In this document: positions 1 to 14,772 of the stretch, piece by piece | Layout of the letters: every line of letters begins with the position of its first letter | How positions within the stretch are numbered: the stretch's first letter is position 1 | DNA from: a virus | Lineage: Duplodnaviria > Heunggongvirae > Uroviricota > Caudoviricetes | Strand: one strand, 5' to 3' | Length of the DNA: 14,772 nucleotides | Virus record (IMG/VR): IMGVR_UViG_2728369183_000003 | Made by a program: the position numbers and the translations under genes | The notes under the pieces: generated by a model | Told to the model about the DNA's origin: nothing | The model's input: the letters and a program-made list of their open reading frames with translations, nothing else | Databases searched by the model: none

Positions 1-41
1 CTTTAGTTTAATATTGGAATAGCAAAATATTTGTATAAATA

Positions 42-344
42 TTAGCGGTATACACACTTATAGATAATCCAAAGCTGACGAAGGTGTTGTTTTACCTTAC
101 AGTGGCTTACTTCTCCATAAATCCGATTACTTTGGTCTTCTTCTGTGTCATCGTAAAAATGATATCTCGTTTTTTTAATGATACTTTCCATAATGTCATT
201 CATATTGTATTTATTGTTGAGAAAATAATAAAAATCATCTGGTGCATTCCTCCGCAATCCGTCCATATAGCTCCTGAAATAACATTCGGCTTGTTCAATA
301 AACTGTTTTGTCGTAATAAGCTCTATCTTCATATTTTTCTCCAT
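42..344 (-). CDS. hypothetical small protein (about 96-100 aa) in AT-rich DNA downstream of alpA; second in-frame ATG at 332 has a better GGAG Shine-Dalgarno
   Basis: ORF in the six-frame track with mixed charged/aromatic composition; same strand as and 70 nt downstream of the AlpA-like gene; no family recognised. Confidence 0.35.
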   Translation of the reverse strand: MEKNMKIELITTKQFIEQAECYFRSYMDGLRRNAPDDFYYFLNNKYNMNDIMESIIKKTRYHFYDDTEEDQSNRIYGEVSHCKVKQHLRQLWIIYKCVYR

Positions 345-413
345 TATTGCTTAGGATAATAGGATGCCATGTGAGAACAGTTATCTGTTCGACACGAGAT
401 CTTGTTTCTGTTT

Positions 414-632
414 TTATGCTGCGTTCTGGCGTGAGTTTCGAATAGCCGCTTCAATCCATTCATCAATCTCACTTTCAACAAAAGCGACACACCTCGGACC
501 TATTTTTACTCTGTCTGGAAAGTTTCCTTCCTTAATACGTTCATATAAGGTCGTGCGACTGAATCCCACTCGATTTAAAACATCAGGAACGCGGATAAAT
601 CGTTTTACGCTGGTTTCAATATTTTCTTTCAT
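414..632 (-). CDS. alpA: AlpA-family (prophage CP4-57 regulatory protein-like) helix-turn-helix transcriptional regulator, 72 aa
   Basis: Translation MKENIETSVKRFIRVPDVLNRVGFSRTTLYERIKEGNFPDRVKIGPRCVAFVESEIDEWIEAAI matches the AlpA pattern (FIRLPEV...G.SRSTLY..I..G.FP.PVK.G.R.V.W...EV..WI) from memory. ATG at 632 is preceded by GAGGACAGACA; the longer 96-aa ORF from 704 has no ribosome-binding site. Confidence 0.8.
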   Translation of the reverse strand: MKENIETSVKRFIRVPDVLNRVGFSRTTLYERIKEGNFPDRVKIGPRCVAFVESEIDEWIEAAIRNSRQNAA

Positions 633-847
633 TGTCTGTCCTCTATTATTGTAAGTAATCTCTATGAGATTTCGCTTTTCTCTATGTTGTTTCGACGTGA
701 ACAATGATAGCGATTTTGCTTATGGTAATTTAGGGACGTTCAAAGAAGTTTTTTTTGAAAAATTCGAAGGGGCACGGATGGAAAGATAACGGTTAACACT
801 GGATGAGATCACGTTCGCTCGGAGCGAACGTAACCCTTTTACTTGGC

Positions 848-1684
848 TTATTTTTTCTTATTCCTGTCGTCTTCTACATGCTTTTCAACAGGGGAGTCTT
901 TCAAGTGGTTGTTTTCCATCATGTAATCTTCAAGCGATTTCAGATAGCTCGCATCCGTCAGAAAAGCCATTGCTAACGGGTAGTCCGTTGCCTTTAGCAT
1001 TCCTTCATCACGATCGTTGTCGCTGTCCTCGTGAAGCAGCGAAGAAATCAGTGAAAGCGGGATTTTAATGCCGTTATCTTCTCCCCAGAAGATCAGGTCC
1101 ATCATCGGGATAAGACGATATTCAATGATTTTTCTGAATGTGCTTTTGCCGAAACGATACTCTCTTGGCGCTGGAGACTTCATCTTAAGCTGTCTCTTCC
1201 ATTGAGGGATCAGCACTTTCAGATGTTCAATGATTTCTTCAGTTGATGCCTCTTCCAGATGAATATCGACAGTAATGCGTGAAAGATTATTAAGGGATGT
1301 TTCTTTTAGATACTCGGACAGAAATTCGGATTCGCTTAACGCGGAAAGCTCAGGCGTGGCTTCGGTTAATGCCAGCGTTTTCGCATAAAATTGCGCGTGG
1401 CTTCGTGTCGTAGGATTTACCGCGTAGGTTCTGGCAAGCTCATGTCCAAGGGTAGCGGTATCACCACTGAAAAAGATTTCACCGCTGAGGATCTTGTTGC
1501 GGTAATCATCCAGCATTAATCGGTTAAAGGTAGGTATGGTGTTCCGGCTCAACAACATTCTGTAAGCCAAGATACGCCGCTCAACCTCAACATAAAACTG
1601 CTGTAAGGTGAGTTTCTCTATCGCCTCATAGCGTTCCACATCAAACCATGCTTCCAGTGCTTTCCTGATTTCACTTCTTTTCAT
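848..1684 (-). CDS. hypothetical protein, 278 aa from the ATG at 1684 (ORF open upstream to a TTG at 1741); no recognisable family
   Basis: Long ORF in AT-rich DNA; ATG at 1684 is preceded by GGAGGA 4 nt upstream, whereas the TTG at 1741 has no Shine-Dalgarno. Sits between the tRNA fragment and alpA. Confidence 0.5.
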   Translation of the reverse strand: MKRSEIRKALEAWFDVERYEAIEKLTLQQFYVEVERRILAYRMLLSRNTIPTFNRLMLDDYRNKILSGEIFFSGDTATLGHELARTYAVNPTTRSHAQFYAKTLALTEATPELSALSESEFLSEYLKETSLNNLSRITVDIHLEEASTEEIIEHLKVLIPQWKRQLKMKSPAPREYRFGKSTFRKIIEYRLIPMMDLIFWGEDNGIKIPLSLISSLLHEDSDNDRDEGMLKATDYPLAMAFLTDASYLKSLEDYMMENNHLKDSPVEKHVEDDRNKKK

Positions 1685-1892
1685 CCATCCTCCAACAATC
1701 CATTTCCTTTGATATATCTTCACAGGATCCGTTTGGAACAATTGAAGTTCAACTGTTTTGTCATCAGAGACGGGGGAATGGCTAAGTTGTTGTTAAGAGT
1801 GTGAACTCGAGAGCATAAAAGTGGATGCCCGACGCGCGGCAAAATGGTAAAAAACAGCATCAGTAGTAAGAAAAATTGAGCGAGAGAAAGGA

Positions 1893-1921
1893 ATTTTAAT
1901 GCAGGGATTTATGCATGACAA
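1893..1921 (-). promoter_or_regulatory. candidate sigma70 promoter upstream of the 278-aa ORF (TTGTCA, 17-nt spacer, TAAAAT on the minus strand)
   Basis: -35 TTGTCA at 1921..1916 and -10 TAAAAT at 1898..1893 read on the minus strand. The region is AT-rich, so a chance match is possible. Confidence 0.3.
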
Positions 1922-1962
1922 AATCAAAAATTATTTGTAAGTGATTGATTTTGTTGAATGAT

Positions 1963-2024
1963 TGGCGGAGAGAGGGGGATTTGAACCCCCGGTAGAGTTG
2001 CCCCTACTCCGGTTTTCGAGACCG
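1963..2024 (-). tRNA. truncated tRNA-Ser (serU-type, anticodon CGA) 3' fragment of 62 nt, from the anticodon stem to the CCA end; not a functional tRNA, interpreted as the prophage attachment-site core (attR)
   Basis: Reverse complement of 1963..2024 reads CGGTCTCGAAAACCGGAGTAGGGGCAACTCTACCGGGGGTTCAAATCCCCCTCTCTCCGCCA, matching the 3' part of E. coli tRNA-Ser(CGA) as recalled. Similarity stops at 2025; the 5' acceptor and D arms are absent. Confidence 0.85.
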
Positions 2025-2514
2025 ATGATACAGAGTCGAAAAATCAAAGAGTTAAAAATTTTTCTTGGAATAAATGTCTTAAAATCGTACACGAAAAATC
2101 AATAAATTACATAACATTAAAGAAGAATATTCCAAGCCTTCTTGAGGCCACCACCTGTTTTCAGGTGTCATTCAGATGTGATTTACCCCAGATTGGGAAA
2201 GCACGCTTTTTTTTCTCAGCTTATTCCGTTTTGCCTGTGTGTTGAATAATTCCACTGCAGTTATATAAAATCGGTAACGGCTGGAAATCATTCAATACTC
2301 GCACTATCGAAAGTTCACCAGCCAACCGCAGCACGTCCTGCATACGTCGTGTCTGCGGTTTTTCTTTTTCGCTTACATTGTGTCTGGTTCTTCCAGCCAC
2401 TCAATATCAGGTGCAGTTGATGTATCAACACGGTTCAGCAACACCCGATACTTTTTCCAGGCTTCCAGCAACGGGGTTTCTTCCTCCGCCGTTGCATATA
2501 CAGCTCACCTTTTT

Positions 2515-2835
2515 TCACCCACGATTAACCAACAGCCAGACCAGCAGACACGCCACCACCGGNNNNNNNNNNNNNNNNNNNNNNNNNNNNNNNNNNNNNN
2601 NNNNNNNNNNNNNNNNNNNNNNNACACGCGGATCAAAACCGCCCCACCACGGCATGTTAATCCGCTTGCCATGCCCGAACATTTCAATCCAGCGATATTC
2701 TGCCTGGGTGTGTTCACGCGCAATGAAGAACGTACAACCAGCTATCGCTCCGTAAGCCCAGTTTCCGGTAAAAAGACCAGCCAGTACCTGCACCGCCACG
2801 GCACAAAGCGCATGAAGTATCGACGTGATATCCAT
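2515..2835 (-). CDS. small hydrophobic (predicted membrane) protein of about 106 aa, interrupted by a 61-nt N-run (2563-2623); the C-terminal 15 codons and stop are uncertain
   Basis: ATG at 2835 preceded by AAGGA 6 nt upstream. N-terminal 70 aa (MDITSILHALCAVAVQVLAGLFTGNWAYGAIAGCTFFIAREHTQAEYRWIEMFGHGKRINMPWWGGFDPR) contains a long hydrophobic segment. Last gene before the att fragment. Confidence 0.5.
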   Translation of the reverse strand: MDITSILHALCAVAVQVLAGLFTGNWAYGAIAGCTFFIAREHTQAEYRWIEMFGHGKRINMPWWGGFDPRXXXXXXXXXXXXXXXXXXXXXPVVACLLVWLLVNRG

Positions 2836-2844
2836 CTGCTATCC

Positions 2845-3123
2845 TTAAAACCACTCCCTGAGCGGGCGCTCTGGTGTAACCACCCACTCACGGAACACGG
2901 AATCCTCAAATCCATCGTCAAGAAGACGGATATTAACAAAGTACCCTTCGTTTCGCGTGTATTCTGGTTCTCCGTCATCAGAAACATCTGTCTCCCTGAA
3001 CGTAAAACCAATCTCATCAACCAGAACGGCATTCTGCAGCTCTTCGTCCTCTTCCCAGTTAAGTTTCCTGAGAAATGCCCTGAAATCTGCTCTATCACTG
3101 AAACGCAACGTGAAATCTCTCAC
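2845..3123 (-). CDS. acidic 92-aa hypothetical protein, translationally coupled to stf (GTG start overlapping the stf stop as GTGA); possible fibre-associated or other cargo function
   Basis: GTG at 3123..3121 overlaps the stf TGA at 3122..3120; GGGGAGG lies 7 nt upstream. Protein has 24 acidic residues of 92. Its stop (2847..2845) overlaps the Shine-Dalgarno of the next gene. Confidence 0.55.
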   Translation of the reverse strand: MRDFTLRFSDRADFRAFLRKLNWEEDEELQNAVLVDEIGFTFRETDVSDDGEPEYTRNEGYFVNIRLLDDGFEDSVFREWVVTPERPLREWF

Positions 3124-5183
3124 TCCACAACCTCCCCAAGCTGCGCATCTGTTAGCTCTTTATGCCAGAGACGAAAATTCCTCACATGCCCAAATAAATG
3201 GCGTAATCCTGCTGTAGTTTGTCCACCAATGCGAATGGTTGCTGTACTCCGGATATATTCCCATTTGGTTTTAGTTTCGCTGGATATACGCCCGTTACTT
3301 ACTGCACATGTAGACTGATCTGACTTTACACGCATCCCCATAACCATTTTTTTCAACGATGCGTTTTCGTTAACACGCCTATTTGATCCACCAATATCGC
3401 AATAAGGAAATCCGTCTGGCCCATCTGCCGAAGATCCGAAGCCAAGAATAATAGCCGCTCCGGTTTGATGACCACCGGTATCAAAAACACGTGGCGCTGC
3501 ATTTGGCGTTTTATACCAGTTCTTATGTACCTCACAAAGAACCGTAAAAGGAAGATTATAAAGATTATTATTAATTGGAACTGTAACTATATCGCTTGCG
3601 CGGGTAGCCGCCGTCGTTCCTGAGATAATAAAAGATGATGCACACGAACCATCCTCAACCTGAGGGGTGGCCAGATAAATATAGTCTCCAGATACGGTTG
3701 CTCCGCCCTGATTAGGAGAATACTGTATCTGAGATCCTATTTTTAACTCATCATCAATTGCCAGGATTGTTGCCTCTGCAAAAATCCATCCGGTAGCTTC
3801 GTCCTTTCTGACTCTCGCTGTAATCCCTGAGGCCGCGCCACCTGTCATATTAATTTCAAGCGTTTGTGTATCAATATATGCATCACCAAGAAAAGTTGTT
3901 GCACTACCGTCATATTTATCAAAGCGGATACGCAACCTTACCTGTCGTTCTGTTTTAAAACGACATGAGGTTGTCACGTACTTGTTATCGCCTGAAACAT
4001 CAACTGACTTTGTAGCAGCAATTGATGCCATATTAATGGCTGACGTTTGCCCAATCAGAGAATCGTTACAAACAAACTTTCCATAAGTAAAACCAAAACT
4101 ATCAGTTCCAACCTCAGCGACATTCATATTTGCAGATTTACCCCAAGAAGCTGGAGTTGCTGAATTCAACATGTAGTTGGTTCGCTGACCTTCAATCAAT
4201 AAACCTTCTTTTTCAAATCGTGGCTCATTAATTTCCGCCGTTTTCAGTTCGCCAGATTTGTTGATATATGTTGCCGTTGATGCGCGACTGAAATTAACCT
4301 GTTTATCACTGGCAACCTGAACCACATTATCGCCAATCTTCACTTTTTTATAACCCGGAGAATAGCCCGTAATCATATCCAGCGAATCATTAAAGGGTAT
4401 CCACACATCCGGCAGCGGCTGTAAAACATATCTGTACGGCTCTGCTGTCTGGTTTGCGTATTCTCTGGCAGCATCTTCACTTGCTTTTGCTGCCGTCTGG
4501 CTTGCTGCCGATGCTTTCGCCGAGTTCGCCGCCGCTGTTTCGCTCACCTTTGCGTTGGCTTCACTGTCTTTGGCATTCGTCTCACTGGTTTTCGCTGCCG
4601 TCTGGCTGGATTTTGCGTTTTTTTCGCTGGCCTTTGTGGCTGTCTCGCTATTTTTCGCGCTGGTTTCTGATTTTTTGGCTGCTGTCGCGGAGTTTGCCGA
4701 TGCAGTCTGCGAGGCCGCTGCCGCCTGTGCGCTGTTAGCTGCATTCGTTTCTGAGGTTTTCGCCGCATTCTTCGATGAGGCTGCTGCCGTTTCGGATTTC
4801 TTTGCCGCCGCTGCACTCTGTGATGACGCTCCGGCATGACGTGCCACTTCATTCACCATCAGCTCAAAACGGCGCAGTGCCTCCGGACGAACATCATCCT
4901 CCGTCATGGCGCCGAGAAAATCATTCAGCGTACCTGGTCTGGAACCTTCATAGACGGTAATGGTCCCGGCATGTGAAGGCGGAAAATCTTCAACCAGCAG
5001 GGTGACGCTGTACTGGCCATACTCAACATCCATGCTGTAACGCCCGGCTTCATCCGGATTTTCAGAGGCCACCGTGTTCACCACCACCGTGCTGCTGGTC
5101 CGTCTGGCCTTCAGCACAATGGTGCAGTTCTGTACTGGTTTTCCTGTGCCATCTTTAAGCACGCCAGAAATTTTTACTGTCAT
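3120..5183 (-). CDS. stf: side tail fibre protein (lambda Stf-like N-terminus, Ala/Lys/Ser/Thr/Glu-rich repeat shaft, divergent C-terminal domain), 687 aa
   Basis: N-terminus MTVKISGVLKDGTGKPVQNCTIVLKAR...GRYSMDVEYGQYSVTLLVEDFPPSHAGTITVYEGSRPGTLNDFLGAMTEDD is close to lambda Stf as recalled; ATG at 5183 with GGTGG Shine-Dalgarno. Confidence 0.85.
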   Translation of the reverse strand: MTVKISGVLKDGTGKPVQNCTIVLKARRTSSTVVVNTVASENPDEAGRYSMDVEYGQYSVTLLVEDFPPSHAGTITVYEGSRPGTLNDFLGAMTEDDVRPEALRRFELMVNEVARHAGASSQSAAAAKKSETAAASSKNAAKTSETNAANSAQAAAASQTASANSATAAKKSETSAKNSETATKASEKNAKSSQTAAKTSETNAKDSEANAKVSETAAANSAKASAASQTAAKASEDAAREYANQTAEPYRYVLQPLPDVWIPFNDSLDMITGYSPGYKKVKIGDNVVQVASDKQVNFSRASTATYINKSGELKTAEINEPRFEKEGLLIEGQRTNYMLNSATPASWGKSANMNVAEVGTDSFGFTYGKFVCNDSLIGQTSAINMASIAATKSVDVSGDNKYVTTSCRFKTERQVRLRIRFDKYDGSATTFLGDAYIDTQTLEINMTGGAASGITARVRKDEATGWIFAEATILAIDDELKIGSQIQYSPNQGGATVSGDYIYLATPQVEDGSCASSFIISGTTAATRASDIVTVPINNNLYNLPFTVLCEVHKNWYKTPNAAPRVFDTGGHQTGAAIILGFGSSADGPDGFPYCDIGGSNRRVNENASLKKMVMGMRVKSDQSTCAVSNGRISSETKTKWEYIRSTATIRIGGQTTAGLRHLFGHVRNFRLWHKELTDAQLGEVVE
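4454..4850 (-). repeat. imperfect tandem repeat tract inside stf encoding the Ala/Lys/Ser/Thr/Glu-rich shaft
   Basis: Protein segment AAKKSETAAASSKNAAKTSETNAANSAQAAAASQTASANSATAAKKSETSAKNSETATKASEKNAKSSQTAAKTSETNAKDSEANAKVSETAAANSAKASAASQTAAKASEDAA; the same nucleotide periodicity produces the spurious ORFs 4454..4738, 4544..4852 and 4555..4839. Confidence 0.5.
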
Positions 5184-5194
5184 ACTTTTCCACC

Positions 5195-5230
5195 AATAAA
5201 AAAAGCCCGCAGCAGTGACGCCACGGGCTT
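5195..5230 (-). terminator. candidate rho-independent terminator downstream of lom, immediately upstream of the stf start
   Basis: Minus-strand hairpin (stem AGCCCG/CGGGCT extended by A-T pairs, 14-nt loop) followed by TTTTTTTATT (reverse complement of 5195-5203). Confidence 0.4.
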
Positions 5231-5334
5231 CAGGACAGTGTAACTTTACGTTTCCTCAAACGCAGTTCACCCCATAAGGCGGATGAACCTGCGTATCATA
5301 ACAATATTTACAGAAGATAAATCGGCGTCTGTTG

Positions 5335-5934
5335 TCAGAAACGGTATCCGATACCAACAATAAATGCATCCGTTCGCCAGTCGCCACTACCGGAACCTTC
5401 ATAAGCAATATCAATGGTCACGGATTCGGTCGGGTTAAACTGCACGCCAGCTCCCCACGCCAGAGACGTGTTGCTGTGGCGATCGTCATCACTTCCGGTC
5501 AGCACATCGTGCGTTTTCCCCTTGTTGTCAGTTACGCGGAGATAATCCCCGGAGAACGTCGACACACGGCTGTAAGCCACACCTGCCATCGCATAAGCAC
5601 TGAACCATTCATTCACGCGTACAGATGGCCCCGCCATCACGCTGAACCAGCGGTTACGCACTGAATCTTCATGCCAGCGGGTATCGCTGTAGTGCGTTTT
5701 TTGCTCATCCTCAGCATTGGCATAACTGAAGGACGTAATCAGCCCCAGCGCGTCCGTAAACTCATAACGGTATTTCACGTTAATCCCGTTCAGATTATCG
5801 CTGCCTGGCATATCAGTGTGGGTCTGAAGATACCCGGCGCTTAGTGTGGACTGATGCTCTGCTGCGCTCGCTGGCGTACCAGCGGCAACCAGCCAGACTA
5901 CTGCGGACAGAATAACAGCACATAATTTACGCAT
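5335..5934 (-). CDS. lom: Lom, Ail/Lom-family outer-membrane beta-barrel protein (lysogenic-conversion moron), 199 aa
   Basis: Signal-peptide-like N-terminus MRKLCAVILSAVVWLVAAGTPASA and C-terminus ...SVTIDIAYEGSGSGDWRTDAFIVGIGYRF, nearly identical to the lambda Lom C-terminus as recalled; GAGAGG Shine-Dalgarno before the ATG at 5934. Confidence 0.9.
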   Translation of the reverse strand: MRKLCAVILSAVVWLVAAGTPASAAEHQSTLSAGYLQTHTDMPGSDNLNGINVKYRYEFTDALGLITSFSYANAEDEQKTHYSDTRWHEDSVRNRWFSVMAGPSVRVNEWFSAYAMAGVAYSRVSTFSGDYLRVTDNKGKTHDVLTGSDDDRHSNTSLAWGAGVQFNPTESVTIDIAYEGSGSGDWRTDAFIVGIGYRF

Positions 5935-5954
5935 AATTACCTCTCGCTTTTCTG

Positions 5955-5982
5955 CAATAAAAAAGGCGCCATTTCTGGCGCC
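5955..5982 (-). terminator. rho-independent terminator between J and lom
   Basis: Minus-strand hairpin GGCGCCA-GAAA-TGGCGCC (7-bp GC-rich stem) followed by TTTTTTAT, directly after the J stop at 6002. Confidence 0.55.
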
Positions 5983-6001
5983 CGTATTGGGGTTATAAAA
6001 T

Positions 6002-7336
6002 TCAGCTAATCGTGATGCCTGCAGTGGCTTTCTTCATCACAACAACCAGCAAATCGCTGATACTTGCTGTGGGATACCAGCCATTTACCCACCATGCTGA
6101 TACAGAAAACTCCAGCGTCATGTCGCCGCGACCAGCAGGCATATCAATAACACCACTGTAAACCAGCGTATTATCCATCGCGGTACGGTTATAAATTTCA
6201 GCACCGTTTTTCTTCACTATCAGGCGGCATGACGAATAAGTATCGCTGTTCTCCCGCTCATGTCTGGCACCGCTGAAAGCCACCGCCGGAATAACAATCT
6301 GCCGGTTAAACGGCTGATCGTCATAAACCCTGACGGTAATGGTTCCTGATGGCCAACGCTTCGGTGCACGGGAGTCACGAGGGAAAGCCTTACCCACTGT
6401 TTTAACGAGATCGCCTTCAATCTGGTTTGCAGACAGTTTCCCTCTGATGACACAGTTCTTGTTAATGGTGACATTATTGAGCGTGCCGGTATTCGCCGTG
6501 ATGGCTCCACTGATATCCGCATTGCGGGCTGTCAGCCTGCCATCCGGCGTCAGGGAAAACGTCGGAGGATTGCCGGATGACGTGATGCTCACCGCAAACA
6601 GTCGCTTCAGGAACACGTCGTTCATGAACAGCTGATTCCCCTGCGCCACAAACAGCGGCGTGGTGTTGCCGTTCTCCGGGGTAATCATCGCGATACGGTC
6701 CGCCTGCAGCAGAATACTGCTCAGCGTCTGACCATCAACATCCTCAATCCCCGCGCCAATCCCGGCCACATAGGGAATACCGTTTTTTGTTTTCTGCACC
6801 TTCAGCATATACATGGCATTCAGCTCATTGCGCGTGTCTGACTGAACCCGCTGGATTTGCTGTATGGTCACGGCCTGGTCACCCAGCTTTTTATCCGTGG
6901 TCGAGGTAATTTCACTCCCTTTTTTATCCACGTACTGGCGGACCTGTGCTATCTGTCGGGCGTTTTCTGACTGCCCCTGGCTGACAGTCTGTGAGATTTC
7001 ACTGCTCACCCGGTCCACTTTCTGGCTCACCTGCGCGATGGCCAGTGTCTGGTCCTCATTCTTTTTCGCAACCAGCTGCGTGAGGCTGTTTTCCGCCTTC
7101 CCGATTTTCCGGGTCACTTCTGCGATATCCGTGTCCATCCGCTGACGGATGTCTTCTTCCAGTTGCGTGACCTCCGTACGCAGCGCTGAAGCATCAATGC
7201 GCTCTTTCAGTGCCTGGCCCAGAAGCGTCTCATCTATCAGCCCCCGGAAAAATTCCAGATACCCTTCACCATCATTGCTGGGCTGCCCGCTGGCTTCCAC
7301 AAAAGCAGATTTTCCCACCAGGTTGACGCTTCGCAC
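6002..7336 (-). CDS. J: host specificity protein J (central tail fibre), C-terminal fragment; frame is open upstream to about 7400 and joins the N-terminal fragment through a single-base frameshift
   Basis: Translation ...[40 protein letters not shown]...[10 protein letters not shown]...[22 protein letters not shown]...[14 protein letters not shown] is collinear with the C-terminal third of lambda J as recalled. Confidence 0.8.
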
Positions 7337-9693
7337 GTAAAACCAGAAATCCGTCCCCGGCTTAATCCGGCTCCCCTGGACAGTCCACTGACTGCCGGTC
7401 CCAGATAACGGGCAGATTTTTCCACCTGTGCCGTGTTCGTGATGCGTTTTTCTGAGAACCAGAATTCAAACTGTACCGTCGGGTCATACACCGCAAGACG
7501 CGGGACCGCCGTTATCTGAAAATACCCCGGCGTCAGCTCAATGGTGGCGGGTTTTGCAGGCGCGTTAATCCGGAAGGTGGTGGTCGCAGGTTCGCCCTGC
7601 TGGCCGTAGCTGTTAATGGCCCGCACCGTCAGGGTGTATTCCCCCAGCGGCAGACCACTGAAACGGTGCTCCGTGTCTGCGGTGATGGCGGTGCTCACCA
7701 GACGGCTGTCTTCTCCGCTTCCGCTGGTCAGACGCAGACTGAAGCGCACACCCTTCACCACCCGCGGCGTGTCCCATTTCGCCTGTGCCAGATACTGACC
7801 GTCAGCTGCACTCACCTCCACCGTCAGGTGCTGCACTGCCGGTGGGATAACGCTGTTCAGGCTGCCTGACTGCGGCTCAAAGCTGGCCCCGTTATCCACA
7901 ATGGCTTCTTTTTCCGGTACGTGCTGCACCGCCGTGATGGCGAACGTGCCGTCCGTGTTTTCCCGGATGGAGACACAGCGGAACAGGCGACGACGCAGTG
8001 ACGGCAGGGAGAGTCCCCACACCCCGTATGTCTCCACACCATCAGGCAGGGTACTGACCTGTATCCGGTCCGGCGCGGGGTGTGCGGTGATGTCCACACT
8101 CACCGGCTTACCGCTGCCGTTAATCAGGTTCACCGCCGATGTACCTGTCTCCGGCAGGGTAACCTCACGGTCCAGCGTCAGGGTGCGGGTGGCAGCATCA
8201 ATGGACAGGACACGTCCGCCGGTCAGGGTCCCGGCATAGTCATTATCACAGATTTCAATAATGTCACCGGGTGTGTGCCGCAGCCCCTGAGACCCGAGCG
8301 TGAAATCCACCGTCTGCGTTTCCAGCAGTTCGGTCTTTATCACCCACAGTCCGGCACGGTGGGCCTGACCGCGGCTGGTACAGCCGAACGCGTCCATCTT
8401 CAGCAGGTTGCGTCCGTAGCGCAGTATGGCTTCCGGGTCTTCCACCAGTTCCGTGGAGGTCTGCCAGCCGTTCTGCGGGTCGGTGTAATTCACCTCCACC
8501 GCCGTGTGCCGGTCCTTCAGGGCACTGAAGCTGTAGCGGAATCCCACGCCGTTATCATCCACCACCACATCGCTGTTGGTGTACGGCCACACCACATCCG
8601 ACGGGCGGTCCTGAACGAACGTCAGCGTCTGACCGTTCCATACCGGCATACAGCGCATCGCAGAGCAGAAATCACTGAGAACGTCCCACGCCTTACGCTG
8701 TTGTGCCAGGTACGCATTAAAGGTCATCCGCGGCTCGGTCCCCCCGAAACCATCCGGGACCGTCTGGTCGCAGTACTGCCCGATGGCATACAGCGCCCAC
8801 TTGTCCACATCCGCCGCCCCCAGACGTTTTCCCATGCCGTAGCGCGGGTGAGTCAGCATGTCCCACAGGCACCAGGCCGGGTTGTTGCTGTATGCCGGTT
8901 TCAGACTGCCGTCCCAGATACCACTGTACGTGCGTTTTTCCGGGTCATAGTTTGACGGCACCTGGATGATGCGACCGCGGATATGGTAGTTCACCGTCAT
9001 CTGCTGGCCGCCGAACTGCTCCGCATCCACCTGCAGCCCCACAATGGCCGTGTTCGGGTAGCACTGTTTCACATCGATGATTTCGGTGTATGACGACCAC
9101 AGCGTCTTATTCTGCAGCTGGTCCGTGGTGCTGTCCGCCGTCTCCCTGACCATCCGGATGTTAAAGGGCCGGGGAGGCAGATTATCCAGAATCACCGAGG
9201 CCAGGAACTGCGAGGTGGTCTTGCCGTTAATGGTGACATCCTTTTCCGTCACCCAGCGGCCATTACGCTGTAACTGAATCAGAATCCGGACAGAGGAAGG
9301 ATTACGGTCGCCCTTTGACGTGGTCTGCACCAGTGACTGCACCCCGAAGGTAACCCGCAGGCGGTCAATGTTCGCGGACGTAATGGTGCGCGTCACCGGT
9401 TTTGCCTTCGTCACTTCCACGCCCAGTCCGGTTTCAGCACCGGAGGACTCAAAGCCTTCCGGTGGTGTCTGCTCCTGCTCCCCGGCGCGCCAGACCGCCG
9501 TCACACCGTGTATCACGGGATTACCGTCCGTGTCCGTCAGCGGGGTTTTGTTCACCAGGATACTCTGCAGTCCCTTCACCGGACCTTCTATCGGTCCCTC
9601 ACCAATCGCATCAATCACGCTCATCATCTGCGTGGATTTGAGATTATCCTTCGCCTCACGAGGCGTGTGTGCCTTACCGCCACCTTTTCCCAT
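7237..9693 (-). CDS. J: host specificity protein J (central tail fibre), N-terminal fragment of 818 aa ending in an out-of-frame tail after the frameshift near 7365-7370
   Basis: ATG at 9693 preceded by GGGGAAGG. Translation ...[29 protein letters not shown] follows lambda J; after YLGPA the frame departs from J and the continuation appears in the overlapping frame of 6002..7336. Confidence 0.8.
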
Positions 9694-9797
9694 ACAGCCT
9701 TCCCCTGAATAAATTAACCGCCACTTGCCATTCCGTACAGAAGTCGGATATCCTTCGCCCGAAAAGCATGAAACACATTTCTGCCATGCTAAAGAGA

Positions 9798-9832
9798 AAC
9801 CCCGGTATCAGCAGATACCGGGGTTTTCTTTC
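9798..9832. terminator. bidirectional hairpin terminator candidate inside the I-J intergenic insertion
   Basis: Perfect 12-bp inverted repeat AACCCCGGTATC-AGCA-GATACCGGGGTT (9798-9825), followed by TTTTCTTTC on the plus strand and by TTTCTCTTT on the minus strand. Confidence 0.5.
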
Positions 9833-9898
9833 ATGCCCACCGATAATCCTGTTGGTTAAAACCGGTAATGGCATAAAAATTCTGAATATCTTCACATT

Positions 9899-9926
9899 TT
9901 CACAAACTGACTGTGGCGCGTATAAT
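9899..9926 (+). promoter_or_regulatory. near-consensus sigma70 promoter (TTCACA, 16-nt spacer, TATAAT) firing rightward, antisense to the late tail operon
   Basis: -35 TTCACA at 9899-9904, -10 TATAAT at 9921-9926, A/T-rich upstream tract at 9871-9890. Confidence 0.45.
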
Positions 9927-9932
9927 TTCTCT

Positions 9933-10030
9933 GCGTTAATTTTTTTGTCGTGATATAAGAATAATTCCTTACACTTAATCTTCGTAACTCTCCCGCAGTT
10001 CCTGTCCGCGATCACTGCGGGATTTTTTTA
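9933..10030 (+). ncRNA. candidate small RNA of about 100 nt between tail genes I and J, defined by the promoter at 9899-9926 and the terminator at 9992-10036; no ORF inside
   Basis: Promoter and intrinsic terminator in correct order and spacing on the plus strand; the only in-frame start after the predicted transcription start (GTG ATA TAA) terminates at once. Family not recognised. Confidence 0.35.
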
Positions 10031-10036
10031 TTCTTT
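9992..10036 (+). terminator. rho-independent terminator (plus strand) abutting the 3' end of gene I
   Basis: 8-9 bp GC-rich stem CCCGCAGT / ACTGCGGG (9992-9999 and 10014-10021), 14-nt loop, then TTTTTTTATTCTTTTT (10023-10036). Confidence 0.55.
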
Positions 10037-10717
10037 TTACCCCTGCCGCCCGATAACCACGACCTTTCCGCCCCCGCCTTCATCACGGGTGCTGATGTCC
10101 TGGGATATACGGCGGGAGCCAACCAGCATTTCCCCGTAAGGCACCGGCATCGGGTTCCCCTGGGCAATCATGTTATCCAGTGAGGAAAAGTACGTGTTCT
10201 GTCTGCCGTTATCCGTTGCGCGGTAATCCGGTGTTTTTGCCTTCGGGGCCAGCATCTGGGCCACACCGCCCAGAATCATGCTGGCTCCAAGTGAAAACAG
10301 CATCGTGGTGGCAGAAAAACCACCGGCTGCCAGGGCTGAACCCCATAACGCCATTGATGCCCCGGCAGTGAAGAAAGAGCCCACGATGGCTGCCGCCCCC
10401 AGCACAATCTGCAGTCCACCCTTTCCGGCCCCGGCCAGTCGCGGCACAATGTGGATGACCGTTCCCTCACCCAGCTGTTCGTGAAGACGGGCGTACACCG
10501 CCTCCGGTGCCGTGTCATAACCGGCAATACGTATCTGGTACCAGCCTTCGTTCATCTGACGGCGAAAGCCCGGCATCTGCATCGACAGGGCGCGAATGGC
10601 TTCCGCTGCCGTGTTCACATACAGGCTGAGGCGGCGGCCAAATCGTTGTAAATCCCCGTGAAGGCAGATGCGTGCCAGTGGCGGTGACGCCAGACTGAAT
10701 GCGTTCGTCGTTGCCAT
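10037..10717 (-). CDS. I: tail assembly protein I (lambda gpI-like), 226 aa
   Basis: Translation ...ARICLHGDLQRFGRRLSLYVNTAAEAIRAL...IVLGAAAIVGSFFTAGA...LGASMILGGVAQMLAPKAKTP...QNTYFSSLDNMIAQGN...YGEMLVGSR matches lambda gpI as recalled. Confidence 0.9.
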   Translation of the reverse strand: MATTNAFSLASPPLARICLHGDLQRFGRRLSLYVNTAAEAIRALSMQMPGFRRQMNEGWYQIRIAGYDTAPEAVYARLHEQLGEGTVIHIVPRLAGAGKGGLQIVLGAAAIVGSFFTAGASMALWGSALAAGGFSATTMLFSLGASMILGGVAQMLAPKAKTPDYRATDNGRQNTYFSSLDNMIAQGNPMPVPYGEMLVGSRRISQDISTRDEGGGGKVVVIGRQG

Positions 10718-11358
10718 TTTTCGGAATACCTCTCCCGTTTACTCAGTTGTTCAGGAATATGGTGCAGCAGCTCGCCGTCACCACAGTAAATGGCGGCATG
10801 ATTCGGCACCGATGAACCAAAACAGCACAGCAGCACATCGCCCGGCTGCGCCGCTGACAACGGCACCTGATACAGCCCTGTGGCCTCCAGATTATCCAGA
10901 TAGAGATTCTGACCGTGACGCCACCAGTCATCCTCGCGATGAAAATCCGGCATCTCAGTCCCCGCCAGATGGTATGCATCCCGGAACAGGGTGTAACAGT
11001 CCGTCACCCCGTGCTCAAAGCGCCGTCCCGTCAGGTGCGGCACGCAGCGGAATTTGTGAATGTCACCCCGGCAGACCAGCCACCAGGGCAGTGCGCTTTT
11101 TATCTGCAGCCGCCGGTCAGCCTCGCTCAGCCAGGGCAGCCCACCGGGATGACTGTGGACCAGTGCCACAATCTCCCCCTGCATCTCTGCCCGCAGCCAG
11201 TCTTCCGGTGCGATACGAAAATACGCCTCCGGCTCTGCAGAAATATTCACACAAGGGATATACCACTCCCCCTCCGGCGTGCTTATCACGAAGCCGCACG
11301 ACTCCGCAGGCGCACACCGCCGGGCATGCGCCAGAATCGCTGATTCAGTCTGTGTCAT
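10615..11358 (-). CDS. K: tail assembly protein K (lambda gpK-like; JAMM/MPN metalloprotease motif plus NlpC/P60-like Cys/His), 247 aa
   Basis: True start is the internal ATG at 11358 (MTQTESAILAHARRCAPAESCGFV...); the 334-aa ORF from 11619 is an upstream extension. Motifs HSHPGGLPWLSEADR (JAMM) and GVTDCYTLFRDAYH / HHIPEQ present; overlaps I as in lambda. Confidence 0.9.
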   Translation of the reverse strand: MTQTESAILAHARRCAPAESCGFVISTPEGEWYIPCVNISAEPEAYFRIAPEDWLRAEMQGEIVALVHSHPGGLPWLSEADRRLQIKSALPWWLVCRGDIHKFRCVPHLTGRRFEHGVTDCYTLFRDAYHLAGTEMPDFHREDDWWRHGQNLYLDNLEATGLYQVPLSAAQPGDVLLCCFGSSVPNHAAIYCGDGELLHHIPEQLSKRERYSEKWQRRTHSVWRHRHWHASAFTGIYNDLAAASACM

Positions 11359-11368
11359 AAACCGGGAT

Positions 11369-12067
11369 TTACTGCGAAAGTTTATTAATGGAAAGGAAAC
11401 CGCCAAAATTGCCGACATTCCTGCGCAGTTCACACCCGCGCATGCACTTGCTGCATCTGTCCTTACGGATATCCGTGGTGGGGTTGTCGAACTCATCCGC
11501 CACCGCAGGACCGTTATACCCGCATTCATCTCCCCGGTAATCCCACATACAGGTGTTCGCCAGCATGATGCGACCGGGAAACAGCGCCCCGTCCGTCTCG
11601 GTCGGTGTAGCCAGCACAAACGAGGCCGTCATGGCTGTCAGCTGCGACATCTGCTCCACCACCCAGCGGTCACTCAGCTCCTGCTCCGGGTCCGCCTCCG
11701 GATTGCCCGCAACGAAATTCACCGCATCCAGAAAACGGGCATACACCCGGCGGCGGACCACCGTGGCCCCCACCAGACTCTGCAGGTCTTCCGCCATCCC
11801 GGTGACCAGACCGAACAGATTGGACACCGTCAGCGACGGTCTGGCACTGCTGCCCCGGCCGTTCATCTCAAAGCCGCTGCCGTCAATCGGGTATGCCTCA
11901 TACTTACGCCCCTGCCAGGTGACCGGCTCCCCTTTTTCATTCAGCTCATTACAGAAAAAATACCGCTCACCACCCTGTACCGTCAGGTCGATTTCCCAGA
12001 GTACCACCCGCGGTGACTGCTCTGACTTAACCGACTCGTTCAGACTTTCTTCGCGAATATCCTGCAT
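11369..12067 (-). CDS. L: minor tail protein L (lambda gpL-like), 232 aa
   Basis: Translation MQDIREESLNESVKSEQSPRVVLWEIDLTVQGGERYFFCNELNEKGEPVTWQGRKYEAYPIDGSGFEMNG... with the C-terminal Cys cluster (CSKCMRGC) follows lambda gpL as recalled; start overlaps the M stop. Confidence 0.9.
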   Translation of the reverse strand: MQDIREESLNESVKSEQSPRVVLWEIDLTVQGGERYFFCNELNEKGEPVTWQGRKYEAYPIDGSGFEMNGRGSSARPSLTVSNLFGLVTGMAEDLQSLVGATVVRRRVYARFLDAVNFVAGNPEADPEQELSDRWVVEQMSQLTAMTASFVLATPTETDGALFPGRIMLANTCMWDYRGDECGYNGPAVADEFDNPTTDIRKDRCSKCMRGCELRRNVGNFGGFLSINKLSQ

Positions 12068-12396
12068 CAGTTCACCACCTGCTTAAACTCCGCGCTGAAC
12101 TCAACGCGCAACATCCCGACCCGTGCAGACCACCCGGCACAGGTCACCTTTATCTGCCGGTATGCATAGGGTGGCTTCCACAAAAATGCCTTCCAGCCAC
12201 CGTGCTCTGCCAGGAACGCTTCCAGATGCCGGGCCTCCTCCCGGGTCACGGAAAGCGTCACCCTGTATGTTTTCAGGTCAGCATTCAGCCCTGCCGCCAT
12301 ACGCTGTGAGTACCCGTCACCAAAACGCACTTCACGCACCGATGGCTGCGAGTTCACCTCCATATCCGGCTTCACTTTCCAGCGAAAGGTTTTCAT
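12067..12396 (-). CDS. M: minor tail protein M (lambda gpM-like), 109 aa
   Basis: Translation MKTFRWKVKPDMEVNSQPSVREVRFGDGYSQRMAAGLNADLKTYRVTLSV...GGWKAFLWKPPYAYRQIKVTCAGWSARVGMLRVEFSAEFKQVVN is near-identical in pattern to lambda gpM as recalled; start overlaps the H stop (ATGA). Confidence 0.9.
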   Translation of the reverse strand: MKTFRWKVKPDMEVNSQPSVREVRFGDGYSQRMAAGLNADLKTYRVTLSVTREEARHLEAFLAEHGGWKAFLWKPPYAYRQIKVTCAGWSARVGMLRVEFSAEFKQVVN

Positions 12397-14772
12397 CCAC
12401 CGCTCCCTGATAACATACCGCCATCACGCAACTGCAGCCGGAGTTCATCCTGTGCCCCCTTGCGGGCCATCTCATACACCGCTTTCATCAGCTGCGGCCC
12501 TGCCCGCCCGTTGGGGCCGTCGTTCTGAATCACCACGTGATTGTTCTGATTAAAATTAATGCCTTCCGCCCGCCGCATCTGCGCCGGACTTCCGGCACCG
12601 CCGACATAACCACCTTCCGCATAGCCCCGCATCAGGCGGTACAGATTGCCGACACCAATCCGGCTGGTCGCCTCCTTCGTGAAGACAAACTCCCCGCGAT
12701 GAACAATCCCCGCAGGTTCATATTTACCCCCCGTCCCCGTAAATCCCCCGGTCGCGAAATGGAAGTTCGCCGCCGCAGCCTGAATGGCTGTACCGCCTGA
12801 CGCGGATGCGCCGCCACCAACAGCCCCGCCAATGGCGCTGCCGATACTCCCNNNNNNNNNNNNNNNNNNNNNNNNNNNNNNNNNNNNNNNNNNNNNNNNN
12901 NNTATCCCCACCATCGCCTGCTTCAGAAAAATCTCTGTCAGCATGGACAGCACAGAACGGGTGAAACCACGCCAGTTCTGTTCGCTGCCGGTCAGCATCG
13001 CTGCCATATTCTGTGCAATACCGTCAAAGGTCTGCGTGGCCGCGTTTTTAACCTGCGAAAAACTGTCCGTCGCACTTTCCGCCCACTCGCCCCAGCCGGA
13101 CTTCATCCCGGCCATCCAGCTTCCACGAAGCTGCTCCTCCGCAGACCAGGTGTTCTTCAGTGCNNNNNNNNNNNNNNNNNNNNNNNNNNNNNNNNNNNNN
13201 NNNNNNNNNNTCCGCGGGCTTTTGCGCTGATTGCCGCCTGCTTCGCGCTCTGCTGCTGTTCAAACCGCGCCGCCTGCTGTGCCAGCTCATTCAGCCGTTT
13301 CTGGTGTTCAATCTTGTCGCCCAGCTCAGCCAGCTGGCGTTTGTACTCCAGCGTTTCTTTCTCATGGGCCAGCAGGGATTTTTCCTGCTCAGATAACTGC
13401 CGTTTCGTGGCGGCCTCTTTCAGGACCACATACTGATTTTCCGCTTCCCATAAATCCCGGCGCTGCTGGCTGATTTTCTCATTCACACCGCTGTGTTTTT
13501 CCAGCGTCCTGAGCTCGGTTTCAAGCGCCAGCATGGCTGCATGCGCCCGGTCTTCCTGGCGCTCACCGGCAGACACCTTCACACCTGACGGCTTTTTCAG
13601 CGTCGATTCATAATCCTTTTTTGCCGACGCCATCAGCGTGTTGTAATCCGCCTGCAGGATTTTTCCGTCTTTCAGGGCCTTATTCAGCTCTTTCTGACGG
13701 GCGGTATATTTATCCAGCGGCGTCTGCAGGCGCTCATACGCCTTCTGCGCCTCTCCGGTATACTTCAGCTGTGACGCCTCACGCTCAGCCCGGTCCCTTG
13801 CCGCCAGTTCACCGGCTTTTTCCATATCCGACTGCAGCGTGGCCGCTGCCAGACCCAGACGGGCATTTTCCCGGTCATCCCATGCCCCCTGAAGGTTCGC
13901 ACGAAAAGAGGAGGTCTTTCCCCGGCGCTGGCTCCGGCTCTGGTACCACTGCCATTTTTTATCCGCCTCATCAAATGCCTTCTGCGCACTGGCGAGCATA
14001 TCCGCTGAGGATTCAGGACGACCGATATCCAGAATGGCATCCCACATCGATTTGAATGCCTTCCCTGTTTTATCCGCCCAGGTCTCCAGTGTTCCCATGT
14101 TTTCTTTCAGGCGACGGGTCTGCTCATCAAAGCCTTTCGTGGCGATATCGTTCGCCGCCTGCAATGCCCCGGCCTCGTCTCCGGAACGCTGCAGCTGTGC
14201 AACATACGCAATCTGCTCTGCCGTCACGTTACGGAACTGGCGCGCCATCGCCATCAGTCCCGACGTCGGGTCAGTGGTCAGCTTCCCGAAGGCTTCAGCG
14301 ACTTTATCCACCTCCACACCGGATGCAGACGCAAAACGCGCGACACTCTGGTTGATGGCATCAAACTGTTCACCACCACGCACACCGGCATTCATCAGGG
14401 CTGCCAGTGACTCTCTCGCCTGGTTAAACGTCAGCCCTGCTGCCTGCCCGGCTCTTGAGAGAGTCAGCATACGATCGGCAGTCAGTCCGGACTGATTACC
14501 GGAAAGAACCAGGGTTTTATTAAACGCTGAAAGCGTGGAATCTCCCTGGTACCAGGCGTACACCAGCGCACCTGTCGCCACCGCCAGCGAGGTGACCCCG
14601 ACCATCGGCAGGGTGATCGCACCGGCGAGCCCCCTGAACATGGGGATCATCCCGCCGAAGGAGTCCTTCACCTGACCGCCCTGTTGCAGCAGGATCAGCC
14701 AGGGATTCTGACCACCGGCAAGCTGCGTGGCGATATCCGTAAACTGTGCGGGCAGGGTTCGCATGGCCGCTT
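12393..14772 (-). CDS. H: tail tape measure protein H (lambda gpH-like), partial; 5' end lies beyond the right window edge; interrupted by N-runs at 12852-12902 and 13164-13210
   Basis: ORFs 13157..14764 (MRTLPAQFTDIATQLAGGQNPWLILLQQGGQVKDSFGGMIPMFRGLAGAITLPMVG...) and 12393..13115 (...WMAGMKSGWGEW...IVHRGEFVFTKEATSRIGVGNLYRLMRGYA...) are collinear with lambda gpH from about residue 80 to the C-terminus. Lambda H has about 80 residues N-terminal of the MRMLPAQFTD motif, so the true start is outside the window. Confidence 0.85.

What the first reader, a model, noticed from the sequence alone, without database searches (positions are those of the whole stretch)
414..1741. Orphan 278-aa protein of unknown function paired with an AlpA regulator in AT-rich DNA next to the att site
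Immediately outside the tRNA-Ser fragment, low-GC DNA encodes a 278-aa protein with no motif I can recognise (no integrase, transposase, nuclease or ATPase signature visible by eye), followed by an AlpA-family regulator and a small ORF, all on one strand. AlpA is the hallmark activator of P4-like and phage-inducible chromosomal islands, which integrate at tRNA genes and often carry single-gene anti-phage cargo. No integrase lies between the att fragment and alpA, so the layout is atypical: either an integrase-less island remnant or cargo in the integrase slot. A YfjJ/YagK-like identity is possible but I cannot confirm it from sequence memory.
Basis: partly seen in the sequence, partly recalled or inferred. 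Interest (0 to 1): 0.6.

Follow-up and report, generated by a model that had tools for sequence, protein, structure and literature searches.

The report
Known serU island end: DUF6387 plus AlpA
The stretch is the tRNA-side end of a well-known E. coli pathogenicity island (the tcpC/serU island of strain CFT073), and its "orphan" protein belongs to a named but unstudied family (DUF6387) that always sits beside the island's excision factor AlpA, so the locus is ordinary although that protein's job is still open.

Summary
A 278-aa ORF (848-1684, minus), an AlpA gene (414-632, minus) and a small ORF lie in low-GC DNA beside a 62-nt serU 3' fragment (1963-2024).

The DNA is 97-100% identical to the serU-proximal end of PAI-CFT073-serU, the tcpC island, which is related to the ROD21/EARL islands. 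About 7% of complete E. coli genomes carry it. In relatives the integrase sits at the other end of the island, about 22 kb away, next to a 14-bp repeat of the serU 3' end. A lambdoid prophage has since inserted into serU and left the tRNA fragment.

The protein is a full-length Pfam DUF6387 member. It is not YfjH- or YfjJ-like and matches no PADLOC defence model. A confident AlphaFold model matches no solved or viral fold.

In every informative context, about 20 in three layouts, DUF6387 lies directly upstream of alpA and next to the att site or the integrase. It is under purifying selection. Between two otherwise 93-98% identical E. coli islands it differs together with the integrase and AlpA's DNA-binding part.

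My reading, which is inferred, is that DUF6387 is an unstudied accessory of the Int/AlpA excision module. The locus is known; interest is modest.

The parts
1963..2024 (-). 62-nt 3' fragment of tRNA-Ser(CGA) serU. It is the old serU 3' part displaced by a lambdoid prophage, and its last 14 nt (CCCTCTCTCCGCCA) are the island's att core.
   Evidence: Identical to the intact serU of L007, and 96.8% identical to the serU in L003. No complete tRNA is found. The 14-nt core is repeated at the far island junction, exactly where homology to an empty serU site begins.
1894..1954 (-). att-arm region of the island. It holds an inverted repeat (TTGATTTTGT at 1945-1954 and ACAAAATCAA at 1918-1927) and two TGCAT(A/T)AAA motifs. 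These are candidate Int/AlpA binding sites.
   Evidence: Read directly from the sequence. The motifs are conserved downstream of the tRNA in L006, L007, L010-L013 and L022. Binding is inferred only; the ROD21 homologue of AlpA binds both att regions (PMC8844411).
1893..1921 (-). sigma-70-like promoter candidate for the DUF6387 gene: TTGTCA, 17 nt, TAAAAT.
   Evidence: Matches 10 of 12 consensus positions. The region as a whole has no more promoter-like sites than shuffled sequence, so this is a candidate only.
848..1684 (-). DUF6387 family protein, 278 aa. It corresponds to the serU-adjacent gene of PAI-CFT073-serU and is the counterpart of SEN1999 in ROD21.
   Evidence: Pfam PF19924 full-length match, E = 1.4e-53. 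98.6% amino-acid identity to CFT073 WP_000830396.1. dN/dS 0.05-0.12. AlphaFold2 pLDDT 91.6. No fold or sequence match in PDB or BFVD.
807..835 (.). Conserved 12-bp hairpin directly after the DUF6387 stop codon. Its T-run lies on the + strand (837-840).
   Evidence: RNAalifold on 7 relatives gives 12 pairs, 4 of them with compensatory changes.
414..632 (-). AlpA-family winged-helix protein, 72 aa, the presumed recombination directionality factor of the island.
   Evidence: PF05930 at E = 1e-18; PHROG 'excisionase and transcriptional regulator'. 32% identical to K-12 AlpA. 65% identical to the AlpA of an Asn-tRNA EARL island. The RDF role of the homologue SEN1998 is from PMC8844411.
42..344 (-). 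Small backbone ORF of unknown function: 100 aa from the first ATG, 96 aa in RefSeq relatives. It is c2415/SEN1997-like.
   Evidence: Annotated as a hypothetical protein in L001 and L004. 91% identical over 54 aa to the E7476 island copy, which is frameshifted. No Pfam family.
2025..14772 (.). End of a lambdoid prophage (tail fibre, Lom, J and tail genes) inserted into serU. It is not part of the island.
   Evidence: ORFs. Annotation of near-identical genomes, with the prophage integrase next to the intact serU.

Best explanation
**What it is.** Window 1-1962 is the serU-proximal end of the known E. coli serU island (PAI-CFT073-serU, the tcpC island). This is a mobilisable island with a ROD21/EARL-type backbone. 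It integrated by a P4-type tyrosine integrase into the last 14 nt of serU. In this genome a lambdoid prophage later integrated into serU with a 62-nt core, which left the old serU 3' part as a fragment beside the island.

**Role of the two genes.** The two genes of the finding are the att-flanking half of the island's integration/excision module. When the island excises as a circle, the order is alpA <- DUF6387 <- attP -> int.
- AlpA is the recombination directionality factor. This is inferred from the homologue SEN1998.
- DUF6387 is an acidic, all-alpha, single-domain protein with no known fold relative. I infer that it is a dedicated accessory or regulator of the Int/AlpA module. It more likely acts through protein-protein contacts with AlpA or Int than as an enzyme or a general DNA binder.

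**Shown versus inferred.** Shown: the identity of the locus, the geometry, the strict DUF6387-alpA linkage, and purifying selection. Inferred: the role of DUF6387.
For: **Identity and geometry**
- Window 414-1760 is 100% identical to AR_0017 and 97.2% identical to CFT073.
- In CFT073 the intact serU is followed directly by DUF6387, the AlpA-type HTH gene, small ORFs, H-NS, RepL, tcpC and MobQ.
- In FDAARGOS_1283 the layout is integrase, pilV, pilin, TraD, MobQ, tcpC ... alpA, DUF6387, serU fragment, prophage, intact serU.
- The far junction begins exactly at CCCTCTCTCCGCCA. From there it is 98.8% identical over 689 nt to an empty serU site.

**DUF6387 as part of the module**
- alpA follows DUF6387 on the same strand, 85-210 nt downstream, in every locus long enough to show it. 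This holds down to 23% identity. In one locus an IS605 tnpB gene is inserted between them.
- Three layouts are seen, and all keep DUF6387 next to int or att:
  - tRNA -> int -> DUF6387 -> alpA
  - tRNA-Asn -> int ... <- alpA <- DUF6387 - repeat
  - tRNA-Ser -> DUF6387 -> alpA ... <- int - repeat
- The serU-type and Asn-type E. coli islands share a 93-98% identical backbone. They differ in Int (27%), DUF6387 (39%) and the N-terminal part of AlpA (65%). Nucleotide homology ends 65 nt inside alpA.
- Of about 537 backbone-positive genomes, 382 carry the serU type and 139 the Asn type of DUF6387.
- dN/dS is 0.05-0.12.
- The family has 403 clusters, all single-domain.
- The protein's pI is 5.6.
- The AlpA homologue SEN1998 binds attL and attR, with higher affinity for the DUF6387-side attR (PMC8844411).
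Against: - No experiment or homology links DUF6387 to recombination.
- Linkage alone could explain why it differs together with att and int, because it lies physically between alpA and att. The block that differs also contains unrelated cargo between int and pilV.
- The hairpin after its stop codon and a conserved -10-like element before alpA suggest separate transcription units.
- In the int-DUF6387-alpA clade it diverges faster than both neighbours: 38-52% against 62-81%. That pattern would also fit a specificity or conflict protein.
- The integrase and far junction were seen only in relatives, because the window ends 41 bp beyond the third ORF.
- The per-genome overlap of the E. coli counts was not checked.
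Confidence: 0.55

Rival explanations
1. DUF6387 is a conserved backbone gene whose function has nothing to do with recombination, for example episome maintenance, transfer, or interaction with H-NS or the host. It sits next to alpA and att only through inherited synteny.
For: - Orphan fold with no DNA-binding or catalytic signature.
- It probably has its own transcription unit, separated from alpA by a hairpin.
- The islands also encode RepL, H-NS paralogues and transfer genes.
Against: - The gene pair persists in elements that share no other backbone. These are prophage-like elements with S24 repressors and ORF6N, and minimal int-DUF6387-alpA islands at tRNA-Gly, tRNA-Thr and tRNA-Arg.
- Int and AlpA are the only constant partners.
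Confidence: 0.25
2. DUF6387 is a single-gene anti-phage or conflict protein, or a sensor analogous to a SaPI Stl repressor. It is carried next to alpA and responds to phage infection.
For: - It lies on a mobile island that also carries TIR-domain genes.
- Its fold is an orphan.
- It diverges faster than the flanking int and alpA in one clade.
- It occupies the int-X-alpA slot.
Against: - No PADLOC model matches.
- It is almost never replaced by other genes: about 97% of backbone-positive E. coli genomes carry it.
- Strong purifying selection in close comparisons, dN/dS 0.05-0.12.
- Absent from genuine phage records.
- No helix-turn-helix domain was detected.
Confidence: 0.15
3. One reading: an integrase-less island remnant, or cargo that replaced the integrase next to the att site.
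For: - No integrase lies between the tRNA fragment and alpA in the window.
- In some relatives at tRNA-Ser(TGA), a 13-28 codon remnant of an integrase 3' end lies directly upstream of DUF6387. Integrase loss therefore does occur in related islands.
Against: - In CFT073 and all close relatives of the window, an intact P4-type integrase lies at the far end next to the 14-bp repeat.
- The window's upstream region holds no integrase remnant.
- DUF6387 is conserved, not variable.
Confidence: 0.04

Closest known systems
PAI-CFT073-serU (serU island, tcpC island) of uropathogenic E. coli CFT073
   Same: - The same DNA: 97.2% nucleotide identity over alpA plus DUF6387, and 98.6% amino-acid identity for DUF6387.
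- The same position directly downstream of serU, and the same gene order.
- Published as c2392-c2416, flanked by serU with an integrase at the other end (PMC6315130, PMC5521745).
   Different: - In the window's genome a lambdoid prophage has inserted into serU, so the island abuts a 62-nt tRNA fragment rather than the intact gene.
- Synonymous divergence from the CFT073 copy is noticeable, dS 0.13.
[quoted passage not shown]
   Same: - Shared backbone of pilV, pilin, TraD, MobQ/MobA relaxase, DUF4756, H-NS paralogues and small ORFs, at 93-98% identity to an E. coli Asn-type member.
- The last two genes are AlpA and DUF6387, as in ICEKp258.2 Table 1 (PMC10763509) and in SEN1998/SEN1999 of ROD21 (PMC3198454).
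- A P4-type integrase sits at the opposite end.
   Different: - The target is serU, with a 14-nt core, rather than an Asn-tRNA gene with its conserved repeat.
- The island is flipped relative to the tRNA, so the DUF6387 end is tRNA-proximal.
- Int is 27%, DUF6387 39% and AlpA 65% identical to the Asn type.
- The serU island is not listed among the EARL islands in PMC6035254.
CP4-57 intA-yfjH-alpA module of E. coli K-12, and P4-like or PICI int/alpA modules
   Same: A P4-type integrase, an AlpA-family gene, and one roughly 300-aa uncharacterised gene in between. Distant DUF6387 members occupy exactly this int-X-alpA slot.
   Different: - YfjH is not a DUF6387 protein, and it is on the opposite strand.
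- AlpA is only 32% identical.
- In relatives the serU island carries none of the primase, capsid-redirection or packaging genes of satellites.

Membership tests
Pfam DUF6387 (PF19924) | Full-length match to the family HMM above the gathering score. | tested here: met
   182.6 bits against a cut-off of 28.9; residues 1-252 cover profile positions 1-258 of 258. All 109 aligned relatives match only this family.
AlpA family (PF05930), recombination directionality factor | Match to the Phage_AlpA winged-helix HMM. | tested here: met
   67.4 bits against a cut-off of 21. PHROG 'excisionase and transcriptional regulator'.
AlpA family (PF05930), recombination directionality factor | Binds the att arms and stimulates excision. 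| not testable with these tools
   Known only for the homologue SEN1998 of ROD21, by EMSA on attL and attR with a modest effect on excision (PMC8844411).
PAI-CFT073-serU (serU island) | Lies directly downstream of the serU 3' end and has the island's end sequence. | tested here: met
   The window's serU fragment (1963-2024) is followed by DNA 97-100% identical to the island end in CFT073, AR_0017 and FDAARGOS_1283.
PAI-CFT073-serU (serU island) | Far-end P4-type integrase with a 14-bp serU repeat, and tcpC cargo. | not testable with these tools
   The window ends at the third ORF. These features are present in the closest genomes.
EARL (ROD21-like) island family as defined in PMC6035254 | Integration at an Asn-tRNA gene with the conserved direct repeat. 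| tested here: not met
   The att site is serU, with core CCCTCTCTCCGCCA.
EARL (ROD21-like) island family as defined in PMC6035254 | Conserved backbone: integrase and SEN1998-like RDF near the att sites, type IV pilin, MobA/MobL relaxase, TraD, H-NS homologue. | tested here: met
   The RDF is in the window. The rest is present in near-identical relatives and is 93-98% identical to an Asn-type E. coli EARL island.
P4-like satellite or phage-inducible chromosomal island | int and alpA together with a primase/replicase and capsid-redirection or packaging genes. | tested here: not met
   Annotation of the whole island in L001 and L004 shows a relaxase, TraD, pilus genes, RepL, H-NS and tcpC. None of the satellite genes is present.
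YfjH, YfjJ or YagK-like CP4 prophage proteins | Sequence or profile similarity. | tested here: not met
   BLASTP E = 0.097 for YfjH and 13 for YfjJ. hhalign probability is 0.2%. YagK itself was not compared.
Known anti-phage defence systems (PADLOC-DB 2.0) | Match to any defence protein model. | tested here: not met
   No family at E <= 0.1 for the 278-aa protein.

The most novel reading that the evidence does not exclude
DUF6387 is a previously unrecognised third component of P4-type integrase/AlpA recombination modules. It would be a specificity-matched partner that controls when, or in which direction, the island recombines, for example by binding AlpA or Int, or by sensing a signal. On this reading, 'int-DUF6387-alpA' is a three-gene excision cassette shared by EARL islands and by several unrelated tRNA-borne elements in Enterobacterales.
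Probability: 0.3. Interest if true: 0.55.

Novelty: already known. Interest (0 to 1): 0.3.

Why it matters
The locus itself adds nothing new. It is the sequenced and published end of the tcpC/serU pathogenicity island.

What remains open is the function of DUF6387. It is conserved and under purifying selection, and its confidently predicted fold has no match. It is strictly coupled to the excision factor of a family of islands that includes ROD21 (Salmonella virulence), ICEKp258.2 (Klebsiella ST258) and the tcpC island (UPEC, and also Nissle 1917).

Published work on excision in these islands considers only the integrase and the AlpA-type factor, and deleting the latter has surprisingly small effects. 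A third component could explain that. It is directly testable by deleting one gene and measuring attB/attP.

Tried and rejected
**Identity of the 278-aa protein**
- YfjH or YfjJ identity: rejected.
- Defence-system membership: no PADLOC hit.
- NCBIfam: nothing meaningful.
- PHROGs: only an unannotated family made of the same protein.
- PDB sequence searches with 15- and 109-sequence profiles: nothing below E = 0.7.
- Domain fusions that might hint at a function: none in 109 members or in the 7 longest members.

**Structure**
- The first AlphaFold run, on a shallow alignment, was poor: pLDDT 62. The deep alignment gave 91.6.
- The afdb50 library was unavailable.

**Where the family occurs**
- Phage and plasmid collections: the only hits are chromosome-like or misassembled records.

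**RNA and repeats in the window**
- Rfam at the gathering threshold and at the E-value threshold: only echoes of the tRNA fragment.
- Repeat search in the window gave only chance-level pairs.

**Searches and ideas that led nowhere**
- The search for related loci failed with alignments that were too diverse.
- The supplements of PMC10763509 do not list the gene.
- I checked whether the window's upstream region holds an integrase remnant, as in L006 and L008. It does not.

Full report
**Observation.** The elements described are all present.
- On the minus strand lie a 278-aa ORF (848-1684; ATG preceded by GGAGGA), a 72-aa AlpA-family gene (414-632) and a small ORF (42-344).
- To their right, 1963-2024 is the reverse complement of the last 62 nt of tRNA-Ser(CGA), serU. 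ARAGORN and Rfam find no complete tRNA.
- GC is 0.33-0.45 in this stretch, against 0.50-0.62 in the lambdoid prophage genes that fill the rest of the window.
- The protein is not an orphan. It matches Pfam DUF6387 over its full length, E = 1.4e-53.

**What the locus is.**
- Window 414-1760 is 100% identical to E. coli AR_0017 and 97.2% identical to CFT073.
- 382 of 5,426 complete E. coli genomes hold at least 80% of it, always on the chromosome.
- In CFT073 the intact serU gene is followed directly by DUF6387, the AlpA-type gene, small ORFs, H-NS paralogues, RepL, tcpC and a MobQ relaxase.
- This is PAI-CFT073-serU (c2392-c2416). [quoted passage not shown]
- In the genomes closest to the whole window the order is: zinT, a 14-bp copy of the serU 3' end, P4-type integrase, cargo, pilV, pilin, TraD, MobQ, tcpC ... 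alpA, DUF6387, serU fragment, lambdoid prophage, prophage integrase, intact serU.
- I compared the far junction with an empty serU site in strain E7476. Homology starts exactly at CCCTCTCTCCGCCA and runs 689 nt at 98.8%.
- So the island integrated into the last 14 nt of serU. A prophage with a 62-nt core then integrated into the same tRNA gene and pushed the old 3' part, with the island, away from it.
- This explains why no integrase lies between the fragment and alpA. In this island the integrase is at the tRNA-distal end, outside the window.

**Relation to known islands.**
- The backbone is that of the ROD21-like (EARL) islands.
- ICEKp258.2 ends with 'AlpA family transcriptional regulator' and 'DUF6387 family protein' (PMC10763509).
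- ROD21 ends with SEN1998 (AlpA) and SEN1999, an 876-nt hypothetical gene (PMC3198454).
- An Asn-tRNA EARL island in E. coli E7476 shares pilV (96%), pilin (95%), TraD (98%), DUF4756 (96%), H-NS (100%) and the small ORFs (91-96%) with the serU island.
- Its integrase is only 27% identical, its DUF6387 39%, and its AlpA 65%. Nucleotide homology stops 65 nt inside the 3' end of alpA. The same breakpoint appears in roughly 150 genomes.
- In the excised circle, alpA <- DUF6387 <- attP -> int is one contiguous block. That block differs as a unit between the Ser-tRNA and Asn-tRNA types.
- The block also includes unrelated cargo between int and pilV, which weakens the argument a little.
- Because the target is serU rather than an Asn-tRNA gene, the island fails one defining feature of EARL as published (PMC6035254), although it shares the backbone.

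**The 278-aa protein.**
- The family is modest in size: 403 clusters at 50% identity at E <= 1e-3. Members are single-domain, 260-330 aa, and the named ones come from Enterobacterales.
- It is absent from genuine phage and plasmid records.
- With a 109-sequence alignment, AlphaFold2 gives a confident all-alpha model: pLDDT 91.6, pTM 0.85.
- The protein is acidic (pI 5.6; family median 5.6). It has no cysteines and no catalytic-looking motif. The family-wide conserved residues are mostly aromatic or structural: W13, F14, Y19, R37, P160, W162, R/K163, D196, W200.
- dN/dS against relatives is 0.05-0.12, so it is a functional gene.
- It is not YfjH or YfjJ, and no PADLOC model matches.

**Context across the family.**
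- In every locus long enough to tell, an AlpA gene follows DUF6387 on the same strand, 85-210 nt downstream. This holds down to 23% identity. In one locus an IS605 tnpB gene has inserted between them.
- Three layouts occur:
  - tRNA (Gly, Thr or Arg) -> int -> DUF6387 -> alpA, in elements that share nothing else with EARL islands
  - tRNA-Asn -> int ... <- alpA <- DUF6387 - repeat
  - tRNA-Ser -> DUF6387 -> alpA ... <- int - repeat
- Int and AlpA are the only constant neighbours.
- In E. coli, about 537 genomes carry the island backbone. 382 have the serU type and 139 the Asn type of DUF6387. I did not match these counts genome by genome.
- This is the behaviour of a core module gene, not of cargo in a hotspot.

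**Mechanism, and what is inferred.**
- AlpA here is most likely the island's recombination directionality factor. Its ROD21 homologue binds both att regions, more tightly on the DUF6387 side, and has only a modest effect on excision (PMC8844411).
- I infer that DUF6387 is an accessory or regulator of the Int/AlpA module. Because it is acidic, it probably acts through protein contacts.
- Several points count against this:
  - there is no direct evidence;
  - linkage alone could explain why it differs together with int;
  - a conserved hairpin after its stop codon and a conserved -10-like element before alpA suggest separate transcription units;
  - in one clade it diverges faster than int and alpA, which would also suit a sensor or conflict protein.
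- My estimates are about 0.95 for the identity of the locus and about 0.4 for this role of DUF6387.

**Verdict.** The locus is already known and common in extraintestinal E. coli. The interpretation as an atypical integrase-less layout with anti-phage cargo is not supported. The residual interest lies in DUF6387 as an unstudied, strictly AlpA-linked protein with an orphan fold.

Noticed in passing
window 807-840: A 12-bp hairpin directly after the DUF6387 stop codon is conserved in relatives, with compensatory changes in 4 pairs. Its T-run lies on the + strand (4 T here; 5-7 T in L006, L014 and L017). It therefore looks like a terminator for transcription antisense to DUF6387 and alpA, which suggests a small antisense transcript across the alpA leader. 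The 41-aa + strand ORF at 664-789 is not conserved.
   Followed up: partly
window 1894-1954: Next to the serU core lie an inverted repeat (TTGATTTTGT and ACAAAATCAA) and two TGCAT(A/T)AAA motifs. They overlap the only good sigma-70-like promoter upstream of DUF6387. They are conserved downstream of the tRNA in other Ser-tRNA-type islands and in L022. They are candidate Int/AlpA arm sites.
   Followed up: partly
window 2563-2623: A run of 61 N (an assembly gap or masked stretch) inside a prophage ORF just right of the att fragment.
   Followed up: no
window 2025-14772; L003 27228-28395: A lambdoid prophage (tail fibre, Lom, J, tape measure) is integrated into serU with a 62-nt core, in tandem with the island. 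In FDAARGOS_1283 its integrase is annotated as frameshifted. Only 19 of the complete genomes share this island-plus-prophage arrangement at 80% coverage or more.
   Followed up: partly
L006, L008, L010-L013, about 40-130 nt upstream of DUF6387: A 13-28 codon remnant of a P4-type integrase 3' end lies directly upstream of DUF6387 in islands at tRNA-Ser(TGA). In L009 a complete integrase, 80% identical to the serU-island integrase, occupies that position. These relatives therefore descend from an int -> DUF6387 -> alpA layout and have lost the integrase.
   Followed up: partly
L030-L033 versus L020: Within the int-DUF6387-alpA clade, DUF6387 is 38-52% identical, while the flanking Int is 62-74% and AlpA 68-81% identical. 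The middle gene evolves faster than both neighbours.
   Followed up: no
L014 (Kluyvera georgiana), about 4600-6867: An integrase N-terminal half lies on the opposite strand about 800 nt upstream of DUF6387. This is a divergent int/DUF6387 arrangement resembling the excised-circle junction, but inside a 68-kb contig. It may be a tandem array or a fourth layout.
   Followed up: no
L029 9535-10691 (E. coli E7476): The Asn-type EARL island sits at asnT, only about 1 kb from an empty serU site. Two related islands with different integrases therefore target adjacent tRNA genes in the same chromosomal hotspot, which also holds the HPI in other strains.
   Followed up: no

What the first reader, a model, noticed from the sequence alone, without database searches (positions are those of the whole stretch)
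1963..2024. Partial tRNA-Ser 3' copy marks the prophage boundary (attR core) and a tandem-island junction
Only the 3' 62 nt of a serU-type tRNA-Ser (anticodon stem to CCA) is present, with similarity ending abruptly at 2025. This is the footprint of site-specific integration into a tRNA gene. The late tail genes are transcribed toward this fragment, consistent with a prophage right end (J, lom, stf, then att). The AlpA segment on the other side suggests the same tRNA locus has been used by more than one element.
Basis: partly seen in the sequence, partly recalled or inferred. Interest (0 to 1): 0.5.

Follow-up and report, generated by a model that had tools for sequence, protein, structure and literature searches.

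The report
Prophage end scar in serU tRNA
This is the leftover 3' piece of the E. coli serU tRNA-Ser gene, displaced when a lambda-like phage integrated into that gene next to the already known serU pathogenicity island. It is a correct but ordinary, textbook feature seen in hundreds of E. coli genomes.

Summary
Observation confirmed and interpretation supported, but nothing new.

**The fragment.** Window 1963-2024 (tRNA sense on the - strand, CCA end at 1963) is 62/62 identical to the 3' part of K-12 serU, tRNA-Ser(CGA). It runs from the anticodon stem to CCA. Identity stops at 2025, and no intact tRNA is in the window.

**Right side (2025 onward).** This is the tail-side attachment arm of a lambdoid prophage. 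Going right it carries a truncated tfa, two small ORFs, stf, lom, J and further tail genes, all transcribed toward the fragment.

**Left side (1-1962).** This is the tRNA-proximal end of the known serU (TcpC) island, with DUF6387 and AlpA.

**In the closest complete genomes:**
- The prophage ends about 48 kb away with a lambda-Int-like integrase next to an intact serU.
- The island ends about 23 kb away with its own P4-type integrase and a 14-nt serU 3' repeat next to the native flank.

**Other states found:** empty, island-only (340 genomes), phage-only (835) and tandem (45) among 5,426 complete E. coli genomes, plus eight viral contigs carrying the joined attP.

**Crossover.** A compensatory base-pair marker in the variable arm shows that the regenerated tRNA 3' part comes from the phage and that the window's fragment is the displaced host copy. 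This places the crossover in the anticodon stem-loop (2006-2024).

GenBank KU052038 already annotates the same 62-nt pseudo-tRNA. Interest is low.

The parts
1963..2024 (-). Displaced 3' 62 nt of serU tRNA-Ser(CGA), from the anticodon stem to CCA. It is the identity block of the prophage attR.
   Evidence: 62/62 identity to K-12 serU. Match boundaries are exactly 1963-2024 in thousands of genomes. No intact tRNA in the window. The same 62-nt pseudo tRNA-Ser is annotated in KU052038.
2006..2024 (-). Interval that must contain the Int strand-exchange point. It holds the anticodon stem-loop: loop 2014-2020, anticodon 2016-2018, and stem strands 2009-2013 and 2021-2024.
   Evidence: Marker alleles at 1994 and 2005: GC in attP (8/8 contigs) and in attL (5/5 lysogens), AT in unoccupied serU and in this fragment. 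The crossover therefore lies 5' (tRNA sense) of position 2005. Placing it in the 7-nt loop itself is an inference from the known anticodon-loop class of tDNA sites (PMC4383910).
1963..1976 (-). The 14 nt (TGGCGGAGAGAGGG) that are repeated at the far end of the serU island. This is the island's own tRNA-proximal core, at the T-stem/acceptor junction sub-site.
   Evidence: In AR_0017 the island's distal junction reads native flank | TGGCGGAGAGAGGG | island integrase side. In island-only strain GmF052 the island abuts an intact serU at this same point.
2025..2140 (.). Tail-side arm of the phage attachment site (equivalent to the lambda P arm).
   Evidence: It is contiguous with the 62-nt core and the int-side arm in 8 attP contigs. 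Sequence conservation among diverged serU phages is confined to about 2025-2140 and collapses beyond.
2042..2054 (+). IHF-consensus site (AATCAAAGAGTTA), candidate H site.
   Evidence: Perfect WATCAANNNNTTR match, kept in all diverged arms. Only 3 such matches occur in the whole window, all within 1938-2109. Binding was not tested.
2062..2073 (-). Candidate arm-type Int site (ATTTATTCCAAG on the - strand).
   Evidence: Invariant block in the alignment of diverged arms. The ATTCCAAG motif occurs 3-4 times in tandem in the int-side arm. Function is inferred.
2097..2109 (+). Second IHF-consensus site (AATCAATAAATTA). It is part of an 18-nt direct repeat with 2037-2054.
   Evidence: It is partly conserved in diverged arms.
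2124..2137 (+). Candidate arm-type Int site (AGAATATTCCAAGC), inverted relative to the site at 2062-2073.
   Evidence: Nearly invariant block in the alignment of diverged arms; the only change is one base in the fossil copy in phage mEp332. Motif counts; inverted-repeat pair I3.
1938..1950 (-). IHF-consensus site at the tRNA-proximal tip of the serU island (AATCAATCACTTA).
   Evidence: The related motif TAAGTSATTGA lies at nearly the same offset from the tRNA end in the native flank and in the phage int-side arm.
1..1962 (.). tRNA-proximal end of the serU (TcpC) genomic island. It contains the AlpA-family regulator (about 414-632, -) and the DUF6387 protein (about 848-1685, -).
   Evidence: Pfam Phage_AlpA E 2e-18 and DUF6387 E 2e-53. 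97-100% identical to islands that continue to H-NS homologues, RepL, tcpC, mobQ, pilV and a P4-type integrase.
2141..14772 (-). Late region of the lambdoid prophage, transcribed toward the fragment. It contains a truncated tfa (about 2375-2488), two small ORFs, stf (3120-5183), lom (5335-5934), J (6002-9693, with a 1-nt frameshift), I, K, L, M and the tape-measure gene. The tape-measure gene runs off the window end and is interrupted by N runs.
   Evidence: Pfam phage_tail_N and Ail_Lom. RefSeq annotation of 97%-identical relatives. Gene calls.

Best explanation
A lambda-like temperate phage carries in its attP a 62-nt copy of the 3' part of serU. This copy runs from the anticodon stem to CCA and has a G-C instead of an A-U pair in the variable arm. 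The phage's lambda-Int-type tyrosine integrase recombined this attP with the chromosomal serU gene within the anticodon stem-loop. After integration the gene is regenerated next to int (attL) from the host 5' 28 nt plus the phage-borne 3' 62 nt. The original host 3' 62 nt is pushed about 48 kb away to the tail end of the prophage. That displaced copy is the fragment at window 1963-2024 (attR). In this lineage serU already carried the serU/TcpC genomic island, inserted at the extreme 3' end of the tRNA (14-nt core). The displaced fragment therefore took the island with it and now forms the phage/island junction.

Shown here: the fragment, its exact boundaries, all four occupancy states, the attP form, and the marker-allele segregation.

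Inferred: the exact 7-nt exchange site, the roles of the ATTCCAAG repeats (arm-type Int sites) and of the WATCAANNNNTTR sites (IHF), and the order of arrival (island first).
For: - Sequence identity and boundaries.
- No intact tRNA in the window.
- Full layout in close relatives: zinT, native flank plus 14 nt, island int, island, 62 nt, prophage tail through to int, intact serU, mtfA, asnT.
- Phage-only attR next to the native flank; found in 835 genomes.
- Island-only state with an intact serU; found in 340 genomes.
- Tandem junction in 45 genomes, one 100% identical to the window.
- attP (int side, core, tail side) in 8 IMG/VR contigs.
- Marker alleles: GC in 8/8 attP and 5/5 attL; AT in K-12 and island-only serU and in 9/10 attR copies, including the window. 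The change is compensatory in the 6-bp variable-arm stem.
- The integrase aligns with lambda Int residues 1-338, including the N-terminal arm-binding region.
- Conserved motif blocks in the arm.
- Prior annotation of an identical 62-nt pseudo tRNA-Ser at the end of phage SerU-LTIIb.
- Literature: serU is a known prophage and integrative-element site (PMC8767318). The serU island is described in PMC5521745 and PMC7074111. The 'regenerated target plus displaced fragment' principle and tandem arrays are described in PMC4383910.
Against: - The window ends inside the prophage, so the intact serU and the integrase of this particular genome were not seen. They are inferred from relatives.
- One relative (AR_0017) has the phage-type GC allele in attR as well, so the marker is not perfectly clean. 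Gene conversion between the two 62-nt repeats or a different history could explain it.
- RefSeq (PGAP) annotates the integrase as 'frameshifted' in four relatives, although a 341-aa ORF is open. The residue aligned with lambda Int R311 is K. Present-day excision competence is therefore uncertain.
- No binding or recombination experiment supports the proposed Int and IHF sites.
Confidence: 0.95

Rival explanations
1. Same structure, opposite history. The phage integrated first into a naive serU, and the serU island later integrated into the 3' end (14-nt core) of the displaced attR fragment rather than into the intact gene.
For: The final arrangement would be identical. The fragment keeps the complete T arm and 3' end that contain the island's 14-nt core. 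Phage-only lysogens are common (835 genomes).
Against: The island is reported to lack mobilization and transfer genes, so that it depends on transfer vehicles, and to be found only in phylogroup B2 (PMC5521745). Island-only genomes (340) far outnumber tandem ones (45). A phage entering an island-bearing strain would produce exactly this order by using the only full anticodon-loop site available.
Confidence: 0.1
2. The fragment is a fossil attR carried inside a phage genome, as in phages mEp332, ev099 and PhiR70_1, and not the present prophage/chromosome boundary.
For: Those phage genomes contain the same 62 nt plus arm in their interior.
Against: In those phages the 62 nt are followed by about 280 nt of native E. 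coli serU-downstream flank and then phage DNA. In the window they are followed by the serU island. In relatives that island continues 23 kb to its own integrase, a 14-nt repeat, the native flank and zinT. In relatives the matching int and intact serU sit at the other end of the same prophage.
Confidence: 0.02
3. The fragment is a decayed duplicate or pseudogene of tRNA-Ser unrelated to site-specific integration, or it was brought in by the island itself.
For: None beyond the mere presence of a partial tRNA.
Against: The fragment is 100% identical to the gene, not decayed. Its two ends coincide to the base with the ends of two mobile elements. Island-only strains have an intact gene at this position, so the island does not bring a 62-nt fragment; its own repeat is 14 nt. 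attP contigs carry the 62-nt block.
Confidence: 0.01

Closest known systems
attR of Escherichia phage SerU-LTIIb (GenBank KU052038)
   Same: It has an identical 62-nt partial tRNA-Ser, annotated as a pseudo tRNA at the tail-fibre end of a lambdoid prophage in serU. It shares the same arm motifs: IHF consensus, TTGGAATAAAT and AGAATATTCCAAGC.
   Different: There the fragment abuts the native yodB-side flank with no island. The arm is only about 93% identical over the first 185 nt, and the cargo differs (LT-IIb toxin genes).
Bacteriophage lambda attP/attL/attR system (Int, IHF, Xis)
   Same: Prophage order int...J-lom-stf-attR. The integrase is homologous to lambda Int over residues 1-338. The tail-side arm has two candidate arm-type sites and two IHF-consensus sites. 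The int-side arm has three tandem candidate arm-type sites, mirroring lambda P1/P2 and P'1-P'3 (lambda layout from established knowledge).
   Different: The target is a tRNA gene and not the intergenic gal-bio attB. The identity block is 62 nt and not 15 nt. The arm-type motif differs. The candidate directionality factor is a DUF4224 protein. None of the sites was tested for binding.
Anticodon-loop class of tDNA integration sites and tandem island arrays (Williams 2002, cited from memory; Islander, PMC4383910)
   Same: A regenerated tRNA gene plus a displaced 3' fragment mark the element ends. The crossover is confined to the anticodon stem-loop. There is a tandem array in which each element has its own fragment and its own integrase.
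   Different: Nothing substantive. The two elements of this array use different sub-sites (anticodon versus T-stem/acceptor junction), a combination that the Islander scheme allows.
serU island / PAI-CFT073-serU (TcpC, H-NST, Hfp) of phylogroup B2 E. coli
   Same: The left part of the window (AlpA, DUF6387) is the tRNA-proximal end of this island. Relatives show tcpC, two H-NS homologues, RepL, mobQ, pilV and an integrase (PMC5521745, PMC7074111).
   Different: Here the island is separated from the intact serU by a 48-kb prophage. This state occurs in 45 of about 385 island-bearing complete genomes.

Membership tests
Displaced tDNA fragment at the end of an integrated element (Islander principle) | The fragment is identical to the 3' part of a tRNA gene and ends at the element boundary. 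| tested here: met
   62/62 identity to serU. The boundaries 1963 and 2024 coincide with the island end and the phage end.
Displaced tDNA fragment at the end of an integrated element (Islander principle) | An intact, regenerated copy of the same tRNA gene lies in the same orientation at the other end, with an integrase gene inside the element. | tested here: inconclusive
   Met in close relatives AR_0017, FDAARGOS_1283, SB0258h1 and ST131-2822. It cannot be seen for the window's own genome because the window ends inside the prophage.
Displaced tDNA fragment at the end of an integrated element (Islander principle) | Unoccupied attB and joined attP forms exist. | tested here: met
   K-12 has the empty site and GmF052 is island-only. 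Eight IMG/VR contigs have int side, 62-nt core and tail side joined.
Lambda-type heterobivalent tyrosine-integrase att site | The integrase has a catalytic domain and an N-terminal arm-binding domain. | tested here: met
   In relatives, the 341-aa Int has Pfam Phage_integrase, Phage_int_M and SAM-like domains and aligns with lambda Int 1-338. The gene itself lies outside the window. The residue aligned with lambda R311 is K.
Lambda-type heterobivalent tyrosine-integrase att site | The core has inverted core-type sites flanking a 7-bp overlap region. | tested here: inconclusive
   The anticodon stem (CCGGT/ACCGG) flanking the 7-nt loop provides such symmetry, and the marker alleles confine the crossover to 2006-2024. 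The cleavage positions were not determined.
Lambda-type heterobivalent tyrosine-integrase att site | Repeated arm-type sites and IHF sites are present in both arms. | tested here: inconclusive
   ATTCCAAG occurs twice (inverted) in the window arm and 3-4 times in tandem in the int-side arm. IHF-consensus sites lie at 2042-2054 and 2097-2109. The blocks are conserved in diverged arms. Protein binding is not testable with these tools.
Lambda-type heterobivalent tyrosine-integrase att site | A recombination directionality factor (Xis) is encoded next to int. | not tested
   A 67-aa DUF4224 protein overlaps the int start in relatives. Its function was not examined.
Tandem array of integrative elements at one tDNA | [quoted passage not shown] | tested here: met
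   In relatives the phage has the 62-nt fragment and a lambda-type Int, and the island has a 14-nt fragment and a P4-type Int with Arm-DNA-bind_3. Only the shared junction lies in the window.
serU (TcpC) genomic island | It is located at serU and encodes TcpC, H-NST and Hfp. | tested here: met
   Window 1-1962 is 97-100% identical to island ends that continue to H-NS family genes and tcpC. The island description comes from PMC5521745 and PMC7074111.

The most novel reading that the evidence does not exclude
The junction may not be only a passive scar. The prophage's tail end directly abuts the AlpA/DUF6387/H-NS end of an otherwise non-self-transmissible virulence island. Aberrant (lambda gal/bio-type) excision across the 62-nt fragment could therefore package and spread the island's proximal segment. 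Free phages mEp332, ev099 and PhiR70_1 carry the same 62 nt plus about 280 nt of chromosomal serU flank as an internal fossil, which shows that such events have happened at this locus.
Probability: 0.05. Interest if true: 0.35.

Novelty: already known. Interest (0 to 1): 0.1.

Why it matters
It matters mostly for annotation. The fragment gives base-precise ends for two mobile elements: the prophage right end at 2024/2025 and the tRNA-proximal end of the serU island at 1962/1963. It also explains why no tRNA gene is called here. It is a clean worked example of how a phage-borne tRNA half replaces the host half, with a compensatory variable-arm change as a natural marker. About 16% of complete E. 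coli genomes (880 of 5,426) carry this attR type, so the feature is common. It raises no new biological question.

Tried and rejected
- ARAGORN and Rfam at gathering thresholds found nothing in the window. A permissive Rfam scan gave only a sub-threshold hit to 'Plastid-psbl-rps4' on the opposite strand. This most likely reflects an antisense plastid tRNA-Ser-like sequence, an interpretation I did not check, and is not a real family member here.
- The phage collection was searched for a sequenced free phage with the true attP. The 62 nt plus arm appeared only as an internal fossil in mEp332, ev099 and PhiR70_1. The int plus P' arm appeared only in two 'phage' records that are really prophage extractions with host flanks. 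The attP form was then found in IMG/VR.
- Literature searches for 'serU + lambdoid + attR' and 'serU + LT-II + prophage' returned nothing. Williams 2002 (PMC100330) is not held and is cited from memory.
- The terminator scan around the fragment found no intrinsic terminators.
- I considered that the broken tape-measure ORFs meant a degraded prophage. This is rejected, because they are caused by N-masked runs.
- I considered that the RefSeq 'frameshifted' integrase means a dead element. This is not accepted as shown, because a 341-aa ORF containing the residue aligned to the catalytic Tyr is open.

Full report
**1. Observation**

The + strand of window 1963-2024 reads TGGCGGAGAGAGGGGGATTTGAACCCCCGGTAGAGTTGCCCCTACTCCGGTTTTCGAGACCG. 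Its reverse complement is the 3' 62 nt of E. coli K-12 serU, annotated tRNA-Ser(CGA), with 62/62 identity.

In tRNA sense (- strand) the fragment starts at 2024 and contains:
- four of the five nucleotides of the 5' anticodon-stem strand;
- the anticodon loop CTCGAAA (2020 down to 2014, anticodon at 2018-2016);
- the 3' stem strand (2013-2009);
- the long variable arm, the T arm, the 3' acceptor strand, the discriminator base and CCA (ending at 1963).

At 2025 the window has A where the gene has G, and the similarity stops. ARAGORN and Rfam (gathering thresholds) find no tRNA anywhere in the window. The 90 nt ending at 1963 cannot form an acceptor stem.

A 302-nt query centred on the fragment matches most of the 5,426 complete E. 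coli genomes only over query 121-182. That interval is exactly window 1963-2024, inside an annotated tRNA-Ser. Several genomes match the whole window only from 1963 rightwards. The observation and its coordinates are correct to the base, and chance is excluded.

**2. What lies on either side**

Right of the fragment, every real gene is on the - strand and so is transcribed toward it:
- a truncated tail-fibre-assembly gene and two small ORFs;
- a 687-aa tail fibre (Pfam phage_tail_N);
- Lom (Ail_Lom, E 5e-128);
- J, I, K, L, M and the tape-measure gene.

Left of the fragment lie a DUF6387 protein and an AlpA-family regulator (Pfam E 2e-53 and 2e-18).

**3. The full locus in close relatives**

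The window's own genome is not in the annotated E. coli collection. AR_0017 (93% coverage, 97.4% identity) and FDAARGOS_1283 (junction 100% identical over 302 nt) show the whole structure. In window orientation it reads:
- zinT, then the native serU-downstream flank;
- 14 nt TGGCGGAGAGAGGG;
- a P4-type integrase with Arm-DNA-bind_3, Phage_int_M and Phage_integrase domains;
- the roughly 23-kb island with pilV, mobQ, tcpC, RepL, two H-NS homologues, AlpA and DUF6387;
- the 62-nt fragment;
- a roughly 48-kb lambdoid prophage running from the tail genes through the head, lysis, Q, replication and immunity regions to exo, a DUF4224 gene and int;
- the intact serU, then mtfA and asnT, followed by the HPI.

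The left element is the published serU island, which encodes TcpC, H-NST and Hfp (PMC5521745, PMC7074111). serU is also a documented prophage and integrative-element site in STEC lineages (PMC8767318).

**4. All occupancy states exist**

| State | Example | Complete genomes (of 5,426) |
|---|---|---|
| Empty: native flank directly abuts an intact serU | K-12 | not counted |
| Island only: island abuts an intact serU at the same base | GmF052 | 340 |
| Phage only: native flank, 62 nt, same phage arm | SB0258h1, ST131 strain 2822 | 835 |
| Tandem: island, 62 nt, phage arm | the window, FDAARGOS_1283 | 45 |

The joined attP also exists. A 79-nt pattern spanning the int-side arm, the 62-nt core and the tail-side arm occurs in eight IMG/VR contigs. 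In the six contigs compared with BLAST, exo/int DNA runs through the core straight into the tail-side arm.

**5. Which half came from whom, and where the crossover lies**

Two positions in the variable arm (window 1994 and 2005) form a base pair in its 6-bp stem. The pair is A-U in K-12 and G-C in a variant, and the cloverleaf is preserved in both.
- All eight attP contigs carry GC.
- The intact serU next to the phage int carries GC in 5 of 5 lysogens (AR_0017, FDAARGOS_1283, SB0258h1, ST131-2822, 606R7).
- Unoccupied or island-only serU carries AT.
- The displaced fragments carry AT in 9 of 10 cases, including the window.

The regenerated tRNA is therefore a chimera of the host 5' 28 nt and the phage 3' 62 nt, and the window's fragment is the original host 3' part. 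Strand exchange must lie between 2006 and 2024, which is the anticodon stem-loop. This matches the known 'anticodon' sub-site class of tDNA integration (PMC4383910; Williams 2002 from memory). AR_0017 is the exception, with GC at both ends. I attribute this to conversion between the repeats, without proof.

**6. Anatomy of the arm inside the window**

I aligned the window arm with diverged serU-phage arms from O55:H7 DEC5D, mouse strain M1, phage SerU-LTIIb and the phage fossils. Similarity is confined to about 2025-2140, with four conserved blocks:
- a perfect IHF consensus at 2042-2054;
- TTGGAATAAAT at 2062-2073;
- a second IHF-like site at 2097-2109;
- AGAATATTCCAAGC at 2124-2137.

The ATTCCAAG motif occurs twice here, in inverted orientation. 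It occurs three to four times in tandem in the int-side arm, where it overlaps the 3' end of int. All three perfect WATCAANNNNTTR matches in the 14.8-kb window lie between 1938 and 2109.

The integrase of relatives (341 aa) aligns with lambda Int over residues 1-338, including the N-terminal arm-binding region. The layout, with two arm sites plus IHF sites on the tail side and three tandem arm sites on the int side, mirrors lambda attP (lambda layout from established knowledge). The site assignments are inferences; no binding was tested.

**7. The island uses a different sub-site**

The island's repeat is only the last 14 nt of the tRNA: CCA, the discriminator base, the acceptor 3' strand and 3 nt of the T stem. 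This corresponds to the T-stem/acceptor junction sub-site of PMC4383910.

The 62-nt fragment therefore serves two elements:
- its 5' end (2006-2024) is the phage attR core;
- its 3' 14 nt (1963-1976) are the island's tRNA-proximal core.

The refinement is that the two integrases and the two crossover sites are different.

**8. Order of events**

The more likely history is island first, then phage into the intact gene. The island is reported to lack mobilization and transfer genes and to be found only in phylogroup B2 (PMC5521745), and island-only genomes outnumber tandem ones 340 to 45. The reverse order, with the island entering the 3' end of the attR fragment, would give the same structure and is not excluded.

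**9. Comparison with what is known, and verdict**

GenBank KU052038 (phage SerU-LTIIb) already annotates an identical 62-nt pseudo tRNA-Ser at the tail-fibre end of a serU prophage. The general principle and tandem arrays are textbook (PMC4383910). The finding is correct and well interpreted, and it is ordinary: already known, useful for delimiting two mobile elements, and of low interest.

**10. Caveats**

- The intact serU and the int of the window's own genome were not seen.
- RefSeq annotates int as 'frameshifted' in four relatives, although a 341-aa ORF is open.
- The residue aligned with lambda R311 is K, so current activity is unproven.
- The window contains three N-masked runs that break ORFs artificially.

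Noticed in passing
window 2563-2623, 12852-12902, 13164-13210: These are runs of N (masked stretches) whose lengths differ from the underlying sequence in near-identical genomes. They split the tape-measure gene and one small ORF into artificial pieces in the ORF list.
   Followed up: yes
window about 7402-7404 (J gene, 6002-9693, - strand): J is 3,692 nt, against 3,693 nt in relatives. One G is missing from a GGGG run, giving a stop after codon 818. The near-identical contig DALCHX010000005.1 (L015) also has no J gene call. This is either a real pseudogene or a homopolymer assembly error.
   Followed up: partly
L006 2051-2388 (phage mEp332) and L007 2723-3062 (phage ev099); also PhiR70_1: These phage genome records carry, internally, the same 62-nt serU fragment and arm followed by about 280 nt that are 97% identical to the E. 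coli chromosome downstream of serU. After that come moron genes and, in ev099, an integrase gene about 2.4 kb away that I did not compare with the serU-phage Int. It looks like the scar of an aberrant (lambda gal/bio-type) excision from serU.
   Followed up: partly
window 1938-1950; L002 48421-48433; L005 3447-3463: The motif TAAGT(C/G)ATTGA lies a few bases (about 4 to 14) downstream of the tRNA 3' end in three unrelated contexts: the native flank, the phage int-side arm and the island tip. It is a perfect IHF consensus in the native flank and the island tip, and one mismatch off in the phage arm. Why all three share it is unexplained.
   Followed up: partly
L002 47356-48406 (integrase of the relatives' prophage, outside the window): RefSeq (PGAP) annotates int as 'frameshifted' in four independent genomes, yet a 341-aa ORF is open. 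The three ATTCCAAG repeats, including a 13-nt tandem duplication, overlap its last codons, which may cause the apparent frameshift. The residue aligned with lambda Int R311 is lysine (HDLKAKG).
   Followed up: partly
L002 294-355 (AR_0017 attR): This one relative has the phage-type GC variable-arm allele in the displaced fragment as well as in the intact gene, unlike nine other attR copies. This suggests gene conversion between the two 62-nt repeats.
   Followed up: no
window 9694-10036 (between tail genes I and J, - strand): A 343-nt non-coding, AT-rich insert lies between I and J. It has two strong hairpins, one followed by a T run (AAAACCCCGGTATC...GATACCGGGGTTTCTCTTT). It is present in some relatives (AR_0017, L016) and absent in others (AF26). 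It may be a moron-like or small-RNA locus.
   Followed up: no
L014 about 1490-1640 (E. coli O26 RM10386, near ompN-uspF): The same phage arm is preceded by only about 12 nt of the core (GTTTCGAGACCG) and is fused to a copy of the hairpin region that in the window lies at 2310-2365. This is a rearranged remnant of this att arm at another locus.
   Followed up: no
L003 18513-19911 (far end of the serU island in AR_0017): The island's integrase lies next to the displaced 14-nt fragment, at the end far from the regenerated tRNA, and is transcribed into the island. This is the reverse of the usual 'tRNA then int' layout, seen for example at asnT/HPI 1 kb away.
   Followed up: partly

What the first reader, a model, noticed from the sequence alone, without database searches (positions are those of the whole stretch)
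2515..3123. Two tightly coupled small cargo genes at the prophage terminus, after stf and before attR: acidic 92-aa protein plus small membrane protein
The last two genes before the att fragment are packed onto the tail fibre gene: GTGA overlap with the stf stop, then a stop overlapping the next Shine-Dalgarno. The first is strongly acidic (24 Asp/Glu in 92 aa); the second has a long hydrophobic N-terminal segment typical of inner-membrane proteins. The stf-to-att interval of lambdoid prophages is a classical slot for lysogenic-conversion, superinfection-exclusion and anti-defence cargo. An acidic protein could be a fibre chaperone or a DNA-mimic-type inhibitor; a small membrane protein could be an exclusion or abortive-infection effector. 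Neither is assignable by eye. The 61-nt N-run at 2563-2623 obscures the membrane protein C-terminus.
Basis: partly seen in the sequence, partly recalled or inferred. Interest (0 to 1): 0.6.

Follow-up and report, generated by a model that had tools for sequence, protein, structure and literature searches.

The report
Tail-fibre partner plus prophage membrane gene
The two small genes after the prophage tail-fibre gene are separate modules: the acidic one always travels with this type of fibre, even in purely lytic phages, so it is probably a fibre helper, while the other belongs to a widespread, unnamed family of small membrane proteins that temperate phages keep just after their receptor-binding genes, possibly to protect the lysogen.

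Summary
A GTGA overlap joins the stf stop to a 92-aa acidic ORF (24 D/E, pI 4.3), whose TAA stop lies in the Shine-Dalgarno of a hydrophobic ORF. The N-run replaces 34 nt, so the true membrane protein is 97 aa.

The "cargo pair" reading is only partly right.

- **92-aa gene (phrog_1361).** It follows one fibre C-terminal module (stf aa 250-687) in 192 phage records, against 218 carrying the module. These include obligately lytic T1-, T5- and rV5-like phages. The two matches abutted in all 14 records seen in both samples. It is most likely a fibre assembly or accessory protein, not a DNA mimic. It has no sequence or fold match to known chaperones.
- **Membrane gene (phrog_1443).** It is a separate module with backbone-like GC, in 1870 of 5426 complete E. 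coli genomes. Its 3-helix product has a near-invariant REHTQAEYRW…MPWWGGFD motif. It sits directly after receptor-binding genes in lambdoid, P22-like, P2/HP1-like and other prophages across four proteobacterial classes. It is absent or decayed in lytic phages and also chromosomal in Aeromonas and sphingomonads. The best guess, which is inferred, is a lysogen-side exclusion or envelope factor.

A 38-codon tfa remnant downstream marks replacement of an stf-tfa cassette.

The parts
3120..5183 (-). Side tail fibre gene stf (687 aa). It has an N-terminal anchor (phage_tail_N), an Ala-rich repeat shaft and a C-terminal receptor-binding module. That module spans aa 250-687 (nt 3120-4436).
   Evidence: Pfam phage_tail_N 1.3e-67. 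NCBIfam GTA_spike_fiber covers aa 329-529. PDB 6tb9 RcGTA head-spike fibre Rcc01080 matches aa 298-544, and 9e7m matches aa 1-94. The C-module has 42.8% GC against 54.6% in the N part.
2845..3123 (-). 92-aa acidic protein (phrog_1361), translationally coupled to stf by a GTGA overlap. It is the conserved small partner of this fibre C-module.
2515..2835 (-). Small membrane protein gene (phrog_1443). It reads as 106 codons here because of the N-run, and is 97 aa in relatives. The product has three helices and a near-invariant REHTQAEYRWI...NMPWWGGFD motif.
   Evidence: It is present in 1870 of 5426 complete E. coli genomes.
2563..2623 (.). Run of 61 N inside the membrane gene. It stands for 34 nt in relatives, and the reading frame is kept (61-34 = 27).
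   Evidence: Alignment with AF26 and PhiR49_2.
2373..2486 (-). Remnant of a tail fibre assembly gene (tfa), coding the last 38 residues only. It is a recombination scar.
   Evidence: The translation is [30 protein letters not shown].... RefSeq annotates the same stretch in strain AF26 as a partial tail fiber assembly protein pseudogene. A sub-threshold Rfam IS009 match overlaps it.
1963..2024 (-). tRNA 3' fragment, the att remnant at the prophage end. Beyond it lies a different island carrying DUF6387 and AlpA genes.
   Evidence: The sequence was read directly. No full tRNA is called. Rfam gives weak matches. Pfam finds DUF6387 and Phage_AlpA at 848-1741 and 414-704.
5202..5231 (-). Terminator-like hairpin between lom and stf.
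   Evidence: Phage 21 has an annotated terminator just upstream of its stf, between the gpJ-like central tail fibre gene and stf.

Best explanation
The interval holds two independent modules.

**Module 1: fibre C-terminal domain plus the 92-aa gene.**
- The fibre's C-terminal receptor-binding module and the 92-aa gene form one mobile two-gene cassette.
- The cassette is exchanged among temperate and lytic sipho- and myoviruses.
- The small acidic alpha/beta protein is made in step with the fibre through translational coupling.
- It most likely acts on the fibre's C-terminal domain, either as a dedicated assembly chaperone or as an accessory subunit. In that role it takes the place that Tfa has for lambda Stf. 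This role is inferred.

**Module 2: the 97-aa gene.**
- It belongs to the lambdoid backbone, not to the fibre cassette.
- It encodes a three-helix inner-membrane protein with a strongly conserved polar and aromatic face on one side of the membrane.
- Temperate phages of several architectures keep it in the slot immediately after their receptor-binding genes.
- It most likely benefits the lysogen through an exclusion-type or envelope-modifying function acting at the inner membrane. This too is inferred.

What is shown: gene linkage, distribution, conservation and predicted folds. What is inferred: the chaperone or accessory role, and the exclusion or envelope role.
For: **92-aa protein**
- Homologues occur in 192 phage records against 218 records with the fibre C-module, with nearly the same breakdown by organism name.
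- In all 14 records seen in both samples the two matches abut within 0-3 nt.
- The pair is present in lytic Bas05 (T1-like), Bas32 (T5-like) and FFH2 (rV5-like). Their fibre C-modules are 44-56% identical to the window's.
- Distant metagenomic pairs, with the small protein at 29-33% identity in the alignment, keep the same overlap and the same fibre C-terminal motif.
- A 38-codon tfa remnant downstream shows that this cassette replaced an stf-tfa cassette.
- GC is 42.8% in the fibre module and 47.3% in the 92-aa gene, against 54.6% in the backbone.

**Membrane protein**
- GC is backbone-like at 54.6%.
- The gene is about 95% identical in DNA across lambdoid phages that carry different fibre alleles.
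- It lies directly after the receptor-binding gene, or after the fibre assembly gene, in:
  - P22-like JEP4 (tailspike, this gene, then int);
  - phiHAP-1 (tfa, this gene, then sheath), which is the P2 Z/fun exclusion slot (PMC3091744);
  - HP1-like Aeromonas and Leclercia prophages;
  - tailspike prophages;
  - Comamonas, Chelativorans and Desulfovibrio prophages.
- It is absent from the lytic phages that carry the same fibre cassette.
- In lytic HC6 and KFSST3 it survives only as broken fragments after tailspike genes.
- Twenty positions are at least 90% conserved across 48 sequences from four proteobacterial classes.
- The AF2 model has pLDDT 93.
Against: **92-aa protein**
- There is no sequence match to Caudo_TAP, DUF4376 or any other Pfam or NCBIfam family.
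- No complex model or virion proteomics could be obtained, so chaperone, structural subunit and adaptor cannot be told apart.
- Its divergence does not track the fibre strictly. 2G7b has the fibre C-module 86% identical but the small protein only 45% identical.

**Membrane protein**
- No promoter is predicted in front of it, and its start overlaps or abuts late genes. Expression in the lysogen is therefore not shown.
- Its sequence is too conserved to track the variable receptor-binding proteins it follows.
- Chromosomal copies with conserved synteny exist in Aeromonas (Pirin/RIO1 neighbourhood) and next to ligA in sphingomonads. This suggests a cellular role unrelated to phages.
- It gives no PADLOC hit.
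Confidence: 0.6

Rival explanations
1. The 92-aa protein is a structural adaptor rather than a chaperone. It would stay on the fibre's C-terminal domain and serve as the docking point for a second, distal fibre protein, giving a branched or two-part lateral fibre.
For: In several genomes the small gene is followed at once by a second fibre-like protein. Examples are 2G7b (345 aa with an S74-type C-terminus), Bas32 (574-aa tail fiber protein) and Bas05 (231 aa with a Peptidase_S74 match). The small-protein subtype differs between 2G7b and the window although their fibres are 76% identical overall and 86% over the C-module. Two-protein lateral fibres are documented for T5-like phages (PMC4728585).
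Against: The window, phage 21, ev243 and PhiR49_2 have no second fibre gene after it. No structural or proteomic data were found.
Confidence: 0.25
2. Both genes are lysogenic-conversion or anti-defence cargo. The acidic protein would be a DNA-mimic type inhibitor and the membrane protein its partner.
For: The 92-aa protein is strongly acidic. The pair lies in the stf-to-att region, where cargo such as sitABCD and ompT sits in relatives.
Against: The acidic gene is tied to a late structural gene in lytic phages of at least four groups, without the membrane gene. The two genes differ in GC and in distribution: 364 against 1870 E. coli genomes. Neither gives a PADLOC hit.
Confidence: 0.05
3. The membrane protein is a holin-like late lysis protein. 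It would have been carried along with tail-fibre modules from phages whose lysis cassette follows the fibre genes.
For: It is about 100 aa with three helices. Basic C-terminal tails in alphaproteobacterial homologues fit an N-out/C-in, class-I-holin-like topology. In an Acidovorax prophage it directly precedes a Phage_lysozyme protein. It abuts late genes.
Against: Only that one locus has an endolysin after it, and no lysozyme family recurs among 109 downstream proteins. Lambdoid and P22-like carriers are expected to have their own lysis cassettes, from general knowledge rather than a check here. A 30-residue loop that is near-invariant across four bacterial classes is unlike holins. Chromosomal copies have no lysis genes nearby. 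It matches no Pfam holin family.
Confidence: 0.1
4. The membrane protein is a captured housekeeping envelope protein that gives the host a fitness effect unrelated to phages. Alternatively it has no selected function in prophages and simply hitch-hikes at a recombination hot spot.
For: Chromosomal copies are syntenic in Aeromonas species and lie next to ligA in sphingomonads. Fragments sit at module junctions in lytic phages.
Against: The same orientation and immediate adjacency after receptor-binding genes recur in unrelated phage architectures. The ORF is intact, with up to 7 copies per genome, in a third of E. coli genomes. Strong purifying selection is seen in the phage copies.
Confidence: 0.2

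Closest known systems
Lambda Tfa, P2 G and Mu U tail fibre assembly proteins (Pfam Caudo_TAP / DUF4376)
   Same: It is a small acidic protein encoded immediately after the fibre gene and co-inherited with the fibre's C-terminal receptor-binding part. Here it occupies the place of a deleted tfa, whose remnant lies at 2373-2486.
   Different: There is no sequence similarity. It is half the size and has a different predicted fold. It is tied to a lectin-like (Laminin_G_3 type) fibre end related to the RcGTA head-spike fibre, rather than to lambda/T4-type fibre tips.
C-terminal intramolecular chaperone of fibres and tailspikes (Peptidase_S74)
   Same: It could serve the same purpose, folding of the distal fibre part, and it would be made at 1:1 with the fibre.
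   Different: It is a separate polypeptide, not an autocleaved domain, and shows no homology. S74 domains occur in the second fibre proteins that follow it in some genomes.
P2 Z/Fun, P22 gtrABC / Sf6 oac, T5 Llp and phi80/N15 Cor: exclusion or conversion genes placed next to receptor-binding genes
   Same: The membrane gene sits in the same slots: between the tail fibre assembly gene and the sheath gene in phiHAP-1, between tailspike and int in a P22-like phage, and after stf in lambdoid phages. It is kept by temperate phages but not by lytic ones.
   Different: There is no sequence relation to any of them. It is an inner-membrane three-helix protein, not an outer-membrane lipoprotein or a glycosyl- or acetyl-transferase. 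It is far more conserved than the receptor-binding proteins beside it. No phenotype is known.
Class I holins (lambda S type)
   Same: Size is about 100 aa with three membrane helices. The topology is possibly N-out/C-in with a basic C-tail.
   Different: It has a long conserved loop. It is not next to an endolysin, with one exception. It co-exists with canonical lysis cassettes and has chromosomal homologues.

Membership tests
Tail fibre assembly proteins (Tfa; Pfam Caudo_TAP PF02413 / DUF4376 PF14301) | Sequence match to the family profiles | tested here: not met
   Scans of the 92-aa protein with Pfam and NCBIfam at E up to 0.1 and PHROGs at E up to 0.01 return only phrog_1361 and phrog_18574 (unknown function) and a noise-level SARAH hit.
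Tail fibre assembly proteins (Tfa) | Encoded directly downstream of the fibre gene and co-inherited with the fibre's C-terminal part | tested here: met
   The GTGA overlap is present here. The two matches abut in all 14 phage records sampled in both searches. There are 192 records with the small gene against 218 with the fibre module.
Tail fibre assembly proteins (Tfa) | Required for fibre trimerisation or folding, and binds the fibre tip | not testable with these tools
   No multimer prediction or experiment was available.
DNA-mimic anti-restriction proteins (Ocr / ArdA type) | Early or leading-region expression independent of structural genes, with an elongated acidic surface that mimics DNA | tested here: not met
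Known anti-phage defence proteins (PADLOC-DB 2.0) | Profile match | tested here: not met
   Neither protein gives a hit at E up to 0.1.
Holins (Pfam holin families; class I architecture) | Profile match to a holin family | tested here: not met
   The window's own membrane ORF (X-masked at the N-run) gives no Pfam family at E up to 0.1. The intact relative P0025 gives no NCBIfam family.
Holins (class I architecture) | Adjacent to an endolysin or spanin genes | tested here: not met
   One locus (Acidovorax L118) has Phage_lysozyme downstream. No lysozyme family recurs among 109 downstream proteins from about 60 loci.
Holins (class I architecture) | Three transmembrane helices, N-out/C-in, basic C-terminal tail | tested here: inconclusive
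   Three helices are predicted. Basic C-tails are seen in alphaproteobacterial homologues but not in the E. coli form. Charge counts do not settle the topology.
Prophage superinfection-exclusion / lysogenic-conversion genes (morons) | Located in a known accessory slot and dispensable for lytic growth | tested here: met
   It occupies the P2 Z/fun slot in phiHAP-1, the tailspike-int slot in JEP4 and the post-stf slot in lambdoid phages. It is absent or decayed in lytic phages.
Prophage superinfection-exclusion / lysogenic-conversion genes (morons) | Own promoter and expression in the lysogen; exclusion or surface phenotype | not testable with these tools
   The consensus scan finds no promoter in front of it, which is weak evidence. 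No expression or phenotype data were found in the paper searches.
GtrA-like / O-antigen modification proteins | Profile match to GtrA or to acyl- or glycosyl-transferase families | tested here: not met
   No Pfam or NCBIfam hit.

The most novel reading that the evidence does not exclude
The 97-aa protein would represent a new, very widespread family of phage-borne inner-membrane exclusion or envelope-remodelling factors. Its members are conserved from Alpha- to Gammaproteobacteria and Desulfovibrio. They are carried next to receptor-binding genes by lambdoid, P22-like and P2-like prophages, and are present in a third of complete E. coli genomes. They would act through the invariant H8 / REHTQAEYRW / MPWWGGFD face on a conserved host component. 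The 92-aa protein would define a new class of tail-fibre chaperone or adaptor shared by T1-, T5-, rV5- and lambda-like phages.
Probability: 0.3. Interest if true: 0.7.

Novelty: new variant of a known kind. Interest (0 to 1): 0.5.

Why it matters
Both families are common but unnamed.

**The small fibre partner.**
- It accompanies a lateral-fibre module used by model and therapeutic coliphages, including the BASEL phages Bas05 and Bas32.
- Anyone swapping these fibre modules to retarget phages probably needs to move the 92-aa gene with them.

**The membrane protein.**
- It sits in a third of complete E. coli genomes, often in several copies. It occupies the slots where temperate phages keep exclusion and surface-conversion genes.
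- If it does block infection or alter the envelope, it would be a frequent and unrecognised determinant of phage host range.
- Its chromosomal relatives in Aeromonas and sphingomonads would point to the host process it touches.

Both ideas can be tested directly with existing phage collections.

Tried and rejected
- **Family scans.** Scans of both proteins against Pfam, NCBIfam (both at E up to 0.1), PHROGs (at E up to 0.01) and PADLOC (at E up to 0.1) gave only PHROG families of unknown function.
- **Fold searches for the 92-aa model.**
  - BFVD returned only uncharacterised phage proteins.
- **Fold search for the membrane model.** BFVD gave nothing at E of 0.001 or better. The afdb50 library was unavailable.
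- **Profile searches against PDB sequences.** The 92-aa profile gave only a noise-level telomerase p19 hit, and the membrane profile gave none.
- **Giant PKD-repeat proteins.** The exhaustive search returned large PKD-repeat proteins with up to 11 weak matches to the 92-aa query. I rejected these as compositional. They are all-beta repeats rich in acidic turns, whereas the model has two helices.
- **Holin idea.** I tested this by looking for endolysins downstream. Only one locus has one.
- **DUF4376 fusion.** I looked for a Tfa-type DUF4376 domain fused to the 92-aa-like domain in Comamonas and Pantoea. The C-terminal extension has no Pfam match. The DUF4376 hits belong to other proteins, such as L122.
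- **Papers.**
  - Searches for either family, for FIG/PHROG identifiers, for phage 21 and for lambdoid morons gave no functional data.
  - The rV5 proteomics paper was not informative, because rV5 gp41 is a different fibre allele.
  - The svsR sRNA paper was unrelated.
- **Promoter scan.** It found no more sites than shuffled sequence does.

Full report
**1. What is in the sequence**

The minus strand of the window carries the end of a lambdoid prophage late operon.
- gpJ is at 6002-9693.
- lom is at 5335-5934.
- A terminator-like hairpin is at 5202-5231.
- stf is at 3120-5183 (687 aa, Pfam phage_tail_N).

- stf ends GAG TGA, and the next ORF starts at the GTG of that GTGA.
- That ORF (2845-3123) encodes 92 aa with 24 Asp/Glu, pI 4.3.
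- Its TAA stop lies in TAAGGA, six bases before the ATG of the third ORF (2515-2835).

The 61-N run at 2563-2623 replaces 34 nt in two close relatives. The real product is therefore 97 aa.

Downstream lies a 38-codon remnant of the lambda Tfa C-terminus at 2373-2486. RefSeq annotates the same stretch as a partial tfa pseudogene in strain AF26. Next comes a tRNA 3' fragment at about 1963-2024, and beyond it a different island with DUF6387 and AlpA genes.

**2. The 92-aa protein belongs to the fibre, not to the cargo**

It matches phrog_1361 end to end, and nothing in Pfam, NCBIfam or PADLOC.

tblastn finds homologues in 192 phage records. Besides lambdoid phages these include several obligately lytic groups:
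- T1-like Drexlerviridae, such as Bas05 PeterMerian, tonn and swan01;
- T5-like Demerecviridae, such as Bas32 IrisVonRoten and SPLA5b;
- rV5-like Vequintavirus, such as FFH2;
- Dhillonvirus and JenP1/2.

In the annotated loci examined, the small gene starts at or within the stop of a lateral or side tail fibre gene.

Those fibres share the window's C-terminal module, stf aa 250-687.
- Identity to the window is 53% in Bas05, 56% in Bas32, 44% in FFH2 and 70% in phage 21.
- All keep the C-terminal ...FGH(V/I)(R/K)(N/D)x(R)(I/V/L)W... end.
- Searching with the module alone finds 218 phage records with nearly the same breakdown by organism name.
- In all 14 records that appear in both sampled tables, the two matches abut within 0-3 nt.

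Two distant metagenomic homologues, at 29-33% identity in the alignment, also overlap the stop of a fibre with the same conserved N- and C-terminal segments.

In Comamonas and Pantoea prophages a remote relative (phrog_18574) again follows a fibre of the same PHROG families. It is either free-standing or fused to a C-terminal extension of about 95 aa.

The fibre module is partly homologous to the RcGTA head-spike fibre Rcc01080 (PDB 6tb9; NCBIfam GTA_spike_fiber). A distant relative of the fibre carries a weak Pfam Laminin_G_3 hit. Its GC is 42.8% (GC3 33.5%) against 54.6% for the stf N-terminal part, and the 92-aa gene is intermediate at 47.3%.

Together with the tfa remnant, this shows a two-gene cassette that replaced the stf C-end plus tfa by recombination.

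I therefore conclude, by inference from linkage, that this is a fibre-specific assembly or accessory protein. Whether it is a transient chaperone, a retained subunit or an adaptor could not be decided. The adaptor idea rests on the second fibre protein that follows it in 2G7b, Bas32 and Bas05. The DNA-mimic idea is disfavoured by the late, fibre-coupled position in lytic phages.

**3. The membrane protein is a separate, much more widespread module**

It matches phrog_1443 (unknown function) and no curated family.

*Distribution in E. coli and lambdoid phages*
- Its GC is backbone-like at 54.6%.
- The gene together with part of the adjoining tfa remnant is about 95% identical in lambdoid phages that carry different fibre alleles. 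These include phage 21, 2G7b and ev243.
- It is found in 1870 of 5426 complete E. coli genomes, with a median of 2 and up to 7 copies. It is always annotated as hypothetical. The present 92-aa allele is in only 364 genomes.

*Wider relatives and predicted structure*
- The word-index homologue search returned 571 relatives.
- A species-level genome scan found it in Gamma-, Beta- and Alphaproteobacteria and in Desulfovibrio.
- Across 48 diverse sequences, 20 positions are at least 90% conserved: H8, R40, E41, Q44-I50, G56, R58, M61-G66, D68 and D79. W72 and P83 are invariant.
- AF2 gives three helices (4-23, 26-53, 74-96) at pLDDT 93.
- The conserved residues lie at the N-terminal side of helices 1 and 3 and on the extension of helix 2, so they share one face of the membrane. 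Basic C-terminal tails in alphaproteobacterial members suggest N-out/C-in, which would put that face in the periplasm. This is inference only.

*Genomic context.* In phage settings the gene lies directly after the receptor-binding gene, or after its assembly gene:
- after stf and the 92-aa gene in lambdoid phages;
- after a second fibre in 2G7b;
- after the tailspike and before int in P22-like JEP4;
- after tfa and before the sheath gene in phiHAP-1, which is the P2 Z/fun exclusion slot and a known hot spot for acquired genes (PMC3091744);
- after the fibre in HP1-like Aeromonas and Leclercia prophages;
- after GDSL-esterase or Tail_spike_N tailspikes;
- after a Laminin_G_3 fibre in Chelativorans and an S74 tailspike in Desulfovibrio;
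- after gpJ in Comamonas;
- just upstream of an avd gene and a reverse transcriptase (a diversity-generating retroelement) in two Burkholderiales.

*Lytic phages.* The lytic phages with the same fibre cassette lack it. Lytic HC6 and Kuttervirus KFSST3 carry only broken fragments of it right after tailspike genes. It is therefore dispensable for making receptor-binding proteins and is not maintained outside temperate phages.

*Chromosomal copies.* Copies also exist with conserved neighbours in Aeromonas (Pirin/RIO1) and directly after ligA in sphingomonads. The phage copies thus look like a captured host membrane protein.

**4. Mechanism and rivals**

For the membrane protein I commit to a lysogen-side function at the inner membrane, either exclusion of incoming phage or alteration of the envelope. 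The grounds are its slot, its temperate-only maintenance and its conserved face. Three weaknesses remain:
- no promoter is predicted;
- expression and phenotype are unknown;
- the protein is too conserved to be specific for the variable receptor-binding proteins beside it.

A holin-like role fits the size and possible topology, and one Acidovorax locus where it precedes a lysozyme. No endolysin family recurs downstream elsewhere, and the long invariant loop is unlike holins. A housekeeping or hitch-hiking reading cannot be excluded.

**5. Comparison and novelty**

The small protein works like a Tfa-type partner but fails the sequence test for that family. The membrane protein sits where Z/Fun, gtr/oac and similar genes sit, but is unrelated to them. 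Neither family appears in the searched literature. I rate the finding as a new variant of known kinds, of moderate interest and directly testable.

Noticed in passing
window 6002-9693 (around 7400): The gpJ tail-tip gene is split into two overlapping ORFs (6002-7336 and 7237-9693). The cause is a 1-nt deletion in a C/G homopolymer relative to the intact gpJ of strain AF26. This is either a defective prophage or a sequencing error.
   Followed up: partly
window 12852-12902 and 13164-13210: There are two further N-runs (51 and 47 N) inside tail genes, besides the one in the membrane gene.
   Followed up: no
window 2416-2517 (minus strand): A sub-threshold Rfam match to IS009 (68 bits against a gathering score of 117, E = 5e-15) overlaps the tfa remnant and the 3' end of the membrane gene. 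The family may simply be built on tfa-remnant sequence.
   Followed up: no
window 1-2030: Beyond the tRNA fragment lies a different integrated element, with DUF6387 (848-1741) and an AlpA-type regulator (414-704). In strain AF26 it continues with H-NS-like genes. This suggests tandem occupation of one tRNA site.
   Followed up: partly
window 3120-4436: The stf C-terminal module has much lower GC (42.8%, GC3 33.5%) than the rest of the prophage. It is shared at 44-86% identity with lytic T1-, T5- and rV5-like phages. It is also partly homologous to the RcGTA head-spike fibre (PDB 6tb9).
   Followed up: yes
L171 2965-3120 (phage HC6); L172 2980-3105 (Kuttervirus KFSST3): Unannotated, broken fragments of the membrane-protein gene lie directly after tailspike genes in obligately lytic phages. 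They look like scars of tailspike-module transfer from prophages.
   Followed up: yes
L123 and L124, 5001-7051: In Comamonas nitrativorans and Pigmentiphaga the membrane gene lies between an unidentified 370-383-aa protein (no Pfam match) and an Avd gene. A reverse transcriptase is also among the downstream genes at these loci, so this is a diversity-generating retroelement.
   Followed up: partly
L113 4432-4995, L117 4432-4995, L106 4484-4996: In Comamonas and Pantoea prophages the 92-aa-like domain is fused to a C-terminal extension of about 95 aa. The extension has no Pfam match (phrog_6034 in one case). A free-standing 95-aa form occurs in L103.
   Followed up: partly
P0150, P0161, P0163: Giant PKD-repeat proteins (up to 2744 aa) score against the 92-aa query through up to 11 weak repeats. 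I judged this compositional rather than homologous.
   Followed up: partly
L118 5001-6181: In an Acidovorax prophage the membrane gene directly precedes a Phage_lysozyme protein. This is the only locus seen with a holin-like arrangement.
   Followed up: partly

Follow-up and report, generated by a model that had tools for sequence, protein, structure and literature searches.

A lambda-like Escherichia coli prophage in which the host-specificity gene J is very probably inactivated by a genuine single-base deletion

In phage lambda, J nucleates tail assembly and binds the receptor through its C-terminus. In the stretch of DNA studied here (the window, 14,772 nt in length, whose minus strand encodes a lambda-like prophage tail module), J is spread over two overlapping minus-strand ORFs of 818 and 444 aa, sharing the 100 nt at 7237-7336. 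The first-pass annotation had described both ORFs as we found them, and had left the choice between a dead central tail fibre and a homopolymer error in a draft assembly. The locus therefore raises the question of whether J is truly broken, whether a base was merely lost in sequencing or assembly, or whether a J in two frames could still function. We hypothesize, with high confidence, that the window belongs to a lambda-like E. coli prophage in which the loss of one nucleotide, a genuine mutation passed on vertically, has inactivated J.

The genes of the window follow the series tape measure, M, L, K, I, J, lom, side tail fibre, two small ORFs and cargo genes. The order H-M-L-K-I-J-lom-stf is agreed upon by the ORFs, by PHROG matches and by annotated relatives, and the same tail gene order is annotated in prophages of E. 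coli VR50, CFT073 and AR_0017. In a Pfam search, the 818-aa ORF contains FNIII-A_GpJ, Phage-tail_3, Ig_J and the first half of Ig_J_second: PF24801, PF13550 and PF24421 exceed their cut-offs, and Ig_J_second (PF24489) is broken off at profile position 55 of 105. The 444-aa ORF, called mechanically on the minus strand at 6002..7336 from a GTG start at 7336, takes up the end of Ig_J_second and continues with Phage_Tail_Tip and the receptor-binding domain Ig_GpJ_C; PF09327 and PF12421 exceed their cut-offs, and these domains are present in the DNA, yet out of frame with the N-terminus. Gene callers begin the same ORF at 7138, which gives a protein of 378 aa. The proposal that the two ORFs are jointly collinear with lambda J is borne out by this domain order and by the alignment of an intact relative to lambda J (PDB chain 8iyk_J; see below). 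A lambda-type J is thus recognizable by its hub and two Ig-like domains, its C-terminal domains, its collinearity with lambda and its gene order; what the window lacks is a single uninterrupted frame. Because that frame is split by a 1-nt deletion at 7400-7402, we regard the gene as a J pseudogene and not as a functional member of the gpJ family (Table 1).

Table 1. Positions, in window coordinates, of the J fragments, the lesion, neighbouring tail genes and the putative sRNA gene
Feature	Position	Strand	Basis or description
Lesion, GGG in place of GGGG	7400..7402	minus	MAFFT and BLAST against VR50, CFT073 and AR_0017
J 5' fragment	7237..9693	minus	818 codons and stop, ATG start
J 5' fragment, native part	residues 1-765	minus	translation
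J 5' fragment, out-of-frame tail	residues 766-818, window 7398..7240	minus	53 missense residues
J remainder, native frame	6002..7399	minus	codons 766-1230 of the intact protein and stop
Tail assembly protein I, intact	10037..10618	minus	PHROG tail assembly; 193 aa, as in VR50, CFT073 and carrier L004
Lom outer-membrane protein, intact, 199 aa	5335..5934	minus	phrog_108 Lom, E = 9e-107
Side tail fibre (stf-like), intact, 687 aa	3120..5183	minus	PHROG tail fibre families; length as in VR50 and carrier L004
Putative PasB-like sRNA gene	9899-10031, in the I-J spacer	plus, antisense to the tail operon	promoter, terminator, probe match
Near-consensus promoter, TTCACA-16-TATAAT	9899-9926	plus	sequence
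Predicted terminator, hairpin (10005-10021) followed by T7	10005-10031	plus	sequence

The site of the frameshift was located by comparing the junction with intact J genes of related prophages, a check that the first-pass annotation had itself proposed. A single base is missing: CTGGGGAC of the intact J of VR50, CFT073 and AR_0017 corresponds to CTGGGAC in the window (coding strand). The deletion falls after codons Leu764 and Gly765 of J, in a run of four G that spans codons 764-766. Repair at this position yields a J of 1230 aa with 7 aa differences from that of VR50. Lambda J has RYLGTALYWIAASINIKPG at the lesion site, and the T and W are common to it and to the sequence repaired at 7400-7402, an alignment that supports GTGSQW as the probable native sequence. 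When 7000-7700 was searched by megablast against 5,426 complete E. coli genomes, many matches were returned at 99.6-99.9% identity, and among the matches listed all cover 702 nt for the 701-nt query.

The frame change had previously been placed at 7361-7371. The motif pointed to there, GCCGGATTAAG, is indeed present at 7371..7361 on the minus strand, but alignment to intact J genes puts the missing base about 30-40 nt upstream, and the deleted base belongs to the run of four G instead of to the 'GG' of GCCGGATT. The repair that went with this placement, a G added in GCCGGATTAAG, does open an ORF, but the T and W are lost, and the peptide reconstructed from it is wrong by 11 residues and adds 10 aa mismatches to every intact relative. 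It had seemed plausible because any one-base insertion inside the overlap restores an ORF.

Is the missing base real? A homopolymer sequencing or assembly error, with the real J intact, has some circumstances in its favour: the window comes from a draft with gaps, marked by three N-runs that differ in length from the true gaps, the lesion sits in a homopolymer, and no complete genome among those holding the junction matches the deletion exactly (0 of 941 records, covering 938 complete E. coli genomes, for an 81-nt junction; among the matches listed, every best one differs by a one-base gap). The last count, together with the GGGG read at all 81 related loci fetched (six other loci have the gap), was also weighed against an error. 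The key test was to look for exact copies of the truncated 818-aa protein, including its 53-residue out-of-frame tail, in other assemblies. This product was found in two isolates, GCA_964050645.1 (an isolate genome, on a contig of 4.88 Mb) and GCA_003298715.1 (an isolate draft), and in three ENA metagenome assemblies (ERZ27229392, ERZ28582145 and ERZ27288960), all five of which read CTGGGAC. A sixth carrier, contig UViG_3300029085_000024 (L009), came from an exact-pattern scan of IMG/VR, in which it was the one further contig with the deletion allele vs 78 with the intact allele. JGI metagenome contigs, scanned by exact pattern, gave no match to the deletion allele, a result that carries no weight given its presence in the ENA metagenomes and IMG/VR.

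These carriers come from different projects. Differences from the window, over up to 10 kb, number 11 in L004, 39 in L005, 24 in L006 and 14 in L008, and L009 is far more divergent than these four; ERZ27288960 (L007), by contrast, shows 0 differences, being the same as the window over 8.6 kb, and could derive from the same strain. Since five of the six carriers differ from the window by SNPs, they represent separate samples and not copies of the window assembly. Among them are metagenomes assembled by k-mer methods (megahit-style) as well as the 4.88-Mb contig mentioned above. A run of four G is, moreover, short for a systematic error, and no further homopolymer indel occurs in the 7.5 kb compared with the closest intact prophage: in 7,478 nt aligned with the VR50 prophage at 98.4% identity, the J deletion is the sole indel. 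The lesion is accordingly neither private to one assembly nor accompanied by other homopolymer indels nearby, and we consider an error very unlikely. Of the two readings first offered, the dead tail fibre is supported by the presence of the GGG allele and of the identical 818-aa product in six other assemblies, while the private homopolymer error is effectively refuted by that recurrence in independent assemblies, without resequencing. A suspected homopolymer error can thus be resolved without reads, by finding the exact truncated protein in independent assemblies.

As judged from the assemblies searched, the deletion allele is rare, yet not private to the window assembly. It is found on at least two downstream backgrounds, that of the window and that of L009, which has another lom/stf module: at 1-5549 of that contig, the J deletion allele is joined to a different lom allele and to a side tail fibre gene of 86% identity. 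Recombination could have brought the broken J into a second mosaic prophage; otherwise this metagenome contig could be a chimera. Differences between carriers are patchy, falling at 6328-6460, 6692-6725 and 12567-12765 (the 34 nt of the second patch, for instance, contain 8 changes), a pattern that would be expected of recombination between co-resident lambdoid prophages and not of point mutation. The carriers also bear on the gaps of the window, which has N-runs at 2563-2623 (61 nt), 12852-12902 (51 nt) and 13164-13210 (47 nt); the gap-free carrier L004 shows the true missing stretches to be 34, 3 and 93 nt, respectively. Two of these N-runs interrupt the tape-measure gene, and the frame of that gene in the window therefore cannot be judged.

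A real deletion might still leave J with some function. Leaky recoding could keep a low level of functional J, making the prophage throttled or conditionally infectious, or a truncated, hub-only J could be tolerated, or even favoured by selection, if the prophage is domesticated and maintained because of cargo such as lom and the PasB-like sRNA; we assign this pair of possibilities very little probability. The form that recoding would take is a -1 slip of the P-site tRNA-Gly on G_GGA, yielding some full-length J. By inspection of the sequence, CUG GGA CC read as CUG GGG ACC restores exactly the native Leu-Gly-Thr, and since the 3' part of J stays open in every carrier, a low level of functional J may be possible. 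None of the marks of a programmed frameshift was found, however: frame 0 of the J overlap has no X_XXY_YYZ slippery heptamer, the 90 nt downstream of the lesion fold no better than shuffled sequences (z = -0.93), and J lies in one frame at every related locus examined, the complete-genome matches listed having a single gpJ and the 81 fetched loci GGGG, so that the two-frame layout is not a conserved design. J furthermore acts as a trimer, going by structures of the PDB 8iyk type, so that scarce full-length chains from read-through would be diluted among truncated ones. Recoding of this kind is, in our estimate, extremely unlikely.

Equally to be considered is a functional split J, in which an N-terminal hub polypeptide and a C-terminal fibre/receptor-binding polypeptide still assemble. 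Both parts are open, and gene callers do predict the 378-aa downstream protein, but the break lies inside one Ig-like domain (at the interrupted position of PF24489) and not at a domain boundary, and 53 missense residues are appended to the N-terminal part. The called start of the downstream protein is 260 nt past the break, such that about 87 native residues (766-852) would be lost, and no split J was seen among the 81 intact loci fetched or the complete-genome matches listed. We find a working split protein hardly credible. A phase-variable contingency locus is unlikely, as the tract has only four G (three in the carriers) and the shorter form had no exact match in the 941 complete-genome records.

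Inherited inactivation of J is therefore the explanation that we favour. One nucleotide would have been lost from the run of four G, probably by replication slippage in this short homopolymer, and translation of the gene as it stands yields 765 native residues, then 53 missense residues up to the stop codon, with the break in the middle of the second Ig/FNIII-like domain. This truncated J lacks both the shaft of the central fibre and the receptor-binding domain at the C-terminus. By lambda genetics and structure, the prophage would be unable to make infectious particles on its own; infectivity would need recombination with, or complementation by, the intact J of another lambdoid prophage. When the repaired window J was compared with the 81 intact loci, there was no site where the window base is rare (<5%) and no second lesion, and in L004 the head and tail genes, D/E onwards and including H, M, L, K, I, lom and stf, are all of normal length. 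As the sole lesion in the tail module, the deletion points to an inactivation that is evolutionarily recent and single-hit, and the allele is probably carried now by a small E. coli lineage.

Lambdoid prophages commonly have structural genes that were inactivated by frameshifts. A J pseudogene formed in this manner is ordinary prophage decay and nothing new in kind, and the allele is already in public assemblies. The finding has little importance beyond annotation: what is useful in it is the corrected position, the corrected native peptide and the recognition of the lesion as biological. The appropriate annotation is a single J pseudogene, frameshifted at 7400-7402, neither split into two genes nor 'corrected' as a sequencing error, and predictions of inducible phages in this lineage should count the prophage as defective in host recognition.

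Immediately upstream of J lies a spacer of 343 nt (9694-10036) that separates it from I. A search of this spacer against protein families gave no match, and its 113-aa ORF, which is without a PHROG match, is probably not a gene. There was no Rfam match at gathering thresholds in the whole window, and a permissive Rfam scan of the spacer gave sub-threshold chance matches only. The published Northern probe for PasB of EPEC (PMC8550237, supplement) matches the terminator region in the window at 20 of 23 positions, and PasB of prophage PP6 in strain E2348/69 occupies the same I-J spacer. In an alignment with the latter, the promoter, 5' end and terminator are conserved and the middle has diverged; this middle is presumably the seed region. 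PasB is an Hfq-dependent sRNA of EPEC (PMC8550237); a 2026 preprint (10.64898/2026.05.13.724894) describes it as lying within structural operons of phages and as common outside EPEC. From these likenesses in sequence, the I-J spacer appears to encode a homologue of PasB. About 110 nt of the spacer (~9720-9830) are missing from its E2348/69 counterpart. This extra stretch includes a perfect 10-bp GC-rich hairpin, CCCCGGTATC-4 nt-GATACCGGGG, at ~9797-9824, with T/A runs flanking it on both strands; its appearance is that of a terminator acting in both directions, placed within the late operon between I and J.

At the other end of the module, downstream of the tail fibre genes, a cargo block occupies 1-2369 of the window. 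It contains a gene for a DUF6387 protein (848-1741, phrog_23422), an AlpA-like HTH gene and small hypothetical ORFs. The block is 99.2% identical to its counterpart in E. coli AR_0017, where H-NS-family genes come next, and may represent an islet of its own that adjoins the end of the prophage.

Comparison with known systems places this J beside that of lambda (gpJ, the tip attachment protein J or central tail fibre; PDB 8iyk, 8iyl and 8k35). It stands in the same place, after K and I and before lom and stf, and shares the domain order. An intact 1230-aa relative, 7 aa from the repaired window J, aligns to lambda 8iyk_J over residues 1-836 and 939-1229 (E = 0); lambda J has 1132 aa, and the roughly 100 extra residues of the intact form lie between the Ig domains and the tail-tip fibre domain. 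The difference from lambda gpJ is the interruption by a 1-nt deletion at codon 765/766. Compared with the intact gpJ of CFT073, VR50 and AR_0017 (WP_000514735.1, WP_046072853.1 and WP_100272962.1), the window J is 98-99% identical at the nucleotide level. The flanking tail genes of this prophage group are as in the window, and its members have GGGG and one 1230-aa protein where the window has GGG.

The tail assembly chaperones G and GT of lambda rely on a conserved slippery heptamer, G_GGA_AAG, and their two-frame layout is conserved among homologues. The J of the window resembles them in having two overlapping frames in a lambda-like tail operon, but its overlap has neither such a heptamer nor such conservation. 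Rac, Qin and DLP12 of E. coli K-12 are cryptic or defective lambdoid prophages with lost or broken structural genes. As in these, a structural-gene lesion in the window would block the lytic cycle of a lambdoid prophage; unlike these, which bear large deletions, the window has one point lesion in an otherwise intact tail module, and would represent a very early stage of decay.

What the first reader, a model, noticed from the sequence alone, without database searches (positions are those of the whole stretch)
9694..10036. 343-bp insertion between tail genes I and J carrying a promoter-terminator unit: candidate prophage small RNA antisense to the late operon
In lambda, I and J are essentially contiguous. 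Here 343 bp of lower-GC DNA separates the I stop (10037) from the J start (9693). On the plus strand, antisense to every tail gene, it contains a near-consensus promoter (TTCACA-16-TATAAT, 9899-9926) and a strong intrinsic terminator about 70-100 nt downstream (9992-10036), with no ORF between them. A second perfect 12-bp hairpin with U-rich flanks on both strands (9798-9832) could also attenuate late-operon read-through into J. This is the architecture of a moron-type regulatory RNA. I cannot name a family from the sequence.
Basis: seen in the sequence. Interest (0 to 1): 0.65.

Follow-up and report, generated by a model that had tools for sequence, protein, structure and literature searches.

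The report
Prophage small RNA PasB, divergent allele
The spacer between tail genes I and J holds a self-contained gene for a small regulatory RNA that is already known (PasB in EPEC, very probably EcOnc22-24 in EHEC); the copy here is a common but so far unsurveyed sequence variant, so the finding is correct but mostly not new.

Summary
A 343-nt, low-GC spacer (9694-10036) separates I and J. On the strand antisense to the tail genes it carries an 11/12 sigma-70 promoter (9899-9926) and a 9-bp terminator with U7 (9991-10029), with no ORF between them. None of 5000 shuffles reproduced that arrangement.

It is the PasB locus. PasB is an 83-nt sRNA of EPEC E2348/69, shown by northern blot and Hfq RIL-seq (Pearl Mizrahi 2021). 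It maps to the same I-J gap and strand, and its promoter and terminator are nearly identical to the window's. After a coordinate shift I inferred, Hfq-bound EcOnc22-24 of EHEC Sakai (Tree 2014) fall on the same unit.

The window's RNA body is only about 59% identical to PasB. A search set up like the 2026 PasB survey (word size 28, over 75% coverage) does not find it. Yet 633 of 5426 complete E. coli genomes carry the unit at 99% identity or more, and so does an isolated phage.

The most likely mechanism is an Hfq-dependent, trans-acting base-pairing sRNA expressed from the prophage. Expression of this allele and its targets are untested.

Side observations:
- A sense-strand hairpin before J is also present in lambda.
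- A conserved CRP-like site overlaps the promoter.
- J and H are frameshifted.

The parts
9933..10029 (+). Predicted primary transcript of the PasB-family sRNA (W-type allele), about 97 nt. The position equivalent to the mapped 5' end of E2348/69 PasB is 9946, which would give about 84 nt.
   Evidence: The start is inferred from the -10 hexamer, 7 nt downstream. The 3' end is placed at the U-run. Orthology to PasB rests on alignment A1 and the PasB coordinates in PMC8550237 Table S6.
9899..9926 (+). Sigma-70 promoter: -35 TTCACA (9899-9904), 16-nt spacer, -10 TATAAT (9921-9926).
   Evidence: 11/12. The ATAAT of the -10 is invariant in the 33 alleles and is also kept in the Sakai Sp15 copy. The -35 position is not kept in the Sp15 allele (TTCCGG) or in L244.
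9881..9896 (.). CRP-like palindrome TCTGA-N6-TCACA (9 of 10 core positions), centred at 9888.5, about -44.5 from the predicted start. Speculative activator site.
   Evidence: Read directly from the sequence. Both half-sites are kept while the 6-nt spacer differs across alleles: ATATCT in the window and E2348/69, GTTTAT in L244, AACTCT in Sakai Sp15. No binding data.
9966..9983 (+). Single-stranded core of the sRNA body, the most conserved part among alleles (TCCTTA ... AATCTTC). Candidate seed region; UUCCUU is anti-Shine-Dalgarno-like.
   Evidence: Alignments. The consensus fold leaves this region unpaired. Its role as seed is inferred, not shown.
9991..10029 (+). Intrinsic terminator and likely Hfq-binding module: 9-bp stem (9991-9999 with 10014-10022), 14-nt loop, U7 (10023-10029).
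   Evidence: The 7-bp core CCCGCAG/CTGCGGG is kept in 11 of the 12 alleles aligned; the twelfth, L243, lacks part of the 5' arm. The published PasB northern probe matches 10002-10024 (-) with 3 terminal mismatches.
9797..9827 (.). Strong hairpin flanked by T-rich runs on both strands. On the tail-gene (minus) strand it reads as hairpin followed by UUUCUCUUU, about 105 nt upstream of J.
   Evidence: -28.7 and -32.2 kcal/mol; z -5.3 and -4.8. Analogous sense-strand hairpins with U-runs occur in the unrelated short spacer type and in lambda.
9694..9880 (.). Upstream ('long') module of the spacer. It is unrelated in sequence to the 94-nt 'short' module of E2348/69 and assorts independently of the sRNA allele.
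   Evidence: All four combinations occur: window long+W, O157 locus L245 long+E, E2348/69 short+E, phage PhiR5_1 short+W.
10037..10717 (-). Tail assembly gene I (226-aa ORF; stop codon at 10037-10039).
   Evidence: Pfam Lambda_tail_I, E 6e-17. RefSeq annotation of identical spacers in other genomes names the flanking gene a tail assembly protein.
6002..9693 (-). Tail tip gene J, broken by a 1-nt deletion in a G-run near 7399-7402 into ORFs of 818 and 444 aa.
   Evidence: The Pfam Ig_J_second domain is split across the two ORFs.

Best explanation
The plus-strand unit at about 9881-10029 is a gene for a PasB-family small RNA. It is an autonomous 'moron' inserted between the I stop codon and the hairpin that precedes J.

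The proposed mechanism has these steps:
- In a lysogen the unit is transcribed from its own sigma-70 promoter, independently of the Q-dependent late operon.
- It ends at its own intrinsic terminator, giving an RNA of roughly 84-97 nt.
- The RNA has a largely unstructured body followed by a terminator hairpin and U7 tail.
- The hairpin and U-tail bind Hfq.
- The unstructured body base-pairs in trans with mRNAs of the core and accessory genome.

What is shown and what is inferred:
- For the E2348/69 allele, expression, size, Hfq dependence and in-vivo RNA partners are shown in the literature.
- For the window's allele they are inferred. The grounds are orthology of position and strand, a near-identical promoter and terminator, and the retention of an identical unit in hundreds of genomes.

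The window's allele ('W-type') differs from published PasB through most of the body. Its target set is therefore probably only partly shared with PasB.
For: - Same locus and strand as PasB.
- PasB in E2348/69: 83 nt by coverage and northern blot; log2 fold change -6.8 in an hfq mutant; U-tract of 7; second RNA in at least 98.7% of its chimeras; 37 interactions.
- PasB partners under the activating condition: bfpB, bfpI, ftsZ, galE, ler, perB, rplX.
- EcOnc22/23/24 of EHEC Sakai are Hfq-crosslinked, about 85 nt, and destabilised without hfq. After a +138 to +142 nt shift between genome versions, calibrated on AgvB1, they fall on the same unit in the I-J gaps of Sp15, Sp14 and Sp11.
- Across the 33 alleles (126 copies) the ATAAT of the -10 is invariant; the CCCGCAG/CTGCGGG terminator core is kept in all but one allele and the U-tract in all, while the body varies.
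- The only consensus structure is the terminator. The body is unpaired.
- No ORF in the RNA.
- The promoter-plus-terminator arrangement appeared in 0 of 5000 shuffles.
- The 171-nt promoter-to-terminator query matches 633 of 5426 complete E. coli genomes at 99% or more, with about 207 more at 90-99%.
- W-type copies occur in the isolated phage PhiR5_1.
- The unit is intact here although J and H are broken.
Against: - There are no transcript data for the W-type allele.
- Rfam 15 has no family that matches, so membership rests on synteny and alignment.
- The body is only about 59% identical to PasB.
- No seed could be defined. The original authors found no common target motif for PasB (no PasB entry in Table S7). 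My duplex scans against ftsZ, galE and ler pointed to three different sRNA regions, and whole-body duplex energies were no better than shuffles.
- The mapped PasB 5' end lies 20 nt downstream of the -10 hexamer. That is further than a normal start site, so either processing occurs or the start is imprecise.
- Linking EcOnc22-24 to this unit depends on a coordinate shift that I inferred from a single control locus.
Confidence: 0.8

Rival explanations
1. The RNA acts mainly in cis. It is perfectly complementary to the I-J intercistronic part of the late mRNA. During lytic growth it would pair with that mRNA, triggering RNase III cleavage or altering the I:J expression ratio. Conversely, the abundant late mRNA would titrate the sRNA.
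For: The unit is antisense to the late operon along its whole length. Its position between I and J is fixed across all alleles and both spacer types.
Against: The sRNA does not overlap the J ribosome-binding site; J starts 240 nt away. It also does not overlap the I coding sequence. In E2348/69 it was detected in lysogens, where the late operon is silent, and the PasB chimeras I read are with trans-encoded RNAs. The two roles do not exclude each other.
Confidence: 0.12
2. The W-type allele is a decaying, non-functional copy of PasB. Its promoter and terminator survive only because the prophage spread recently.
For: The body has diverged strongly from the characterised allele. The surrounding prophage is degrading, with J and H frameshifts.
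Against: W-type copies come in several sub-variants that all keep the promoter -10, the terminator stem and the U-tract. The allele sits in different spacer backgrounds and in a viable phage. The most conserved body segment, TCCTTA...AATCTTC, is shared with the expressed allele.
Confidence: 0.06
3. The spacer is non-transcribed filler, or it encodes a small protein rather than an RNA regulator.
For: RefSeq annotates nothing in the spacer in any of the top hits. Mechanical ORFs cross it: 9669..9953 (+) and 9674..10015 (-).
Against: The orthologous unit gives an RNA validated by northern blot. The mechanical ORFs cross the unrelated long and short modules and are not conserved. Within the RNA the only start codons give 2-3 codons in the W-type.
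Confidence: 0.02

Closest known systems
PasB sRNA of EPEC O127:H6 E2348/69 (Pearl Mizrahi et al. 2021, PMC8550237; distribution study by Zhu, Shabalina and Storz 2026, bioRxiv 10.64898/2026.05.13.724894)
   Same: Same I-J gap of a lambdoid prophage and same strand, antisense to the tail genes. The aligned promoter region (TTCTGAATATCTTCACATTTTCACA, the -10 and the early transcribed GCGTTA) is nearly identical. A 25-nt stretch covering the terminator's 3' arm and the U7 tract is identical. Same overall length and same architecture of an unstructured body followed by a terminator.
   Different: The body is about 59% identical; overall 63 of 89 aligned columns match. The terminator loop has a 5-nt insertion. 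The upstream half of the spacer is an unrelated, 100-nt longer module. A search with the published criteria (word size 28, query coverage over 75%) does not detect the window. At word size 11 only the 25-nt terminator aligns, which is 30% coverage. The published variants are described as differing by 'a few nucleotides'.
EcOnc22 / EcOnc23 / EcOnc24 of EHEC O157:H7 Sakai (Tree et al. 2014, PMC4104026, Table S2)
   Same: Hfq-crosslinked, about 85 nt on northern blot, destabilised in an hfq mutant, and present as three homologous copies in Sp15, Sp14 and Sp11. After the version shift they fall on the plus-strand unit in the I-J gaps.
   Different: The Sakai Sp15-type allele is a third divergent body, with an AATAAT -10 and a non-consensus -35. 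The equivalence with PasB is my inference. The notes column for PasB in Table S6 of the 2021 paper lists no EHEC homologue.
Anti-sRNAs AgvB and AsxR (Rfam RF02702, RF02703)
   Same: Prophage-encoded, Hfq-dependent sRNAs of pathogenic E. coli with a conserved 3' module and variable 5' ends. They illustrate the same modular principle.
   Different: They lie 3' of PR' in the Q-proximal moron site, are 51-60 nt long, and are unrelated in sequence. No Rfam match in the window.
DicF (Qin prophage sRNA)
   Same: A prophage-encoded Hfq-dependent sRNA. PasB, like DicF, forms chimeras with the ftsZ translation-initiation region: reads at 111363-111505, ftsZ start at 111422. DicF's action on ftsZ is from my own knowledge, not tested here.
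   Different: No sequence similarity, and a different prophage locus. No evidence that the W-type pairs with ftsZ.

Membership tests
PasB sRNA family | Gene lies in the spacer between tail assembly gene I and tip gene J of a lambdoid prophage, antisense to them | tested here: met
   PasB coordinates fall between the tail assembly protein and gpJ in NC_011601. The window unit lies between I and J on the opposite strand.
PasB sRNA family | Homologous promoter and terminator (common descent of the transcription unit) | tested here: met
   In alignment A1 the aligned promoter region is nearly identical and a 25-nt stretch covering the terminator's 3' arm and U-tract is identical. Intermediate and recombinant alleles link the W and E types.
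PasB sRNA family | Detectable with the 83-nt PasB query under the published survey criteria (blastn word size 28, query coverage over 75%) | tested here: not met
   No hit at word size 28. At word size 11 only 25 nt align, 30% coverage (criteria). This is an operational criterion, not a biological one.
PasB sRNA family | [quoted passage not shown] | tested here: met
PasB sRNA family | Expressed as an RNA of about 83 nt whose level depends on Hfq | not testable with these tools
   Shown only for E2348/69 and, by inference, for Sakai EcOnc22.
PasB sRNA family | Forms Hfq-mediated chimeras with trans-encoded mRNAs | not testable with these tools
   RIL-seq exists only for the E-type allele. My in-silico pairing was inconclusive.
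AgvB/AsxR anti-sRNA family | Located 3' of PR' in the Q-proximal moron site; 51-60 nt; conserved 3' region | tested here: not met
   This unit is in the tail region and is about 84-97 nt. No match to RF02702 or RF02703 at gathering threshold or at E up to 10.
Any Rfam 15 family | Covariance-model match at gathering score | tested here: not met
   No match in the window. In 9600-10150 there were only chance-level hits, the best at 19.6 bits against a gathering score of 60.

The most novel reading that the evidence does not exclude
The I-J spacer is a modular sRNA cassette. A conserved, activator-dependent promoter (CRP-like site TCTGA-N6-TCACA) and a conserved Hfq/terminator module bracket an exchangeable body. 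Recombination within the conserved ends shuffles bodies and upstream modules among lambdoid phages. The W-type body, the commonest form in ExPEC-like genomes and missed by the current PasB survey, would then define a distinct regulon from EPEC PasB. That would make 'PasB' a set of allelic regulators rather than one sRNA.
Probability: 0.3. Interest if true: 0.5.

Novelty: new member of a known kind. Interest (0 to 1): 0.3.

Why it matters
The family already has experimental support as an Hfq-dependent sRNA that contacts virulence-regulator mRNAs (ler, perB, bfp) and ftsZ in EPEC. Three points would matter if confirmed:

- The allele in this window sits in about 12% of complete E. coli genomes at 99% identity or more, many of them extraintestinal isolates. 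A search set up like the published PasB survey does not see it. Counts of PasB distribution, and conclusions about its low diversity, are therefore probably incomplete.
- The 2014 EHEC sRNAs EcOnc22-24 and the 2021 EPEC sRNA PasB appear to be the same family. That would link two data sets.
- An intact sRNA unit inside a prophage whose tail genes are frameshifted fits the idea that hosts keep phage regulatory RNAs while the phage decays.

None of this changes the kind of element. It is an ordinary moron-type, Hfq-dependent sRNA.

Tried and rejected
- Rfam at gathering and at permissive thresholds found nothing.
- AgvB/AsxR as the identity was rejected. They lie at a different prophage site and are unrelated in sequence.
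The pattern proved generic and returned unrelated terminators from many phyla (loci L123-L242 are irrelevant). I therefore could not measure spread outside E. coli myself and rely on the 2026 preprint for 'Escherichia/Shigella only'.
- Whole-body RNA duplex predictions of E- and W-type sRNAs against ftsZ, galE and ler were no better than shuffles. Windowed scans pointed to three different sRNA regions, so no seed could be assigned.
- A full-text search for allele-specific sequence strings found no paper. A keyword search for sRNAs between tail genes found nothing relevant.
- The first attempt at pair counts for the short-type hairpin was mis-registered by 2 columns and was redone. Covariation support is weak: 1 compensatory pair, and 195 of 500 shuffles reach the same score.
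- An alternative promoter nearer the mapped PasB 5' end (TAGTGT) was considered by eye and rejected because there is no usable -35.

Full report
**Observation**

The window is the tail region of a lambdoid prophage read on its minus strand.
- The ORF at 10037..10717 (-) is tail assembly protein I (Pfam Lambda_tail_I, E 6e-17).
- The ORFs at 7237..9693 (-) and 6002..7336 (-) carry the J domains.
- The ORF at 5335..5934 (-) is Lom.
- The gap between the I stop and the J start is 9694-10036, 343 nt. Its GC is 0.42-0.46 against 0.58-0.62 in the flanks.

On the plus strand the consensus scan finds TTCACA-16-TATAAT at 9899-9926, an 11/12 match. Downstream lies a perfect 9-bp stem (9991-9999 paired with 10014-10022) followed by T7 at 10023-10029. 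Nothing longer than three codons can be translated between them.

I shuffled the spacer 5000 times, preserving dinucleotides. Eighteen shuffles had a promoter this good, 6 had such a terminator, and none had both in order. The second hairpin (9800-9823, extendable to 9797-9827) is also real, with z-scores of -5.3 and -4.8 on the two strands.

One premise needs correcting. Lambda's I and J are 60 nt apart, not contiguous.

**Identity**

Rfam 15 has no matching family. The 343 nt occur in 1662 of 5426 complete E. coli genomes, and no feature is annotated under any of the listed top hits.

The literature gave the name. Pearl Mizrahi et al. 2021 (PMC8550237) described five prophage sRNAs of EPEC E2348/69 found by Hfq RIL-seq and confirmed by northern blot. 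Their Table S6 places PasB on the minus strand of NC_011601.1, from 1466343 to 1466261, 83 nt, with probe AATCCCGCAGTGATCGCGGAGCT.

In the RefSeq record those coordinates lie between the tail assembly protein (1465674-1466255, +) and gpJ (1466496-1469969, +), antisense to both. Aligning that gap with the window gives three results:
- The aligned promoter region is nearly identical.
- A 25-nt stretch covering the terminator's 3' arm and U-tract is identical.
- The segment between them, and the J-proximal half of the spacer, are diverged or unrelated.

The published probe matches window 10002-10024 (-) with three terminal mismatches. The unit is therefore the PasB locus.

**Experimental support for the family**

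In E2348/69:
- PasB is 6.8 log2-fold lower in an hfq mutant under activating conditions.
- It has a U-tract of 7.
- It is the second RNA in at least 98.7% of its chimeras.
- It has 37 interactions.
- It is more abundant under the non-activating condition.

Its partners under the activating condition are bfpB, bfpI, ftsZ, galE, ler, perB and rplX. The ftsZ reads start at 111363-111505 and bracket the ftsZ start codon at 111422.

Tree et al. 2014 (PMC4104026, Table S2) list EcOnc22, 23 and 24 of EHEC Sakai. These are three homologous Hfq-crosslinked sites in Sp15, Sp14 and Sp11, about 85 nt on northern blot and destabilised without hfq. Their coordinates refer to NC_002695.1. In NC_002695.2 each lies 22-24 nt past the J start, inside the I-J gap, on the strand antisense to the tail genes.

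I calibrated the version shift on AgvB1. Its v1 peak is 1941783-1941835 and its v2 sequence is at 1941921-1941977, a shift of about +138 to +142. Applying that shift puts EcOnc22 on the body and terminator of the PasB-like RNA in the Sp15 gap. I conclude that EcOnc22-24 are the same family. This is an inference. Neither paper says so in the parts I read, and the notes column for PasB in Table S6 is empty.

**Allele survey**

I scanned IMG/VR with the promoter string and added loci from E. coli genomes. This gave 126 copies in 33 distinct alleles, all sharing the promoter string the scan selected for.

Conserved across alleles:
- The ATAAT of the -10 (the hexamer is TATAAT, AATAAT, GATAAT or CATAAT).
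- The early transcribed GCGTTA.
- The segment TCCTTA...AATCTT(C/T).
- The terminator core CCCGCAG/CTGCGGG (in all but one allele).
- The U-tract.

The region after the internal T-run, the stretch before the terminator, and the terminator loop vary.

Two classes dominate:
- The E-type is the published PasB and its C27A variant PasB-2.
- The W-type is the window's allele, 52 of the 126 copies.

Recombinant-looking intermediates exist, for example L063. Window and PasB share 63 of 89 aligned columns, and about 59% outside the terminator.

The 2026 preprint on PasB distribution used the 83-nt query with word size 28 and a coverage filter above 75%. It reports that PasB variants differ by only a few nucleotides. 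Re-running those settings against the window gives no hit. At word size 11 only the 25-nt terminator aligns, which is 30% coverage. The W-type was therefore almost certainly not counted.

In complete E. coli genomes, the 171-nt promoter-to-terminator query matches 1848 genomes. By record, 633 are at 99% or more, about 207 at 90-99%, 874 at 80-90% (which includes the E-type, at about 81%) and 145 lower. Many W-type hosts are human or avian extraintestinal isolates. The isolated phage PhiR5_1 (host E. coli C) carries a W-type copy.

**Structure and mechanism**

Single-sequence folds and RNAalifold on 12 diverse alleles agree. The only consensus structure is the terminator stem, which does not vary. 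The body is unpaired. This is the usual anatomy of an Hfq-dependent base-pairing sRNA, with a single-stranded seed region followed by a hairpin and U-tail that bind Hfq.

I therefore commit to the following mechanism: constitutive or regulated transcription in the lysogen from its own promoter, Hfq binding at the 3' module, and trans pairing with mRNAs through the body.
- For the E-type these steps are shown: expression, Hfq dependence and chimeras.
- For the W-type they are inferred.

The seed is not established.
- The original authors found no common target motif for PasB.
- The 2026 preprint proposes, from conservation only, the stretch just upstream of the terminator.
- My windowed duplex scans against ftsZ, galE and ler picked three different regions of the E-type. 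Whole-body duplexes were no better than shuffles.

The stretch just upstream of the terminator differs between the types (E: CAUUUGUCUGUC; W: CGUAACUCUC). The shared core contains an anti-Shine-Dalgarno-like (C/U)UCCUU. Partly overlapping and partly distinct target sets are the likeliest outcome.

A cis role against the late I-J mRNA is possible, because the RNA is fully complementary to it. However, the RNA overlaps neither the J ribosome-binding site nor the I coding sequence.

**The mapped 5' end**

The E2348/69 start was assigned from read coverage and band size. It corresponds to window 9946, 20 nt past the -10 hexamer and at the end of an internal U-run. A primary start near 9933 followed by processing, or loss of 5' coverage, would both explain this. 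I cannot tell which.

**The rest of the spacer**

The J-proximal half comes in two unrelated modules: a long one (window, 196 nt before the promoter string) and a short one (E2348/69, 94 nt). Each contains a GC-rich hairpin that, on the tail-gene sense strand, is followed by a U-rich run.

Lambda's own 60-nt spacer has the same feature, ACCGCC-TGCG-GGCGGT followed by TTTTGTCATTT.

Among five short-type variants, 97.8% of cells are paired. One pair is compensatory, and two sequences have G-U wobbles that would be A-C mismatches on the other strand. This hints at function on the sense strand, but the statistics are weak, with 195 of 500 shuffles reaching the same score.

The PasB unit thus looks like an insertion between the I stop and a pre-existing hairpin before J. 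What that hairpin does is open. It could insulate J from transcription that is not antiterminated, or it could act in mRNA processing or stability.

The two halves assort freely. The combinations long+W (window), long+E (an O157 locus), short+E (E2348/69) and short+W (PhiR5_1) all exist.

**Promoter context**

Overlapping the -35 region is TCTGA-N6-TCACA (9881-9896), a 9/10 match to the core of the CRP consensus TGTGA-N6-TCACA, with matching A/T flanks. The consensus is from my own knowledge.

In the two most divergent alleles, L244 and Sakai Sp15, both half-sites are kept. Meanwhile the 6-nt spacer and the nominal -35 hexamer change. That pattern suggests an activator-dependent promoter.

The site centre is about -44.5 from the predicted start, 3 bp further than a canonical class II site. 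PasB being higher under the non-activating condition is compatible with this idea but not specific to it. I rate this a lead only.

**Genomic context**

The whole window is not in the complete-genome set. The best match is 97.4% identity over 93% of the window.

Compared with close relatives:
- J has a 1-nt deletion in a G-run near 7399-7402. It splits the gene and its Ig_J_second domain.
- The tape-measure gene H is split at about 13116-13157, with a 46-nt deletion relative to strain AR_0017.

Either the prophage is defective or the assembly has indel errors. The sRNA unit is intact in either case.

**Verdict**

However, the element belongs to a family that has been known since 2014 and 2021. 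What is new is limited:
- A divergent, very common allele that the published survey criteria miss.
- The probable identity of EcOnc22-24 with PasB.
- The modular make-up of the spacer.
- A candidate activator site.

I file it as a new member of a known kind, of modest interest.

Noticed in passing
window 7399-7402 (J, minus strand); ORFs 7237..9693 and 6002..7336: J is split by a 1-nt deletion in a G-run (GGGG to GGG) relative to intact 3693-nt gpJ genes of SK1144 and AR_0017. The Pfam Ig_J_second domain is divided between the two ORFs. This is either a pseudogene or an assembly error.
   Followed up: yes
window 12393..13115 and 13157..14764 (minus strand): The tape-measure gene H is also in two frames. 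Relative to AR_0017 the window has a 46-nt deletion near 13163-13212 and a 48-nt insertion near 12848-12904. With J, this makes two broken tail genes around an intact sRNA unit.
   Followed up: partly
window 9797-9827; L001 (E2348/69) short module; lambda 15445-15504 (L252 746-805): A hairpin followed by a U-run on the tail-gene sense strand sits just upstream of J in three unrelated spacer sequences, including lambda itself. The short-type variants show one compensatory pair and G-U wobbles that are valid only on the sense strand. Its function is unknown (terminator or insulator, or an mRNA stability element).
   Followed up: partly
window 9881-9896: A CRP-like palindrome TCTGA-N6-TCACA overlaps the promoter. 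Both half-sites are conserved in divergent alleles while the spacer and the nominal -35 change. The centre is about -44.5, which is not a canonical class II position.
   Followed up: partly
NC_002695.2 2902691-2902930, 2676622-2676861, 2166672-2166911 (L247, L248, L249): The three Sakai I-J gaps are identical to one another and carry a third PasB-like allele. After a version shift of about +140 nt, the Hfq-CRAC peaks EcOnc22/23/24 fall on it. The PasB papers I read do not make this link.
   Followed up: partly
window 9725-9832 (+): A weak promoter-like site (TTGCCA-18-TATCCT, 9/12) lies about 45 nt upstream of the 9797-9827 hairpin, which also has a T-run on the plus strand. A second small plus-strand transcript of about 70 nt from the long module cannot be excluded.
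   Followed up: no
window 1-2400: The left end is low in GC (0.32-0.45). By comparison with AR_0017 (99% identical there), it encodes a DUF6387 protein, a helix-turn-helix regulator and small hypothetical proteins downstream of the tail-fibre genes. In AR_0017, H-NS-family genes lie just beyond the window's left end. It looks like a cargo region and differs from the potB-adjacent end seen in SK1144.
   Followed up: no
L256 (phage PhiR5_1) 2424-2663; L245; L001: The upstream module (long or short) and the sRNA allele (W or E) occur in all four combinations. This implies recombination within the conserved promoter region.
   Followed up: yes
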